A DNA stretch of 64,000 nt from Dokdonella sp. GTDB lineage: Bacteria; Pseudomonadota; Gammaproteobacteria; Xanthomonadales; Rhodanobacteraceae. The notes beneath the pieces are model-generated. The model was not told the origin of the DNA. It was given only the letters and a program-made list of their open reading frames with translations, and made no database searches. Location of the stretch: the NCBI RefSeq assembly GCF_019634775.1, contig NZ_JAHCAS010000001.1, positions 1,616,894 through 1,680,893 on the forward strand, given 5' to 3'. The translations under genes and the position numbers were made by a program. Positions 1 to 64,000 of this stretch are shown one piece after another. The first letter of the stretch is position 1. Each line of letters starts with the position of its first letter.

Positions 1-637
1 GACCGCGATCCATGCCGGTATCGAGCACCGCCACCTTGATGTTGAGGCCGCTGCGGGCGCTCTGCGGCACCCGGCAGGCGCGCAGCCCCCAGGTGGCGCC
101 GAGAACCTCGGCGTCGACTTCGTCGGATTCGACGCCTTCCGTGGAACCCTCGCCGAGATCGCGTGCGATCGTGCCGGCGGCGCTGAGGAAGCCGCGCAGG
201 TACTCGCTGCCTTCGGCGAAGACGAAGTATTCGGGCTCGACGATCTCGATCGGCTCCGCGTCCGAATCCGCCTCGGCGCGGGTGGCGAGACCGCTGGTCT
301 CGAGCGCCTCGCCGCCGACGAGGGCGACGCCGATTTCGGGGAACACGAGCGCGTCGGCATCGCCCGTGTCCTCGGCGGACACCGACTGCCCCTTGAAATC
401 GCGGGCGTCGGCGACGCGCAGGCTGCGGCTGCCGAATGCCTTGATGCCGGCGTCGAGGGCGCCCTCGCGGAAGGTGACGAGATAGCGGCCGGTTTCGTTG
501 GCGTCGCCGCCGCGCTCGAGCGCGGCGAGCAGGAGTTCGTCGATGCCGGATGCCAGCGATGCGCGCGGTGTTTCCGCCTGCAGCGTCTTGCGGGCGCTGC
601 CGCGCGAGGTTTTTCGCGTTGTCTTTCGTGTGGCCAT
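1..637 (-). CDS. S8 (subtilisin-like) serine peptidase, N-terminal ~212 codons; CDS continues beyond the left edge
   Basis: Absent from the ORF track because there is no stop in the window. My reverse-strand translation from ATG 637-635 (AGGAAG 7 nt upstream; alternative ATG at 643) is stop-free down to position 2. It reads MATRKTTRKTSRGS...GLNIKVAVLDTGMDRG. VAVLDTG matches the catalytic-Asp motif of subtilases. Third codon positions are almost all G/C. Confidence 0.6.
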   Translation of the reverse strand, partial: MATRKTTRKTSRGSARKTLQAETPRASLASGIDELLLAALERGGDANETGRYLVTFREGALDAGIKAFGSRSLRVADARDFKGQSVSAEDTGDADALVFPEIGVALVGGEALETSGLATRAEADSDAEPIEIVEPEYFVFAEGSEYLRGFLSAAGTIARDLGEGSTEGVESDEVDAEVLGATWGLRACRVPQSARSGLNIKVAVLDTGMDRG

Positions 638-858
638 GTTCATTCTTCCTGAATGAGTGGAGGAGTCACTGCGCGGCGTCGCGAAGGACGCGGTTCGGGC
701 GCAGCGAGAGGGCTTTGATGCCCTCTCGAACATGCATACGGAGGAACGATCGGATTTCTGCCACGGAGCGAGCGTGTGCCGCCGCGCGTGCCGTCGGCGA
801 TCGCGTGCGCGGGGGGGCGAGGCGACGCGGGCATCCCCGCGGCTGCGGTGACGTCGCG

Positions 859-3800
859 TCAGCGCTCGTAGCGGTAGTTGATGCCGGCGCGGCTGCCGGT
901 GGTGGCGTTCTGTGCCTCGAAGTTCCAGCGTCGGTGGAACAGGTAGCGCAGGGTGACGACTTCGCCGGGTTCGAAGATGCCGACGCCGTAGCTGAGGTAC
1001 AGCTTCGGCGAGAGGTATTTGCCGACCGTGAACGCGGCACCGCCGAGTGCGGCGTTGTCGGAGACGCCGATGTCGTCGACGCCGAGCCGGCCGCCGATGC
1101 TCTTGGCGAGCAGGTCGCCGCCGGCCGTGCCGAGTGCGCGCGCGGCGGTACCGAGCATGTCGCCTTCGCCGCTCTTGAGCGCGCTCAGCGGCTTGCCGGT
1201 GACGAGATAGGCCAGCGCGTCCGACTGTTCCATCGCGGGATCGGCGTACACGGTGAGGACCGGCAGCCGCGCGGTGCCGCGCACGAGCAGGCCGGCGCTG
1301 ACCTGGTCGGCTTCGATCCTGCGCGAAGCGCGGATGTCGAGGCCGGGGTTGTCGATCGGCGTGCCGGCGAACAGGATGCGCCCGGTTTCGATGCCGAGAT
1401 TCTGGCCGTAGGCCTTGTAGGTGCCGCTGACGTCGAGTGTGCCGGTACCGGTCGTGGCACGGCCGGGTCGCTCGTTGACGACCAGCCGGCCGTCGAGCTT
1501 GCCGTCGAAACCGAAGCCGGCCAGTTTGACGTCATCGCCGAGCACGACGGTGACGCTGGCCGTGATGGGCGGCCGCTTGCCGGCCTGCTCGCGCTGGGCG
1601 TCGACGATGACGACATCGGCCGAGGTCGACGCTGCGCCGCCACCGGGAAGTTTGGCCAGATCGACCCTGGCCGAAGGCACGCCGACCTTGCCATCGACGA
1701 CGAAGCCGCCGGCACCACGTTCGATGGCGAGATCAGGATTGATGAGGACGCGCGCGGCCGGGATGTCGGCGGCGAGGATGTTCTCGCCCTTGATCCTGAG
1801 CTTCATCGGCGCGTCGGCGGCGAGGCCGCCCTCGCCGTCGAATGAAAGTCGACCCTCGCCCGAGGTGATACCGCCTTCGAGGACGAACCGCTGTGCGTCG
1901 ACCGCGCGCAGGTCGATGTGGCCATCGTGCAGCCTGAGCCCGGCCGCTGGCACCTCGGTGGCGAAGTCCTCGAGTGTGAACGCACCGCGCAGCTCAGGTT
2001 CGGCGCTGTTGCCGCCGATGCGGTAACTGGCGACGAGGCGACCTTGCGGATTGGCCACTTCGGAAGTCAGCAGTTCGATGAAGGCGAGGCGCTTGAGGAC
2101 GAGTTCGATCTCGCCATCGAGCGCCTGCGGCGCGCCGGCTGCGCCGGACAGTGCGACACGGCCGTCGAGACGGCCGTCGTGGTCGAACGTGGCATGCAGG
2201 GTGGCCGTGGTCGATTGCGGGCCGAATCGCGCGTCGGCGACGAAGCCCGTATAGCTGAGCAAGGCGTCGTTGTTGCCTTCGTGGTGCAAGCTGCCTTCGG
2301 CCGAAGCGAGGGTCGCCGTGCCGGTCAGGGTGCCGTTGGCATCGCGCACGATGTGGCCCGCGCCGCCGAGCATGCCGCGCAGGCGCACCGGCGCATCGGG
2401 CGCGGCCAGGCGCATGAACAGGCGCAGCGGCAGGTGTTCAAGCGAATAGCGCGCGTCGAGGCGACCATCGGCGAAACCTTCGCCGCCGATGCACAGGCGC
2501 GCCGGCTCGCGTTCCACCGTTGCTTCGCGCGCGACGGCGTCAGCGTCAGCGCCGCTGGTCCTGGTCGGTGCGGTGTTCGCGCGGCGCGCGAGCGTGCCGA
2601 CCAGGCAGCGTTGCTCGGCGCCGAAACGCGTGCCATCCCAAGTCAGTGCCATCGGCGCGTCGAGGGCGAAGTCGGGCAGGGTGCGCTGGCGTGGATCGAG
2701 CTCGAGCGATTTCAGGCTGCCGTTCCAGCGGCCATCGCGTGCGCTGCCGGCGAGGCTCAGGCGCAGCGAGGCCGGCGTGCCGACGGCGTCGACAGCGAGT
2801 TCGTGCGCACCCTCGTTGCCATTCGCCTCGATGGCGACGGAATCGAATCGGGCCGTGCCCTGGTTCACGCCGTTCGCCTTCAGCGTGAGCGCGCCGGCGG
2901 GCTTTTCGAGGTTACTCAGGTTGACGACGAGATCGAGCGAGCTCACGCGCAGGTCGCCATGGGTGAGATCGCGCGCCTGCGCATTCGCCTCGACATCGAG
3001 CGCTGGCCAGCGTCCGTGCAGGCGCAGCCTGCCGTCGGCACGACCTCCGGCATCGGGCAGCCAGTCGCCGAGCGTGGCAACGGCGAAGCGTGCATCGACG
3101 TCGGTGGCATCACCGTCGCGGCCTCGCAGGTTCAGCGTGCTGCCGCCCGCAGCGAGGTCGAGCGTGCCGTCGACGATGTAGCCGGGCTTGATGGCGAGAT
3201 CGGCCTTGCCCGATACGCGCCGTTCGCGCAGCGTGCCGGCGAGGCGCTCGATGGCAAGCGTCGCTTCGATGCCGTGGTCGACGAGCCTGCCCCGCGTGGT
3301 GACATCGAAGTCGAGTGCACCGGGCCAGCCGGCGGCGAACGCGCCCGGATCGAGGGCCTTGGCCTGTGCCGCGATCTGCCAGCCGATGGTCGGTGCGAGC
3401 ATGACCGTGCCAGTTGCATCGAGGCCGCCCTTCGGTTGCACCAGGGCCAGCGTTTCCAGTGCGATCCGCTCAGGCGTGCCGCTCAGCTTGAGGCGCAGGT
3501 CTGCGGGTTGACCGGGTGGGCCGATCGTCAGGGTGCCGTCGGCGGCGTAGTGAGCGGCGCTGCCGGAGACGTCCAGCGTACCGTGCGTGGCCAATGCCTG
3601 GCCGACGAGGTCGGCCGGCAGTTCGACGCCTTGCCAGGCGAGCGTGAGCATGGCGCGCGGCGGTGTCTCGTCGAGATGCACCTCGCCGTGCGCATCGAGC
3701 GAACCGCCCGCATCGGGCGAGCGCAGGGTCAGCGCCTCGATCGTCAGCAGCTCATCGGCGAGCGCAAAGCGCAGTGGATCGATGGCGATCTTGTGCGCAT

Positions 3801-4680
3801 CGAGCGTGACCATGCCGCCGAGCGTGCCGCGCGCGCGGTCGCCGCTGCCTTCGAGGGCGAGGGCGACCTGGGTGAGGCCGCTGTCCTTCGCAAGCACCTT
3901 CGGGTCAAACGCCGGCGCGTCGAGCTTGAGCGTCCAGGGCAGGGCATCGTCCTGGCCGAGCGTGGCGTCGAGGTTGGCCGCGAACGGCGCGGCGAGGATG
4001 AACCTGATCGATGCGCGGCGGCCATCACTCGTGGCATCCAGCGTGCCGGTGTATTCGGTCTCGCCGATACGCCAGCGGAAGCGCGTCTCGCCTGCTCCCG
4101 ACCAGCCGCCAAGCGTGGCCAGCGTGCCTTTCAGGTCGACTTCGCCATCGGCCGCGCGCAGCCGCAGGTGGTTCACGGCGATGCCGTTGCGCAGCCACGC
4201 GGCGGCGAGTTCGAGGCGGTCGGCGGTGAACACGGGTTCGCCGTCCTGGCGGATGTTCGCGCGTTGCAGGGCGAGGCGGTCGACGACGATGTCGATCGGC
4301 GCATCGAGCGAGAATGGCGGTGAAGGCTCGTCCTTCGGCGGCATCGTCGTCAGGGCCAGGTCGACGTCGTCGATCGCGAGGTCGTCGACCTGCACGCGCC
4401 AGGCGAACAGCGCACCGATGCGAAGGTCGAGCGAGACGCGGCCGATGCGCGCATCGACGCCGCTTGCCGGATCGTTCCAGCGCAGGCCTTCCAGTACCAG
4501 CGGCCCGGCCAGCGAACCGCGGTGGTGCTCGACTGAGAGCTTGCCGTCGAGCACGCCCTGCGCGCGCGCCAGCACGAAGCCCGCACCGGCCTCGCTGTTG
4601 AGCGCCCAAGCGAGCACGCCGGCGAGTACCAGCAGGAATGCCAGCAGGACGATGCCGAGCCGTTTGAGCCAGCGCTTCAC
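859..4680 (-). CDS. tamB: Translocation and assembly module subunit TamB (DUF490 family)
   Basis: Lies within the 1420-aa ORF 859..5121. The C-terminus ...GKYLSPKLYLSYGVGIFEPGEVVTLRYLFHRRWNFEAQ is a typical TamB end. The N-terminal anchor is VKRWLKRLGIVLLAFLLVLAGVLAWAL. The first 147 ORF codons are Arg/Pro-rich and overlap tamA, so I moved the start to GTG 4680-4678. That start overlaps the tamA stop as GTGA. Confidence 0.9.
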   Translation of the reverse strand: MKRWLKRLGIVLLAFLLVLAGVLAWALNSEAGAGFVLARAQGVLDGKLSVEHHRGSLAGPLVLEGLRWNDPASGVDARIGRVSLDLRIGALFAWRVQVDDLAIDDVDLALTTMPPKDEPSPPFSLDAPIDIVVDRLALQRANIRQDGEPVFTADRLELAAAWLRNGIAVNHLRLRAADGEVDLKGTLATLGGWSGAGETRFRWRIGETEYTGTLDATSDGRRASIRFILAAPFAANLDATLGQDDALPWTLKLDAPAFDPKVLAKDSGLTQVALALEGSGDRARGTLGGMVTLDAHKIAIDPLRFALADELLTIEALTLRSPDAGGSLDAHGEVHLDETPPRAMLTLAWQGVELPADLVGQALATHGTLDVSGSAAHYAADGTLTIGPPGQPADLRLKLSGTPERIALETLALVQPKGGLDATGTVMLAPTIGWQIAAQAKALDPGAFAAGWPGALDFDVTTRGRLVDHGIEATLAIERLAGTLRERRVSGKADLAIKPGYIVDGTLDLAAGGSTLNLRGRDGDATDVDARFAVATLGDWLPDAGGRADGRLRLHGRWPALDVEANAQARDLTHGDLRVSSLDLVVNLSNLEKPAGALTLKANGVNQGTARFDSVAIEANGNEGAHELAVDAVGTPASLRLSLAGSARDGRWNGSLKSLELDPRQRTLPDFALDAPMALTWDGTRFGAEQRCLVGTLARRANTAPTRTSGADADAVAREATVEREPARLCIGGEGFADGRLDARYSLEHLPLRLFMRLAAPDAPVRLRGMLGGAGHIVRDANGTLTGTATLASAEGSLHHEGNNDALLSYTGFVADARFGPQSTTATLHATFDHDGRLDGRVALSGAAGAPQALDGEIELVLKRLAFIELLTSEVANPQGRLVASYRIGGNSAEPELRGAFTLEDFATEVPAAGLRLHDGHIDLRAVDAQRFVLEGGITSGEGRLSFDGEGGLAADAPMKLRIKGENILAADIPAARVLINPDLAIERGAGGFVVDGKVGVPSARVDLAKLPGGGAASTSADVVIVDAQREQAGKRPPITASVTVVLGDDVKLAGFGFDGKLDGRLVVNERPGRATTGTGTLDVSGTYKAYGQNLGIETGRILFAGTPIDNPGLDIRASRRIEADQVSAGLLVRGTARLPVLTVYADPAMEQSDALAYLVTGKPLSALKSGEGDMLGTAARALGTAGGDLLAKSIGGRLGVDDIGVSDNAALGGAAFTVGKYLSPKLYLSYGVGIFEPGEVVTLRYLFHRRWNFEAQNATTGSRAGINYRYER

Positions 4681-6443
4681 AGGTCCGGTCCGATGATGAC
4701 GTGGAGTTCGACGCCGCTGGCGTATTTGTCGCCGATCGGCGTGCCGAGGTCGACGCGCACCAGGCCGACCGGCGAACGCCAGCGCAGGCCCAGGCCGGCG
4801 CCGAGCTTGAGGTCGAAGTGGCTGCCGGTGAAGGCGTCGCCGGCATCGACGAAGGCCGCCGCGCCCCAGTTCGGGCTGAAGTAGTGCTCGTATTCGGCAC
4901 TGGCGACGGCGAGCTGCTCGCCGCCGATGACCTGCGGATCGTCGCGGCCCGGCACCGGCTCGCGCGGACCGATGGTTTGGAACGAGTAGCCGCGGATCGA
5001 GCGGTCGCCGCCGGCGAAGAAGCGCAGTTCCGGCGGCAGCTTGGCGAAGGTGTCGACCTTCGTGTAGCCAAGCGCGCCGCGCGTGATGAATCTGCCATGG
5101 TCGCCGAGACCACGGATCCATTTCGCATCAGCGGTGACCTGGGCAAAGCTCGTGTCCGACAGTAGGCCATCCTGGCCGGCGCGCGCGGCCAGTGTCAGCG
5201 ACCAGCCGCGGCGCGGGAAATTCGGATCGTCAGCGCGCTTCTTCGTCAGCGACATTTCCGGATAAAGCAGGGTGGTATTGCCCTTCTGGTCGGCGACCTT
5301 GAAGTCGCCGGTCAGGAACTGCAGCCCGAGCGTGCGCGTCCAGCCGTGCCAGATGCGCGAATCGGTCGCGGCCAGACGCAGGGTCTTCGACTGGCTGGTG
5401 TCCGTGTTCTCGTCACGATAGGCGATGCCGAAGTTGAGGCTGTGGTTGTCCCGTCCCGGCAGCGGGATCTGGTACAGCGTGGAAAGGGTCTGCAGGCGCT
5501 GGGCGAGGATCGTCTCGAACTTGAGCTTGTGTCCGCGCTTGTTGACCCAGCGTCGTTCAACGCCGCCACGCACGCCGGGGCCGGTGTCGGTGCCGACGAA
5601 CAGGCCGCCGGTGTAGACCGTGCGCTTGGCCGGCGCCAGCATGACCGTGATCGGCACGTGGCCGTCGGCGGCTTTTTCGGTATCCGGCGAAACCTGCGCG
5701 ATCGAGAAATAGTTGGCATCGACCAGGCGCTGCTGCAGGGCGAGCAGGGCGTCTTGCGAGTAGTAGTCGCTGGCGTCCCAGGGAATGTAGCGTTCGAGGA
5801 AACGATCCGGGAACTGCGCGCCCTCGAAATGCGTGTCGCCGAAGCGATAGCGCTCGCCGGCTTGCCATTCAAGCCTGATCGTCGCGCTGTTCTCGGCGCG
5901 CGTGACCTCGACACGATGTCCGGTGAGCCTTGCATCGAGGAAACCGGCACCGAACAGCGCGGCGTGGATCGCCGCCTTGCTGCGTTCGTAGGCGGCGTGG
6001 TCGAGGCGTTCGCCCGTGTAGGGGACGAACGTCGAGCGGGCCATGTCGATTGCGCGGATGCCCTCGACTGCGCCGACGATGCGGATGTCGAGTTCGCCGA
6101 TCGTGACCGGCGGGCCGATCGCCAGCTTCAGTGCGGCGACGAAGTCGTTGCCGTCCTGGCGCAGTTCGCCCTCGACCTTGGCGTTGTAATAGCCGTAAGG
6201 TTCGAGTGCGGCCTGGATCTGGCGCTCGGCGCGCCGGTAGAGGCGTCGTGCCTGCGCCGGGCTGATCTCACGTTCGGCGTACTGCTGCACCTCCAGAGCA
6301 GCCAGCACGGCCGTGCGCAACTCGCCATCGATGCCCTCCAGTTCGACGCGGATGCGCGCAGCCTCGGCTGTCGCCGCAACGAGCAGAGCGGACACGGCGA
6401 GCAGCAGGCGGAGGGGCGTGCGCAAACGGGACGACTTCATCAT
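4677..6443 (-). CDS. tamA: Outer-membrane Omp85-family protein TamA
   Basis: 588 aa with an ATG start and signal peptide MMKSSRLRTPLRLLLAVSALLVAATAEA. It has a POTRA-like N-terminal third and a surface-antigen beta-barrel C-terminus (..FFAGGDRSIRGYSFQTIGP..GLGLRWRSPVGLVRVDLG). It sits directly upstream of tamB and is translationally coupled to it. Confidence 0.9.
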   Translation of the reverse strand: MMKSSRLRTPLRLLLAVSALLVAATAEAARIRVELEGIDGELRTAVLAALEVQQYAEREISPAQARRLYRRAERQIQAALEPYGYYNAKVEGELRQDGNDFVAALKLAIGPPVTIGELDIRIVGAVEGIRAIDMARSTFVPYTGERLDHAAYERSKAAIHAALFGAGFLDARLTGHRVEVTRAENSATIRLEWQAGERYRFGDTHFEGAQFPDRFLERYIPWDASDYYSQDALLALQQRLVDANYFSIAQVSPDTEKAADGHVPITVMLAPAKRTVYTGGLFVGTDTGPGVRGGVERRWVNKRGHKLKFETILAQRLQTLSTLYQIPLPGRDNHSLNFGIAYRDENTDTSQSKTLRLAATDSRIWHGWTRTLGLQFLTGDFKVADQKGNTTLLYPEMSLTKKRADDPNFPRRGWSLTLAARAGQDGLLSDTSFAQVTADAKWIRGLGDHGRFITRGALGYTKVDTFAKLPPELRFFAGGDRSIRGYSFQTIGPREPVPGRDDPQVIGGEQLAVASAEYEHYFSPNWGAAAFVDAGDAFTGSHFDLKLGAGLGLRWRSPVGLVRVDLGTPIGDKYASGVELHVIIGPDL

Positions 6444-6548
6444 CGAACGCGGGCAGGGGAGGCGGGTTTATAGCAGGAGCGACCTTGCCGGGATGTTGTC
6501 GTGACGTTTTTTGTCGAGGCAAGAGCCGCGTGCGCGGCCACACGAATC

Positions 6549-6908
6549 CGCAGGAGCGCAGCGTGCGCGCGATCGAACCATCACGACCGTCCATCGCGCA
6601 CAGGGTGCGCTCCTGCGAAAGAACGGCAACGCGCGCTTTGCCTTGCTTCGGCTCCTGCTCCCCGGGCCCCCTGCGGAAGCGCCGATGCCGGGGTGTCCTT
6701 TCCTTTGCTTGCTTTCCTTGACTCCGCGCATCCTGCGCTCCGCCCTTTCGGGGCCGGCTTCGCCGTTCGCGCCGCTCCTGCGGCGCAGTGGACAAGCAAA
6801 GGAAAGCAACGCGCTTGCCGCCGAGGCGAGCGGAACACCGAGAAAATATCGCCAAGAGAAAGCGAAGAGCCAAAGCCAGGAGCTGGATGCCGGCCTTCGC
6901 CGGCATGA
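6549..6908. repeat. Cluster of REP/MITE-like palindromic elements in the tamA / ndvB-like intergenic region
   Basis: Three palindromic elements are present. CGCAGGAGCGC (6549-6559) pairs with GCGCTCCTGCG (6607-6617). CTTTCCTTTGCTTG (6698-6711) pairs with CAAGCAAAGGAAAG (6793-6806). GCCGGC-cttc-GCCGGC lies at 6889-6904. The ORFs here are low-complexity and no plausible CDS is visible. Confidence 0.6.
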
Positions 6909-6958
6909 CGCGACGAGGGGTGCTGCCGAATCAGAATCGTTACCACGCGCATGCGTAC

Positions 6959-9598
6959 TCACCCCACCGAATCGCCCGATCGGTGCGCCACCCAGGCGCC
7001 GATCAGGGCCGAAACGTAGGGAATCGCCTGGGCGGCGAGGATGCCGACCCAGAGCTTGCCTTCGGTGTACTGGATGCCAGTCGAGTGGATCATGCCGATG
7101 ATGCAGCCGGCCAGCGCGACCGCCATCAGCAGTTCCTCGCGCACCGACGAGAACGCGCTCGGCTTGCCGCTCAGACGCCGGCTCTTGGCCGTGCGCACGA
7201 ACTCGCCCTTCTTCTTCCAGAGGCCGAGGAAGATGCCGCGCGCGATGGCGTGCGACAGCCCCATGCTGGCGATCGAGGCCATGATCGTGTCGTACCAGCC
7301 GCAAGGCACGCGCTTGCGGTACAGCACGATGCCGAACACGGCCTTGCTGACGAAGAATCCGATGACCGGGATCAGGAACAGCTCCATCGGCAGGGTGAAC
7401 AGGGTCGGCCAGCCGACCATGCCGATCGTCCAGGCGATGGCCATCATCGTGAACACCAGGTGCAGCGCGTCCGCAAACCAGGAGAACCAGCCGGTCAGGA
7501 AGTGGAACTTCTGGCCGCGGCTGAGCGGGCTGTCCTTGCGCGTCATCCAGCCGAAGCGCGCCTTCATGATCTGCATCGCGCCGAAGGCCCAGCGATAGCG
7601 CTGTGACTTGTAGGCAGTGAAGTCGGCCGGGGTGAGACCCTTGCCCATCAGCTCGTCGACGTAGACGAGTTCATAACCCTGGTGCATCAGGCGCAGGCCG
7701 AGTTCGGCGTCCTCGCAGATCGTCCATTCCGACCACGCACCGGTGTCGACCAGCATGTGCCTGCGCACCATCGTCATCGTACCGTGCTGGATGATCGCGT
7801 TGCGTTCGTTGCGATGGTGCATGCCGATGCGGAAGAAGCCGTCGTACTCCCAGGCGGTCATGCGGCGGAAGCGGTTGTGCTCGAAGTCACGGTGCGCCTG
7901 CGGACACTGCACGACCGCGACCTTCGGGTCGGCGAAATACCCGGTCAGTGCGCCGAGCCAGTCCTTGCGTACCACGTAGTCGGCGTCGATCACGGCGACG
8001 ATTTCGGCGCGCGGGTCGGTCTGTTCGAGGCCGAAATTGAGCGCTCCGGCCTTGAAGCCGGGCCAGGGATCGAGGTGGAAGAAGCGGAAGCGCGGTCCGA
8101 GTTTCGCGCAGTATTCCTCGACCGGGCGCCACACATCCTCGCGCTTGGTGTTGTTGTCGATGACGAGAACCTCGAAGTTCGCGTAGTCGAGCGCGGCCAG
8201 CGAGTCGAGGGTCAGGATCACCATCTCCGGCGGCTCGTTGCAGCAGGCCAGGTGGATTGACACGAACGGCTGCGCTTCGGGCGGCGACGGTTCGAGCAGC
8301 CCGGCGTGTCTGATCCAGCGCGGCCGCCACAGCACTTCGGTGAATTCGAAGCCGTTGATCAGCAGGACGAGGATGATCGCGATCTGTGCCGGAAACAGCA
8401 GCAGCAGCATCGACCAGTCCAGTGGGCTGAGATAGAACGCCAGCGGCAGGCTGATCGACCACACGATGACCGAGGCCGAGAGCTGGATCAGGCCGAGGAA
8501 GAACACCAGGCCGGTCGCGTAGAAGCGGATGAAGTGGCGCGCGAACCAGAACATCGGCAACAGCGCGAGCAGGCAGGCGGCGATCGCCTTGATCTTCCAG
8601 GTCGGATCCTCGACGACCTTGCCGGTGAAGGAGAACTTCGGTTCGCGTGCGGCGTTGAACACGCCCCAGTAGGCCTCGGCGCGTCCGCCGCCGTGCGACT
8701 CCTTCCACGGCTGGTCGATCGCTTCCATCACGTAGTAGTCGATGCGCTCGCGCGCGGCGACGTTGAACCATTCGCGCAGGAACTGGGCCTCGTTCTCGAC
8801 TGACGGCTGCGCATAGGTCTTGCGGTCGCCGTTCGACGGCCAGCCGATTTCGCCGATCACGACCGGCTTGTCGGGGAACAGTTCCTTCAAGCGCTTGTAT
8901 TGGCCGAGGGTGAAGTTGATCGCGTCCTTGCGCGGGATGTGTTCCCAGTACGGCAGCAGGTGCACGCTGATGAAGTCGACGTGGCGGGCGAGCTCGGGAT
9001 TGCGCTCCCACACGAAGAATGGCTCGGCGGTCGACACCGGGATGTCGAGCTGCGCGCGCGCGCGGTCGATGTAGGCGATCAACTGTTCGACCGAAAGGTC
9101 GCCGCGCAGGATGGACTCGTTGCCGACCATCGCGCGGGTGATGTTGGCGTGTTTTCGCGACAGCGCGATCAGGCCCTCGATCTCCTCGTCGTTCTTCTGC
9201 AGGCGGCGGTCGAGCCAGGCGCCGGACATGACCTCCATGCCGTAGAAGTCGGCGATGCGCGGGATCTGCGGACTTTCGATCGACGAGTAGGTGCGCAGGC
9301 GCTTGGCATGCCTGGCCATCAAGCGGATGTCCGCGGCGAGTTCGCTCTCGCTCGGGAACAGGCCCTTGGTCGGATCCTGGTTGCGCTGGAACGCGCTGAA
9401 CGCGAAGCCCTCGACGCGGCCGGTCCAGTCGGCGATCTGCACGGGCCGGTTGAGGAAGGCCCACAGACCGTAGTTGAGTGCGGCGATCGCAAACGCGAAC
9501 AGCAGCGCACGCCAGGTCGATTTCGCGGAGGGATCGGCGGTCTTGCTGCTCAACGGAAACGCGCTGCGGTCGCAACCGCGGATGCGGCGCGGCAGCAT
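6959..9598 (-). CDS. ndvB: Bifunctional GH17 glucanase/transglycosylase - GT2 glycosyltransferase (NdvB-like beta-1,3-glucan synthase)
   Basis: 879 aa with an ATG at 9598. The N-terminal half has GH17-type Glu motifs (AMVGNESIL; VVIGEIGWPSNGD). The C-terminal half is a membrane GT2 (VSIHLACCNEPPEMV, VLVIDNN, AVIDADYV, QCPQAH, QRYRWAFG = QxxRW). As I recall, Pseudomonas aeruginosa NdvB has the same domain order and size. Confidence 0.75.
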   Translation of the reverse strand: MLPRRIRGCDRSAFPLSSKTADPSAKSTWRALLFAFAIAALNYGLWAFLNRPVQIADWTGRVEGFAFSAFQRNQDPTKGLFPSESELAADIRLMARHAKRLRTYSSIESPQIPRIADFYGMEVMSGAWLDRRLQKNDEEIEGLIALSRKHANITRAMVGNESILRGDLSVEQLIAYIDRARAQLDIPVSTAEPFFVWERNPELARHVDFISVHLLPYWEHIPRKDAINFTLGQYKRLKELFPDKPVVIGEIGWPSNGDRKTYAQPSVENEAQFLREWFNVAARERIDYYVMEAIDQPWKESHGGGRAEAYWGVFNAAREPKFSFTGKVVEDPTWKIKAIAACLLALLPMFWFARHFIRFYATGLVFFLGLIQLSASVIVWSISLPLAFYLSPLDWSMLLLLFPAQIAIILVLLINGFEFTEVLWRPRWIRHAGLLEPSPPEAQPFVSIHLACCNEPPEMVILTLDSLAALDYANFEVLVIDNNTKREDVWRPVEEYCAKLGPRFRFFHLDPWPGFKAGALNFGLEQTDPRAEIVAVIDADYVVRKDWLGALTGYFADPKVAVVQCPQAHRDFEHNRFRRMTAWEYDGFFRIGMHHRNERNAIIQHGTMTMVRRHMLVDTGAWSEWTICEDAELGLRLMHQGYELVYVDELMGKGLTPADFTAYKSQRYRWAFGAMQIMKARFGWMTRKDSPLSRGQKFHFLTGWFSWFADALHLVFTMMAIAWTIGMVGWPTLFTLPMELFLIPVIGFFVSKAVFGIVLYRKRVPCGWYDTIMASIASMGLSHAIARGIFLGLWKKKGEFVRTAKSRRLSGKPSAFSSVREELLMAVALAGCIIGMIHSTGIQYTEGKLWVGILAAQAIPYVSALIGAWVAHRSGDSVG

Positions 9599-9747
9599 AG
9601 CCGAAGCGTGCGCGGTCGCTCAATTCGCCCCCGGTTTGCGGAAAGTAGGCATCCGGGCGATGATGCGCGACCCTGCGTGCCCGCCACGCGTGAACACGAT
9701 TGTGGCCGCGCTGCGGTGGCCCGGCCGGGCGGTCCCTGGCTGCGAAC

Positions 9748-11613
9748 ATGCACAAGGAACCCATCATCGGCATGCAGGACGCATCGACCCTTGCTCGCCC
9801 GACTTCGTCGCTCGCCGCCCGTTTGCTCGCCTGGGGCGTGGCTGCCGTCGCCGCAGCCTGGATTCTGGCGACGCTGCTGGTGATCGTCGAGTTCGGCCTG
9901 CGCTATCCGGCCTTCGACCAGTTCAGGCTGTATCCGCTCTATCTCGGCCTGGCGTTCCCGGATTCGGCGATCCAACTCGAGAACGGCCATCGTCCCGTCC
10001 TGCCTGCGCTGGTGCGACTGCTCGAAGTCCAGTGGTTCGGCGCCAACCAGCAGCTGCAACTCGGTGTCGGCATTGCGCTGGTGCTGGCAACGGTCGCCCT
10101 GATCGGCCTCGCCGGACGGCGTGATGGTCGAACCGCCCTGCGTGGCTCGACCGCCTGGCTGCTCGCCGTCCTCGCGGTGCTTTGGCTCGGCAACGCGCGC
10201 ATGCTCATCCATGGCAACGAACTCGTCCACGCCTACCTGGTAACGAGCTTCACCGTGCTGAGCCTGTGGGCCGTGCATGCCGCGACACTCGGCCGGCCGC
10301 TGCGCTGGATGCTCGTGGCTGGCCTGTGCGCGTCTGGCGCGGCTTTCAGTTTCGGCTCCGGCATGGCGGCGTTTGTCGCTCTGTTCTTCACCGCTGCCGC
10401 CGGCCGCGTGGCGTGGCGGGCATGGCTCGCGCCATTGGCCCTGTTCCTGGCCGCGATCGGGCTCTACCTGGCCGGCATGCCGGGCGACTCGGGGGTGCGC
10501 AACTCCCTGTTGCTGTCACCGCTGGACAACGTCGTCGTCGGCCTGCGCTGGTTGTCGGCCCCGTGGATGCATGCCTGGCTCGGCTATGCCAATCCGGCGA
10601 TGTTCCCGTTCGTACCGACGCCGGCCGAACCGGCGAACCTCGTCGAAGCTGCGCTGCGCGGCAGTGCCGGCTTCGTGCATTCCATGCTCGGTACGCACGC
10701 GTTTCGGATCGAGGGCATCGTGATCGGTGCCGCCGCTGTGGCGGCGTGGCTGGCCTGCCTGTGGCATGTGCGCCGGCACGAGGTTTGGCGCGGGCGCCTG
10801 GTCGCCTTCGGCCTGGCCACGTTCGGCCTCGCCGTCGGCGCGACGATCTGCCTGGCCAGGCTGGCCCATTTCAAGACCAGCCCCGGCGACGTGCTGGCCG
10901 AGCGTTACCTGCCGTGGAGCTGCCTGTTCTGGCTCGGACTTGCGCTGTATGCGCTGGCAGCGCCACGTCGACCATCGCCGCGCCGCGATGTGATCGCCGC
11001 CATGTTCGCCGTCGCGCTGGCCGTGATGCTGTATCCGAGCCATCTCTGGTGGGTCGGCTGGGCCGCCGCCGTGAATCGCATCAACAACGCCTCGGCCGTG
11101 GCGGCGCAGATGGGGATATGGGACCCCGAACGTTTCCCCGACGGCCCTGACGCGCGCAAGGCCGACGTGTTGCGCTCGCTCGAACTGATGCGCGAGCGCC
11201 GGCTGTCGATGTTCGGCGAGCCCGGTTACGCACTGTGGTCGTCGCAGTGGCGGGAGCCGGCGTTGCTGCTGCCGCCGCAGTCGGGGCTGTGGCTGCACGC
11301 GATGTCGGAGTTCCGCAACGACGACGGTCGCCGCGTCGTGCGCATCGAAGGCGTCCTGCCGCGGTCGGGTCCGTTGCCGCAGGACGCGGTGATCGCCCTT
11401 GTCGCTGCCGGCGGCGGCTTGCGCGGCATGGCCAAGCCGAGCTTCTTCGAACCTGACGAAACGCTTCCACGACGGATCACCGGCCTGCGCCCGGGTTTCG
11501 ATGGCTACCTCATCGATCCGCAACCGGGCGAGACCTTCGAGCTGCTGATCATCGCAGCCGATGCGCAGACTGCGCTCGTGCGCTTCCCGATTCCGCAGGG
11601 TGCGATACCCTGA
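9748..11613 (+). CDS. Polytopic integral membrane protein, family not recognised
   Basis: ORF 9700..11613, with TTG at 9700 and ATGs at 9748 and 9772, so the start is uncertain. It has many hydrophobic segments (LAARLLAWGVAAVAAAWILATLLVIV, WLLAVLAVLWLG, MLVAGLCASGAAFSFGSGMAAFVALFF ...) followed by a ~170-aa soluble tail. It is divergent from the ndvB-like gene. Codon third positions are GC-rich. Confidence 0.7.
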   Translation: MHKEPIIGMQDASTLARPTSSLAARLLAWGVAAVAAAWILATLLVIVEFGLRYPAFDQFRLYPLYLGLAFPDSAIQLENGHRPVLPALVRLLEVQWFGANQQLQLGVGIALVLATVALIGLAGRRDGRTALRGSTAWLLAVLAVLWLGNARMLIHGNELVHAYLVTSFTVLSLWAVHAATLGRPLRWMLVAGLCASGAAFSFGSGMAAFVALFFTAAAGRVAWRAWLAPLALFLAAIGLYLAGMPGDSGVRNSLLLSPLDNVVVGLRWLSAPWMHAWLGYANPAMFPFVPTPAEPANLVEAALRGSAGFVHSMLGTHAFRIEGIVIGAAAVAAWLACLWHVRRHEVWRGRLVAFGLATFGLAVGATICLARLAHFKTSPGDVLAERYLPWSCLFWLGLALYALAAPRRPSPRRDVIAAMFAVALAVMLYPSHLWWVGWAAAVNRINNASAVAAQMGIWDPERFPDGPDARKADVLRSLELMRERRLSMFGEPGYALWSSQWREPALLLPPQSGLWLHAMSEFRNDDGRRVVRIEGVLPRSGPLPQDAVIALVAAGGGLRGMAKPSFFEPDETLPRRITGLRPGFDGYLIDPQPGETFELLIIAADAQTALVRFPIPQGAIP

Positions 11614-11639
11614 CCGGACGTTCACCGCTACACTCCGCG

Positions 11640-11996
11640 GCGGAGTCGGCCAGGCAGTCGCGTCACGCATTGCGTGCCGAGGAAAGTCCGGGCTCCACAG
11701 GGCAAGGTGCCAGGTAACGCCTGGGCGGCGCGAGCCGACGGAAAGTGCAACAGAGAGCAGACAGCCGAACGGCATCGCAAGATGTGCGTGGTGATGGTGA
11801 AACGGTGCGGTAAGAGCGCACCGCGTGCGGGGCCAACGCCGCACGGCACGGCAAACCCCACCTGGAGCAAGACCGAATAGGGGAGTCATGACGTTGCCCG
11901 CGTCGCTCCCGGGTTGGTCGCTCGAGCCCTGCGGCGACGCAGGGCCCAGAGGAATGACTGTCCACGACAGAACCCGGCTTATCGGCCGACTCCTTC
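11640..11996 (+). ncRNA. rnpB: RNase P RNA, bacterial type A
   Basis: Contains the universal GAGGAAAGTCCGGGCTCCACAGGGCA block (11679 onward) and the ACAGAACCCGGCTTATCGGCC 3' block. The P1 helix pairs GGAGTCGGCC (11642-11651) with GGCCGACTCC (11984-11993). A T-run (CTTCTTTTTT) follows. Confidence 0.95.
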
Positions 11997-12002
11997 TTTT
12001 TT

Positions 12003-12088
12003 GGGAAATAGGGAATAGGGAATGGTAGAAGCGGGAATCTCTTCCTGCGTTGGCTCTATTCATTCCCCGTTCCCCGTTCTCCATTCCC
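12003..12088. repeat. Inverted clusters of GGGAA(T/A) / (A/T)TTCCC motifs between rnpB and gspL
   Basis: The left cluster is GGGAAATAGGGAATAGGGAATGG (12003-12025), with GCGGGAAT further in. The right cluster is CATTCCCCGTTCCCCGTTCTCCATTCCC (12061-12088). GGGAATGG (12018-25) is the exact reverse complement of CCATTCCC (12081-88). Confidence 0.6.
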
Positions 12089-12110
12089 GGCTTCTCATAC
12101 AATGCCCCGC

Positions 12111-13301
12111 ATGTCCGAACGCCTCCTCATCCGCCTCGCCAGTGACGGCCGCCTGACCTGGCGACGCCTGGCGGTGGACGCGCGGGCGTCGCATGCGAGC
12201 GCGCAGGGCAAGCCGCCTGCAGCCGTGCTCGCCGCAGCCGAGGAGGTCATCGTGCTGGTGCCGGCCGAGGATGTGCTGCTGACCCAGGCGAAGATCGGCG
12301 CACGCAATCGCACGCAGCTGCTGCAGGCCGTGCCGTACGCGGTCGAGGAAAACCTGCTCGGCAATGTCGAGGACCTGCATTTCGCCGCCGTGCCGATGGC
12401 CGATGGCGATACCGGCATCGCCGTGGTTGCGCGCGCCCGCCTGCGCGAATGGATCGAGCGTCTCGCAGCCGACGGCATCCGCGCCGATGTCATGCTGCCG
12501 GAATCGCTGGCCCTGGCGCCGGCCAGCCTGCTCGTCGAGGACGGTCGCGTGATCGCGCGGCTGGCGCCATGGACCGCATTCGCCTGCCCGTTGGGGGACG
12601 CGACCAATTGGCTTGCACGGGTGCGCGACGCCGGCTTCGACACGCCGCTAGACGTGCATGTCGTCGGCGAGGACACGGCACCGGTACCGATCCAGGCGGT
12701 CGACCTGCGCACCCAGGTCGGTGTCGGCGATGCGCTCGCCTTCTTCGCCCGCCAACTCGGCGCACCGACGCTCAACCTGCTGCATGGCGAGTTCGCCGGT
12801 CGCCAGCGCCAGGCGCGCGGCCAGCGCTGGTGGTGGCGCGCGGCGGCTCTCGCCGCCGCCGTGGTCGTCATGGCCTTCGCGCATCGCATCGTCGAGGTCG
12901 TGCAGCTCGGTCGCAGCCTCGATCGCATCGAGGCGGCCAGCGCGGCCAGCCTTGCCGAAACCTTTCCCGACCTCGGCGCGGCCGAACGCGCGCGTCCGCC
13001 GGAACTGGTCATGCGCGCGCGCCTCGAAGGCCTGCGCGGTGGCGATGCCTCGAGTGGCCTGTTGCGCCTGCTCGGTCGCATCGCGCCGATCCTCGGCGCG
13101 ACCACGCGCGTGCAGTTGCGCGGCCTCGAGTTCCGCAACGAGATGCTCGAGATCAACCTGCGCGCACCTGATGTACAGACACTCGACAGCATCCGCGAGC
13201 AGGTTGCCGCCACGCCCGGCCTCGGCGCCGAACTGACCGCGACCAACCCGATCGACAACGCGACCGATGGTCGCCTGCGCATCCGTGCGGTGGCGCCATG
13301 A
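12111..13301 (+). CDS. gspL: Type II secretion system protein L
   Basis: ORF 12102..13301; the ATG at 12111 gives MSERLLIRLASDG.., a typical GspL N-terminus. It has a cytoplasmic domain, then NLLHGEFAGRQRQARGQRWWWRAAALAAAVVVMAF (TM), then a periplasmic domain. It is followed by gspM with an ATGA overlap. Confidence 0.8.
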   Translation: MSERLLIRLASDGRLTWRRLAVDARASHASAQGKPPAAVLAAAEEVIVLVPAEDVLLTQAKIGARNRTQLLQAVPYAVEENLLGNVEDLHFAAVPMADGDTGIAVVARARLREWIERLAADGIRADVMLPESLALAPASLLVEDGRVIARLAPWTAFACPLGDATNWLARVRDAGFDTPLDVHVVGEDTAPVPIQAVDLRTQVGVGDALAFFARQLGAPTLNLLHGEFAGRQRQARGQRWWWRAAALAAAVVVMAFAHRIVEVVQLGRSLDRIEAASAASLAETFPDLGAAERARPPELVMRARLEGLRGGDASSGLLRLLGRIAPILGATTRVQLRGLEFRNEMLEINLRAPDVQTLDSIREQVAATPGLGAELTATNPIDNATDGRLRIRAVAP

Positions 13302-13789
13302 TCGCGACCTGGTGGCAGGCACAGAGCGCACGCGACCAGCGCATCCTCAAGATCGGCGCGGTGGTCGTTGTCGGCGTGCTGTTGTGGGCATTTGCCTGGC
13401 ATCCACTCGGTGTCGAGCGCGACCTGCGCAGCGAGCGCCTCGACCAGGCGCGCCGCGAGCTCGCCTTCGTGCGCGCCTCGGCGGCCGAAATCGCACGCCT
13501 GCGCAACGCAGGCACGCAGACGCGTGCCGACCGCCAGGGGAAGTCGCTGCTCGCCCTGGCCGATGCCAGCGCGCGCAGTGGCGGCCTCGATGGCGTGCTC
13601 AAGCGCATCGAGCCGGTCGGCCCACGCAGCGTGCGCGCCGGCTTCGAGTTCGCCGCCTTCGACACGATCATCGATTGGATCGAACGCCTCGCCCGCGAAC
13701 ATGGCGTGCAGGTTTCGGATTTCTCGGCCGACCGCATCGACTCGAGCGGCCTCGTCAACGCCCGCGTAACGCTCGAGGATGTACCTTGA
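13298..13789 (+). CDS. gspM: Type II secretion system protein M
   Basis: 163 aa with a single N-terminal TM (ILKIGAVVVVGVLLWAFAW). Its size and its position between gspL and gspN fit GspM. There is a 4-nt overlap with the gspL stop. Confidence 0.75.
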   Translation: MIATWWQAQSARDQRILKIGAVVVVGVLLWAFAWHPLGVERDLRSERLDQARRELAFVRASAAEIARLRNAGTQTRADRQGKSLLALADASARSGGLDGVLKRIEPVGPRSVRAGFEFAAFDTIIDWIERLAREHGVQVSDFSADRIDSSGLVNARVTLEDVP

Positions 13790-13829
13790 GCATCGTGCAT
13801 TTTCCCGCCTTCGCCTCGCCCAAGAACCG

Positions 13830-14600
13830 ATGATGAAACTGATCAAGTGGCTGTTTGCCCTGCTCGTGCTGGCCCTGGTGGTTGCTGTCGTGGTCGCGTG
13901 GACGATGCCGGCCGACGTGGCTTGGCGCTACATCGCGCCGAAGGCCGGTCCGATCAGCCTGGTCGGCGTGCGCGGCACGGTCTGGGACGGTCACGCCGAT
14001 GGCATCAGCGTGTTCGGCCGCGATCTCGGCGAACTCGACTGGCGCATCGACAAGGCGCCGCTGCTGAGCCGCCGGGTGGTCGCCGACCTGCGCATCAAGG
14101 GTGCCGACATCGACGGTTCCGGCGTGCTCGAACGTACCGGAAGCGGTCGCATCGAGGCGCGTGACGTGCGTTTCCGCGTGCCGGCCGCACTGTTCGCGCC
14201 GGCGCTCGACATCCCCTCGCTGAGCCTGCTCGGTGCGGTCACCGGCACCTTCAGCAAGGCCACCTTCGCCGATGGTCGCGTCAGCGATGCCGCGGGCACG
14301 GCGCGCTGGACCGAGGCCGGTGTCAGCGGCAGCGCCGAGGCGCGCTTCTCCGACATCCTCGCCGATTTCGCTTCCAGGCCGGATGGCAGCATCGCCGGCA
14401 CGCTCGCAGACGACGGGCGCGGCGATCTCGCGGTCGAAGGCCGCTTTTCCGTGTCACCCGCCGGATTCGATGCCGAGGCCTTCCTGTCCGCGCGCAACGA
14501 CGATGTGCGCGTAAGCGAGGCCTTGCGCTACATCGGCCAGCCGCAAGCGGATGGTTCCTCGCACCTGGTCATCCGTGGCGAGCTGTTCAAGCTGTTCTGA
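13830..14600 (+). CDS. gspN: Type II secretion system protein N
   Basis: ORF 13779..14600. The start is placed at MMKLIKWLFALLVLALVVAVVVAW (ATG 13830). It is ~256 aa with one N-terminal TM. Position after gspM and size are consistent with GspN/XpsN. Confidence 0.65.
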   Translation: MMKLIKWLFALLVLALVVAVVVAWTMPADVAWRYIAPKAGPISLVGVRGTVWDGHADGISVFGRDLGELDWRIDKAPLLSRRVVADLRIKGADIDGSGVLERTGSGRIEARDVRFRVPAALFAPALDIPSLSLLGAVTGTFSKATFADGRVSDAAGTARWTEAGVSGSAEARFSDILADFASRPDGSIAGTLADDGRGDLAVEGRFSVSPAGFDAEAFLSARNDDVRVSEALRYIGQPQADGSSHLVIRGELFKLF

Positions 14601-15403
14601 TGACTCTCGCACGCACCTTTCTCGACCGTGCCCTCGTCGCCGCGCACACCGCCGCCGATGCCGCCGAGGTCGGCATCCGCGCGCACTACCGCGCGCGTGA
14701 CTTTGCCGTCGAGACCAAGGCCGATGCCACGCCGGTGACCGAAGCCGACCGCGAGGCCGAGGCGGCGATCAAGCGCGTGCTGCGCGCGGCGTTTCCCGGC
14801 CATGCCTACTACGGCGAGGAGGAAGGCCGCGAAGGCGACAGCGACTTTCTCTGGCTGATCGACCCGATCGACGGCACGAAGTCGTTCGTGCGTGGCTATC
14901 CGTTCTTCTCGACCCAGATCGCGCTGATGCACGAAGGCGAACTCGTGCTCGGCGTGTCGGCGGCCGGCGAATACGGCGAACGCACCTGGGCGACGCGTGG
15001 CGGTGGCGCTTTCCTCGGCACGAACGGGCGCGACGGGCGCGCGATCCGAGTATCCGGTGCGCGCGAACTCGGTCCGGCGACAGCGATCTCGACCGGCAAC
15101 CTCAAGTCGCTGGCCTGCGATCCGCGGCGCTGGAACGCACTCGCCGGCCTCGTCGCACGCAGCGGTCGCATCCGCGGCTACGGCGATTTCCTGCACTACC
15201 ACCTGCTCGCCCGCGGCGCGATCGACCTCGTCATCGAATCCGACCTCAACATCCTCGACGTAGCCCCGCTCGTCGTCGTCGTGCGCGAAGCCGGCGGCGT
15301 GTTTACCGCCCTCGATGGCGGCAAGGTCGATCTTTCACTCTCGAGTGCGCTTGCGGGGCCGCCGGGGTTGCATGGTTTGGCGCTCGAGGCGCTCGCCGCG
15401 TAG
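14600..15403 (+). CDS. Inositol monophosphatase family protein (SuhB/HisN-like)
   Basis: 267 aa with the motifs ..TEADREAE.. and WLIDPIDGTKSF, which are IMPase metal-binding signatures. Its ATG overlaps the gspN stop (TGATG). Confidence 0.85.
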   Translation: MTLARTFLDRALVAAHTAADAAEVGIRAHYRARDFAVETKADATPVTEADREAEAAIKRVLRAAFPGHAYYGEEEGREGDSDFLWLIDPIDGTKSFVRGYPFFSTQIALMHEGELVLGVSAAGEYGERTWATRGGGAFLGTNGRDGRAIRVSGARELGPATAISTGNLKSLACDPRRWNALAGLVARSGRIRGYGDFLHYHLLARGAIDLVIESDLNILDVAPLVVVVREAGGVFTALDGGKVDLSLSSALAGPPGLHGLALEALAA

Positions 15404-15470
15404 GAGCCCCTTCAGGGGCGATGCTTCTTCTTTGCATCGCGCCGAAAAACATCGCCCTTGAAGGGGCTCC
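15403..15470. repeat. REP-like hairpin (21-nt arms, 20/21 complementary)
   Basis: GGAGCCCCTTCAGGGGCGATG (15403-15423) pairs with CATCGCCCTTGAAGGGGCTCC (15450-15470). The single mismatch is G:T. Each arm has an internal CCCCT/AGGGG palindrome. It lies just after the IMPase stop and could act as a terminator or insulator. Confidence 0.7.
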
Positions 15471-15575
15471 TGCGGGAGGCTGTGGCTTCCCTCCAACCCC
15501 GCATGCGATGCATCTTCGTTGCATGCCACCACGACGGGCCGCGCCGCGGTTCGCATTTCCAGGGAAGCCTTGCCG

Positions 15576-18530
15576 ATGAGCCTGCCTTCGATCCTTTCCG
15601 TGCGGGTGCGTGCGTTGTTGTTGACGCTCCTCTTCGTAGCCTCCGTGCCGCTGCATGCCGTATCGATCGTCGCGCCACCGCCGCCGCGGGTCGAGCTGCG
15701 CGACGGGGGTGAGCCGGTCGCGCTGCGTGACCTCGACGTGCGCGCCGAAATCGTCGGCGGACTCGCGCGCACGCGCGTCGAGATGGTGTTCGTCAATCCG
15801 AACGCGCGCGTGCTCGAAGGCGAACTCGTGTTCCCGCTGCTGGATGGTCAGGCGGTCGACGGTTTCGCGCTCGACATCGACGGCGTGCTGCGCGATGCCG
15901 TGCCGGTCGAGAAGGCCAGAGGCAAGCAGGTGTTCGAGGACACGATCCGCCGGCGCGTCGATCCGGCCCTGCTCGAAACGGCCGGCGGCAACGTGTTCCG
16001 CCTGCGTGTGTATCCGTTGCCGGCCAAGGGCACGCGCCGCGTGGTGGTCTGGATCAGCGAGGCGCTGGAAGGCCGCGACGGCCAGTGGTCGTACCGTTAT
16101 CCGCTCGCCCAGGCCAACAAGCTGGCTTCGTTCGCGCTCGAGATCGACGTGGCAAACGCGGCGCAGAAGCCGGTGCTGACGCGTGCCGACGGCCTCGACG
16201 GTGCGCTGAAACTCGCAGCGGTCGGCACGCGCTACCGCGCCACGGTCCGCCGCAATGATTTCGTCGCGCGCGGCTGGGTCGAACTCGCCGTGCCTGATGG
16301 TGGTGCCGACACACCGGCGCCGGCGTTGGTCGAACGTTGGAACGGCGCACGTTACCTGTATGCCGATCTGCCGCTCGCACTGCCGCGCCTTGCACGCAGG
16401 CCGGCGTCGCGTGTCGGTCTGGTGTGGGACAGCTCCGCCTCCGCACGACAGCGCGACCACGCGGCCGAGTTCAGCCTGCTCGATGCGTATTTCAGGGAGA
16501 TGCGCAATGGTGAGGTTGCGCTCGTGCGCGTGCGCGACGTGGTCGAGGATGGTGGCCGCTACACGATCCGCGACGGCGACTGGCAGGCCCTCAAGCGTGC
16601 CCTGCAGGAAACCGTCTACGACGGTGCGACCAACCTCGCCGCCTGGAAGATCGACGCCACGCTCGACGAAATCCTCGTGTTCACCGACGGCCACGCCAAC
16701 TACGGCACCGGCGTGCTGCCGGCCGGCCTCGACCAAGCCAAGGCACGCATCATCCCGGTCAACGCCTCGGCCTCGTCGGATCGTGCCGTGCTGCGCCGGC
16801 TCGCGCGGGATGGCGTCGTGGTCGATCTCACGCGCGGCCTCGAGGCGGCAAGCGGCGCGCTGCTGACGACGACGGCGACGATCCTCGCGATCGAGGCGGC
16901 CGGCGATGCCGACATCGTCGCCGATGCCGAAGCCTGGTCGCGCGGTCGTCTGCGCCTGCACGGCCGCATTACCGGCGAACCGCCGCGCGAGTTGCGCGTG
17001 CGCGTGCGTGAAGCGATCCGCGGGGAGCGCGTGGTGAACATTCCGCTGGCTGCGGCGGTCGAGGCGGAGCCGGGATCGGTACCGTTCGCGGCGCGACTGT
17101 GGGCGCGCCAGCGCATCGAACGCCTCGAAGGCGAACGCGGCCTGCATCGCGCCACGATCCGCCGCCTCGGCCTCGAGTTCGGCCTGGTCACACGCGAGAC
17201 CTCGCTGATCGTGCTCGACACCGTGGCCGACTACGCGCGCCACGGCATCGAGCCGCCGGCGCCGCTGCGCGGCGAATATCTCGCCCTGCGCGAGCGCGAG
17301 CAGGTGCGCGAGCGCAAGGACAGGGATGCCCACCTCGACACGATCGCCGCGCAGTATGCCGACAAGCTCGCATGGTGGAATCGCGACTTCCAGAAGACGA
17401 AGCCGCCGCTGCAGAAGGTTGCCGGGGAAGCGTATCGCCAGAGTCACGCGGTCCTCGCCGAGGCTGCGCCGATGGCCGCTGGCGCACCGCCACCGCCGCC
17501 TTCGCCGCCACCGTCCGCCGCGCCGGCGCGTGACGAGCAACGGCTGGAATCCGTGCAGGTCACGGGCAGCCGCATGCGTCGCGCCGATGTGGCCGCTGCC
17601 GCGCCCGGACAACCCGCGCCGGTCGAGGCCACGATCGCGTTGAAGAAATGGACGCCCGACGCGCCGTACATCGCGCGCCTGCGCGAAGCCGATGCCAAGG
17701 CGTTGTACGCGACCTATCTGGACGAGCGTGTGGACTGGCAGGACAGCAGCGCCTTCTACCTCGACGTCGCCGACCTGCTGTTCGAGCGCAAGCTCGATGC
17801 GCTGGCCCTGCGCGTGCTGTCGAATCTTGCCGAACTCGAGCTCGAGAACCGCCAGGTGCTGCGCATCCTCGGTTATCGCCTGCTGCAGGCGGACCAGGCC
17901 GCACTGGCCGTGCCGCTGTTCGAGGAGGTGCGTGAGCTGGCGCCGTTCGAGCCGCAGTCGTTCCGCGACCTTGGCCTGGCCTACGCCGCCGCCGGCACAA
18001 CGCAGAAGGCCGCCGACGCGCTGTACGAAGTCGCCGCGCGGCCGTGGGATCCGCGTTTCGCCGAAGTCGGCCTGATCGCGCTGACCGAGCTCAACGCGTT
18101 GATCGCGACGAAGGCCGGCATCGATACCGCGCGTTACGACGCGCGCCTGCTGCGCAACCTGCCGGTCGACCTGCGCGTGGTGCTGAGCTGGGACGCCGAC
18201 AACTCCGACATGGACCTCTGGGTCACCGACCCGCACGGCGAGCGCGCCTTCTACGGCCATCGCCTGACCCACCAGGGTGGACGCATGTCGGCCGACCTGA
18301 CCGCCGGCTACGGTCCCGAGGAGTTCATGCTCAAGCGCGCCATCCCGGGCACCTACAGGGTCGAAGTGAACTACTACGGCAACCGCCAGCAGGTCGTTTC
18401 GGGCACGGTCTCGCTGCGCCTCGCCTTCTTCACCGGCTTCGGCCGCCCCGGACAGCAGGAGCAGTCGGTGATCCTGCGTCTGCGCGACCAGCGCGAAACG
18501 GTGCTGGTCGGCGAGTTCGAGGTCAAATAG
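15576..18530 (+). CDS. Secreted VIT - von Willebrand A - TPR-like - DUF2135 multidomain protein
   Basis: ORF 15519..18530, with ATG 15576 and AGGGAAG 8 nt upstream. Signal peptide: MSLPSILSVRVRALLLTLLFVASVPLHA. The N-terminus is VIT-like (LRDLDVRAEIVGGLARTRVEMVFVNPN..GELVFPL). The vWA domain has a MIDAS start (VGLVWDSSASA ... VFTDGHANYG). A Pro-rich linker follows, and the C-terminus reads LRVVLSWDADNSDMDLWVTDPHGERAFYGH...YYGNRQQ, which I recall as DUF2135. Confidence 0.8.
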   Translation: MSLPSILSVRVRALLLTLLFVASVPLHAVSIVAPPPPRVELRDGGEPVALRDLDVRAEIVGGLARTRVEMVFVNPNARVLEGELVFPLLDGQAVDGFALDIDGVLRDAVPVEKARGKQVFEDTIRRRVDPALLETAGGNVFRLRVYPLPAKGTRRVVVWISEALEGRDGQWSYRYPLAQANKLASFALEIDVANAAQKPVLTRADGLDGALKLAAVGTRYRATVRRNDFVARGWVELAVPDGGADTPAPALVERWNGARYLYADLPLALPRLARRPASRVGLVWDSSASARQRDHAAEFSLLDAYFREMRNGEVALVRVRDVVEDGGRYTIRDGDWQALKRALQETVYDGATNLAAWKIDATLDEILVFTDGHANYGTGVLPAGLDQAKARIIPVNASASSDRAVLRRLARDGVVVDLTRGLEAASGALLTTTATILAIEAAGDADIVADAEAWSRGRLRLHGRITGEPPRELRVRVREAIRGERVVNIPLAAAVEAEPGSVPFAARLWARQRIERLEGERGLHRATIRRLGLEFGLVTRETSLIVLDTVADYARHGIEPPAPLRGEYLALREREQVRERKDRDAHLDTIAAQYADKLAWWNRDFQKTKPPLQKVAGEAYRQSHAVLAEAAPMAAGAPPPPPSPPPSAAPARDEQRLESVQVTGSRMRRADVAAAAPGQPAPVEATIALKKWTPDAPYIARLREADAKALYATYLDERVDWQDSSAFYLDVADLLFERKLDALALRVLSNLAELELENRQVLRILGYRLLQADQAALAVPLFEEVRELAPFEPQSFRDLGLAYAAAGTTQKAADALYEVAARPWDPRFAEVGLIALTELNALIATKAGIDTARYDARLLRNLPVDLRVVLSWDADNSDMDLWVTDPHGERAFYGHRLTHQGGRMSADLTAGYGPEEFMLKRAIPGTYRVEVNYYGNRQQVVSGTVSLRLAFFTGFGRPGQQEQSVILRLRDQRETVLVGEFEVK

Positions 18531-18579
18531 CCGCCCCATGCCGGTAAGATGCGTCGCATCTCGACCACGGAACGCAGGC

Positions 18580-19131
18580 ATGGCCGACCCGGTGAAGGCT
18601 CCGCTGAGCTACTCGGACATCCCCGAGCGCAACACGGCCGACAATGTGTTGCGCACGGCCCAGCAGCACCACGTGCAGTTGTCGGCGATGGCCGACACCA
18701 AGGCCAACATCATCATCACCGTGTCGTCGATCGTGCTGACTCTGTCGCTCGGTCGCGTCAACGACCCCGAGCTGCGCACCGGCGTGCTGATCCTCGCCGG
18801 TTTCACCTTGGTCGCCCTGCTGCTGGCGATCCTCGCCGTGCTGCCGAAGTACCGGCCGATCCGTCTCACGGACGAAACCCTGCCGCCGCATTTCAACCTG
18901 CTGTTCTTCGGCCATTTCGCCGAACTCTCGCGCGAGCGCTATCTGATCGAGATGAACCGCGTGCTGATGCCGGGCGGGGTGCCGTATGCGACCTGGGTGG
19001 CCGACATCTATTCGCTCGGCACCTATCTGCGCCGCCACAAGTACCGCTACCTTCGCTACAGCTACCTGTTCTTTCTCGCCGGTTTCGTGCTGGCCTGTCT
19101 CGAACAGGGTTGGCGTTTGCTCGCCCATTGA
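18580..19131 (+). CDS. Small 3-TM membrane protein, DUF5706 / PycTM (Pycsar-effector-like) resemblance
   Basis: ORF 18538..19131; the start may be ATG 18580 or 18538. The segment AQQHHVQLSAMADTKANIIITVSSIVLTLSL, plus the hydrophobic stretches GVLILAGFTLVALLLAILAVL and YLFFLAGFVLACL, resembles the DUF5706/PycTM family as I remember it. This is not verified by a profile search. Confidence 0.6.
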   Translation: MADPVKAPLSYSDIPERNTADNVLRTAQQHHVQLSAMADTKANIIITVSSIVLTLSLGRVNDPELRTGVLILAGFTLVALLLAILAVLPKYRPIRLTDETLPPHFNLLFFGHFAELSRERYLIEMNRVLMPGGVPYATWVADIYSLGTYLRRHKYRYLRYSYLFFLAGFVLACLEQGWRLLAH

Positions 19132-19193
19132 GCAAACCCCGGCGACTTCCTCGTCGCGTTGCATCGCCATCGTTCCGAAGTGGAGGGACCATC

Positions 19194-22100
19194 ATGCGTG
19201 CATGGCTGCTGATCTCGATCCTGTTGCTGGCCGTCACGGTGGAGGCCGCCGAACCGGTCGTGCCGGCACCGCTCGAACCCTGGCGCGCGTGGGTTCTGAA
19301 CGGCCATGAACATCGTGCCTGTCCGCTGATCGCCGGCCGCAACGGGGCGCAGCGCGACGATTACCTCTGCCAATGGCCCGGCGTGCTCGAACTGGCTGCG
19401 GATGCGAGCGGCGTCGCCATCACGCAACGCTGGCAGCTGGCCGCGGAAGGTTGGGTGCCGCTGCCCGGCAATGCGCAGCACTGGCCGCAGCGGGTCACGG
19501 TCGGTGGGCGGCCTGCGGTCGTGGTCGACCGCCAGGGACCGATGCTCTGGCTTGGCGCCGGCAGCCACGAGCTGCGCGCGCGCATCGACTGGGATGAGCG
19601 TCCGCAGTCGCTCGACGTACCCGAGGTGATCGCCTCGATCGCGCTCAGCGTCGACGGCAGGCCGGTGTTGCCGGTGCAGCGTACGGGCAAGGCCCTGACG
19701 CTCGGCCGCGCGCAGGGTGGCGCGGTCGAGGCCGACAGCGTCGATCTGACCGTGTTCCGCAGGTTCACCGACAACGTGCCGGGCGAGCTGACCACGCGCG
19801 TGTCGATCGATGCTTCCGGGCAGGCGCGCGAAGAACGCTTCGGTCCGGCGTTGCCGGAAGGTTTCGTGCCGGTCGCGCTGTCCAGCACGCGTTGGCCCGC
19901 GCGACTGGACGAAGACGGCATGCTGCGCGTGCAGGTGCAGCCGGGGTCGAACGAAATCAGCCTGATCGCGCGCGCGATCAGGCCGGTCGAACGTCTGGTC
20001 GCGCGCGTGCCGGAACAGTGGGCGAGCCAGGAGGTGTGGAGTTACCAGGCGATGCCCTCGCTGCGCGTGACCGGAGTCAGCGGCGCCGTGCAGGTCGATC
20101 CGCGTCAGGCCAACGTACCCAACGACTGGCAGGCATTGCCGGCATTCGCGCTCGATGATGGCGGCACCTTGGCAATCGAGGTGCGCTCGCGCGGACTCGA
20201 TCCGGCCGAGGCGAACCGGCTTGTCCTGGTGCGCGAAGCCTGGCTCGACTTCTCCGGCGCCGGCTGGTTCGCGCGCGACCGTGTGAGCGGAACCATGCAG
20301 AGCGGCTGGCGCTTCGACGCGGCCGCGCCATATGCCTTGCAGCGCGCGGGCAGCGGTGTCGAGGGCGACGACGAATCGCTGCTGGTCACGCGCGGGCAGG
20401 GCGAAGGCCTGACCGGCACCGAGTGGCGCACCCCGCAGGTCGATCTGCGTGCCAGTCTGCGCATCGATGCCCCGGCCGGCACACTGCCGGTGACCGGCTG
20501 GCAGCAGGTGTTCGACCAGGTCACCACGACCCTGCACCTGCCGTACGGTCATCGCCTCGTCGCCGCGCCGGGCAGCGATCGCGCCGTCGGCAGCTGGCTG
20601 TCGCGCTGGACCCTGCTCGATGCTTTCCTTGCCGCAATCATCGCGCTGCTCGCCGCGCGCCTGTTCGGCCTCGTCGGCGGCGTGCTCGCTGCGATGTACC
20701 TGCTGCTTGCCTACCAGGAGCCTGGTGCGCCGGTGTGGAGCCTGCTGCTCGTGCTCGCATTCGGGCTCGTCGTGCGTGCGCTGCCGACTGGCCTGCGCCT
20801 CGCGCGGGTGCTCGGCGCGCTGCGCATTGCCGCACTGATCGTGTTCGCCTTCATCGCCTTGCCCTTCGCCGCGCAGCAGGTGCGCATGGCCTTGTATCCG
20901 CAACTGGAAGGACGATTCGGCTTCGGGCCAGGGCCTGCGCTCGCCAATCTCGCCATGCCACAGACGCCGATGCCGGCACCGGCGATACCCATGATCGCTG
21001 TCGAACAGCCGATGCCGACCGAACCCGACGTCGAGAGTGCGGGCAAGGTCGGCAGTTCACGCGTGCAGGACACCGCCACACGCGAGCAGGTCACGGTCAC
21101 CGGCTCGCGCATCCGCCGCGCCGACCAGATGGCCAAGTACAGCCAGAACACCGTCGTGCAGACCGGTGGGGGCGAGCCGGGCTGGCGGCTCGGCAACAGC
21201 TACACGCTGTCGTGGAGCGGGCCGGTGTTGCCGGCGCAGGAAGTGCGCCTCGTCGTCGCGCCGCCATGGCTGGTGCGCAGCCTGCGCATCGTGCTGGCGG
21301 TGCTGGTCGGCCTGCTCGGCTGGCGCCTGCTGGCTGGTATCGCCCGGTCGCGTCGCGGCGTGGGCACGGTCACGAGTGCATCCGCGCTGCTGCTGGTCGG
21401 CCTGCTCGTCGCAGGCTCGCCGGTACAGGCGGAGGACTATCCGCCCGAACACCTGCTCGACCAGTTGCGCGCTCGCCTGCTTGAAGCACCACCGTGCGCG
21501 CCGGCCTGCGCGAGTCTCGCGCGTGCCGAGGTGTCGGCGCGCGGCGAGGAGATTCGCGTCGTACTCGAAGCGCATGTTGCGGCAGCGCGCGTGGCCTTGC
21601 CGGTGCCGCTCGACGAGCGTGCTGCACCCTTGCGCGCGGCCTACATCGACGGCAGCGCAAACCCCAGTCTCGTCCGCTTCGGCGGCAAGCCGTGGATCGC
21701 GCTGGAGCGCGGCGTGCATCAGGTCGAACTCGTGTACGCCGCGGTCGGTGACAAGGTCGATCTCGCCTTTGCACTGCCGCCTCGCCATGTCGTCTACCGC
21801 GGCGATCGCTGGCAGGCCAGTGGTCTCGCCGATGGTCGCCTGCTCGCCGACACGTTGACGATCGCGCGTGCGCGCGATGCCGATGCGGCGCGTCCGACGG
21901 ATGGCGCGCAGAGCTTCCCGGCCTGGGTGCGCGTGGTGCGCGACATCAGCTTCGACCTCGACTGGAGCGTGGCCACGCAGGTGCGGCGTGTAGCGCCGCG
22001 TGAAGGCGGTTTCACCGTCGATGTGCCGATCCTCGCTGGCGAACACCTCGGTGATGCGCGCCTGCGCGTGCGCGACGGCAAGGTCGCGGTCTCGCTGCCG

Positions 22101-23312
22101 GGCAATGCGCGCGAGATGGCCTGGCACTCGACGCTCGACAAGGCCGATACGCTGAGCCTGACCGCGCCATCGCTCGGTGAGCGCGCCGAGGTCTGGCAGT
22201 TTGCGGTCAGTCCGACCTGGCACGTCGAGTTCAGTGGCGTGCCGGAGTCGGCCATGGCCGTCACCGATGCCGCCGACTATCGTCGCTTCGAGTTCCATCC
22301 ATTGCCCGGTGAAACGCTGACCCTGAAGGTGCGCCGGCCCGAACCTGCCGCCGGGGCCACGCGCGCCATCGACAAGGTCGACCTCACCAGCGAGTTCGGC
22401 AAGCGCGCCAGCACGCACACCCTGCGGCTGCAGGTGCGCGCAAGCCAGGGTGGCGACCAGGTGATCGACCTGCCGGCAGGCTTCGACGTGCTCGCGGTCA
22501 GCGTCGATGGTGTCGCCGTCAATGCGCGGCCGATCGACCAGCGCTTGAGCGTGCCGGTACGTCCAGGTGCGCAGACCATCGAGGTTCGCCTGCGCGGCAC
22601 CACCGAACCGGGCCTGCGCGCGCACACGCCGGCGATTTCGCTCGGCCTGCCGGCGGCGAACATCGACTTGCGCGCACAACTGCCGCGCGACCGCTGGCTG
22701 CTTGCCGCATCAGGTCCAGCGGTCGGACCGGCCGTGCTGTTCTGGGGCGAACTCGCGGTGATGATCGTCGTCGCCGTGCTGCTGTCGCGCTGGCGGCGTT
22801 CGCCGCTGAAGCTGCACCAGTGGCTGCTGCTCGGCCTCGGCTTCTCGACATTCTCGTGGATCGCGCTGGCTTTCGTCGTCGCCTGGTTGTTTGCCTTCGA
22901 GGCGCGCAGGCTTGGCGCGGCGGCGAAGAACTGGGTGTTCAACCTCGGCCAACTCGGCCTCGTTGCGCTCACCGTGATCGCACTCGTGTGCCTGTTCGCG
23001 AGCATCCACAACGGCCTGCTCGGCGAACCCGACATGGTCGTCAGCGGCTACGACTCCTACGCACGCAGCCTGCACTGGTTCGCCGATCGCAGCGGCGACG
23101 TGTTGCCGGTGGCCAGCGTCGTCTCGCTGCCGCTGTGGGTCTACAACATCGTCATGCTGGTGTGGGCGCTGTGGCTGGCCTGGGCCGTGGTCGGCTGGCT
23201 GCGCAGCGGCTTCAAGGCCTGGTCGGAAGGCGGCTACTGGCGTCGCTGGAGCGAGCCGAAGCCGATCGAAACCGCCGAAGTGCCGCCGCCGCCACCCGTG
23301 CCGGGGGGTTGA
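19194..23312 (+). CDS. Large (1372 aa) uncharacterised envelope protein with two [signal-like - ~480-500 aa domain - TM bundle] modules
   Basis: Lies within ORF 18549..23312. The start is placed at ATG 19194 (GGAGGGA 6 nt upstream), giving [23 protein letters not shown] clusters lie at about aa 525-620 and about aa 1180-1340. An internal signal-like segment sits at aa 720-746. No family was recognised. Confidence 0.8.
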
Positions 23313-23317
23313 CCCGG

Positions 23318-24169
23318 GTGGCGACGATCCGCGATCTCGTCGCCGCGGCTGCATCGTCCGGTGAGATCGATGCCCGCCACGAGGCCGAGCTCCTGCTCGG
23401 CCACGTGCTCGGGCGTCCGCGCGCGTGGCTGTATGCACACGCACAGGACGGGGTCGATGTCGACGCGCAGCGTCGTTTCGAAAGTCTCGTGGAGGCGCGC
23501 CGTGGTGGTCGGCCCGTCGCCTACCTGACCGGCACGCGCGGCTTCTGGACACTCGATCTGCTCGTCACGCCGGACGTGCTGATCCCGCGCGCCGAAACCG
23601 AGCGCCTGGTCGAACTCGCACTCGAACGCATTCCCGTCGACAAGGACTGCGCCGTCGCCGACCTCGGCACCGGCTCCGGCGCGATCGCACTCGCCATCGC
23701 CAGCGAACGACCGCGCGCGCGCATCGTCGCCACCGACGCCAGCCCCGCCGCACTGGCCGTCGCGCGCGCCAACGCCGAACGCCTCGGCCTCGCCAACGTC
23801 AGCTTTGCCGGCGGCGACTGGTGCGCCGCACTCGGTGCGCAACGCTTCGACGTCATCGTCTCGAACCCACCCTACATCGCCGCCGCCGACCCGCACCTCG
23901 GCCAGGGCGACTTGCGCTTCGAACCCGTATCCGCACTCGCCTCCGGCAACGACGGCCTCGACGCCATCCGCAGCATTGCCGCCCAGGCACGCGCCCACCT
24001 CGAAGCCGGCGGCTGGCTGCTCGTCGAGCATGGGTTCGAGCAAGGTGAAGTGGTGCGTGCCCTGTTCAGCACAAACGCCTACACCGAGATCGCCACCGCC
24101 CGCGACCTCGAACAACGCGAACGCGTCACCCTCGCCCGCACCCCGCTGCGACCCTTGCGGATGTCATGA
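23318..24169 (+). CDS. prmC: Release factor glutamine N5-methyltransferase PrmC (HemK)
   Basis: In frame within ORF 22820..24169, starting at GTG 23318 ([11 protein letters not shown]..). Motifs: [21 protein letters not shown] (SAM binding) and VSNPPYI (NPPY). Confidence 0.9.
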
Positions 24170-24263
24170 CGCCGTTGCGGGGTTGATCAGAGCAGCCCTA
24201 ACATGCGCGGTTTCGGGGCCGGGGGATGCTCCGAGCACTGGGACGAATGCAGGGGGAGAGCCG

Positions 24264-27200
24264 ATGTCGGGGAAATGGATTGCGGGCATCCTTGCGTGCT
24301 TGATCGGCGCAGGTGCGGCGCAGGCGGCATTGCCGATGCGCGGAGTGAATCTGGCAGGCGCGGAGTTCGGCGAGGGCAATCTGCCCGGCCAGTACGGCGT
24401 CGACTACACGTTTCCCACCGTGCAGGAAGTGGACTACTTCCATGCCAAGGGCATGACCACGATCCGCCTCGGGTTTCGCTGGGAACGCCTGCAACTGACG
24501 CTCGGCGGTCCGTTGGATGCAACCTATCTGGCCGGGCTGGATACCGTGGTGAACCATGCCGCCAGCCTCGGCATGAAGGTCATCATCAACCCGCACAACT
24601 ATGCGCGCTATCACGGCAACCTGGTCGGCTCGCCGCAGGTGCCGCATGCGCAGTTCGGCGATTTCTGGGCGAAGCTCGCGCAGCACTATGCCAACGTTCC
24701 ACAGGCGGTGTTCGGCCTGGTCAACGAACCGCATACCATGCCGACCGAACAATGGCTGGCGGCGGCCAACGCCGCCATTGCGGCGATTCGTGCGACCGGC
24801 TCCACACACCTGATCCTGGTGCCGGGCAATGCCTGGACCGGCGCACATGCCTGGTCGCAGAACTGGTACGGCACGCCAAATGCCCAGGTGATGACGGGTG
24901 TGGTCGATCCAGGCAACAACTTCGCCTTCGAGCTGCACCAGTACTTCGATGCCGACTACAGCGGCAGTTCTTCGACTTGCCAAAGTGCGGCCGGCACCGG
25001 CGCCAACCAGTTGCAGGGTGTCACCCAATGGCTGCGCACGCATGGCTACAAGGGTTTTCTTGCCGAATTGGCCGGCGCCAACAACATCCCTTGCCGCAAC
25101 GCGGTGGAAAGTGCGCTGGATCACCTCCAAGCCAATGCCGATGTCTGGCTCGGTTGGGCGTGGTGGGCGGCCGGGCCGTGGTGGGGCGAGTACATGCTGA
25201 CGCTGGAGCCGACCAACAACTTCACCGTCGATCGTCCGCAGATGGCGTGGCTGGCGCCCTATCTTGCCCCGACCGGCAACGCGGCGCTGATCGTCTACGA
25301 CGACTCCTTGCAGAATGGCTTCGCCGACTGGTCCTGGGGCGGTGGCAGCAACTTCGCCAATACTGCGCCCGTGCACGGCGGCACCCATTCGATTGCCCTG
25401 ACCGGCAACAACTACAACGCCATTTCGATGACGCGCGAAACCGGCGCACTTTCCACGGCCAATTTTCCGGTGCTGCGTTTCTGGATCCATGGCGGCACCA
25501 GCGGCGGACAGGCATTGGCCTTGATCCTGCAGAAGAATTGCGGCACCGGCACCTGCGTGGTTGCCGCACAAGCCAATCTCAACGCTTTCATTGCCGGCGG
25601 TGCGCCAGTGGCGAACGCCTGGCGCGAAGTGACGGTGCCGATCACGCAGGCGCCGCTGGCCTACAACGGTGACTACGACCGCATCGACATCCAGAGCGCA
25701 TTGGCCGGGACACAGCCGGCCGTGTATTTCGATGACGTCTCGCTGCAATCCAGTGGTGGGAGCGGCAACGACCTGGTGTTCGCCGACGGTTTCGATGGTG
25801 CGCCAGCGGCCGTGAACGGCTTGGTGCAGGAGCGTGATGTCACGGTGGCCTCGATGCTGAGCGATCGTTTCACCTGGCGTGATTCGTCGAACAAGCCACG
25901 CGTCGCCGTACTCGCACACAATGATGGCCAGTTCGGTCCGGTCGCACCCGGCGGTTCGCAGAATCGCGGCGGTGCCCTGCGCGAGTTCCGCTACCAGATG
26001 CCGGATGACTCCACCCGCGTGGCCGGGGTCACCAACTACGGCAATGCAGGACAGGGCGGCTTCGGCTACGTCGTCTCGCATTCGGCCTGGCCGAGCAATG
26101 GTGGCGGCTGCAATGGCAACGACTCACCGCTCGGCTATGGCTTCCCCGGCGCGTTCCAGCGCGTTTTCGAGGGTCGCCACCACGCAATCTTCCGCTTCAC
26201 CCAGAGCTACCCGCGCCGCTGCAGTCCCGCGCCCGGCGGCGCATCCACGTCGGTGCCTGTCACCATCGACTGGATGTTTTCCACCGGTCGCGACAACCCG
26301 CTGTGGGCCATCACCTACGACATGAGCGCGCTGCCGGCCAACTTCCTGTTCGATGATTCACGCGCGCCCTATGGCGAGCTTGCGATCGACGGTGTGGGTG
26401 CCAGCAACATCAGTGGTGTTGCCTGGGGCGATCGCTGGCAGTTCACCAGCACCACGGCACCTCTCACCTTGAACAGCCAGTGGACGTGGAACACGCCCAA
26501 TACCGTGCCCTACGTGAAGCTCTGGGTGGATTCGACGAACGCGACCATGGGTCTGGTGCAGAGCCAGACCATGACGCAGCAGGATGCCGGGGCGCGCAAC
26601 CAGTTCTATCACGACATCACCGCGTTCTGGAACAAGACCAGCGCCCAGGGCAATGCCGGCGGCAGTTACGTGATGCCCTGGCAGGACAGTTGGCCCTACC
26701 AGGCCAATGCCTATTCGATCGGTCCGTCCACACCCAACGGCAATGCGCGCCTGACCTGGGGCACCTCGTACGGCTTCCTCGGCCAGACCAGCTACAGCGT
26801 CCACGATGGCGTCGTGGCCACGGCACCCGGCTATCCGCGCAAGAGCTACGCGCTCTACGTCGTGCTCGGCGCACACAGCACCAGCCCGATCGAGACCCAG
26901 CGCAGCGAGATCGAAACCCGCCAGACCCTGACCTTGAGCACCAGCGTCGGCAGTGTCGCCAGCAGCGGCCCGGCCGGCCCCGGCCGCAGCGACACGATGG
27001 CCTACCAGCCGGCAGGCAATGATCCGGTGCATGGCGCGTTGACCTTCGTCGCCAGCGGAAACGCGCTCGATGCGAACATCGCGGTGGGTTCCGGCACGCT
27101 CCGGAATCCGCTGATCATCGTGCGCGGTGCAAGCGCCTATCCCGCTTCCGTACGGCTCAATGGCGCGCTGCTCACGGCCGATGCCGACTACTTTCCTTCG

Positions 27201-27284
27201 CTGCGCGCTGGCGCGAACGAACTGTGGTTGACGCTCAACCGCAACCTTGCCGGCGCCAACAACCGCTTGCAGCTGCAGCCCTGA
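24264..27284 (+). CDS. Secreted glycoside hydrolase family 5 (endoglucanase-like) with long uncharacterised C-terminal region
   Basis: Lies within ORF 23805..27284, with ATG 24264 after AGGGGGAGAG. Signal peptide: MSGKWIAGILACLIGAGAAQA. GH5 core: RGVNLAGAEFG, GLVNEPH (acid/base Glu), FLAELAG, WLGWAWWAAGPWW. This is followed by a CBM-like segment of about 150 aa and about 550 aa of unknown function. Confidence 0.8.
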   Translation: MSGKWIAGILACLIGAGAAQAALPMRGVNLAGAEFGEGNLPGQYGVDYTFPTVQEVDYFHAKGMTTIRLGFRWERLQLTLGGPLDATYLAGLDTVVNHAASLGMKVIINPHNYARYHGNLVGSPQVPHAQFGDFWAKLAQHYANVPQAVFGLVNEPHTMPTEQWLAAANAAIAAIRATGSTHLILVPGNAWTGAHAWSQNWYGTPNAQVMTGVVDPGNNFAFELHQYFDADYSGSSSTCQSAAGTGANQLQGVTQWLRTHGYKGFLAELAGANNIPCRNAVESALDHLQANADVWLGWAWWAAGPWWGEYMLTLEPTNNFTVDRPQMAWLAPYLAPTGNAALIVYDDSLQNGFADWSWGGGSNFANTAPVHGGTHSIALTGNNYNAISMTRETGALSTANFPVLRFWIHGGTSGGQALALILQKNCGTGTCVVAAQANLNAFIAGGAPVANAWREVTVPITQAPLAYNGDYDRIDIQSALAGTQPAVYFDDVSLQSSGGSGNDLVFADGFDGAPAAVNGLVQERDVTVASMLSDRFTWRDSSNKPRVAVLAHNDGQFGPVAPGGSQNRGGALREFRYQMPDDSTRVAGVTNYGNAGQGGFGYVVSHSAWPSNGGGCNGNDSPLGYGFPGAFQRVFEGRHHAIFRFTQSYPRRCSPAPGGASTSVPVTIDWMFSTGRDNPLWAITYDMSALPANFLFDDSRAPYGELAIDGVGASNISGVAWGDRWQFTSTTAPLTLNSQWTWNTPNTVPYVKLWVDSTNATMGLVQSQTMTQQDAGARNQFYHDITAFWNKTSAQGNAGGSYVMPWQDSWPYQANAYSIGPSTPNGNARLTWGTSYGFLGQTSYSVHDGVVATAPGYPRKSYALYVVLGAHSTSPIETQRSEIETRQTLTLSTSVGSVASSGPAGPGRSDTMAYQPAGNDPVHGALTFVASGNALDANIAVGSGTLRNPLIIVRGASAYPASVRLNGALLTADADYFPSLRAGANELWLTLNRNLAGANNRLQLQP

Positions 27285-27317
27285 CCGACATCCGAAGGGC
27301 GACGCCGGACAGGCTGA

Positions 27318-29210
27318 TCACCCCGCGCTGCGCAACGCCGCCTGCGGGATCAGCGCACCGAAGCGTGCGCGGATCGCGGTCTCGATGCCGGTGGCGTCGA
27401 GGCCGGATTCGGCGAGGAGTTCCTCGCGGCTGGCGTGTTCGAGGTATTCGTCCGCCAGGCCGAGGTGGAGCAGGGGCAGGGCGATGCCGTGCGCGGCGAG
27501 CAGTTCGCCGACGCCGGCGCCGGCGCCGCCCATGATCGCGTTGTCCTCGACGGTGACGATCGCTGCGTGGGTGCGCGCGAGTTCGAGCACGAGCTTCGCG
27601 TCGAGCGGCTTGATGAAACGCATGTTGACGAGGGTCGCGCCGAGTGCGGCGGCGGCCTTCTCGGCGGGGGCGACCATGGCGCCGAAGGCGAGCACGGCGA
27701 TCGCTTCGCCGCGCCGACGCAACTCGGCTTCGCCGATCGGCAGGGTGTCGAGGTCGCTGCCGGGTGCCATGCCGATGCCGCTGCCGCGTGGATAGCGCAC
27801 CGCAGCCGGGCCCTGGTGGTGGAAGCCCGTGCTCAGCATGCGCCGGCACTCGGCCTCGTCGGCTGGCGCCATGACGACCATGTTCGGGATGCAGCGCAGG
27901 TAGGAAAGGTCGAAGCTGCCGGAATGCGTGGCGCCGTCCGGGCCGACCACGCCGCCGCGGTCGATGGCGAACAGCACATCGAGGTCTTGCAGGGCGACGT
28001 CATGGATGAGCTGGTCATAGGCGCGTTGCAGGAAGGTCGAGTAGATCGCGACGACCGGCTTGGCACCCTCGCAGGCCATGCCGGCGGCGAGCGTCACCGC
28101 GTGCTGCTCGGCGATGCCGACATCAAAGTAGCGGTCGGGATACTCCTTGGAGAAACGCACCAGGCCCGAGCCTTCGCGCATCGCCGGGGTGATGCCGAGC
28201 AGACGCTCGTCGGCGGCGGCCATGTCGCACAGCCAGTCGCTGAAGATGTCGGTGTAGGTGGCCTTGCCGGGGGCCTTCCTAGCCAGGCCCTTTTCGGGAT
28301 CGAAGGGGCCGACCGCGTGGTAGTCGATCTGCGCGTTCTCGGCCGGGGCGTAGCCCTTGCCCTTGGTGGTGATGACGTGCAGGAACTGCGGACCGTCGAG
28401 CTCGCGCAGCGTCTTCAGCGCGTGCAGCAGTTGCGGCAGGTCGTGGCCGTCGACCGGACCGGTGTAATGGAAGCCGAATTCCTCGAACAGCGTGCTCGGC
28501 ATGAACATGCCCTTGGCGTGTTCTTCCCAGCGCTTGAGGAAGCGCCAGGCGTGGCCGTCGCGGCGCATCATGCGCTTGCTGCCTTCGCGCAGGCGGTTGA
28601 GCGTGCGGCTGGCCATCAGGCGGGCGAGGATCTTGGTCAGCGCGCCGACGTTCTCGCTGATCGACATCTGGTTGTCGTTGAGGATCACCAGCATGTTGGG
28701 AGCGATGTCACCGCCGTGGTTGAGCGCTTCGAAAGCCATGCCGGCGGTCATCGCGCCGTCACCGATGACGGCGACGATGCGGCGCGGATCGGCCTTGCGT
28801 TGCGCGGCGATCGCCATGCCCAGCGCGGCACCGATCGAGGTGGAGGAATGGCCGACGCCGAAGCTGTCGTAGGCGCTTTCGTCGCGGCGCGGGAAAGGCG
28901 CGAGGCCGTCCTTCTTCTTGATCGTGGTGATGCGGTCGCGGCGGCCGGTGAGGATCTTGTGCGGATAGCACTGGTGGCCGACGTCCCAGACCAGGCGGTC
29001 CTCGGGCGTGTCGTAGAGGTAATGCAGGGCGACGGTCAGCTCGACCACGCCGAGGCCGGCGCCGAAATGCCCGCCCGACGAGGCCACCGACTCGATCAGG
29101 TACTCGCGCACCTCGCGGGCGATGTCGCCGAGCTCAGACTCGGGGAAGCAGCGCAGGTCGGCCGGTGTCTCGATGCGCGCGAGGCGCGGATAGCGATTGG
29201 GGTCGATCAT
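27318..29210 (-). CDS. dxs: 1-deoxy-D-xylulose-5-phosphate synthase
   Basis: 630 aa, [20 protein letters not shown].., with [35 protein letters not shown] and the [18 protein letters not shown] motif. Confidence 0.97.
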
Positions 29211-29504
29211 CAGGGGCGGCCGTCAACGGACCGTCATTTTCGGCCTTCCGGCGGTGCGTAGCAAGGAAGCAGCCGGGCACGTGGCAGGCAGGCGGGGCCG
29301 GTAGGTTGGCTGATCAAGCTCGACGCCACACACTGCGCGCTTGTGGCTGATGTTATGGCTGGCGGGAGTCTCCGATGGGAACTGATCTTGGGCTGCGTTC
29401 CGAGCGAGAAGCCGGTACGCGCGAATCGATGGAGCGCGCCATCCGCTGGACGATCGCCGACACGGTTGGCCCGTGCCGGCGGTGGGGTGCTTCGTCCGTC
29501 GAGA

Positions 29505-30407
29505 TCAGTTCGGTACGACGGTGCAGGTGAGCTTGGTTCCATCCCACGAGCAGATCATGCGACTGCCACTGGTCGAGCCGCTCGTGATGGTCACGCCCAT
29601 GCTCCTGAGGAAGGTGAGATAGGCGGCGAGATCGTTGCCATTCATGGGGTAATTTCCCTGGTATCCGGCTGCATTGCCTTCCACGACAGCGGATCCATTG
29701 GGATTTCTTGCGGAGTTCTTCACGACTTCGAACTTTCTCTCATTCACCTTGAAAACCACGGTCACCTTCGATCCATCCTTGAACGTGATATCGATGAAGA
29801 GTGTGCTGCTGAGGACGTTGAAGTTGCCAGCAACCATGGCGGCAACGGCCATCAAGTAGGCTGTGACCGTCTGATTCGATTGCTCGAGATTGTCAAGCAG
29901 GCTCGTTCTTATCTGGTAGTCGGAAAGGACGCCGTAAACGGAGTCGCCCTCCAGACCGACACCCGTGTTACCTCGATAATCGACTTGTATGTCGGATGCA
30001 TTGTTGCCGTTGAGGACATAGAAGTCATGCGCCGCATTGAATGCGGCAATCGCGCCTGCGGAAAGTTCCATGACGTCGGCGCGCAACGGGGCACCGAACG
30101 GACATGAGCTTGGTCCGGATTGAACGCTTGCATGTGGGACAAGCTTGCCGCCGCTGTCCTGCGACGAACGGTTCCCAATCCGGGTTCCCGGTCCGATGCT
30201 TTCAATGACATCGCCCTCGCAAACCACGTTGAATCCATGAACCGAGTTCGTGGAGAGGCTGAATATCCGATGTTGCCCTTTCCCCAGCTGGATGGCTTTG
30301 GAGGACATCTGGGAGTAGCTGCATCCCTCGCAAGGGACATCAGCCGCAAGGGCGGTCGTCGACGAGGCGAGCAAAATAAGAACACACAATGATTTTCCGA
30401 GATCCAT
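29505..30407 (-). CDS. Low-GC orphan secreted protein (~300 aa, Cys-containing), no family recognised
   Basis: ORF 29505..30494. The preferred start is ATG 30407, giving MDLGKSLCVLILLASSTTALAADVPCEGC.. (signal peptide). I counted 32/60 and 27/60 G+C in lines 29641 and 29701, against 42/60 in a core-gene line (20041). Confidence 0.65.
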   Translation of the reverse strand: MDLGKSLCVLILLASSTTALAADVPCEGCSYSQMSSKAIQLGKGQHRIFSLSTNSVHGFNVVCEGDVIESIGPGTRIGNRSSQDSGGKLVPHASVQSGPSSCPFGAPLRADVMELSAGAIAAFNAAHDFYVLNGNNASDIQVDYRGNTGVGLEGDSVYGVLSDYQIRTSLLDNLEQSNQTVTAYLMAVAAMVAGNFNVLSSTLFIDITFKDGSKVTVVFKVNERKFEVVKNSARNPNGSAVVEGNAAGYQGNYPMNGNDLAAYLTFLRSMGVTITSGSTSGSRMICSWDGTKLTCTVVPN

Positions 30408-30531
30408 GTGTAAAGTCCTGTTTGTATACGATGCTCCAATGACTCCTGCATGCTCTGCCGTGGCAAAAGCCGCCGATTCGGGCCGCACTTGCATCGTCCG
30501 GACCGAACCGGTCGGAATTTTTAGCTAATGC

Positions 30532-30541
30532 GGGGGGGGGG
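30532..30541. repeat. Homopolymeric G10 (C10 on the gene strand) tract
   Basis: Ten consecutive G at 30532-30541. This is confirmed by the overlapping ORF translation ..ASPPPA.. The tract lies 38 nt upstream of the longest start and 125 nt upstream of the preferred start of the low-GC gene. Confidence 0.9.
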
Positions 30542-30619
30542 CTGGCAACCATTGACTTCCTGGTCAACTCCTGAACGCGGAATCGCGGCCGGGTCATCCG
30601 AGGACGCGACGTGACACAT

Positions 30620-31213
30620 TCAGGTCGGCCGGCGGTCCTTCGGCAGGTGGTTGACCAGGAACTCCATCTGGTCGGCGAGGATGTTGCGGTTCGACAGGAT
30701 CAGGTGTTCGACCCAGCTCGGCCGGTACGGCACGGCGAGCAGCGGCATGTGCGCCTGCTGCGGCGTGCGGCAGCCCTTCTTCACGTTGCAGTGCAGGCAG
30801 GCCGTGACGACGTTCTGCCAGATGTCGCGGCCGCCCCTGGAGATCGGCACGACATGGTCGCGGGTCAGTTCGCCGCGCGTGAAGTGGTTGCCGCAGTACA
30901 TGCAGATCATGCGGTCGCGCGCGAACAGCGCCGGATTGGTCAGCGCCGGTGCCGGGTCGATGCCGTGCAGGCGCGCATGGCCGGTGCTGGCGACGATCGG
31001 GTGCAGTTCGAGCACGCTTTGCCGGCCGGACAGCCGGTTCATGCCGCCATGGATGGTCAGACAGGGGTCGCCGAGGGTCCAGGCGACCGCCCCGCGCACG
31101 TACAGGCAGGTCGCATCCTGCCAGGAGATCCAGTCCATGATGCGCCCGCTCGCGTCGAGCGAGAGCACGCGCGTGGCGTGGATGTCACCGATCGTGCGCG
31201 CGACTGCCTGCAT
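30620..31213 (-). CDS. HNH endonuclease family protein
   Basis: ORF 30620..31291 starts at TTG; the first ATG is at 31213 (MQAVARTIGD..). The C-terminal half reads CMYCGNHFTRGELTRDHVVPISRGGRDIWQNVVTACLHCNVKKG, an HNH motif with CxxC...CxxC zinc ligands. Confidence 0.8.
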   Translation of the reverse strand: MQAVARTIGDIHATRVLSLDASGRIMDWISWQDATCLYVRGAVAWTLGDPCLTIHGGMNRLSGRQSVLELHPIVASTGHARLHGIDPAPALTNPALFARDRMICMYCGNHFTRGELTRDHVVPISRGGRDIWQNVVTACLHCNVKKGCRTPQQAHMPLLAVPYRPSWVEHLILSNRNILADQMEFLVNHLPKDRRPT

Positions 31214-31410
31214 TCGGTCCTCCTCGATGGGGCCGGATCCGCGGCATGCGCGGACATGGCCGGCTTGCGAAGCTGGCGCAGCATAGACCAAGTCGATGGC
31301 GGATTTGCAACACCTTGTGGCCGGGAACCCCCATCGCCGTCATGCCGGCTATGGGTGTCACCAAGGCGACAACGGGCGACGGGGCATGCGGCAAACCCTG
31401 CGGAGCATCC

Positions 31411-31893
31411 CTACCGCAATGGCTTGACCATGCGCACCGCTTCGACGCCGAAGCCGAACTCCTCGTACAAGGCTATGGCCCGCGTGTTGCCCGGGAACGC
31501 GGCGAGGCCGAGGTATTTGCAGCGGTGCTCGCGCGCCCAGCGTTCGGCATAGGCGAGCAGGGCGCGGCCGACGCCCTTGCCGTCGTGGCCGTCGGCGACG
31601 GCGAGGTCGGAAATGTGGCAGTTCGGCGCGCCGGAAAAGAAGTCGATGTTGGTATGCAGATGCAGGAAGCCGACGCGCTCGCCGTCGTCGTTCTCGGCGA
31701 CGAAGACATGGGTCCCGGCCGGCTGCTCGCTCAGGTGGCGGACGATGTCACGGCGAATGCCTTCCAGGTACTCGCCGCGGCGTCGCCATTTCGGCAGTTC
31801 GAAGCCGTCGACGAAGCGCGGTACCAGGCCGAGGATGAAGGCGTCGTCGTCGACGTCGGCCAGGCGGATGTGCAGGTCGGCTTCGGTGTCCAC
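31411..31893 (-). CDS. GNAT family N-acetyltransferase
   Basis: 160 aa. The acetyl-CoA loop is VADGHDGKGVGRALLAYAERWA, and the end ..NTRAIALYEEFGF is typical of GNAT proteins. Confidence 0.8.
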   Translation of the reverse strand: MDTEADLHIRLADVDDDAFILGLVPRFVDGFELPKWRRRGEYLEGIRRDIVRHLSEQPAGTHVFVAENDDGERVGFLHLHTNIDFFSGAPNCHISDLAVADGHDGKGVGRALLAYAERWAREHRCKYLGLAAFPGNTRAIALYEEFGFGVEAVRMVKPLR

Positions 31894-31920
31894 GGCGCGG
31901 CTCCGTGTCAGTTGTCGTGG

Positions 31921-33711
31921 TCAGCCAAACTGTACATCGGAGATGCCCATGAGCGTATCGGCTCCGGCCCGGATCGCCGCGCCGTGGCTGTGGATGCGCG
32001 GCAGGATCCGGCTGAAGTAGAAGCGCGCGGTCTGGCGTTTGCCCTCGCGGAAGTCGGTCGATTGTGCCGACGTGGTTGCGGCGAGCACGCTGCGTGCCCA
32101 GAAGTAGCCGAGCGCGACGTAGCCGGAATAGAACAGATAGTCGACCGCGGCCGCACCGACTTCGTCGGGGTTGGCTTGCGCCTTCCTGGCGATTTCCTGG
32201 GTCAGCTCGCTCCACTCGCGGGTCACGATGGCGAGCGGGGCGACGAATTCGCCGAGGTCCGGGTTGGCCGCGTGCTCCTGGCAGAACGCCGAGATCTCGC
32301 CGAGGAAGTGCTTGAGGCCGGCGCCGCCGGTGGCGAGCACCTTGCGGCCGAGCAGGTCGTTGGCCTGGATCTGCGTGGTGCCTTCGTAGAGCGTGGTGAT
32401 GCGCGCATCGCGCGCGTACTGCTCGACGCCGGTCTCGGCGATGTAGCCGTGGCCGCCGAAAACCTGCACGGCGTCGTAGGTGCACTCCTGGGCCAGCTCG
32501 GTCAGCAGGCCCTTGACGATCGGGGTGAGGAACGAAACGAGCTCGTCGCCACGCTTCGCCTCTGCTGTGTCGGCCGAATGGGTCGAGATGTCGTGCTGCA
32601 GGTAGGCGTAGAGAGCAAGCAGACGACCGCCTTCGGTGAATGCCTTCTGGGTCAGCAGCATGCGCCGGATGTCCGGGTGCACGATCAGCGGATCGGCCGG
32701 CTTGTCGGGGAACTTCGGCCCGGTCAGGGCACGCATCTGCAGGCGTTCGCGCGCATAGGCCAGCGCGTTCTGGTAGGCGCGCTCGCTCAAACCAAGGCCC
32801 TGCACGCCGACCGCCAGACGCGCGGTGTTCATCATGGTGAACATCGCATTGAGGCCCTTGTTCGGTGCACCGATGAGCCAGCCTTCGGCACCGTCGAAGT
32901 TCATCACGCAGGTAACCGACGCCTTGATGCCCATCTTGTGTTCGATCGAACCGACCGCGAGCGCGTTGCGCTCGCCGACCCTGCCCTCTTTGTCGACCTT
33001 GAACTTGGGCACGATGAACAGCGAGATGCCTTTCACCCCCGGCGGCGCGTCGGGCAGGCGCGCGAGCACGAGGTGGACGATGTTTTCGGTGAGGTCGTGC
33101 TCGCCGGCGGTGATGAAGATCTTGGTGCCGCTGACGCGGTAGCTGCCATCGGCGGCCGGTTCGGCGCGCGTTTTCAGCAGGCCAAGGTCGGTGCCGCAAT
33201 GCGGTTCGGTCAGGCACATCGTGCCGGTCCAGCGGCCATCCGTGATCGGCTTCAGGAACACTTCCTGCTGCCAGGCTTCGCCGTGCGCCTTTAGCGCCTC
33301 GACCGAGCCGTGCGAAAGCATCGGGAAGTTGCCCCACGATACGTTGGCCGCGTCGATGAACTCCTTGACGATCGCGCCGATCGTCTCGGGCAGGCCCTGG
33401 CCGCCGAACTTCTCCGGCGTGGTCAGGGTCGACCAGCCGCCGTCGACGTAGGTCGCATAGGCCTCCTTGAACCCCTTCGGCGTGGTCACGCTCGCGCTTG
33501 CCTTGTCGAGCAGGCAGCCTTCCTGGTCACCACTGTGGTTGATCGGTGCGAGCACCTGCTCGGCGAATTTCGCTGCTTCCTCGAGCACAGCGTCGACGAT
33601 GTCGGGCGTGGCCGATTCGAGGCCGGGCAGGCGTTGGAACAGCGCATCGGCGCCGAGCACCTCGTTGAGCGCGAAGCGGACGTCGTTGATTGGGGCGGCG
33701 TAACGGGTCAT
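31921..33711 (-). CDS. Long-form acyl-CoA dehydrogenase (~596 aa, FadE/DmdC-like)
   Basis: N-terminus MTRYAAPINDVRFALNEVLG. Other motifs: WTGTMCLTEPHCGTDLG, QVFGGHGYIAETGVEQYARDARITTLYEGTTQIQ. The extra C-terminal helical domain is typical of this subfamily. Confidence 0.9.
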   Translation of the reverse strand: MTRYAAPINDVRFALNEVLGADALFQRLPGLESATPDIVDAVLEEAAKFAEQVLAPINHSGDQEGCLLDKASASVTTPKGFKEAYATYVDGGWSTLTTPEKFGGQGLPETIGAIVKEFIDAANVSWGNFPMLSHGSVEALKAHGEAWQQEVFLKPITDGRWTGTMCLTEPHCGTDLGLLKTRAEPAADGSYRVSGTKIFITAGEHDLTENIVHLVLARLPDAPPGVKGISLFIVPKFKVDKEGRVGERNALAVGSIEHKMGIKASVTCVMNFDGAEGWLIGAPNKGLNAMFTMMNTARLAVGVQGLGLSERAYQNALAYARERLQMRALTGPKFPDKPADPLIVHPDIRRMLLTQKAFTEGGRLLALYAYLQHDISTHSADTAEAKRGDELVSFLTPIVKGLLTELAQECTYDAVQVFGGHGYIAETGVEQYARDARITTLYEGTTQIQANDLLGRKVLATGGAGLKHFLGEISAFCQEHAANPDLGEFVAPLAIVTREWSELTQEIARKAQANPDEVGAAAVDYLFYSGYVALGYFWARSVLAATTSAQSTDFREGKRQTARFYFSRILPRIHSHGAAIRAGADTLMGISDVQFG

Positions 33712-33745
33712 GGGAATCGCTCCGGAAGAATGCGGTGCAGGCGCA

Positions 33746-34189
33746 TCAGCGCCAGGTGTCGGCGAGGCCGGGGACGGGCGAGAGGCGGCTGCTGCGCTCG
33801 AACGGGAAATCGCCCTTCGGCTCGCGGCTGGTGATGCGGCCCTTCAGCTCATACCCGAAGTCGGCGGCGACAAGGGTCGAACCCGCGGCGGGCATCAGGC
33901 GTACTTCGAACACGTCGGCGCTCTCGGGGGCGATGTCGAGATCGAGCGCTTCGTCGATTCGGCCGATTTCGCGGCCAGTCACGGTCAGCGTCGCGGTCAG
34001 GCGGTTGAAGGTCATCGCCACGTTGCTGAAGTTCTGCAGGCGCAGACGCAGGCGCCAGTGGCCGTCGGGCTGCACGGCAAGTTCCTGGATGCTCGCGGTC
34101 GGGGCACTCACGCGCTTGACCGGACCGCCGCCGCAAGCGCTGGCGAGAAGGAGGACGAACAGCGCGGCAAGGACGTTGCGCAGCGACAT
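33746..34189 (-). CDS. Small lipoprotein, LEA-2 / WHy-like (tentative)
   Basis: 147 aa with lipobox LLLASAC-G. The beta-rich body (LRLRLQNFSNVAMTFNRLTATLTVTG) resembles LEA14-like domains. The family call is from memory only. Confidence 0.55.
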   Translation of the reverse strand: MSLRNVLAALFVLLLASACGGGPVKRVSAPTASIQELAVQPDGHWRLRLRLQNFSNVAMTFNRLTATLTVTGREIGRIDEALDLDIAPESADVFEVRLMPAAGSTLVAADFGYELKGRITSREPKGDFPFERSSRLSPVPGLADTWR

Positions 34190-34255
34190 GGCGGGCCTCG
34201 AACGATCGTTTGAATGTCGCCTAGCGTAGCCGGTTCGCCCGGCTGCGCAAAGCGG

Positions 34256-34936
34256 TCAGCGGATCGCTGTGCCGTGCATTGCAGCAAAGGTGTCGACGGC
34301 GCATTGGCCGCCCACGCGGCCGGCCTCGAGCAGGACCACCTGGTCGGCCAGGGCGACCACTTCCTCGGGCTGGTGTGTGACCAGCAGGCTGGCGACCCTG
34401 AACTCACCCTTGAGTCGGCGCAGATGCTCGAGCACCTGCGCGCGCGCCTCGCGATGCAGGCCGGTCAGCGGCTCGTCGAGCAACAGGATGCGCGGTCGCG
34501 ACATCAGTGCGCGACCGATCGCCACGCGCTGGCGTTCGCCGCCCGACAGCGTGCCGGGGCGGCGCGCGAGCAGGGGGCCAAGTTCGAGCAGGTCGACCAG
34601 CATGGCGAAATCATCCGCGGCGCGGCGGCGCGCGCGCGTGCCATAGAGCAGGTTCGCGCGCACATCGAGGTGCGGGAACAGGCGGTCATCCTGGAACACG
34701 TAGCCGATGTCGCGCGCAGCCGGGGCCAGGGAGATGCCAGCCGCGCGGTCGAACAGGCATTGGCCGTCGAGCACGATGCGTCCCTGCTGTGGTTCGAGCA
34801 GGCCGGCGATCGCGTTCAGCACGCTGGTCTTGCCCGCACCGGAATCGCCGAACAGGGCAAGCGCGCGCGCCGGCGAGGCGAAGGCAACCTCGATGGCGAG
34901 ATCGCGCAGCGCATGCGTGATGGCGACCTCAATCAT
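34256..34936 (-). CDS. modC: Molybdate ABC transporter ATP-binding protein (short form, no TOBE domain)
   Basis: Starts at ATG 34936 (MIEVAITHAL..) within ORF 34256..34999. Walker A is GDSGAGKTS, the signature is LSGGERQRV, and Walker B is ILLLDEP. It is only ~226 aa and overlaps the modB stop by 8 nt. Confidence 0.85.
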   Translation of the reverse strand: MIEVAITHALRDLAIEVAFASPARALALFGDSGAGKTSVLNAIAGLLEPQQGRIVLDGQCLFDRAAGISLAPAARDIGYVFQDDRLFPHLDVRANLLYGTRARRRAADDFAMLVDLLELGPLLARRPGTLSGGERQRVAIGRALMSRPRILLLDEPLTGLHREARAQVLEHLRRLKGEFRVASLLVTHQPEEVVALADQVVLLEAGRVGGQCAVDTFAAMHGTAIR

Positions 34937-35621
34937 CGCGGCGGCGCCTCCACGCGGTGCCGCCGAGCACGGCGGCGGCGAGGGTGGCCGCGATCGCAAC
35001 GGCGAAGGCGACCAAGGTCAGGCGCTGCACGCCGGGCATGCCGCCCGGCACGTTCATCAGTTCGTAGATTGCGATCGGCAGCGTGCGCGTCTCGCCGGGA
35101 ATGTTCGAGACGAAGCTGATCGTCGCGCCGAACTCGCCGAACGCGCGCGCGAAGGCGAGCACGCAGCCGGCGACGATGCCGCGCACCGACAGCGGCACGA
35201 CGATCGTCACGAAGCGTCGCCAGGCGCCGGCACCGAGCGTCTCGGCGGCGCGTTCGAGGCGACGGTCGACGCCGTCGAAGGCGACGCGGATCGACAGCAC
35301 CAGCAGCGGAAATCCCATCACCGCGGCGGCGAGCACCGCGCCGGTCCAGCGGAACGCAAAGACGATGCCGAACTGCGCGAGCCATTCGCCGATCATGCCG
35401 TGGCGGCCGAACAGCACGAGCAGGGCGTAGCCGGTGACGACCGGCGGCAAGGTCAGCGGCAGGAACAGCAGCGCCTCGACCAGCACGCGCCCCGGAAAGC
35501 GCACGCGCGAGAGCAGCCAGGCCAGGCCGAGTGCGAACGGCAGCGATACGAGCACACTGATGCCGGCCACGCGCAGGCTCAGCGCAAGTGCTTGCCATTC
35601 CTCGGGCGCGAGCGCGGTCAC
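34929..35621 (-). CDS. modB: Molybdate ABC transporter permease
   Basis: 230 aa with a GTG start (35621) that overlaps the modA stop as GTGA. The EAA-like loop is LERAAETLGAGAWRRFVTIVVPL. It has five to six TM segments. Confidence 0.9.
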   Translation of the reverse strand: MTALAPEEWQALALSLRVAGISVLVSLPFALGLAWLLSRVRFPGRVLVEALLFLPLTLPPVVTGYALLVLFGRHGMIGEWLAQFGIVFAFRWTGAVLAAAVMGFPLLVLSIRVAFDGVDRRLERAAETLGAGAWRRFVTIVVPLSVRGIVAGCVLAFARAFGEFGATISFVSNIPGETRTLPIAIYELMNVPGGMPGVQRLTLVAFAVAIAATLAAAVLGGTAWRRRRDD

Positions 35622-36382
35622 CGTGTCGGCACGTCGAAGCCGTGGCGCTCGAACACCGCTTTCGCCCCGGCCGAGTGCAGCAGGGCGAGCAGTGCGCGCG
35701 CGGCCGGCGTGTCGTGTTCCTTCAGCACGGCGACCGGATAGACGATCGGCGCGTGCGTCGATGCCGGAAACGTGTCGACCACGCGCACCCCCGATTCGGA
35801 GACCGCATCGGAGCGGTAGACGATACCGAGCGGCACCTCGCGGCGCACGACGAAGTTGAGCGCGGCGCGCACGTTGTCGGCGGCGACCAGGCGCATCGAT
35901 ACCGCATCCCAGGCACCGAGCGCAGTCAGTGCGGCCTTGGCGTACTTGCCAGCCGGCACGCTGTGCGGTTCGCCGACGGCGAGGCGGCCGTCGGTGCCGA
36001 GCGCGGCGGCGAGGTCGACGCCGTGGACGAGTCCGACTTCGATGTCCGAGTCGTCCGGCGCGACCAGCACCAGCGAGTTGCCGAGAAGGTTCGTGCGCGT
36101 GCCAGGCGTGAGCAGGCCGGCCTCGTCGATGACATCCATCCAGTCCTGGTCGGCGGAAATGAAGACCGCCGCCGGCGCGCCGGCCTGGATCTGCCGGGCG
36201 AGCTGCGACGAAGCGGCATAACTCGTCCTGATCGTGCCGATGCGTTGCGCGTCTGGCGTAATCAGAATCGAGTCGAGCGCGGGCTTCAGGCTGGCCGCGG
36301 CGAACACGAGCACGTCAACGGCGTACGCGCGTGGGCTGGACAGCGCGAGTGCGCAGGCGAGCAGGGCCACCAGGCGTGACAT
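35618..36382 (-). CDS. modA: Molybdate-binding periplasmic protein
   Basis: Starts at ATG 36382 (codon 142 of ORF 35618..36805): MSRLVALLACALALSSPRAYA, then VLVFAAASLKPALD..., SYAASSQLARQIQAGAPAAVFISAD, which are ModA hallmarks. Confidence 0.9.
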   Translation of the reverse strand: MSRLVALLACALALSSPRAYAVDVLVFAAASLKPALDSILITPDAQRIGTIRTSYAASSQLARQIQAGAPAAVFISADQDWMDVIDEAGLLTPGTRTNLLGNSLVLVAPDDSDIEVGLVHGVDLAAALGTDGRLAVGEPHSVPAGKYAKAALTALGAWDAVSMRLVAADNVRAALNFVVRREVPLGIVYRSDAVSESGVRVVDTFPASTHAPIVYPVAVLKEHDTPAARALLALLHSAGAKAVFERHGFDVPTR

Positions 36383-36452
36383 CGGGGACGGTTCCCTCAT
36401 CGGGTGCGGATCGAGCCTGTAGCATACGGCGCTTTCACGGCGGAGCATCACG

Positions 36453-37037
36453 ATGACGGCGGCTGGCGGAACCCGCGGACGATCCTGCCACCATCGCGCT
36501 GGCAGGTTTTGGCTTGTGCTGTGCTGCGCGTGGCTGGTTGCGATGCCGTGCGTCGTAGCGGCCGACGCCACGGCGTCGGCCGCGCATCGCCATGTGCCGC
36601 TTGCCGCGAATGGGGCAACGACCGTGAGCATCGGCGGCAAGGTCGAGCGACCGCTCGTGCTCGACCGCGCTGCGCTCGCGGCCATGGAGCGCCGCACCTT
36701 GCGCGCCAGCATCCACGGCATCGAGGGCGAGTTCGGCGGCGTGCTCCTGGTCGACGTGCTGCGCGCCGCTGGCGCGCCGCTCGGCGAAACGCTGCGCGGC
36801 CGCAATCTTGCGCTCTACGTGCGTGTCAGTGCGGCCGATGGGTTTCGCGTCGTCTACGCCCTCGCCGAGCTCGACCCGAAGTTTCGCGATGACGACGTGC
36901 TGCTCGCCGACACGCGTGATGGCAAACCGCTCGATGCCGGTGAAGGGCCGTTCCGCCTGGTTGCCCCGGCCGAGAAACGCCCGGGGCGCTGGGTGCGCCA
37001 GGTCACGCGCATCGACGTGCTCGAAGCGGCGGAGTGA
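36453..37037 (+). CDS. Small periplasmic protein with oxidoreductase molybdopterin-binding-like domain
   Basis: 194 aa with a signal-like N-terminus. The body (GGKVERPLVLDRAALAAMERRTL...GFRVVYALAELDP...GPFRLVAPAEKRPGRWVRQVTRIDV) resembles short Oxidored_molyb-type proteins. It is divergent from modABC. Confidence 0.6.
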   Translation: MTAAGGTRGRSCHHRAGRFWLVLCCAWLVAMPCVVAADATASAAHRHVPLAANGATTVSIGGKVERPLVLDRAALAAMERRTLRASIHGIEGEFGGVLLVDVLRAAGAPLGETLRGRNLALYVRVSAADGFRVVYALAELDPKFRDDDVLLADTRDGKPLDAGEGPFRLVAPAEKRPGRWVRQVTRIDVLEAAE

Positions 37038-37099
37038 GGCCGCGCACGAAAGCAGGCCCCTTCTTATGATGGAAATTGCGAATGTCGACGCGCGCGGGA

Positions 37100-38002
37100 T
37101 CACTCACCCTGCGTATTCGCCCGGACGTTGAGGAACGGCACGGTGCCGCCCGGCACCATCGTCGTCGGCAGCACGCCGTTCCATTTCTCGGCCTGGGTCA
37201 GCGCGACGATGCCGGTGTTCTGCCTGAGCGCCTCGCCGCGTGCCTTGATCGCGTCGGCCTCGGCGATGCCGCGCACGCGGATCGCCTCGGCCTCGGCCTG
37301 CGCCTGGGCGAGCGCGGAGTCGGCGCGCGCCTTGGCCTGGGTCACGGTGATCTCCGCATTGATGCGTTCGGTCTCGAGGTTCTGCCGTTTGGTCTGGATC
37401 TCGACCTCGGCCATCATGCGCTTCTCGATCGACTGCTCGTAGGCATCCGAGAAGATCACTTCCTCGATCTGCACGCTGTCGACGACGACCGGTCCGGTGA
37501 CGGCCTTCTTCAGCGCCTCGTTGACGTCCATGCCGAACTTGGTGCGGTCCTGGATCGCCGAGATCGCGGTGTAGCGGCCGAACACGTTCTTGACCTCGTC
37601 GGGCACCTTGCGGCTGATCAGGCGCTCGACCATCTTGTCGATCGTGCCGTACTGCGAATACAGCTCCTCGACGCTGGCCTCGGGCACGCGGTAGCTGACC
37701 GAGATGCGCAGCGTGGCCGGCTGCTGGTCCTTGCTATAGGCCTCGACGCGTTCGTAGACGATGGCTTGGTTCTGCACCGAGATCTGCCGCACCGTGTCGA
37801 CGAACGGGATCTTGAAGTTGAGGCCCGGCTCGGCAATGCCGACCACGGCGCCATAGCGCAGCTTCACGCCGCGCTCGCCCTGGTCGACGGTGTACCAGCT
37901 GCCGAACACGATCGACAGCAGGAGCAGGCCGATCACGGCGAGGATGATGCCGACCACACCAAGGCGTTTCGGCAGGGTGAACGGGACGGCTGGTCGATTC
38001 AT
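37100..38002 (-). CDS. SPFH / band-7 (prohibitin-like) membrane protein
   Basis: 300 aa with an N-terminal TM (LGVVGIILAVIGLLLLSIVF). The SPFH core reads YTVDQGERGVKLRYGAVVGIAEPGLNFKIPFVDTV. An Ala/Glu-rich coiled coil follows (AKARADSALAQAQAEAEAIRVRG). Confidence 0.9.
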   Translation of the reverse strand: MNRPAVPFTLPKRLGVVGIILAVIGLLLLSIVFGSWYTVDQGERGVKLRYGAVVGIAEPGLNFKIPFVDTVRQISVQNQAIVYERVEAYSKDQQPATLRISVSYRVPEASVEELYSQYGTIDKMVERLISRKVPDEVKNVFGRYTAISAIQDRTKFGMDVNEALKKAVTGPVVVDSVQIEEVIFSDAYEQSIEKRMMAEVEIQTKRQNLETERINAEITVTQAKARADSALAQAQAEAEAIRVRGIAEADAIKARGEALRQNTGIVALTQAEKWNGVLPTTMVPGGTVPFLNVRANTQGE

Positions 38003-38329
38003 TCTTGGCTCCCCGGATGTGGATGGTGCGAAGCGCGCATCAGCGCCGCGAGCGGAAATCGTGCCAGAAGCCGATCGCGCCGCGGATCATCAGCGCGACG
38101 ACGACGAGACCTCCGAAAACCTGGATCAGGACACCCATCTGGCTGGCTCCCCGTGCGACCGCGGAGCGGTCGTCGGCACCAATCTGAGGGCAATCCAGGC
38201 GCGGATCAAGCGCTGCAGGTCCCGGGTCGGGCGGTGCCCTGATCAGGCCCTTCGCGAGCGAAACTGCTCGCACAGCGCTTTGAGTCCGCGCGGGAGGCGT
38301 CAGTCACGATCCGAACGTTCGTGGCCCGC

Positions 38330-39211
38330 TCAATGCACGGCGTACTTCTTTTCCCCGGCGGTGACGCGCACGGCGAGGCGGTTCTGCGGTGGCGCGGTCG
38401 GGCAGACGACATGCGGGGACAATGCGCAGGGCGGGTTGTAGGCGAGGTTGAAGTCGAGCACGACCTTGCCGTCTTGCGGCGGGTCGGCGTAGAGGAAGCG
38501 CGCGGCGCCGTAGGTTTCCTTGCCGCTGGTCCTGTCGGCGATGATGAAGAAGAGGCGGCCGTCGTCCTCGACCACGGGTTCGAGGCTGAAACTCGTGCCG
38601 TCGCGAGTGAACACTGCCTTGCCCGGCACTTCGGCGGTCTGCAGCGTATTGATGATCGTCACCAGTTCGATCGCATGGGGTGGATCGTAGGGTTGCCAGT
38701 CGGCCACGATGCGCCATGACGGATCGGTCGGGAAGGTTTCGATACCCTTGAACGCGGCCAGCGCGGGCGATTCGGGATCGCGCAGGCGCCAGCTTGTCAC
38801 GTCACCGCTGCGGACCACGTAGAACCAGGCTTTGCCGAAATGGACCTCGGTCGGGCGCTGGCCATCTGCATTGGTCTGCAGTTCGACTTCGCCCTTGATC
38901 GGCGCGCCATCGATCGTCGCGTCGGCCTTGGCATCGGCACGGAAATGCACGCGACCATCGGTGTCGAGACGCAGCGTGCCCAGACGATCCGGCCCCTTGG
39001 CGAGCACGATGGCATTGCCGGCCCCACGCCCCACCGTGCTTTCGCCTTCGCGCACCATGCCCGAGCCGACGAAACTGAACCAGCCATCCGGTTTCTGCAG
39101 CGAGGCGATGCGCGCCGCACGCCACTCCTCGACCGAGCGCGCGTGCTCGTCGTCGGCATGCAGCGGGGCGGACAGGGCAACGATGGCGGCAAGCAGCAGG
39201 GCACGGCGCAT
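38330..39211 (-). CDS. DUF1684 domain-containing protein
   Basis: 293 aa with a signal peptide. The C-terminus reads ..SGKETYGAARFLYADPP..VVLDFNLAYNPPCALSPHVVCPTAPPQNRLAVRVTAGEKKY, matching the DUF1684 signature as I recall it. Confidence 0.8.
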   Translation of the reverse strand: MRRALLLAAIVALSAPLHADDEHARSVEEWRAARIASLQKPDGWFSFVGSGMVREGESTVGRGAGNAIVLAKGPDRLGTLRLDTDGRVHFRADAKADATIDGAPIKGEVELQTNADGQRPTEVHFGKAWFYVVRSGDVTSWRLRDPESPALAAFKGIETFPTDPSWRIVADWQPYDPPHAIELVTIINTLQTAEVPGKAVFTRDGTSFSLEPVVEDDGRLFFIIADRTSGKETYGAARFLYADPPQDGKVVLDFNLAYNPPCALSPHVVCPTAPPQNRLAVRVTAGEKKYAVH

Positions 39212-39285
39212 GGATCGGTTCCTCGGGGACTCCGTGCGAGTATAGGCGCAGCCGGCCGCGATCGTTGGTCGGAGCCGGGAGAGTC

Positions 39286-40788
39286 ATGCTGATCGTTCCG
39301 CTGCATCGCGCACCGACCTGGAAGAACTTTCCGTGGATGACGTGTGCACTCATCGTCGTCAACGTGTTCGTGTTTGCCGTGTTGCAGTCGGGTGACGCGC
39401 GCGCCCGGGTCGTGGCGATCGACCGATACCTCGCCCATGGTTTGCCGCGCATCGAGTTCCCGACCTATGCCGACTGGCTGCGCGACGAGGGCGAAAGCGA
39501 GCGGGCCGAAGCGTTCGACCTGCTGGCCAGGGCAAAGCCGCGGGTTGCCGCCGAGGTACTGCAAAGCGACGACACATTCGTTGCCGCGCTGGCCGACGGA
39601 CGCATCGTGCCGCGAGCGCTCACCGCCGTTGCCGATGAATCGGCGCGTGGCGACTGGCGACAGGCACGTGCCGATTTCGAGCGGGCCTGGGGTGAAGTCT
39701 TCAGTTATCGTTGGCTGCAACGCTTCGATCGCTTCGATCCGGTCACGCTGGTCAGCGCGACGTTCCTGCACGCTGGTGTCGGCCATCTGCTCGGCAACAT
39801 GCTGTTCCTCGCCGTGCTCGGCCTGCTCGTCGAAGGTGCGCTCGGGCGTGGCCTGTTCCTTGCCGTATACCTGCTCGGTGGCATCGGTGCCTCGCTGGTG
39901 TCGCTGGCCAACCACTGGGGCGAGCCGGGCGGTGCACTCGGAGCATCCGGCGCGGTGGCGGCACTGATGGGTGCGTATTGTGTGCTCTGGGGCATGCGCC
40001 GCGTGCGCTTCTTCTGGTGGTTCTTCGTTGCCTTCGACTACGTCAAGGCGCCGGCGCTCGTGCTGCTGCCTTTCTGGCTCGGCTGGGAAATCTGGAACCT
40101 CGCCTTCAACGGCGATGCCGGAGTCGGCTTCGATGCGCATGCCGGTGGCATCGTCAGCGGCGCGCTGCTCGCGCTGGTCGTGCGCTGGCAGGGCTGGGAA
40201 CACAAGGAGTTCATGGACGAGGACATGCGTGCCGACGAGGTCGCTGGCGATCGTGCCGCGCTGGACGAGGCACGCGCCTGCCTCGGTCGCCTCGAGGTGG
40301 CGCGAGCGCGCGCCCTCGTCGAACCGCTGCTCGCGCGCCGACCCGGCGAGTTCGAACTGCTCGCCCTGATGTACCGCTGCGCACGCTACGAACGTGGGAT
40401 GCCACGCCTGCATCCGGCTGCCTTTGCCGCGTTGCGTGCCGAACCGGTCGACAGCGATGGGGTGCGCGCGCAGAAGGCGTTGTACGAGGACTACATGAAG
40501 ACCGCGGCTGGCGCAGCGCGCGTGCCGGCCAGTCTTGCCTACAGCCTGGCCAGGCGTTGGCTGGCGATTGGCGCAGGCGACGAGGCGATGCGCCTGGTGA
40601 GCGCATTGACATGGTCGCCGGCGACGTCCGCGACGCTTGCCCGCGACAGTCTTGCCATTGCCCAGGCCGCCCGGCTGAAAGGCTTCGTGCGCGAGGCTGC
40701 TGGTGTACTTGAGCGCATCGTCGCCGAGGCGCCGGATTCGACCGAAGCCGGCAAGGCACGCGCGTTGCTGGCGGATGCGGGTTCGTGA
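39286..40788 (+). CDS. Rhomboid family intramembrane serine protease with ~200-aa C-terminal helical (TPR-like) extension
   Basis: ORF 39265..40788, starting at MLIVPLHR (39286). The catalytic Ser is in GASGAVAALMGAY and the His in HAGGIVSGALLAL. FLHAGVGHLLGNMLFL is also present. Confidence 0.85.
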   Translation: MLIVPLHRAPTWKNFPWMTCALIVVNVFVFAVLQSGDARARVVAIDRYLAHGLPRIEFPTYADWLRDEGESERAEAFDLLARAKPRVAAEVLQSDDTFVAALADGRIVPRALTAVADESARGDWRQARADFERAWGEVFSYRWLQRFDRFDPVTLVSATFLHAGVGHLLGNMLFLAVLGLLVEGALGRGLFLAVYLLGGIGASLVSLANHWGEPGGALGASGAVAALMGAYCVLWGMRRVRFFWWFFVAFDYVKAPALVLLPFWLGWEIWNLAFNGDAGVGFDAHAGGIVSGALLALVVRWQGWEHKEFMDEDMRADEVAGDRAALDEARACLGRLEVARARALVEPLLARRPGEFELLALMYRCARYERGMPRLHPAAFAALRAEPVDSDGVRAQKALYEDYMKTAAGAARVPASLAYSLARRWLAIGAGDEAMRLVSALTWSPATSATLARDSLAIAQAARLKGFVREAAGVLERIVAEAPDSTEAGKARALLADAGS

Positions 40789-40808
40789 TTCCCTGCCGAC
40801 CTGCTCAC

Positions 40809-40837
40809 CCGTAGGAAACGGCTTTGGCCGTGATGCC
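40809..40837. repeat. Single REP unit in inverted orientation relative to the downstream array
   Basis: CCGTAGGAAACGGCTTTGGCCGTGATGCC is the reverse complement of the array unit core, with two substitutions. It lies 28 bp upstream of array unit 1, forming a BIME-like inverted pair with it. Confidence 0.75.
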
Positions 40838-40865
40838 CTGTCTGTACAAGACCACAAAGAACGAG

Positions 40866-41490
40866 CATCACGGCTAAAGCCGTTTCCTACGGCGTTGTGC
40901 GGCCGGGCATCACGGCTGAAGCCGTTTCCTACGGCGTTGTGCGGCCGGGCATCACGGCTGAAGCCGTTTCCTACGGCGTTGTGCGGCCGGGCATCACGGC
41001 TGAAGCCGTTTCCTGCGGCGTTGTGCGGCCGGGCATCACGGCTGAAGCCGTTTCCTGCGGCGTTGTGCGGCCAGGGCATCACGGCTGAAGCCGTTTCCTG
41101 CGGCGTTGTGCGGCCAGGGCATCACGGCTGAAGCCGTTTCCTGCGGCGTTGTGCGGCCAAGGCATCACGGCTGAAGCCGTTTCCTACGGCGTTGTGCGGC
41201 CAGGGCATCACGGCTGAAGCCGTTTCCTGCGGCGTTGTGCGGCCGGGCATCACGGCTGAAGCCGTTTCCTACGGCGTTGTGCGGCCGGGCATCACGGCTG
41301 AAGCCGTTTCCTGCGGCGTTGTGCGGCCAGGACATCACGGCTGAAGCCGTTTCCTGCGGCGTTGCGCGGCCAGGGCATCACGGCTGAAGCCGTTTCCTAC
41401 GGCGTTGTGCGGCCAGGGCATCACGGCTGAAGCCGTTTCCTGCGGCGTTGTGCGGCCAGGGCATCACGGCTGAAGCCGTTTCCTGCGGCG
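40866..41490. repeat. Head-to-tail tandem array: 14 full units plus one 29-nt partial unit of a 42/43-bp REP-derived repeat
   Basis: Unit sequence: CATCACGGCTGAAGCCGTTTCCTRCGGCGTTGTGCGGCC(A)GGG. Unit starts are at 40866, 40908, 40950, 40992, 41034, 41077, 41120, 41163, 41206, 41248, 41290, 41333, 41376, 41419 and 41462. The 42-bp (CCGGG) and 43-bp (CCAGGG/CCAAGG/CCAGGA) variants are interleaved. Each unit contains the palindrome ACGGCT-GA-AGCCGT. Confidence 0.95.
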
Positions 41491-41520
41491 CATATATGGC
41501 CGTTTCCACAACCGCGGTGT

Positions 41521-42816
41521 TCAACCCGCCGCCGGCGGCTTCGCCGATGCGGCGATGCTGGCGAGAAAGCGGTCGTAGGTCGCGATCTCGTCGTGCAGCG
41601 GGTGGTCGGGGAAGTTCTGCAACAGGAATCCGGTCAGCTTGCGCGCCTCGGCGTCGCGGCCGAGTCGATCGCCGAGCAGCCGGGCGGCGAGCAGGTAGTT
41701 GGCCGGCAGGTCTTTGTGCTTTGGATGCGTGCGGTGGAAGTTCGCCAGCAGGCTCACGGCAAGCTGTGACTGCCCGCCTTTCGCCGCGCGCTCGGCCAGC
41801 ATGTTGATCGCGTCGGCCGGTGGGCGGAACGACGGATCGAGCGCGATGCAGTCGCGCGCCAGGTCGAGCGCACGCTTGCCGTCCTCCTGGGCGAGCAGGA
41901 TCTCGATCCACTCGCGGCCGTGGCGCAGCGATTCCTCCTTGTGCCCGCCGAGCGCGAGCAGCTTGCGGTACTGCTCGTGCAATTCGGGCGTGCCGCCGCG
42001 CGAATGCAACTGCTCGCGCAACTGTTCGAGCGCGGCCTCGATATGGCCGTCGCGGACGAGCTGCTGGGTCTCGGCAAGGAAGCGCTCGTCGGCGCTGAGC
42101 GGGCGATCGAGCGGCGTTTGGATCACCGGGTCGTAGCCGAACTCGCGGTGGTACTGCCAGATCATGTAGCCCATCAGGTGGAAGTTGGCGATGACGACGT
42201 AGTGCGAGGCGAAGTCGTTGATGAGCTTCGCGATGAAACCCGGCATCACCGATCCGAGCAGGCCCGACAGGTTGCCGGCGCTGGCGAGGAACACGAACGA
42301 CAGCAGCACGACGGCCAGGTACGGGCTGCCGAGGCGGCCGATAACCGCGAACCACGTGCCCGGGTTGAGTGCGTGGCCGAGGCTGCCGTCCATCGCCAGC
42401 GACATCGATGCGGCCGGTTGGGCGAAGGTGAGCAGGAGGATGATCGCGATCGCCGCCAGCGGTGGCAGGAAGACGGCGCCGACCGTGGCGATGATGACGA
42501 TGATGGCCTGCAGCTTGATCATGTCCCAGCCGACCGAATCCTCGACCGTCGTGCTCAGCACCGGCGGATCGAGACGGCCGTTGGCCGTGGTGCGCAGGCA
42601 CTCACAGGCGTACTTGTACAGCGCGATCCAGACGAAGATGTCGAACGCCCAGCCGAACGGCAGGTAGCGCACCAGGTGGCACAGCGCGAGCACGCCGATT
42701 GTCAGCAGCGCGTCGCCGCGAAGCGGGTACAGCGAGATCTCGCGCAGGCGCGACCAGAATGGCTCGATGTTGTCCGGGTCCGGGGCGCGGGCGGTCTTCG
42801 GCATGGGTATTCGCAA
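41521..42816 (-). CDS. Membrane protein (about 6 TM) with C-terminal TPR-like cytoplasmic domain, family not recognised
   Basis: 431 aa with a hydrophobic N-terminal half (LLTIGVLALCHLV, AIIVIIATVGAVFLPPLAAIAIILLL, YLAVVLLSFVFLASAG). The C-terminal half is helical repeats (ALEQLREQLHS..YRKLLALGG..). Codon bias is consistent with coding. Confidence 0.7.
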   Translation of the reverse strand: MRIPMPKTARAPDPDNIEPFWSRLREISLYPLRGDALLTIGVLALCHLVRYLPFGWAFDIFVWIALYKYACECLRTTANGRLDPPVLSTTVEDSVGWDMIKLQAIIVIIATVGAVFLPPLAAIAIILLLTFAQPAASMSLAMDGSLGHALNPGTWFAVIGRLGSPYLAVVLLSFVFLASAGNLSGLLGSVMPGFIAKLINDFASHYVVIANFHLMGYMIWQYHREFGYDPVIQTPLDRPLSADERFLAETQQLVRDGHIEAALEQLREQLHSRGGTPELHEQYRKLLALGGHKEESLRHGREWIEILLAQEDGKRALDLARDCIALDPSFRPPADAINMLAERAAKGGQSQLAVSLLANFHRTHPKHKDLPANYLLAARLLGDRLGRDAEARKLTGFLLQNFPDHPLHDEIATYDRFLASIAASAKPPAAG

Positions 42817-42974
42817 TCCTGTCCGTCAGAGAGCGGCGGCGCGCGAGCATAGCAGCGTGCCGGTTCTATGAATCGCGACCAAAGTCGCTCCCAAAAAGCC
42901 GGGGATGAAGCGTGCGCAGCGGGAAATGGATAAACACTTGCTCTTGCGAATCACGAATCACCAATCACGGCTTT

Positions 42975-43000
42975 TGTGGGAGCGGCTTCAGCCGGGAACC
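42975..43000. repeat. Single REP element (TGTGGGAGCGGCTTCAGCCGGGAACC)
   Basis: Has the same GCGGCT-TC-AGCCG core as the REP pair at 44170-44242. It overlaps the stop codon of the 42988..44082 gene. Confidence 0.6.
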
Positions 43001-44082
43001 TCGAAGCCGTGCCTGAAGATGAGGTCGGCGATGGTCGGTGTGGAACGCACGCAGTTCCAGGTTTCCCCGATGCGCGGGCCGGTGTCGATGACCTGGAAAT
43101 GGCTGACCAGCAACGGCGTCGATCCGTTGGCGCCGTTCCAGAACACCTGCGCGCCGATGCCCAGGTCCGACCATTTCGCCGTCGTGTGGCGGTCGCTCTC
43201 GAAGGTCAGGGCGATGTTGCCGCCGTCGGAGAGGACGATGCCGTAGCGTTGCATGGTGCGCAGGATCACCCGCGCGGCGGCGTTGTAGCCGCTCATGTCG
43301 AAGTCGGCCTTGAGGCGCATGCGCACGCCATAAGGCACCGTGCCGACCGGGCCACCGGGACTGCCGGCATGCGAAGCCGGGCGCACGTAGAGCCGTCCGC
43401 CGACACCGCCGAGCGAGGCGTCGTTGGCCATGCGCGCGTTGGGCAGGATGAAGCGGATCGCGTGACCCAGATCGGAATCGGCGCTGCCCTGGCGTGCAGC
43501 GACTTCGTCGGCGTTCACCAGCAGCGGCGCGATCGGGAAGCCGGCGGCGTCGGCGCTCGTGCAGTGCTCGCCGCGACCCTCCGGTGGATAGTTCGCGTTG
43601 AGATTCCATACGGCGAGGCAGCGCGCGTTGAGCACGTTGCCGTTGAGGTTGCCGGAATAGAGTTCATAGAGCAGATGGCCCTTGCGCACGATCAGGTGGC
43701 AATCCTCCGAGTTGTTGGGGCAGGACAGGCCGGACTGCCCCTCGAACGCGGCATCGGCCGGTACCGGCATCGATGCGGGCAGGGCTTCGCAATCGGGCGT
43801 CCAGTACTCACCCGAGCCGAGGTGCGGCACGATCGCGCGCATCGGCGCGTCGTTCCCCGCGTCGTGGTGGACATGGATGGAGAAATCGATCTGCATGCGG
43901 TTGCCGTTGCCCCAGCCGCCGAGGCTGTTGAGGGTGTCGAGCATCGATGTCGACTGCGGATGCAGCGGCGCGTTGCGGATGTCGGTGTGCCAGACCGAGC
44001 CGGGTGGGAACCGCGGCGGTTCGGCGGCGTGCGCGAACGTCGTTGCGGCGAACATGGCGGCGAGGAAGGACAGGCGATGCAT
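42988..44082 (-). CDS. Secreted hypothetical protein (~364 aa)
   Basis: Lies within ORF 42988..44328. The start is placed at ATG 44082 (codon 83): MHRLSFLAAMFAATTFAHAAEP (signal peptide). The upstream 82 codons run through the REP pair. No family was recognised. Confidence 0.7.
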   Translation of the reverse strand: MHRLSFLAAMFAATTFAHAAEPPRFPPGSVWHTDIRNAPLHPQSTSMLDTLNSLGGWGNGNRMQIDFSIHVHHDAGNDAPMRAIVPHLGSGEYWTPDCEALPASMPVPADAAFEGQSGLSCPNNSEDCHLIVRKGHLLYELYSGNLNGNVLNARCLAVWNLNANYPPEGRGEHCTSADAAGFPIAPLLVNADEVAARQGSADSDLGHAIRFILPNARMANDASLGGVGGRLYVRPASHAGSPGGPVGTVPYGVRMRLKADFDMSGYNAAARVILRTMQRYGIVLSDGGNIALTFESDRHTTAKWSDLGIGAQVFWNGANGSTPLLVSHFQVIDTGPRIGETWNCVRSTPTIADLIFRHGFEVPG

Positions 44083-44169
44083 CGGGCAGGCACTCGTGGT
44101 CGTGACGGGGCATCCAAACCGATCGGCCGGCGTGCTGCCGTGACGCAGGTGGCGATCCTTTGGAGCGTT

Positions 44170-44242
44170 GATCGCGGCTGAAGCCGCTCCTACAGAAGCT
44201 GGTCCTGTGAGAGACCCTGTAGGAGCGGCTTCAGCCGCGATC
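44170..44242. repeat. REP inverted pair (perfect 26-bp arms, 21-bp spacer)
   Basis: GATCGCGGCTGAAGCCGCTCCTACAG (44170-44195) is the exact reverse complement of CTGTAGGAGCGGCTTCAGCCGCGATC (44217-44242). It lies between the divergent secreted-protein gene and recQ. Confidence 0.9.
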
Positions 44243-44305
44243 AGCCCTGATGATGCACCCACACCGCTGCGTGCGCATCCCGCACGACACCGGTAGCATC
44301 CGCGC

Positions 44306-46120
<1,815 letters not shown>

Positions 46121-46200
46121 GGTGTTGCGGCGCGAGCGTCGTCGGCTCGGATGTCGCTGCCCGGGCGCCGCGCTCGCAGGAAGCCGTGCCCACGGGAAGG

Positions 46201-46461
46201 TCAAGCCAGCCTGACTCCCATCACATCGACCCGGCTGCGCGCGCATTCGTAGCGGATCGCGTCGAGCAGGCGGGCGTAATCCGCACGGGCCTCGAGCTCG
46301 ATCTGCATGGCCACGCTGTGCCAGACCGGAGGCTGCGGCGCACCCGTGGTCGCCAGGCGGTGGCGGGCGAGCACGCCGTTGACGACGGCGCGCGCACGCT
46401 CGGCGATCTCGCGCGCGGTCGCCTTGCGGGCGCGGTCTCCGAACAGGATGGTCAGGCCCAT
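46201..46461 (-). CDS. Small hypothetical protein (86-94 aa)
   Basis: This is the C-terminal part of the 305-aa ORF 46201..47118, whose upstream part is antisense to apaG. ATGs lie at 46461, 46479 and 46485. The sequence is MGLTILFGDRARKATAREIAERARAVVNG... No family was recognised and the coding call rests on composition only. Confidence 0.4.
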   Translation of the reverse strand: MGLTILFGDRARKATAREIAERARAVVNGVLARHRLATTGAPQPPVWHSVAMQIELEARADYARLLDAIRYECARSRVDVMGVRLA

Positions 46462-46662
46462 GGCTGGCTCCGGTGGCATCGGCATGATCGACGCCGGCCA
46501 GTCTTGCCATGTTTGGATGAACGGTGTGCGTACGCGACGGCGCGGGATTGTCGCCGTTGACCCATGTTCACCAATGGCTCCGCCGGCCCTCGCCGGGCAA
46601 GCCACGCAAAGCCCCGCGTCCCCGCTTGCCGGCTGCGGCGCCGTCCCCGACAATCGTTCCCG

Positions 46663-47046
46663 ATGAGTGCCGGCAAGCCCCATGACATCGCGGTCTCCGT
46701 CGAGGCACAGTTCCTCGACGAACAGTCGCAACCACACGACAACCGTTACGTGTTCGCGTACACGGTGACGATCCACAATCGCGGCACCGTGCCCGCGCGC
46801 CTGCTCGGCAGGCACTGGATCATCACCGACGGCAACGGCGACGTGCGCGAGGTGCGCGGCGAGGGCGTGGTCGGCGAGCAGCCGCACATGCGTCCTGGCG
46901 AGGGCTACGAGTACACCTCGGGCGCGGTGCTCGAGACCGCGGTCGGCACCATGCACGGCAGCTACCAGATGCTCGCCGACGACGGCACGCGTTTCGATGC
47001 GTCGATTCCTCCCTTCGTGCTGTCGATCCCGCGGACCTTGCACTAG
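46663..47046 (+). CDS. apaG: ApaG (DUF525) protein
   Basis: ATG 46663 within ORF 46564..47046. Sequence: [61 protein letters not shown]. Confidence 0.92.
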
Positions 47047-47079
47047 TGATGGCGCACACGGACGGGGCGGACCACTGAC

Positions 47080-47928
47080 ATGGCAACCTGGGCAATCGGC
47101 GACATCCAGGGTTGCCACGACGAACTCGCGCGCCTGCTCGACCTGATCCGCTACGACCAGGCGCGCGACACGCTGTGGTTCTGCGGCGACCTCGTCAACC
47201 GTGGCGGGCAGTCGCTCGAAGTGCTGCGCCTCGTGCGTTCACTCAACGCCGGCACGGTCGTCGTGCTCGGCAACCACGATCTGTCCCTGCTCGCCATCGC
47301 CGAGCGCAGCGAGCAGGACCAGGCCAAGGTCAACCCCGAGCTGCGCGCCGTGCTGTTCGCCCCGGACCGCAGCGAGCTGCTCGACTGGTTGCGCAGGCGC
47401 CCGCTGCTGCATGCCGACCGCGAACTCGGCTACATGATCGTGCACGCCGGCCTCGCCCCGCGCTGGGATGTCGCCCAGGCCGAGCGTGTCGCCCGCGAGA
47501 TCGAGAACCGCCTGCGCGCCGACGACTACCGCCGCCTGCTCAAGCAGATGTTCGGCAACCGCCCCGATTTCTGGTCGCCGAAGCTGCGCGGCATCGAGCG
47601 TCTGCGTGCCGGCATCAACATGTTCACGCGCCTGCGCTACTGCGACGTGCGCGGCCGCATCGCCTTCGCCGAGAAGGGCACCCCGGGCACCCAGCGTCCG
47701 GGCCTGTATCCGTGGTTCGAAGTGCCCGGACAGGCGAAGCGCGACTTGCGCATCGTCTGCGGCCATTGGTCCACGCTGGGTCGCTTTGCCGGCCTCGGCG
47801 TCTACGCCATCGACACCGGTTGCGTCTGGGGCGGCGCCCTCACCGCCATGCGCCTGGATGTCGAGGAACCCGAGTTCGTCGCCCTCAAGTCGAACCGGCC
47901 GAAGCCGGTCGGCAAGGATGGAGACTGA
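47080..47928 (+). CDS. apaH: Bis(5'-nucleosyl)-tetraphosphatase (symmetrical)
   Basis: 282 aa. Sequence: MATWAIGDIQGCHDEL..WFCGDLVNRGGQSLEVL..VLGNHD, which are metallophosphatase motifs. It directly follows apaG. Confidence 0.95.
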   Translation: MATWAIGDIQGCHDELARLLDLIRYDQARDTLWFCGDLVNRGGQSLEVLRLVRSLNAGTVVVLGNHDLSLLAIAERSEQDQAKVNPELRAVLFAPDRSELLDWLRRRPLLHADRELGYMIVHAGLAPRWDVAQAERVAREIENRLRADDYRRLLKQMFGNRPDFWSPKLRGIERLRAGINMFTRLRYCDVRGRIAFAEKGTPGTQRPGLYPWFEVPGQAKRDLRIVCGHWSTLGRFAGLGVYAIDTGCVWGGALTAMRLDVEEPEFVALKSNRPKPVGKDGD

Positions 47929-48159
47929 CCCGGACGGCGGGGCCGCACCGTTGCACCGGGACCTTCGACCCGCCCGCACAGGGCGCAACCACTTAGCGGC
48001 GGGATCACGGCTGCGCTGACGCGGTGTCGGTTTCGCGCCGCCGCCACCAGCCCATGACCGCCCCGATCCGGCCACCGATCAGGACATCCCTTGACGCGCG
48101 TCAATGCGTGCGCATGGCCGACTGCCAAGCATGGCGGGATACGGGTTGCGAGGTTCGCA

Positions 48160-50154
48160 ATGAGCACGATCCATTCGACGGCATCCTTGCGCGCAAGGAT
48201 CCGCCTGCTGTTGCCGATCCTGCTCGTGCTGGCCGGCATGCCCGTGGCGATCGCCGACCCGGTCCCGACCACCTTGCGCGACTTCCACGTCTCCGGAACC
48301 CAGTTCGGCGACGCGCATCCCGACAATTTCCAGTCGCCGGCCGTGTGCGAGGCCTGTCATGCGAATACCGGCAGCAGCGGCGAGCCCTATGCCAGTTGGA
48401 AGGGCAGCCTGATGGCGAACGGTGGCCGCGATCCGCTGTTCTTCGCCCAGCTCGCCACGGCCAATCAGGATGTCGCCAACGTCGGCTATTTCTGCCTGCG
48501 TTGCCACGTGCCGAACGCGGTGTCGAGCGGGCATGCCCTGGTCGCCGACGGCAGTACGCTCGATCATCGCGACCGCGACGGTGTCGATTGCCATTTCTGC
48601 CATTCGATGGTCGATCCCGACTACAAGCCGGGGGTGAGCCCGGCGCGCGACGCCGACATCCTCGCCGCGCTCGAATCAGTGCCTGCATTCACCGGCAACG
48701 CGATGTTCGTGCTCGATCCGGAAGGGCAGCGCCGCGGTCCGCGCACCGACGCCCAGCCATCGCACGAGTTGCTGGTCTCGCCGTACCACCGCGACAGCGC
48801 GCTGTGCGGTTCCTGTCACGATGTCGGCAACGTCGCGGTATCACGCCAACGCGACGGCACATACCGCTACAACGCCCTCGACACACCGCCGGACAGCGAG
48901 GATCTGGCGACCCACTTCCCGCTGGAGCGCACCTACACCGAATGGAAGCTCTCCGCCTTCGCTGCCGGCGGCGTCGACATGCAGGGCCGATTTGGTGGCG
49001 AGGGCGGCGGCGTCGTCTCGAGCTGCCAGGACTGCCACATGCCGGTGCGCGCGGGCTATGCGAGCTTCATCGGTCCCTTGCGCCCGGACCTGCGCAGCCA
49101 TGATTTTGCCGGTGCCTCGTCGTGGGTGCTCGACATCATCGGCCGCTACTACGCCAACGATCCCGCGGTCGACCAGGCCGCGCTGGCGGTCGGCATGGCT
49201 GCGGCCAACGACATGCTCGGTCGTGCCGCCTCGCTCGAACTCGCCCAGGACGGCGGCGGCGTGCTGCGCGCGCGCGTGATCAATGAGAGCGGCCACAAGC
49301 TGCCCACCGGACACATCGAAGGCCGGCGCGCCTGGGTGCAGGTGCGCCTGCGCGATGCCGACGGCAACCTGCTGCGCGAATACGGCGCCTACGATCCAGT
49401 CAGCGCCGAGCTCGATGAGCACTCGACCATCGTCTACGAGATGGCCGTGGCGCTGTCCGCCGAAGCCGCCGCGGCCACCGGCCAGGCGCCGGGACGCACC
49501 ACGCACATGGCGCTCGCCGACACCATCGACAAGGACACGCGCATTCCACCGCGCGGATTCACCAATGCCGCATTCGTCGCCGGCGGTGCGCCGGCGGTCG
49601 GCCGCCACTACGCGGATGGCCAGTACTGGGACGATGCGCGCTTCTGGATCCCGCCGGGCGCAGTCAGTGCCGAGGTCAACGTGCTGTACCAGACGGTCAC
49701 CCGCCACTACATCGAGGCCTTGCGCGACGGCAACCAGACCGACCACTGGGGCCAGACCCTGCATGACCTGTGGGAGCAGAGCGGTCGCGCCGCGCCGATC
49801 ACAATGGCCTCGGCAACGATCACCCTCGCTGGTTTCCTGCGCGGTGACTTCGACGGCAACGGCGTGCTCGATGCGGGCGATGCAGCACGCCTCACGCGAT
49901 GCCTCGAACCTGATGCCGATGCCGAGAGCTGTCGCGCCGGCGACTTCAACGGCGACGGTGTCATCGACTGCACCGATGCGGCGGCGATGGTCGCCGCATG
50001 GAGCGGACCCGATCCTGCGCCAGTCTTCGCCGCCTGCCGCGGCAGCGAGGCGATTGCGGTTCCGCTGCTGGATGCGCGCATGCTGGCCGTGCTGGCCGTG
50101 CTGTTGCTGCTCATTGGCGCAGCCAGGCTGCGGCCGCGCCGTCGCCGGACCTGA
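48160..50154 (+). CDS. Secreted pentaheme c-type cytochrome with dockerin-like Ca-binding repeats and C-terminal sorting-signal-like tail
   Basis: ORF 48091..50154, with ATG 48160 after GCGAGG. It has a signal peptide and five CxxCH motifs (CEACH, CLRCH, CHFCH, CGSCH, CQDCH). It also has GDFDGNGVLD and GDFNGDGVID repeats. The C-terminus is VPLLDARMLAVLAVLLLLIGAARLRPRRRRT. Confidence 0.85.
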   Translation: MSTIHSTASLRARIRLLLPILLVLAGMPVAIADPVPTTLRDFHVSGTQFGDAHPDNFQSPAVCEACHANTGSSGEPYASWKGSLMANGGRDPLFFAQLATANQDVANVGYFCLRCHVPNAVSSGHALVADGSTLDHRDRDGVDCHFCHSMVDPDYKPGVSPARDADILAALESVPAFTGNAMFVLDPEGQRRGPRTDAQPSHELLVSPYHRDSALCGSCHDVGNVAVSRQRDGTYRYNALDTPPDSEDLATHFPLERTYTEWKLSAFAAGGVDMQGRFGGEGGGVVSSCQDCHMPVRAGYASFIGPLRPDLRSHDFAGASSWVLDIIGRYYANDPAVDQAALAVGMAAANDMLGRAASLELAQDGGGVLRARVINESGHKLPTGHIEGRRAWVQVRLRDADGNLLREYGAYDPVSAELDEHSTIVYEMAVALSAEAAAATGQAPGRTTHMALADTIDKDTRIPPRGFTNAAFVAGGAPAVGRHYADGQYWDDARFWIPPGAVSAEVNVLYQTVTRHYIEALRDGNQTDHWGQTLHDLWEQSGRAAPITMASATITLAGFLRGDFDGNGVLDAGDAARLTRCLEPDADAESCRAGDFNGDGVIDCTDAAAMVAAWSGPDPAPVFAACRGSEAIAVPLLDARMLAVLAVLLLLIGAARLRPRRRRT

Positions 50155-50187
50155 GGCGCGCGGCCGGCCCGGTCCAATCCACCCGGA

Positions 50188-50478
50188 TCAGTCCGTCGAA
50201 GGTCCGCTGTCGCGGCCGCTGCGGCCTTGTTCGATCGGTGCGCAGAGGCGACCGTCGCGATCGACGACGATGCGCACGCGCCGGCGATCGAGGTAGAAGC
50301 TTGCACGATGGCGACCCGCGTCTTCGCCCGTGCCGCGCTCGCACAACTGGGTGATCCGCTGTTGTTCCATCAGCGTGCGGAAGGTGGCGACATCGAGCCC
50401 GAACGCCTGCGCGACGATCGCGCCATCGATCTCGATCTCCGGCGCCGGAGTGGTGTGCAGCGGGATGCGCTTGGCCAT
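50188..50478 (-). CDS. Small hypothetical protein (96 aa)
   Basis: ATG 50478 within ORF 50188..50787. Sequence: MAKRIPLHTTPAPEIEIDGAIVAQAFGLDVATFRTLMEQQRITQLCERGTGEDAGRHRASFYLDRRRVRIVVDRDG.. It vaguely recalls a small DUF family, but this is unverified. Confidence 0.45.
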   Translation of the reverse strand: MAKRIPLHTTPAPEIEIDGAIVAQAFGLDVATFRTLMEQQRITQLCERGTGEDAGRHRASFYLDRRRVRIVVDRDGRLCAPIEQGRSGRDSGPSTD

Positions 50479-50932
50479 GGCTCGGCCCGGATCAGTGGGA
50501 CTGAACGCGATGCTGCGCCCATGCCAGCGCGCGCGGCCCTGATCCAGGTCAGGTGACCGCATTTTTTCCGCGCGCCGTCGCGGCGGGGCCGGCAGCGCTG
50601 GCAGCGGCAGCGGTGCGCACGACGCCAGTGCGGGATTGATCGGGGCATCCTTCAGGCCCCGACGCGGATGGCGAGCCTTGCCATTGAGTCCTCCTGTTGG
50701 ATCATTTGGCCGTTTTGCGGATATTCGAGAACGCCACGTGATGGCGGGGTTCGCTGCGGGGCGCTGGTGGCCGGTCACTCTCCGCAAGCCCGGTCATGAT
50801 GGCAACATCGGCTGCAATCCAGCATGGCATCGCTGAAGGATCTGCCATGACGATACGGCGCTGAGAACGCAAAGCCCGCGCCGGGCCATCAAGGCCCGGC
50901 AGCAACGACATTACGCAAAGGAAAAGAACACG

Positions 50933-53804
<2,872 letters not shown>

Positions 53805-53808
<4 letters not shown>

Positions 53809-54029
53809 GCAACATCATCATTTTTGAAACCGATGACCGGCAGGTGCAGGTGCGGCTGGAAGGCGATGCCGTCTGGCTGCGCCAGGTGCCACAGCGGTTC
53901 GGCCGCGAGCGCTCGGTGCTGAAACGGCAGCGCTTCGAGCAGGATGCCGCCGCGCTGGCACAGGCATCCCGCCGCATCGGGCAGCCAGCCGTTCGTCTGT
54001 GGCGTCGTTGTTCCGGTCCCACGTGCTAG
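53805..54029 (+). pseudogene. 74-codon ORF with RhuM-family-like N-terminus; possible truncated remnant
   Basis: [32 protein letters not shown] resembles the first ~45 aa of RhuM-type proteins, which are often found inside type I R-M operons (from memory). The remainder is Arg-rich and ends at TAG 54027-29, inside a hairpin. It has an ATGA overlap with hsdS. Confidence 0.3.
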
Positions 54030-54030
54030 A

Positions 54031-54056
54031 GTTAAGCATAGAAGCCTATGCTTAAC
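54031..54056. repeat. Perfect 11-bp-stem hairpin GTTAAGCATAG-aagc-CTATGCTTAAC
   Basis: Read directly from the sequence. It is AT-rich relative to its context, lies immediately after the stub ORF stop, and is 11 nt upstream of the ATPase ATG. No T-run follows it. Confidence 0.85.
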
Positions 54057-54067
54057 GGCATTTCCGC

Positions 54068-55501
54068 ATGAAAGATGTTTCCAATCAACAGGTTGCAGAG
54101 CATCTTAAGCGCCTGAACCCGTGGTGGCAGAGCGGGGAAATGGATGCGGACACCTTGTCCCTGCATCCTCGCGCCTACCTGGGCCCGGTGCTGCGCTTGC
54201 TGCAGGAACCCAAGCTGCGCCGTGCGGTGGTGCTGCTCGGGCCGCGTCGGGTGGGCAAGACCATCCTGATCCGCCATCTGGTGGCCGACCTGCTGAAGCA
54301 GGGCGTGTCCGCGCAGCGCATCGACTACGTCGAGATGGATCACCCGCTGTTGCATGGGCAAACGCTGGAAGCGCTGATCCGCCAGATCGAGGAAGCCGCG
54401 CCCGGAGGCGATGGCACGCGCTACCTCTTCTTCGACGAAATCCAGTCGCACCGGGACTGGGAAAAACACCTCAAGCCACTGGTGGATCATCGGCCCGACC
54501 TGAAGATCCTGGTGTCCGGCTCGGCGGCCGCGGCGCTCAAGCGCCAGAGCACCGAATCCGGCGCGGGCCGCTTCACCGACTTCCTGCTGCCGCCGCTGAC
54601 GTTCTCCGAATACCTGCAGTTGCGCCAGGAGCCGGCGGCGATCATCGAGGAAGCGCCCGATCGGTATGCGCTGGTCGATATCACGCGCCTGAACGCGCAG
54701 TTCGCCGAGTACGTCAATTACGGCGGCTATCCGGAACTGGCGCTGTCGCCCACCGTGCGCGCCAACCCGGAGCGGTTCGTCAAGTCAGACATCGTGGACA
54801 AGGTGCTGCTGCGCGATCTGCCGCAGTTGTATGGCATCAAGGACATCCAGGAACTCAACTCGCTGTTCACCCTGCTGGCGTTCAACACCGCCGAGGAGGT
54901 TTCGTTCGAGCAGCTTTCGCAGCGCAGCGGCGTGGGCAAGCCAACCATCCAGAAATACATCGAGTATCTGGAGGCAGCCTTCCTCATCAAGCGCGTGTTC
55001 CGGGTGGATCAGGACGGCAAGCGCTATCAGCGCGAGCGTCACTTCAAGGTGTATCTGACCAACTCGGCGATGTACACCGGGCTGTTCGGCGCCCGGTCAG
55101 CGGACGACCCGGAATTCGGCCATCTGGTGGAAACGGCCCTGTTCGCGCAGCGCTTCCATGAGGATGCCCGGCTGAACTATGCCCGCTGGGGTAGTGAAGA
55201 TTGCGAGGTGGATCTGGTCGAATCCTCGCAGACACTCAAACCGGTTGCGGCGCTGGAAATCAAGTGGAGCGACAAGTTCGCGGACAGGCCGGAGGCGCTC
55301 AAGGGCTTGATGAAGTTCGTGCGTGGCAATCACCTGCCCCTGGCCTGGGCTACCACCCGAAGCAGGATCGAACAGCAAGTCATCGACGGCTGCGAGATTC
55401 GCCAATGGCCCGCCGCGGCGCTGGCATTCCACTATGGCGTGCGCGCCGTGCAAGGCCGGATGGCCGGCTATGAGGCGCAGATCAAGAGCATCACCGCATG
55501 A
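54068..55501 (+). CDS. AAA ATPase (AAA_14-like) with wHTH and DUF4143 / PD-(D/E)xK-like C-terminal domain
   Basis: 477 aa. Walker A is [10 protein letters not shown] (aa 56-65) and Walker B is YLFFDEIQ. An HTH-like segment reads [23 protein letters not shown]. The C-terminal segment [24 protein letters not shown] (aa 379-402) fits the D...E-x-K nuclease pattern. Confidence 0.85.
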
Positions 55502-55523
55502 CCAGCAACCCGGAGCGGATCTG

Positions 55524-58736
<3,213 letters not shown>

Positions 58737-59045
58737 TGGTGGTGGAGTGCGGGCGTTGTTTCGACGCTCCTCTTGCAAGCCTGCGCGCGTCGGCGCGGAC
58801 GTCGATGGCAACGGGCGTATGCGGGGGCGTTTCCGAGCTTGCCGCGCATTTCCGCAGCAACGAAAACTGCTGATGCAGCGAGGCAAGTTCTGGCGTGAGT
58901 GTTCAGCGGACGGCATGACGCGCGTGCGCGGATGTGCGGCGCGATCCTTGCCGTCGTCGGTTCGATTCCGCGTGTTGAATGCAATCGCGCCCTGCACCGA
59001 GCCAGTGCCAGTGCCAGTGCGGCGCAAATGCCTGACAATCCCCCC

Positions 59046-59693
59046 ATGTGCAATCGCTTCGTCTCACCCGCGCAGGAAGTGATCGAGGCGCACTGGGGCC
59101 TGGAACCCAGCGCCCAACCTGCGTGGGCGGCCTCGATTCATCCGCGCGCACTTGGCCCGTTCATTCGTGCCCGGGGCGACGGGCGCGAACTCATCGTCGG
59201 TCAGTGGGCGCTGATCCCGCACTTCGCCAAGACCGCGAAGTTGAACTACTCGACCAACAACGCCCGCGCGGAGGAACTGGCGCAGAAGGCCAGTTATCGC
59301 GATCCGTGGAAGCGCGGCCAGCGGTGCATCATCCCGGCCATGTCCTTCGACGAACCGAATTGGGAAACCGGCAAGAACGTGTGGTGGCGCTTCCACCGCG
59401 CCGACGGCACGCCGTGGGGGCTGGCGGGCATCTGGAATACCTGGATCGACCGCGCCACGGGCGAGGTGGTCGAAAGCTATTCGATGCTGACCCTCAACGC
59501 CGACGAGCACCCGCTGATGCGCCGGATGCACAAGCCCGATCCGGCCTATGGCCCCGACGAACAGGACAAACGTTCGGTCATTCCCATCGAGATCGGTGAT
59601 GTCGATGCGTGGTTGCATGGCAGCGTCGAGGAGGCGTCGCGGCTGCTGCGGCTTGCGCCTGTCGAGGTGTTTGCCGCTGCACCTGTTGCCTGA
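59046..59693 (+). CDS. SOS response-associated peptidase (SRAP / YedK-like)
   Basis: ATG 59046 within ORF 58899..59693. It begins MCNRF, with catalytic Cys2. Other motifs: ..STNNARAEEL.., SYRDPWKRGQRCIIPAMSFDEPNWE, WGLAGIWNTW. Confidence 0.85.
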   Translation: MCNRFVSPAQEVIEAHWGLEPSAQPAWAASIHPRALGPFIRARGDGRELIVGQWALIPHFAKTAKLNYSTNNARAEELAQKASYRDPWKRGQRCIIPAMSFDEPNWETGKNVWWRFHRADGTPWGLAGIWNTWIDRATGEVVESYSMLTLNADEHPLMRRMHKPDPAYGPDEQDKRSVIPIEIGDVDAWLHGSVEEASRLLRLAPVEVFAAAPVA

Positions 59694-59902
59694 AGGCGCG
59701 AACAGGCGAAGTTGGCGTAAGGATGCACTGATCAAACCCGCAATGGCTTCATGACATCCACAAGGATCGCTGCGTGGCGGGCGTGGCGATGTGGGCATCG
59801 CGGGCGGATCCGGCGGCCCGGCGACGGACCTGCCGCAGGCGCATGCTGCGCGGGACGGGCGAAGCGAACCGGCCGGCGACGGCGGGTTCGTTTGCATGAA
59901 GA

Positions 59903-59978
59903 TGGTGGCCAAGGGCGGAATCGAACCACCGACACGCGGATTTTCAATCCGCTGCTCTACCAACTGAGCTACTTGGCC
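59903..59978 (-). tRNA. tRNA-Phe (anticodon GAA), CCA encoded
   Basis: The reverse strand reads GGCCAAGTAGCTCAGTTGGTAGAGCAGCGGATTGAAAATCCGCGTGTCGGTGGTTCGATTCCGCCCTTGGCCACCA. It folds by hand into a cloverleaf with a 7-bp acceptor stem, the GCTC/GAGC D stem, the GCGGA/TCCGC anticodon stem, the loop TTGAAAA and a TTCGATT T-loop. Confidence 0.95.
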
Positions 59979-60028
59979 GTTGTGCTGTCGCGTTGCCACG
60001 GCGCGGGGGCCGGGGCGGAGGGGCGCGT

Positions 60029-60057
60029 ATTAGAGCGATTGGCCGCACTGGCGTCAA
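60029..60057 (-). promoter_or_regulatory. Candidate sigma70 promoter for tRNA-Phe
   Basis: The reverse strand reads TTGACG (60057-60052), a 17-nt spacer, then TCTAAT (60034-60029). This lies about 50 nt upstream of the mature tRNA 5' end. Confidence 0.45.
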
Positions 60058-60176
60058 GCTGCGTGCGCCTGCGTCGAATCGGCGCTGCTGTGCGTCCCTG
60101 CGAAGGCTGGCTGCATGCGGCACTTCGTGCAGGTGTGGGTGCGGCACCATCGAGATGGTCTGTGTGGTGTGGAGAA

Positions 60177-60593
60177 ATGATGATGACGATGTGGATGAGG
60201 ATGCTGGCCGGCGCGTTGCTGGCGTCGCTGCTGGCCGGCGCCGCGCAGGCGCAGACGCGCGAGCGGCAGCAGCAGCGGCTGGACGAGCTGATGCCCTATG
60301 TCGGTGAGCCGGTGGACAGCTTCCAATTCTGGAAGCTCACGCAATGGGAACTGGTCGGGGCGCAACAGGTGGTGGTCTGGCCACGCCTGCACGAGGCCTA
60401 TCTGTTGACCGTCGATGCGCCGTGCTCGGAACTGGAGTGGGCGAAATCGATCGCGCTGACGTCGTCGGTGCAGCGCGTGACAGCGCGTTTCGATGCCGTC
60501 AGGGTGGGCAAGGATCGCTGCCGGATCAACCAGATCAGGCGGATCGACATGAAGCGCTACCAGGCCGAGCGCAAGGCGTCGCGGGCGCAGTGA
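60177..60593 (+). CDS. Small periplasmic protein (DUF6491-like, tentative)
   Basis: Lies within ORF 59751..60593. There are clustered ATGs at 60177, 60180, 60183 and 60189 after GGAGA. Signal peptide: MMMTMWMRMLAGALLASLLAGAAQA. The C-terminus ..RFDAVRVGKDRCRINQIRRID recalls DUF6491, but this is unverified. Confidence 0.65.
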   Translation: MMMTMWMRMLAGALLASLLAGAAQAQTRERQQQRLDELMPYVGEPVDSFQFWKLTQWELVGAQQVVVWPRLHEAYLLTVDAPCSELEWAKSIALTSSVQRVTARFDAVRVGKDRCRINQIRRIDMKRYQAERKASRAQ

Positions 60594-60656
60594 TTGGCGG
60601 CTGCCGTGCCTGCCCGCCGCTTGCGGCATGCAGGGACGCAGGCCGGAGCGGCGGAT

Positions 60657-60923
60657 TCAGGCCGGTGGCACGTAGCCGGCCGGTTTCTCGGCGCCTTCGC
60701 CGAAGAAATACTTCTCCATCTCGCCGGCGAGGAAGTCGCGGGTCTTCTTTTCGAGCGGGTTCAGGCGATGCTCGTTGATGAGCATGGTCTGGTGGGCGAG
60801 CCAGCCGGCCCAGGCCTCTTTCGACACCTGTTCGTAGATGCGTCGGCCGAGTTCGCCGGGCCAGGGTGCGAAGGCAAGGCCTTCGGCTTCACGGTCGAGT
60901 TTCACGCAGTGCACGGTGCGCAT
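60657..60923 (-). CDS. yggX: Oxidative-damage protection / Fe(2+)-trafficking protein YggX
   Basis: 88 aa. The sequence [65 protein letters not shown] aligns along its whole length with E. coli YggX as I remember it. Confidence 0.92.
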
Positions 60924-60959
60924 GGGCTGACGTCCTCGGGCAGGTGGGTCGGGGCTTGC

Positions 60960-61997
60960 TCAGAGCATTCCCAGTAGTTTGCGCACGGGCGCGGGCAGGC
61001 CGAGGCTGGCGAGTTCGGCCGGCGTCGACCAGCGCAGGATATCGCCGTCGGCGATGTGGCCGGGTGCAGGCGTCGCCTGCAGGCGCAGCGGGGTGATGCG
61101 CAGGCGATAGTGGCTGAACACGTGCAGCAGTTCCGGCAGGCGATGGCGCTCGCCGCGTGGACGGGTGTTTCGCCGCGCGAGTTCGTGCTCGATGTCGGTT
61201 TCGGCGCTGCATTCGGGCAGGCTCCACAGGCTGGCCCAGACGCCGGTCGGCGGGCGTCGTTCGAGCAGCACGCGGCCGGCTTCGTCGTGGACGATCAGCA
61301 TGGTCGTTGCGCGTTCGGGAATCGCGCGGCCGGGCTTCGGGGTTGGCAAGCGGGCGACTTCGCCCTCGCGCAGCGCGGCGCAGTCATTGCTGAGCGGACA
61401 TTCGGTGCAGCGAGGTCGCGCGCGCGTGCACACGGTGGCGCCGAAGTCCATGATCGCCTGCGTGTAATCGGCCGTGCGCGTGGCTGGGGTGTGCGTGTCG
61501 GCAAGTTCCCACAGGCGCTTCTGCACGGTGCTCGCGCCGGGCCAGCCGTGGACGCCGTGGACGCGCGCGAGCACGCGGCGCACGTTGCCGTCGAGGATCG
61601 CATGGCGGTCGCCGTGCACCTGGGCGAGGATCGCCGCGGCGGTCGAGCGGCCGATGCCGGGCAGGGCGGACAGCGCGGCCAGGTCGCGCGGCAGTTCGCC
61701 GCCGTGATGCTCGATGCACAGTCGTGCGCAGCGGTGCAGGTTGCGTGCGCGGCTGTAGTAGCCCAGGCCCGACCACAGCGCGAGCACCTGGTCGAGTGGT
61801 GCCGCGGCGAGCGCACCGAGATCGGGCAGGGCGGCGACGAAGCGTTGGAAATACCCGATCACCGTGCGTACCTGGGTCTGCTGCAGCATGACTTCGCTGA
61901 GCCAGACGCGATAGGCGTCGCGCGGGTGTTGCCAGGGCAGGTCGTGCCGGCCGTGCCGGTCGAACCAGGCGAGCAGGGCGCGCGCGAATCCGTCCAT
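60960..61997 (-). CDS. mutY: A/G-specific adenine DNA glycosylase
   Basis: ATG 61997 within the 784-aa ORF 60960..63314. Sequence: MDGFARALLAWFDRHGRHDLPWQ..YRVWLSEVMLQQTQV, LPGIGRSTAAAIL (HhH-GPD), and the Fe-S cluster CxxxxxxCxxCxxxxxC (CTRARPRCTECPLSNDC). It has a NUDIX-like C-terminus. Confidence 0.95.
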   Translation of the reverse strand: MDGFARALLAWFDRHGRHDLPWQHPRDAYRVWLSEVMLQQTQVRTVIGYFQRFVAALPDLGALAAAPLDQVLALWSGLGYYSRARNLHRCARLCIEHHGGELPRDLAALSALPGIGRSTAAAILAQVHGDRHAILDGNVRRVLARVHGVHGWPGASTVQKRLWELADTHTPATRTADYTQAIMDFGATVCTRARPRCTECPLSNDCAALREGEVARLPTPKPGRAIPERATTMLIVHDEAGRVLLERRPPTGVWASLWSLPECSAETDIEHELARRNTRPRGERHRLPELLHVFSHYRLRITPLRLQATPAPGHIADGDILRWSTPAELASLGLPAPVRKLLGML

Positions 61998-62008
61998 CGG
62001 GCGGCGTG

Positions 62009-63097
62009 CTACGCCGGCCCGGTCGCGCCGATGCTGGCCGGCAGCAGGCCGTCGACGAAGGCCTCCGCATCGAACGTGCGCAGGTCCTCGATGCCTTCGC
62101 CGAGGCCGACGTAGCGGATCGGCAGGCCGAATTCGCGCGCCAGGGCGAACACGACGCCGCCCTTGGCGGTGCCGTCGAGCTTGGTCACGACGAGGCCGCT
62201 CACGCCGATCGATTCGCGGAACTGGCGCACCTGGTTGACCGCGTTCTGGCCGGTGGTGCCATCGATGACCATCAACACCTCGTGCGGCGCCTCGGCATCG
62301 AGCTTGCCGAGCACGCGACGGATCTTGCCGAGTTCGTCCATCAGGCCGACCTGGGTGTGCAGACGGCCGGCCGTGTCGGCGATCAGCACGTCGGCGCCGC
62401 GGGAGCGCGCGGTCTGCAGCGCATCGAAGATCACGCTGGCCGAGTCGGCCCCCGAGCCTTGGGCAATGACCGGCACATGGTTGCGCTCGCCCCAGGTCTT
62501 CAGTTGCTCGACCGCGGCGGCACGGAAGGTGTCGCCGGCGGCGAGGATGATGCTGCGGCCCTCGGCCTGGAAACGCCGCGCGAGCTTGCCGATGGTGGTG
62601 GTCTTGCCGACGCCGTTGACCCCGACCATGAGCAGCACGAAGGGCTTGCGGCCGTCGACGACAAGCGGCTGCGCGACCGGCGCGAGCAGACGCGCGAGGT
62701 CCGCACGCAGGGCGGCGAGCAGGGCATTGGCGTCGGCGAATTCGCGCTTGCCTACGCGCTTGCGCAGGCCGTCGACGATCTCCGTCGCGGCACCGATGCC
62801 TACGTCGGCGGTGAGCAGGCAGGTCTCGAGTTCGTCGAGCAGGTCGTCGTCGAGCTTCGGATTGCGCGCGAACAGGCCGCTGAGACCGCGCGCGAAGGCG
62901 CTGCCGGACAGGCGCTCGCGCCAGCTGCGCCTTGCCGGCGCGGCTTCGGCTTCGACCGGAGCCGGTTCCTTGGCGATGGCGGAGGCGTGTTCTTCCGTGG
63001 CGGCGGTGGCATCGGCCACGACTTCGGCCTCGACCGGCGCCGGCGCGGATTCCGCGGGCACTGCCGGCGTTTCCTTTTTCTTCCAGAACTTCAGCAT
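62009..63097 (-). CDS. ftsY: Signal recognition particle receptor FtsY
   Basis: 362 aa with an acidic/Ala-Pro-rich N-terminus. NG domain motifs: [43 protein letters not shown]. Confidence 0.97.
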
Positions 63098-63168
63098 GGG
63101 GTGTGCGGGTGCGCTGGCGGGGTCGGCATGCTATCACTGCGCCTTTCGACCACGTGCGGACAGCAGTG

Positions 63169-63771
63169 ATGCGTTCAAGGTCCCCGAAACCCGCGCCGGC
63201 GCGCGTCGGCCACCTGCGCATCGTCGCCGGCGAGCTGCGCGGCAGCCGCATCGAAGTGGTCGATGCGCCCGGTCTGCGGCCGACCGGCGACCGCGTGCGC
63301 GAAACGTTGTTCAACTGGCTGGCCCCGGTGATCGCCGGGTCGCGCTGCCTCGATCTCTATGCCGGCAGCGGTGCGCTCGGCATCGAGGCGATCTCGCGCG
63401 GCGCAGCGCACTGCACGTTCGTCGAGCGTGAGCGCGCGCTGGCGAAACGCATTGAGGACACGTTGTCGCGCCTGCGCGTCGCCGACCGCGCGCGCGTCGT
63501 CTGCGCCGATGCGCAAGGCTGGCTCGGCGGCGAGGCGACGCCATTCGATCTCGTCTTTCTCGATCCGCCGTTCGAGGCGGATCTGTGGGAAGGCGCGGCG
63601 CGCCGGCTCGAGGAAGGCGGTTGGCTCGCGCCCGAGGCGTGGATCTACATCGAATCGCCGCTGGCCTTGGCGCCTGCGTTGCCGGCGGCGTGGCACGAGC
63701 ATCGCGTGGGCCAGGCCGGGCAGGTGCGCTACGCGCTCCATCGCCGCCTGCCGCATGATCCGTTAAGCTAG
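63169..63771 (+). CDS. rsmD: 16S rRNA (guanine966-N2)-methyltransferase
   Basis: ATG 63169 within ORF 62932..63771. Motifs: LRIVAGELRGSRI..RPTGDRVRETLFNWL, DLYAGSGALGIEAISRGA, FLDPPF. It is divergent from ftsY, as in many gammaproteobacteria. Confidence 0.92.
   Translation: MRSRSPKPAPARVGHLRIVAGELRGSRIEVVDAPGLRPTGDRVRETLFNWLAPVIAGSRCLDLYAGSGALGIEAISRGAAHCTFVERERALAKRIEDTLSRLRVADRARVVCADAQGWLGGEATPFDLVFLDPPFEADLWEGAARRLEEGGWLAPEAWIYIESPLALAPALPAAWHEHRVGQAGQVRYALHRRLPHDPLS

Positions 63772-64000
<229 letters not shown>

Follow-up and report, generated by a model that had tools for sequence, protein, structure and literature searches.

Proteins in which an N-terminal VIT domain precedes a vWA domain include, in eukaryotes, inter-alpha-trypsin inhibitor heavy chains (ITIH4) and PARP4, as well as the sortase- or exosortase-sorted bacterial families TIGR03788 and TIGR04477, all of them without TPR repeats or a YfaP_C domain (formerly DUF2135). 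In Escherichia coli the gene for a DUF2135 protein, YfaP, is part of the cluster around yfaS (alpha-2-macroglobulin-like), and TonB boxes, a feature of TonB-dependent receptors, also occur within disordered regions of the group B colicins. The function of YfaP is not known (PMC12356324). By definition a Pycsar system, such as those with the membrane effector PycTM, pairs an effector with a PycC cyclase (PMC11224242). Ribophorin I/Ost1 of the eukaryotic oligosaccharyltransferase carries tandem beta-sandwich domains on the lumenal side, followed by a membrane helix.

Features recalling these systems lie side by side in a 64,000-nucleotide stretch of Dokdonella sp. DNA (the window), where three + strand genes encode uncharacterised envelope proteins: gene 1 (15576-18530; 984 aa, with VIT, vWA-like, TPR and YfaP_C regions), gene 2 (18580-19131; 183 aa, a membrane protein of the PycTM family) and gene 3 (19194-23312; 1372 aa, with two homologous modules). 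ORF analysis agrees with the original prediction both on the envelope character of the trio and on its layout, with gaps of 49 and 62 nt and with prmC (23318-24169, + strand), a release-factor glutamine methyltransferase with Pfam PrmC_N and MTS domains, opening on a GTG codon 5 nt past the gene 3 stop. The database contains a 984-aa protein identical to the gene 1 product; for gene 2 the start at 18580 was preferred over the ATG at 18538 because most orthologues are also 183 aa long, and gene 3 is preceded by the ribosome-binding site GGAGGG. No frame of the window holds an RF1/RF2 GGQ motif, and therefore prfA is not nearby and prmC is detached from it, as had been proposed. A scan for separate promoters or terminators, which had been named as a sign against grouping the genes, detected no terminator-like or sigma-70-like sites between genes 1, 2 and 3, weak evidence in a genome of 67-70% GC; as they run in one direction across short gaps, without a detectable terminator, the three may well be co-transcribed in this genome.

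Upstream of gene 1, a hairpin with 28-nt arms (15399-15474, + strand; 89% complementary) lies just past the stop of an inositol-monophosphatase (suhB-like) gene, and its RNA fold has a dG of -59.4 kcal/mol (z -7.8). It had been described as a REP hairpin: the strong hairpin is real, but the repetitive label is unsupported because there is a single copy in the window and none in any of the 86 related loci compared. The sole match in an Rfam search was a chance miRNA below threshold. The T2SS-suhB transcription unit upstream of gene 1 probably ends at the hairpin.

With their shared direction and close spacing, the three genes might be taken for one machine, an envelope device in which gene 1 would act as a vWA/TPR sensor or adhesin alongside genes 2 and 3, loosely like the Bat vWA/TPR/BatD aerotolerance cluster. 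The union of vWA and TPR regions with a beta-sandwich membrane protein recalls BatA-E, and genes 1 and 3 of this genome share a TonB-box-like motif. Comparison of about 90 related loci (80 loci carrying gene 3 from other species; 56 testable for gene 1, 70 for gene 2 and prmC adjacency) makes such a device very unlikely. Gene 1 stands at only 6 of the 56 testable loci, making it an accessory gene here, and the closest collinear relative (L003) lacks it, its gene order being gspL-gspN-suhB-(other gene)-gene 2-gene 3-prmC. Its homologues in Lysobacter and Betaproteobacteria keep different company, adjoining prfB-lysS or an ECF sigma factor gene and never gene 2 or 3 (three contexts outside Dokdonella); no MoxR or DUF58 genes lie near the trio, and no Pfam BatD or vWA family scored above threshold. 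The claim of a single device thus fails on neighbour conservation, the test that the original prediction itself had set, with homologues of all three genes found apart. The reading that we consider probable is that these are three separate, independent envelope genes, chance neighbours in a few Dokdonella-like genomes only, and neither a device nor a phage defence.

The relationship of genes 2 and 3 deserves separate treatment. At 45 of 70 loci gene 2 is the immediate upstream, same-strand neighbour of gene 3 (median gap ~137 nt), a degree of adjacency that a true functional pair would also show within one family, and both products are inner-membrane proteins encoded in the window across a 62 nt gap with no terminator. 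On this evidence the giant membrane protein could, in Rhodanobacteraceae at least, have the small PycTM-fold protein as its subunit or gate, yet several observations render the pairing doubtful. None of the distant gene 3 loci examined, betaproteobacterial, alteromonad, vent or other, has gene 2; at six further loci 2-3 kb of other genes separate the two, unrelated genes are inserted between them in Rudaea, and in Tahibacter aquaticus gene 2 follows an M1 peptidase gene on another scaffold than gene 3 and prmC, which are still together. The adjacency is also no better kept than that of gene 3 and prmC (59 of 70 loci), a tight linkage seen in most Rhodanobacteraceae.

As a gene functionally unrelated to gene 3, prmC serves as a control for the meaning of conserved adjacency. 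The family-wide order in the core genome is (pepN)-gene 2-gene 3-prmC-...-dxs, and in distant lineages prmC is not beside gene 3; the distant gene 3 homologues (31-34% identity) are solitary among housekeeping genes such as thiolase, parC, murJ, lgt and hrpA, and that of Thalassotalea sp. PS06 sits beside a DEAD-box helicase gene. Under the preferred reading of independent genes, genes 2 and 3 and prmC would be a part of the Rhodanobacteraceae core genome that is old and has been passed on vertically, and the closeness of gene 2 to gene 3 would most likely reflect inherited gene order.

Gene 2 has three hydrophobic segments, and its residues 63-168 match PF18967 (PycTM, formerly DUF5706) at E 1.5e-21, above the cut-off; it further matches the PADLOC PycTM profile over nearly its whole length (E 7e-12) and the PADLOC CBASS 2TM effector profiles, in agreement with its earlier description as PycTM/DUF5706-like. 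With Pycsar PycTM it has in common its size and multi-helix membrane layout, and 'Pycsar system effector family protein' is the NCBI name of its orthologues. From these matches an abortive-infection system, Pycsar-like or other, might be envisaged, with gene 2 as the membrane-disrupting effector and a sensor, gene 1 or gene 3, replacing the cyclase. The gene content and history of the locus make that extremely improbable. Pycsar needs a PycC cyclase (PMC11224242), and no class III or pyrimidine cyclase was found among the 35 larger window ORFs scanned, confirming what had been noted from the sequence. Genes 1 and 3 have no PADLOC match, no mobile-element genes lie beside the locus, and the only clear defence locus in the window is a Type I restriction-modification system ~27 kb off. 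The chromosomal position of the locus is moreover fixed in the core genome across a family, and gene 2, single-copy and highly conserved across Rhodanobacteraceae, evolves more slowly than prmC (median identity across related loci 71% for gene 2, 62.5% for prmC and 52% for gene 3; the gene 2 orthologues listed are 70-92% identical). These observations also count against the conflict-system half of the original prediction. Judged by these identities gene 2 is a core gene of Rhodanobacteraceae, conserved and slow to evolve, and because it is single-copy and has no PycC partner, it belongs in the protein family and not in a Pycsar system; it would be a housekeeping small membrane protein with a PycTM fold.

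The gene 1 product is an exported protein with a signal peptide, visible as an N-terminal hydrophobic segment, and 720 homologues share its architecture, which includes a Pro-rich linker. The VIT domain that had been proposed for the N-terminus was recovered (15723-16043, + strand; residues 50-156; PF08487, E 6.4e-22), and in the PDB a family profile picks up ITIH4 at its VIT region (E 2.5e-7). The vWA assignment is plausible from residue conservation: the MIDAS signature (16407-16955, + strand; D285-S-S287-A-S289, T346, D371-G372) stood up to comparison with 30 homologues, in which D285, S287, S289, D371 and G372 are invariant and T346 is kept in at least 90%, but Pfam VWA_2 reached only E 0.047, below its cut-off. 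Helical repeats noted earlier correspond to TPR repeats (17868-18044, + strand; residues 765-823), for which TPR_16 is below cut-off on both the whole protein (E 8e-4) and a fragment (E 1.7e-4) and a family profile finds the TPR region of MamA among PDB entries (E 5e-6). The predicted DUF2135 block is likewise present (18339-18482, + strand; residues 922-969; PF09906, E 4.7e-15), and precomputed annotation names this family YfaP_C.

Gene 1 resembles the VIT-vWA proteins in being exported and in carrying an N-terminal VIT domain and then a complete MIDAS signature. Unlike them, it has both TPR repeats and a YfaP_C domain and no C-terminal sorting signal, and against the NCBIfam VIT-vWA models it scores 54 bits, far below the 551-bit cut-off. 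With E. coli YfaP it shares only the C-terminal motif block of ~48 residues, and the window ORFs scanned include neither an alpha-2-macroglobulin gene nor any other yfa gene. Gene 1 would encode an independent exported protein, possibly one that binds a periplasmic or surface ligand in a metal-dependent (MIDAS) manner, and would have entered the interval between suhB and gene 2 in a single Dokdonella sublineage.

Gene 3, which the original prediction could not place, has no match in Pfam, NCBIfam, PADLOC or PDB sequences, and a Pfam search of 25 diverse homologues also gave none. It belongs to a large family without annotation (3157 clusters at 50% identity, nearly all of 1330-1420 aa, with relatives in 498 species genomes). 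The double-module architecture proposed for it was upheld by hhalign, which aligned module 1 to module 2 with a probability of 97.7% and an E of 1.7e-12 over 473 columns; plain BLASTP of the modules did not detect the duplication. Gene 3 is an internal duplication of a unit comprising a beta-sandwich ectodomain and a helix bundle.

The module 1 ectodomain (19263-20597, + strand; residues 24-468) is modelled by AF2 as all-beta, with several beta-sandwich domains (pLDDT mostly 80-95), and contains the invariant cysteine pair Cys43/Cys59. The membrane topology of gene 3 was reasoned by hand rather than with a dedicated predictor. Hydropathy peaks mark the transmembrane bundle of module 1 (20601-20894, + strand; residues 470-567; AF2 helices 474-506, 514-529 and 534-567), the first long helix of which aligns in hhalign to two separate spans of module 2, and the bundle would comprise four membrane spans. 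A Pro-rich, disordered linker follows (20895-21263, + strand; residues 568-690; pLDDT <50 at 576-653) and is predicted to be periplasmic from the signal-like start of module 2 (RSRR, a hydrophobic stretch and VQA|ED). Hydropathy and AF2 helices then indicate a hairpin (21267-21431, + strand; residues 692-746) that would lead the chain back into the periplasm; the second of the two helices resembles a signal anchor. The module 2 ectodomain (21432-22730, + strand; residues 747-1179) is again all-beta in the AF2 model and has its own invariant pair, Cys768/Cys772. The C-terminal transmembrane bundle (22731-23228, + strand; residues 1180-1345; AF2 helices with pLDDT 83-92) holds long invariant runs, conserved motifs that include LLGxPDM, and the conserved charges E1186, R1238, D1280 and D1298, and is likely the functional core of the protein.

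Both modules independently rank ribophorin I/Ost1 as their top Foldseek match (E 1.5e-8 for module 1; 2.5e-8 to 4e-8 for module 2), with integrin alpha legs and M1 aminopeptidase N-domains next for module 1, and in gene 3 as in Ost1 tandem beta-sandwich domains on the lumenal or periplasmic side are followed by membrane helix. The TM-scores, however, are low (0.14-0.28) and neither sequence nor Pfam searches give a match; gene 3 differs in lacking an STT3-like catalytic partner and in having two modules with multi-helix bundles. The resemblance, drawn from predicted models, is one of fold class and not of family membership.

The inter-module linker of gene 3 contains a 14-residue TonB-box-like motif (21084-21125, + strand). 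Many Xanthomonadales members of the family carry it: the linker has the motif in 69 of 120 close homologues and in 21 of 144 distant ones, and no other part of these proteins does. The N-termini of true TonB-dependent receptors in two related genomes, L082 and L044, are nearly identical to its consensus, L(D/E)xIxVTGSRI(K/R)Rx(D/E), the L082 receptor beginning IDKITVTGSRIKRAEIEG, and the motif thus recalls the TonB box of receptors of the Xanthomonas/Caulobacter type. The motif also lies in a disordered, Pro-rich and probably periplasmic segment; gene 3 differs from the receptors in having no plug or beta-barrel and in being a predicted inner-membrane protein, and many members of its family lack the motif. 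In gene 1 a similar motif, LESVQVTGSRMRRAD, stands in the linker immediately past the PPPPPSPPPS stretch (17544-17588, + strand), although it is sporadic among gene 1 homologues (10 of 120) and degenerate in others. The sequence VxVTGSRxRRAD common to genes 1 and 3 of this genome hints at a common partner for their products.

Taken as an independent gene, gene 3 would encode a self-sufficient giant inner-membrane protein whose two tandem modules each extend a beta-sandwich stalk of ~440 residues, ribophorin I/Ost1-like or integrin-leg-like and with a conserved Cys pair, from a helix bundle into the periplasm. Read from fold class, at low TM-scores, its role would be constitutive, as a scaffold in the periplasm or a holder for envelope components, and not that of a toxin. 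The TonB-box-like motif of the linker is the sole unexpected lead from the locus: by way of this strand, the periplasmic linker of gene 3 may dock to TonB in many Xanthomonadales.

The close spacing of gene 1 (15576-18530, +), gene 2 (18580-19131, +) and gene 3 (19194-23312, +), which are separated by 49 and 62 nt, underlies an original prediction in which the three act together in the envelope or in defense. The comparison with related genomes makes it probable that these are envelope genes independent of one another, namely an accessory gene 1, a gene 2 that stands with gene 3 and prmC in an ancestral order, and a gene 3 that is autonomous. The gene calls themselves are sound. The 984-aa product of gene 1 has an identical 984-aa counterpart in the protein collection, most orthologues of the 183-aa gene 2 product are also 183 aa long, and gene 3 (1372 aa; homologues 1330–1420 aa) is preceded by a GGAGGG Shine-Dalgarno sequence. 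Upstream of gene 1 are two type II secretion genes, L and N, and then an inositol monophosphatase gene (suhB) that ends at 15403, while on the other flank the release-factor glutamine methyltransferase gene prmC (23318-24169, +) starts at a GTG codon at 23318, 5 nt past the end of gene 3, and is followed by a GH5 cellulase gene and dxs. No RF1/RF2 signature was found anywhere in the window, which agrees with the earlier remark that prmC is detached here from its usual partner prfA. A scan for terminator-like or promoter-like sites between the three genes returned none, which is weak evidence in a genome of such high GC content.

The best 80 loci of gene 3 relatives, out of those in 498 species-level genomes recovered by a locus search with a nine-sequence alignment, were scored with tblastn for the neighbors of gene 3, with counts limited to loci that had enough flank. 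These loci are mostly from Rhodanobacteraceae (Dokdonella, Rudaea, Tahibacter, and Pseudolysobacter), and a few come from Ahniellaceae or from MAGs of Azoarcus/Accumulibacter type, of Alphaproteobacteria or of Acidobacteria. Where gene 2 was missing, neighbor genes were taken from ORFs filtered by third-position GC and from called contig genes, since raw six-frame ORFs were swamped by shadow ORFs. Gene 1 lies upstream of gene 3 in only 6 of 56 testable loci; it is also present at this place in L001, a related locus. In the closest relative with full flanks (L003, gene 3 63 per cent identical) the order gspL-gspN-suhB-...-gene 2-gene 3-prmC is collinear with that of the window, and the gene 1 slot is held by a second inositol-monophosphatase-like paralogue (L003 7656-8354) that is 32 per cent identical to the window's suhB-like protein. 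The trio is therefore not conserved as a set of neighbors, and because gene 1 is the member that fails, a three-part envelope device made up of genes 1, 2, and 3 is very improbable. Nor does the locus resemble the Bat-type vWA/TPR aerotolerance cluster, for which MoxR, DUF58, and BatD are expected: there are no MoxR ATPase or DUF58 genes among the neighbors, and neither gene 3 nor its homologues match BatD.

The adjacency of genes 2 and 3 is a different matter, as gene 2 stands directly upstream of gene 3 in 45 of 70 testable loci and at 2–3 kb in 6 more, which might be expected if the two were a real functional pair. However, this adjacency is confined to one family and is no stronger than that of gene 3 with the unrelated, cytoplasmic prmC (directly downstream in 59 of 70 testable loci), so inherited gene order is the simpler explanation and a functional pair is unlikely. 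The conserved neighborhood thus holds for these two genes within Rhodanobacteraceae and lapses beyond. Even within the family the arrangement is loose in places: Rudaea loci carry unrelated genes between gene 2 and gene 3, one of them apparently a glycerate kinase, and in Tahibacter aquaticus a gene 2 orthologue (73 per cent identical) lies behind an M1 peptidase gene on a different scaffold, with gene 3 and prmC kept together. In betaproteobacterial loci and in relatives of 31–34 per cent identity, among them Thalassotalea sp. PS06, a gammaproteobacterium from a hydrothermal vent, and a number of metagenomic contigs, gene 3 stands alone among unrelated, often opposite-strand housekeeping genes, and gene 1, gene 2, and prmC were undetectable beside it even at E 0.01. 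That gene 3 and prmC are functionally linked was likewise rejected, because the linkage vanishes outside Rhodanobacteraceae. The gene 2-gene 3-prmC order would then be an ancestral core-genome order of that family.

Gene 2 was correctly recognized in the original prediction as a PycTM/DUF5706 protein. It scores 77 bits against PycTM (PF18967; cut-off 27.2) and matches the PADLOC PycTM profile (E 7e-12) over positions 6–146 of 160, which makes it a full-length member of the PycTM protein family; a PDB sequence search with it gave nothing useful. Such matches could point to a Pycsar-like abortive-infection system, in which a PycTM or PycTIR effector, next to a pyrimidine cyclase of class III nucleotidyl cyclase fold, would disrupt the membrane in response to cCMP or cUMP and so protect against phage. 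Pycsar systems are defined by a PycC cyclase together with an effector (PMC11224242), and the papers found on PycTM deal with canonical cyclase-linked systems. However, a Pfam scan of 35 ORFs across the 64-kb window, comprising the three genes, their neighbors, and the larger ORFs, found no PycC or other nucleotide cyclase domain, as had been noted before for the near surroundings of gene 2, and L001 and L086, two related loci, showed no cyclase either. PADLOC profiles match neither gene 1 nor gene 3. Defense genes such as those of Pycsar are typically patchy, island-like, and fast-evolving, whereas gene 2 holds a fixed position across Rhodanobacteraceae, in a gene 2-gene 3-prmC-dxs neighborhood that recurs in other genera, and evolves more slowly than prmC (median identity over 50 loci 71 per cent for gene 2, 62.5 per cent for prmC, and 52 per cent for gene 3). 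A defense effector would be expected to turn over rapidly, and gene 2 does the contrary. The conflict or abortive-infection reading is accordingly abandoned as scarcely credible, and we conclude that gene 2, though a member of the PF18967 protein family, is no part of a Pycsar system. The product name given by NCBI, 'Pycsar system effector family protein', claims too much for it. Gene 2 would more plausibly be a housekeeping membrane protein with a PycTM fold. Elsewhere in the window, about 27 kb from the trio, the only clear defense locus is a Type I restriction-modification system (50837-58736, +) with HsdM at ∼50933-52504 and HsdR at ∼55323-58736; the ORF between them (52501-53808) may be the specificity gene.

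The domain composition ascribed to gene 1 stands in most of its parts. Its N-terminus is hydrophobic and signal-like by hydropathy, the VIT domain is clear (PF08487, E 6.4e-22), and the YfaP_C/DUF2135 block covers the full 48-position model (PF09906, 55.8 bits against a cut-off of 22, E 5e-15). The TPR match in Pfam is below threshold, and TPRs are indicated by a family profile that, when compared with the PDB, matches the TPR protein MamA as well as the VIT region of ITIH4 (E 2.5e-7). The vWA domain is the less certain part: Pfam VWA_2 reaches only E 0.047 and 14.8 bits, below the cut-off of 27, but the MIDAS residues D285, S287, S289, D371, and G372 show no variation among 30 homologues of 44–79 per cent identity, and T346 is conserved in at least 90 per cent of them. 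These residues make a vWA domain likely, though not proven. Marine proteobacterial sortase targets and exosortase-sorted VIT proteins are recognized by a curated score and a sorting signal, and gene 1 is wanting in both: against the sortase/exosortase VIT models (TIGR03788, TIGR04477, and TIGR04286) it scored 54 versus 551 bits and 19 versus 250 bits, and its C-terminus is the YfaP_C block itself (...GEFEVK), followed by neither a hydrophobic tail nor a sorting signal.

Homologues of gene 1 with the same architecture are numerous (720 matches, for example in Lysobacter capsici and Betaproteobacteria), and at the loci inspected elsewhere neither gene 2 nor gene 3 was ever beside them. At these loci they adjoin prfB-lysS, or an unknown gene and an ECF sigma factor. 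In two betaproteobacterial loci (L083 8001-13779 and L084 8001-13736) the gene 1 homologue is followed by genes for two unknown proteins, of ∼260 and then ∼380 aa, with an ECF sigma factor gene between them; this three-gene stretch, which is absent from the window, is possibly a conserved signaling neighborhood for the VIT/YfaP_C family. In Lysobacter capsici (L082 8001-12408) the homologue lies just upstream of prfB, which encodes release factor 2, and the presence of the release-factor-methylating prmC near gene 1 of the window is taken as coincidence. Literature searches found no papers on DUF2135 and, for yfaP, showed only that it remains uncharacterized. Gene 1 is probably an accessory exported binding protein of MIDAS type, inserted in one Dokdonella sublineage.

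Gene 3 had been said to match no nameable family, and this holds across Pfam, NCBIfam, PADLOC, and PDB sequences, the last of which yielded nothing useful; a Pfam search at E 1 with 25 diverse homologues (down to 31 per cent identity) returned scattered chance matches only. The family is nevertheless large, with 3157 clusters at 50 per cent identity at E ≤ 1e-3 and 1600 at E ≤ 1e-30, nearly all of them full length. Hydropathy and two AlphaFold models (residues 1–700, pLDDT 74.7; residues 681–1372, pLDDT 78.4) give a layout in which an N-terminal signal peptide is followed by an all-beta ectodomain (residues ∼60–465), a helix bundle (470–567), a Pro-rich disordered linker (576–653, pLDDT below 50), a short beta element and then a helical hairpin (692–746) whose second helix is signal-anchor-like (RSRR, a hydrophobic stretch, then VQA|ED), a second all-beta ectodomain (∼773–1173), and a highly conserved C-terminal bundle (1180–1345). 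An invariant Cys pair opens each ectodomain (C43/C59 and C768/C772). That gene 3 is a double module was suspected from its sequence, and profile–profile comparison of the two modules reveals a true internal duplication (probability 97.7 per cent, E 1.7e-12, 473 columns, extending into the first membrane helices) that is invisible to BLASTP, which found nothing significant between the halves.

Because of the signal-like leaders and the Cys pairs, both ectodomains should be periplasmic; on this topology the linker would be periplasmic too, and the first bundle would have an even number of spans. Four spans would fit, and the helix at 474–506 aligns with two separate spans of module 2. The top Foldseek match of both modules is ribophorin I/Ost1 (E 1.5e-8 and 2.5e-8; probability 1.0) at TM-scores of only 0.14–0.28 and rmsd of 17–27 Å, the next matches being the legs of integrin alpha and the beta-sandwich at the N-terminus of M1 aminopeptidases. 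There is no sequence-profile match to the ribophorin I/Ost1 family PF04597 in gene 3 or its 25 homologues, even at E 1, and the modeled likeness would be one of fold class, a string of beta-sandwiches on a membrane anchor, and not of function. In Tahibacter (L032 2232-5234) gene 2 comes after a pepN-like gene for an M1 aminopeptidase, and in Rudaea (L085 4264-6948) such a gene lies upstream of gene 2; its occurrence near gene 2 alongside the M1-like fold of the gene 3 ectodomains is probably coincidence. Gene 3 is probably an autonomous inner-membrane protein with two beta-sandwich stalks reaching into the periplasm; if ribophorin I and the legs of integrins are a guide, it could serve as a scaffold or holder, with the conserved C-terminal bundle (E1186, R1238, D1280, and D1298) as its putative working part.

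Genes 1 and 3 share a short TonB-box-like motif of the form L(D/E)xIxVTGSRI(K/R)Rx(D/E). In gene 1 it reads LESVQVTGSRMRRAD (17544-17588, +), after a PPPPPSPPPS run in the Pro-rich linker, and in gene 3 it lies inside the disordered linker (21084-21125, +), which the model and the proposed topology would place in an exposed periplasmic segment. These two are the only matches to V[TS]GS[RKL][IML] in six frames of the window. We take the VTGS-type motif to be the TonB box that receptors of Xanthomonas/Caulobacter type carry. It differs very little from the N-terminal TonB-box segment of two genuine receptors that happened to lie in the related loci, one in L082 (1392-1750; IDKITVTGSRIKRAEIEG), where the Plug and barrel domains were confirmed, and one in L044 (near position 156). 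A broader pattern, [LMIV][EDQ]x[IVLM]x[VI][TS]G[ST], is present in the gene 3 linker in 69 of the 120 close homologues and in 21 of the 144 distant ones, and never elsewhere in these proteins; the linkers with the motif include those of gene 3 among loci L001-L076, and one homologue (L065) goes on to resemble a receptor up to where the plug begins, with VVVTGSRIKRTDMETAQPVF. The motif is missing from betaproteobacterial gene 3 homologues, and among gene 1 homologues it turns up only here and there (10 of 120) and is often degenerate.

TonB-dependent receptors consist of a plug and a 22-strand beta-barrel, whereas genes 1 and 3 have only the TonB-box-type sequence in common with them: neither matches Plug or TonB_dep_Rec, and the gene 3 models are beta-sandwiches and helix bundles, which is not receptor architecture. 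The TonB-box-like strand is a lead rather than a finding, a putative TonB docking site recognized by sequence likeness, and in Xanthomonadales the gene 3 linker could be such a site. The stronger proposal, that gene 3 acquired a genuine TonB box in its linker in Xanthomonadales and is an endogenous inner-membrane/periplasmic TonB client, with the same motif in gene 1, is a rather doubtful one.

Other features of the window concern gene calling and the surroundings of the locus. With a GC content of ∼67–70 per cent the window carries many long shadow ORFs, such as a 1092-aa frame antisense to gene 1 (15303-18581, -) and an open frame (18549-23312, +) that crosses gene 2 in another frame (18549-19193) before it becomes gene 3; such frames over real genes are high-GC artefacts and could mislead gene calling. 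An antisense ORF of 627 aa (24198-26081, -) was rejected as a gene, its translation being Arg/Gly-rich nonsense; the true gene there, between prmC and dxs, is on the forward strand (24264-27284, +) and encodes a secreted protein, ∼1000 aa long, whose N-terminal part is a GH5 cellulase domain (E 2e-50). Its GC content of 63–65 per cent, against ∼69 per cent in the surrounding 12–24 kb, and the different gene that occupies the prmC-dxs slot in L001 suggest a recent insertion. Ahead of gene 1 there is a very stable hairpin (15399-15474, +; dG -59 kcal/mol, z -7.8), earlier labeled REP; its palindrome occurs once in the 64-kb window and in none of 86 related loci, so this label is not justified by them. 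A lone sub-threshold Rfam miRNA match, which falls on the hairpin, was taken as chance. Upstream of the type II secretion cluster lie two more large envelope genes, one for a TamB-family protein (859-5121, -; 1420 aa) and one for an 879-aa protein with glycosyl hydrolase 17-like and glycosyltransferase 2 domains (6959-9598, -). A 637-aa ORF (9700-11613, +), immediately ahead of gene L of type II secretion, and another sizeable ORF (42988-44328, -) have coding-like third-position GC, and neither has a Pfam match at E ≤ 1e-5.

As the proposed system is unsupported, the finding is mostly an ordinary one: each gene is a further orthologue of a family already in public databases, under the names 'VIT domain-containing protein', 'Pycsar system effector family protein', and 'hypothetical protein'. 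Its main value is corrective. Three unrelated genes had the look of a machine encoded by one operon because they lie close together in the same direction, and a PycTM/DUF5706 match alone is no sign of a defense system; in this case the match belongs to a core gene that evolves slowly and comes without a cyclase. A secondary value lies in gene 3, which represents a sizeable family (more than 3000 clusters at 50 per cent identity, ∼500 species) with a clear duplicated architecture and neither a Pfam model nor a name. If the motif truly binds TonB, the proteins that bear it would be clients mechanically coupled to the TonB-ExbBD motor, or competing for it, and would form a new class of endogenous TonB client, inner-membrane/periplasmic rather than outer-membrane receptors. 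A TonB-box-like strand in so unexpected a host protein offers a concrete starting point for an otherwise dark envelope family.

What the first reader, a model, noticed from the sequence alone, without database searches (positions are those of the whole stretch)
54068..55501. AAA ATPase fused to a PD-(D/E)xK-like module inserted between hsdS and hsdR: candidate single-gene defence or R-M accessory factor
Seen: a 477-aa ORF sits inside the type I operon, in the same orientation. It starts 11 nt after a perfect hairpin, and 22 nt separate its stop from the hsdR ATG. It has Walker A GPRRVGKT, Walker B YLFFDEIQ and a wHTH-like segment ([15 protein letters not shown]). Its C-terminal segment [24 protein letters not shown] (nt ~55202-55273) fits the D...(D/E)xK nuclease signature.

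From memory, this is the AAA_14 + DUF4143 (COG1373) architecture. It is widespread but lacks a defined function, and I do not know of it as a named defence system. Inference: NTPase-plus-nuclease fusions embedded in R-M loci are typical of anti-phage or anti-plasmid modules. It could also modulate or back up the type I enzyme.
Basis: partly seen in the sequence, partly recalled or inferred. Interest (0 to 1): 0.7.

Follow-up and report, generated by a model that had tools for sequence, protein, structure and literature searches.

The report
Candidate defence ATPase-nuclease inside restriction operon
A gene for a predicted ATP-driven DNA-cutting protein sits as a self-contained cassette inside a type I restriction-modification operon. 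It belongs to a very common family already catalogued, but never proven, as a candidate anti-phage gene, so the finding is real but not new.

Summary
The 477-aa ORF (54068..55501), the perfect hairpin 11 nt upstream, the 22-nt gap to hsdR and all quoted motifs are present. The protein is AAA_14 + DUF4143 and matches seven PADLOC PDC-S01 models (best 5.5e-58). PDC-S01 is a "phage defence candidate" that Payne et al. (2024) nominated because such genes lie embedded in type I R-M, BREX or DISARM loci. The only test I found, one representative in E. coli against T4, T5 and T7, gave no protection.

New here:
- The gene belongs to a tight, horizontally spread clade (76-91% identity). 21 of 48 loci, and 15 of 25 well-flanked ones, lie inside type I operons of several families and gene orders.
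- The clade travels as a compact cassette.
- In 80 close HsdR relatives the same hsdS-hsdR slot is empty or holds Abi_C, Fic/SoFic, SIR2, PrrC-like ATPase, RhuM or KwaB-like genes. A RhuM/Fic remnant survives in this window.

Best reading: independent defence-type cargo, an Orc/STAND-like AAA+ module, winged helix and PD-(D/E)xK nuclease. A dedicated R-M accessory role is unlikely. Function remains unproven.

The parts
50933..52504 (+). hsdM, type I methyltransferase (523 aa)
   Evidence: Pfam HsdM_N + N6_Mtase at 5e-109. PADLOC MTase_I at 1.5e-221.
52501..53808 (+). hsdS, specificity subunit (435 aa); its start overlaps the hsdM stop
   Evidence: Pfam Methylase_S. PADLOC Specificity_I at 7.9e-116.
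53805..54029 (+). 74-codon ORF, the N-terminal remnant of a RhuM/Fic-family gene. Its ATG overlaps the hsdS stop and its TAG lies inside the -10 element of the cassette.
   Evidence: The translation starts [25 protein letters not shown]. tblastn matches the N-termini of annotated 'RhuM/Fic/DOC family' proteins, best 6e-7 with 48% identity over 42 aa. It is called as a 74-aa gene in public assemblies. There is no Pfam hit. Intact Fic genes occupy this position in L011 and L046.
54024..54032 (+). TGcTAGAGT, a predicted extended -10 promoter element and the left edge of the conserved cassette
   Evidence: In 46 aligned loci the conservation is T 46/46, G 45/46, n, T 44/46, A 45/46, nnn, T 45/46. 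Sequence upstream of it is unrelated between loci. The promoter role is inferred. The two-hexamer sigma-70 scan finds nothing.
54032..54055 (.). Probably an operator overlapping the -10 and the transcription start.
   Evidence: It is unique in the window, with 0 expected by chance. It is conserved in all 46 loci, and the 4-nt spacer is variable (29 different sequences). The one variable pair shows no covariation: C-G 18, T-A 10, T-G 9, C-A 9. There is no Rfam match. It is stable if transcribed (-18.7 kcal/mol) and is not followed by a U-tract.
54068..55501 (+). PDC-S01-family gene (477 aa): AAA_14 ATPase + winged helix + DUF4143 PD-(D/E)xK-like domain
   Evidence: Pfam, PADLOC PDC-S01 at 5.5e-58, and an AlphaFold2 model with pLDDT 86.7 and pTM 0.88.
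54068..54205 (+). N-terminal helical segment (residues 1-46) with the family-wide NPWW motif and R35
   Evidence: In 100 diverse representatives N17 is kept in 96%, P18 in 90%, W19 in 97%, W20 in 96% and R35 in 97%. The model shows helices 6-16, 19-22, 27-31 and 38-46.
54206..54802 (+). AAA+ core and lid (residues 47-245): Walker A K64, Walker B D123/E124, candidate arginine finger R168
   Evidence: K64 is kept in 99%, D123 in 99%, E124 in 81% and R168 in 78%. Foldseek whole-protein hits are MalT, Orc1/Cdc6 (2qby), ORC4, Avs5, Apaf-1, CED-4, RuvB and RFC, at E 2.5e-7 to 1e-4.
54830..55063 (+). Winged helix-turn-helix (residues 255-332); recognition helix 291-303
   Evidence: The secondary-structure pattern is H-E-H-H-E-E. 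There is a weak MarR_2 hit at residues 268-318, E 0.004. The Orc1/Cdc6 alignment spans this region.
55100..55411 (+). PD-(D/E)xK-like domain (residues 345-448): E355, D382, E397, K399
   Evidence: The predicted order is alpha-beta-beta-beta-alpha-beta. The motif is conserved. DUF4143 is listed in the PD-(D/E)XK superfamily (PMC3424549). Foldseek hits are only weak: McrC, EndoMS, AspBHI, Kpn2I, DdmD and Cap4, at E 0.02-0.5.
55412..55498 (+). Long C-terminal helix (residues 449-477); possible oligomerisation element (inferred)
   Evidence: Helix 449-476 in the model.
55512..55515 (+). GGAG ribosome-binding site for hsdR, 8 nt before its ATG
   Evidence: Read directly from the sequence.
55524..58736 (+). 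hsdR, restriction subunit (1070 aa), probably co-transcribed with the cassette
   Evidence: Pfam HSDR_N, SWI2_SNF2, T1R_D3-like and T1RH-like_C. PADLOC REase_I at E 0.

Best explanation
The ORF is a member of the AAA_14/DUF4143 family that PADLOC lists as phage-defence candidate PDC-S01.

It sits in the hsdS-hsdR slot of a type I R-M operon as independent, horizontally acquired cargo, not as a subunit or dedicated accessory of the restriction enzyme.

Shown:
- It is a compact cassette with its own near-invariant TGnTAnnnT element and a 24-bp palindrome immediately upstream.
- The cassette ends at the stop codon.
- It encodes an Orc/Cdc6/STAND-like AAA+ module with intact Walker A and B motifs, a winged helix, and a C-terminal domain with a conserved E...D...ExK signature.

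Inferred mechanism:
1. The gene is transcribed from its own extended -10 promoter.
2. It is held at a low level by a dimeric DNA-binding protein on the palindrome. The cassette's own winged helix is the most economical candidate for that protein.
3. On an unknown infection or foreign-DNA cue, ATP-dependent oligomerisation on DNA brings the PD-(D/E)xK domains together.
4. DNA is cut, either the invader's or the host's (abortive infection). In effect this is a single-chain counterpart of an AAA+ motor plus PD-(D/E)xK nuclease such as McrBC.

Because only 22 nt and a ribosome-binding site separate it from hsdR, the cassette's promoter probably also contributes to hsdR transcription.
For: Family.
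- Pfam AAA_14 at 3.5e-31 and DUF4143 at 6.3e-22.
- Seven PDC-S01 models match, best 5.5e-58.
- PDC-S01 was defined from genes embedded in type I R-M, BREX or DISARM. It is described as an ATPase fused to a PD-(D/E)xK domain.

Structure.
- The full-length model has pLDDT 86.7 and pTM 0.88.
- Foldseek finds MalT, Orc1/Cdc6 bound to DNA, ORC4, Avs5, Apaf-1 and CED-4.

Active sites are under selection. In 100 representatives at 30-52% identity, K64 is kept in 99%, D123 in 99%, E355 in 91%, D382 in 90%, E397 in 80% (plus 7% D) and K399 in 71%.

Context.
- 21 of 48 close-clade loci from different species are embedded in type I operons, always co-oriented. Among loci with at least 3 kb on both sides the count is 15 of 25.
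- Immediate neighbours by Pfam are HsdR 7, HsdM-like 6+4, HsdS 6, GmrSD 2, Fic 2, AbiEii 1, HicB 1 and RhuM 1.
- By PADLOC, at least 27 of the 90 immediate neighbours are type I components.

Hotspot.
- None of 80 metagenomic loci with HsdR 78-93% identical to this one carries the gene.
- Their S-R gap ranges from 5 nt to 4.8 kb.
- A sample of 37 ORFs from 22 of these gaps includes Abi_C (10 ORFs), Fic/SoFic (5), SIR2_2/PDC-S65 (4), AAA_13/PDC-S06 with weaker PrrC-model matches (3), RhuM (2) and KwaB-like (1).
- A RhuM/Fic remnant lies just upstream in this window.

Cassette and regulatory element.
- DNA homology begins about 48 nt before the start codon and ends at the stop codon.
- The TG-n-TA-nnn-T positions are 44-46 of 46 conserved.
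- The palindrome shows no pairing covariation, which favours a DNA site over an RNA stem.

Mobility.
- The hsd region has 56-65% GC against 69-72% in the flanks and lies next to tRNA-Phe.
- Family members occur on 422 plasmid records.
Against: - No member of the family has a demonstrated function.
- The only test I found was negative. One cold-seep PDC-S01 representative in E. coli B, challenged with T4, T5 and T7, was not among the four candidates that protected (PMC12881386).
- Foldseek on the isolated C-terminal domain gave no hit at E<=1e-3. A profile search of PDB sequences found nothing. The nuclease fold therefore rests on the motif, the predicted topology and the literature classification.
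- The protein has no recognisable sensor domain, so the trigger is unknown.
- The family is extraordinarily abundant. Payne et al. report that the candidates found by embedding (HECs and PDCs, as a group) associate less with other defence systems than enrichment-derived systems do. This leaves room for a non-defence role.
- Nothing shows which protein binds the palindrome. The Bacteroidota clade (about 44% identity) keeps a similar recognition helix, but I found no comparable upstream palindrome there.
- The promoter is inferred from conservation alone (one search found no two-hexamer promoter).
Confidence: 0.55

Rival explanations
1. PrrC-like guard of the type I enzyme. The protein is held inactive by, or monitors, the HsdMSR complex. 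It is unleashed when a phage anti-restriction protein disables restriction, giving a back-up nuclease response.
For: - It occupies exactly the position of prrC in EcoprrI, between hsdS and hsdR and co-oriented. Payne et al. discuss that precedent.
- 44-60% of the close clade is embedded in type I operons, and always directly upstream of an hsd or GmrSD-like gene at -55 to +135 nt.
- PrrC-like AAA_13 ATPases are alternative cargo in the same slot.
Against: - The same clade (76-91% identity) is found in at least three arrangements: M-S-[P]-R, R-S-[P]-M and M-[P]-GmrSD-like. The Hsd proteins in those loci are only 24-30% identical to those here. More than half of all loci have no R-M nearby. A specific protein-protein partnership is therefore unlikely.
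- The type I family of this window is found with an empty slot or with other cargo in 80 of 80 close relatives.
- The ATPase is AAA+/Orc-like, not the ABC type of PrrC, and the PrrC PADLOC model is not hit.
Confidence: 0.12
2. Transcriptional controller. The winged-helix protein binds the palindrome and sets the timing or level of the downstream hsdR (or hsdM) gene, as C-proteins do for type II systems. The ATPase and nuclease-like domains would serve regulation, not defence.
For: - A near-invariant promoter-like element plus palindrome lies directly upstream.
- In all 21 R-M-embedded loci the next gene follows within 135 nt or overlaps it, so it would be co-transcribed.
- There is no terminator-like site between the ORF and hsdR.
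Against: - At least 27 of 48 clade members have no hsd gene downstream yet keep the same element.
- Catalytic nuclease and ATPase residues are conserved family-wide, which is unnecessary for a repressor.
- Close relatives of this R-M system function without it.
Confidence: 0.08
3. Not a defence gene. It could be a selfish or mobile-element-associated ATPase-nuclease (addiction, element maintenance, homing-like spread) or a DNA-transaction factor. On this view it accumulates in R-M operons only because those sites tolerate insertions and are transferred often.
For: - The cassette is compact and sharply bounded, spread across orders at 76-91% identity.
- Two copies occur in one locus (L025) and decayed copies exist (L051, L070).
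- The family is extremely abundant (PMC12988326 and PMC13356809) and is present on 422 plasmid records.
- The phage test was negative.
- Some neighbours are housekeeping genes such as MnmE, guanylate kinase and transporters.
Against: - There is no transposase, integrase or repeat at the cassette ends, and no conserved target sequence in the flanks. A homing or transposition mechanism therefore has no support.
- The slot it occupies otherwise holds recognised defence genes.
- The non-R-M neighbours include AbiEii, HicB, Fic, GmrSD and OLD-like genes.
Confidence: 0.2

Closest known systems
PDC-S01 (PADLOC v2 phage defence candidate; Payne, Hughes, Fineran & Jackson 2024, 'guilt-by-embedding')
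   Same: Strong matches to seven PDC-S01 models. Same single-gene AAA_14 + DUF4143 architecture. Same kind of context (embedded in type I R-M) that was used to nominate the family.
   Different: Nothing essential differs. This is one clade of the family, distinguished by very high conservation, a 44-60% embedding rate and a conserved promoter/palindrome. I did not find these features described in the papers I read.
PrrC / EcoprrI (anticodon nuclease embedded between hsdS and hsdR)
   Same: Same slot and orientation in a type I operon. An NTPase fused to a nuclease.
   Different: PrrC has an ABC-type ATPase and a tRNA anticodon nuclease, and is almost exclusively R-M-embedded. This protein is AAA+/Orc-like with a winged helix and a PD-(D/E)xK-like domain, and about half of its clade is not in R-M.
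McrBC
   Same: An AAA+ motor combined with a PD-(D/E)xK nuclease and a DNA-binding domain. McrC is among the best, though weak, structural matches of the C-terminal domain.
   Different: McrBC is two proteins. McrB is a GTPase, and its N-terminal DNA-binding domain reads modified DNA. Here everything is in one chain with an Orc/STAND-like ATPase. No sequence similarity was detected.
Orc1/Cdc6 initiators and STAND NTPases (MalT, Avs, Apaf-1)
   Same: Best whole-protein structural matches: P-loop core, helical lid and winged helix in the same order.
   Different: TM-scores are low (0.25-0.40). There is no C-terminal repeat sensor as in STAND/Avs. The nuclease is C-terminal, whereas the nuclease effectors of Avs proteins are N-terminal (from my own knowledge; not checked here).
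COG1672 archaeal/bacterial ATPases with DUF234
   Same: The same overall idea, an ATPase followed by a PD-(D/E)xK domain. There is a weak DUF234 hit at residues 368-402. Both families are listed in the PD-(D/E)XK survey.
   Different: These are different Pfam families. DUF234 proteins are equally uncharacterised.
C-protein controllers of type II R-M systems
   Same: A palindromic site at the promoter of an operon whose downstream gene is the restriction subunit.
   Different: C-proteins are about 80-aa HTH proteins without enzymatic domains. Binding has not been tested here.

Membership tests
PDC-S01 (PADLOC) | Significant match to the PDC-S01 profile HMMs over most of the protein | tested here: met
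   Seven models match. The best is PDLC04787 at 5.5e-58, covering residues 50-388 against profile positions 26-347 of 412.
PDC-S01 (PADLOC) | Single gene combining an ATPase with a PD-(D/E)xK-superfamily domain | tested here: met
   AAA_14 + DUF4143 in one ORF. The family description is in PMC12988326.
PDC-S01 (PADLOC) | Anti-phage activity | not testable with these tools
   There is no experimental support. One representative tested elsewhere gave no protection (PMC12881386).
AAA+ / Orc-Cdc6-STAND-like P-loop NTPases | Walker A lysine, Walker B acidic pair, arginine finger | tested here: met
   K64 is kept in 99%, D123 in 99% and E124 in 81% of representatives. The candidate finger R168 is kept in 78%. 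The role of R168 is inferred.
AAA+ / Orc-Cdc6-STAND-like P-loop NTPases | Fold similarity to solved members | tested here: met
   Foldseek probability is 1.00, with E 2.5e-7 to 1e-4 against MalT, Orc1/Cdc6, ORC4, Avs5, Apaf-1, RuvB and RFC. TM-scores are only 0.25-0.40.
STAND / Avs defence NTPases | C-terminal repeat sensor domain (TPR, WD40 or LRR) | tested here: not met
   No repeat domain appears in Pfam or in the model. The C-terminus is a nuclease-like domain plus one helix.
PD-(D/E)xK nuclease superfamily | Conserved acidic residues and lysine: E on helix 1, D on strand 2, (D/E)xK on strand 3 | tested here: met
   E355, D382, E397 and K399 are invariant or nearly so in A1 and A8. They are 71-91% conserved in 100 diverse representatives.
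PD-(D/E)xK nuclease superfamily | Alpha-beta-beta-beta-alpha-beta core fold resembling solved nucleases | tested here: inconclusive
   The predicted element order fits. Foldseek on the isolated domain gave no hit at E<=1e-3. Weak hits (E 0.02-0.5) include McrC, EndoMS, AspBHI, Kpn2I, DdmD and Cap4. A PDB profile search was empty. The literature places DUF4143 in the superfamily.
PD-(D/E)xK nuclease superfamily | Metal-dependent phosphodiester cleavage | not testable with these tools
   This needs biochemistry.
PrrC/RloC-type R-M-embedded anticodon nucleases | ABC-type ATPase and anticodon-nuclease domain; match to the PrrC model | tested here: not met
   The PrrC PADLOC model is not among the hits. 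The ATPase fold is AAA+/Orc-like.
PrrC/RloC-type R-M-embedded anticodon nucleases | Near-exclusive embedding in one type I family | tested here: not met
   21 of 48 loci are embedded, in several type I families and gene orders. 0 of 80 close relatives of this HsdR carry the gene.
C-protein-type R-M controllers | Small HTH protein binding a palindromic box upstream of its own gene and the restriction gene | tested here: inconclusive
   A palindrome and promoter-like element are present and conserved. The protein is 477 aa with enzymatic domains, and binding is untested.

The most novel reading that the evidence does not exclude
In this R-M-associated clade the cassette does two jobs. First, its own winged helix autoregulates the conserved extended -10 promoter and palindrome, and that promoter takes over transcription of the downstream hsdR (or hsdM). 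Expression of the restriction subunit would then be gated by the cassette, as C-proteins gate type II enzymes. Second, the same protein is an ATP-dependent nuclease that fires when restriction is subverted. This would be a combined controller and guard for type I systems, which has not been described.
Probability: 0.1. Interest if true: 0.7.

Novelty: new member of a known kind. Interest (0 to 1): 0.35.

Why it matters
PDC-S01 is reported as one of the most frequent 'defence' calls in bacterial and archaeal genomes: fourth most common overall, and the most frequent single locus in rumen genomes. No member has a known activity, and the only test I found was negative. If the family is not defensive, many defensome surveys are inflated. 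If it is, a major immune module is uncharacterised.

This locus and its clade are a good entry point for three reasons:
- The cassette is very compact and well bounded, with its own conserved promoter-like element and palindrome.
- Natural comparisons exist, with and without type I R-M.
- The active-site residues for mutagenesis are clear.

The hsdS-hsdR slot of this type I family is also a clean example of a cargo hotspot that could be mined for further candidates.

Tried and rejected
- PDB sequence searches with the whole protein and with a C-terminal-domain profile found nothing significant.
- Foldseek on the isolated C-terminal domain (model pLDDT 78.8) gave no hit at E<=1e-3.
- NCBIfam gave no meaningful hit.
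- Rfam found no family in 53750..54150. The two-hexamer sigma-70 scan found no promoter. The extended -10 is inferred from conservation only.
- An RNA-hairpin reading of the palindrome was rejected as the primary explanation. The only variable pair varies independently on the two arms: C-G 18, T-A 10, T-G 9, C-A 9, against 15.8, 7.8, 11.2 and 11.2 expected. No U-tract follows.
- A homing-endonuclease or transposon reading was considered and set aside. The flanks outside -48..stop are unrelated between loci, there are no terminal repeats and there is no recombinase.
- I looked for the same upstream palindrome in the Bacteroidota clade (about 44% identity). I saw only terminator-like stems about 100 nt upstream.
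- GC3-filtered gene calling lost the low-GC island genes. I replaced it with longest-ORF calling with start trimming. Neighbour calls remain approximate.
- Literature searches for DUF4143, COG1373, AAA_14 and PDC-S01 found no functional study. The held supplements of Payne et al. did not show a PDC-S01 row, and the file was cut. No supplements were held for PMC12366544.
Full report
**1.

The ORF at 54068..55501 (+) encodes 477 aa. The hairpin GTTAAGCATAG-AAGC-CTATGCTTAAC lies at 54031..54056 and ends 11 nt before the ATG. The stop is at 55499..55501 and the hsdR ATG at 55524, so 22 nt lie between them, with a GGAG at 55512..55515.

The quoted motifs are all present: Walker A G58PRRVGKT65, Walker B YLFFDEIQ (D123, E124), the [15 protein letters not shown] helix, and C379...D402 with D382 and E397-x-K399. 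Pfam assigns AAA_14 (3.5e-31) and DUF4143 (6.3e-22). The neighbours are complete hsdM, hsdS and hsdR genes on the same strand.

The 260 nt between hsdS and the ORF contain a 74-codon ORF (53805..54029). Its first 42 residues or so match the N-termini of annotated RhuM/Fic-family proteins, best E = 6e-7. Public assemblies of the same organism call it as a gene.

**2. It is already catalogued**

The protein matches seven PADLOC 'PDC-S01' models, best 5.5e-58. PDC stands for phage defence candidate. Payne et al. (bioRxiv 10.1101/2024.01.29.577857) collected genes embedded in BREX, DISARM and type I R-M systems. They removed known defence, mobility and housekeeping genes and released 145 untested candidates through PADLOC.

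Later surveys add the following:
- It is the most frequent single locus in rumen genomes (PMC13356809).
- One PDC-S01 representative was expressed in E. coli B and challenged with T4, T5 and T7. It was not among the four candidates that protected (PMC12881386).

Searches for DUF4143, COG1373 and AAA_14 found no functional study. DUF4143 is listed as a PD-(D/E)XK family of unknown function (PMC3424549).

**3. The protein**

The AlphaFold2 model built on a 37-sequence alignment is confident, with pLDDT 86.7 and pTM 0.88. It shows these parts in order:
- an N-terminal helical segment carrying the family-wide NPWW motif;
- a P-loop core and lid;
- a winged helix (residues about 255-332);
- an alpha-beta-beta-beta-alpha-beta domain (about 345-448);
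- a long terminal helix.

Foldseek against the PDB returns MalT, Orc1/Cdc6 bound to origin DNA, ORC4, Avs5, Apaf-1, CED-4, RuvB and RFC. Probabilities are 1.00 and E ranges from 2.5e-7 to 1e-4, but TM-scores are only 0.25-0.40. The ATPase is therefore of the Orc/Cdc6/STAND-like kind, followed by a winged helix, and has no repeat sensor.

I modelled the C-terminal domain alone (pLDDT 78.8). It gave no Foldseek hit at E<=1e-3. The weak top hits do include several PD-(D/E)xK nucleases: McrC, EndoMS, AspBHI, Kpn2I, DdmD and Cap4. A profile search of PDB sequences was empty.

The motif is conserved. In 100 representatives at 30-52% identity, drawn from a library search that found 8479 clusters, the figures are as follows:
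- ATPase: K64 99%, D123 99%, E124 81%, R168 78%.
- Nuclease-like domain: E355 91%, D382 90%, E397 80% (plus 7% D), K399 71%.

Both the ATPase and the putative nuclease site are under selection in most of the family. The fold assignment is likely but not proven here.

**4. The gene belongs to a tight, mobile, R-M-associated clade**

A scan of one genome per species returned 71 loci. 48 of them carry a full-length copy at 76-91% amino-acid identity. These come from many gamma- and betaproteobacterial orders, plus a few MAGs assigned to other phyla.

I searched the loci by tblastn with 17 Hsd queries taken from five type I families:
- 21 of 48 loci have the gene inside a type I operon, always co-oriented.
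- Among loci with at least 3 kb on both sides the count is 15 of 25.
- In the more distant Bacteroidota-dominated clade (43-48% identity) only 1-2 of 17 loci are in R-M.

The arrangements differ between loci:
- M-S-[P]-R: this window, L003, L005, L016, L024 and L031. L007, L011, L041 and L046 have extra cargo between S and P.
- R-S-[P]-M: L001, L004, L025, L044, L013 and L014.
- M-[P]-GmrSD-like: L026-L028, L030 and L032.

The Hsd proteins in many of these loci are only 24-30% identical to those of the window. Pfam and PADLOC scans of the immediate neighbours agree with this picture. The remaining neighbours are a mix of defence or toxin-type genes (Fic, AbiEii, HicB, GmrSD, OLD-like, M78 peptidase) and ordinary housekeeping genes.

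**5. It travels as a compact cassette with its own control element**

I aligned the 80 nt upstream of 46 clade members.
- Unrelated sequence gives way, about 48 nt before the start codon, to cgTGcTAgAGTTAAGCAYAG-N4-CTRTGCTTAAc...ATG.
- The positions T, G, n, T, A, nnn, T are conserved in 44-46 of 46 sequences. That is the pattern of an extended -10 promoter (window 54024..54032).
- Its spacer is variable (29 different sequences).
- Its only variable pair shows no covariation: C-G 18, T-A 10, T-G 9, C-A 9.

The two arms are therefore conserved as sequence, which fits two half-sites for a dimeric DNA-binding protein better than an RNA stem. It would still fold stably if transcribed from upstream (-18.7 kcal/mol, z = -3.8). 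No Rfam family matches.

Homology ends at the stop codon. The cassette has no obvious ribosome-binding site. In R-M contexts the next gene follows within -55 to +135 nt, and nothing terminator-like intervenes here. L025 carries two copies, each with the element.

Which protein binds the palindrome is not shown. The cassette's own winged helix is the simplest candidate.

**6. The slot is a cargo hotspot, and the type I enzyme does not need this gene**

I fetched 80 metagenomic loci whose HsdR is 78-93% identical to the window's. None carries the gene. The hsdS-hsdR gap in them is 5-38 nt in five loci. In the others it falls into about a dozen size classes from 0.75 to 4.8 kb.

I took 37 ORFs from 22 of these gaps. 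All are co-oriented. They include:
- Abi_C (10 ORFs);
- Fic/SoFic (5);
- SIR2_2 / PDC-S65 (4);
- AAA_13 / PDC-S06, which also match the PrrC model more weakly (3);
- RhuM (2);
- DUF3800 (2);
- KwaB-like (1);
- a BstXI-like nuclease (1).

The RhuM/Fic remnant in the window fits this picture. So do the intact Fic genes immediately upstream of the cassette in L011 and L046. Together they indicate that cargo in this slot is exchanged and eroded over time.

The whole hsd region has 56-65% GC against 69-72% in the flanks. It ends near tRNA-Phe at 59903..59978.

**7. Interpretation**

The best-supported reading (about 0.55) is that this is independent defence-type cargo. It would be an autoregulated, ATP-dependent, DNA-binding PD-(D/E)xK endonuclease with an Orc/STAND-like motor, working in effect like a single-chain McrBC. 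It lies in the R-M operon because that slot accepts and co-transfers such genes.

Shown: family membership, architecture, motif conservation, embedding frequency, cassette boundaries, the conserved upstream element and the hotspot.

Inferred: promoter and operator function, oligomerisation, nuclease activity, the defence role and the trigger.

Rival readings:
- The PrrC-like guard (about 0.12) is weakened by the variety of R-M partners and by the many solo copies.
- The controller reading (about 0.08) is weakened by the conserved catalytic residues and the solo copies.
- A non-defence or selfish role (about 0.2) stays open, given the negative phage test and the family's extreme abundance. No mobility machinery or target site is visible, however.

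**8. Verdict**

The feature is real and the annotation is correct. The hypothesis is reasonable, but it has been anticipated by PADLOC's PDC-S01. Novelty: a new member of a known, unvalidated kind. Three results appear to go beyond the papers I read and make the locus a practical experimental entry point: the clade-specific promoter/palindrome, the high embedding rate and the hotspot comparison. Interest is 0.35.

Noticed in passing
window 53805..54029 (+): A 74-codon ORF overlaps the hsdS stop. Its first 42 residues or so match RhuM/Fic-family N-termini (best 6e-7), and the rest is unrelated. It is a remnant of earlier cargo in the hsdS-hsdR slot. Its stop codon lies inside the cassette's -10 element.
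   Followed up: yes
window 54024..54055; loci L001-L047 and L064, about -48 to -12 from the start codon: A near-invariant TGnTAnnnT element plus the palindrome TTAAGCAYAG-N4-CTRTGCTTAA lies upstream of every clade member, whatever the genomic context. Related but diverged palindromes occur in L048 (67% identity), L049 (61%) and L052 (47%, followed by TATAAT).
   Followed up: yes
L078-L157, between hsdS and hsdR: The hsdS-hsdR gap of this type I family is a cargo hotspot. It is empty in five loci. Elsewhere it holds Abi_C, Fic/SoFic, SIR2_2 (PDC-S65), AAA_13 (PDC-S06, with weaker PrrC-model matches), RhuM, DUF3800, KwaB-like, DUF1828/1829 or BstXI-like genes, all co-oriented. The most common cargo, a gene of about 248 aa with an Abi_C domain, has no PADLOC hit.
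   Followed up: partly
window about 50800..59900; tRNA-Phe 59903..59978 (-); SRAP gene 58986..59693 (+): The hsd operon and a downstream SRAP (SOS-response-associated peptidase) gene form a lower-GC block (56-65% against 69-72% in the flanks). The block ends at a tRNA-Phe gene, so it looks like a genomic island. No integrase was seen.
   Followed up: partly
L025 4164..5600 and 8267..9709; L026 6780..8012: L025 carries two clade copies (81% identical to each other) flanking an HsdM-like gene, each with its own promoter/palindrome. L026 carries a distant 410-aa paralogue (27% identity, with its own D...ExK motif) upstream of hsdM, in addition to the clade copy.
   Followed up: partly
L051 10001..10955; L070 827..2270: These are decayed copies of the clade gene, with internal deletions and fragments. 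The cassette is sometimes lost by erosion.
   Followed up: no
window 54057..54067, and the same region in alignment A4: There is no Shine-Dalgarno-like sequence before the ORF, only a conserved A/T-rich patch. Start codons in the clade are ATG 35, GTG 7 and TTG 4. Many database entries start at M25 (453-aa versions), although residues 1-24 with NPWW are conserved.
   Followed up: no
L002, L007, L038: Clade copies at 79-87% identity occur in MAGs labelled Verrucomicrobiaceae, Candidatus Saccharibacteria and Cystobacterineae. This is either very wide recent transfer or binning contamination.
   Followed up: no
window 54530..54562 (residues 155-165): This is the only low-confidence stretch of the model (pLDDT < 50). 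It is a loop just before the conserved ESGAGR segment that holds the candidate arginine finger. It may be a flexible DNA- or subunit-contact loop.
   Followed up: no
L007 2486..4912; L011 813..2981; L046 1417..3821: Other genes share the slot with the cassette. L007 has a GNAT-EVE fusion, an ASCH protein and a small AAA_17 kinase-like protein. L011 has an OLD-like AAA_15 + TOPRIM protein plus Fic. L046 has an M78 (IrrE-like) peptidase plus Fic.
   Followed up: partly
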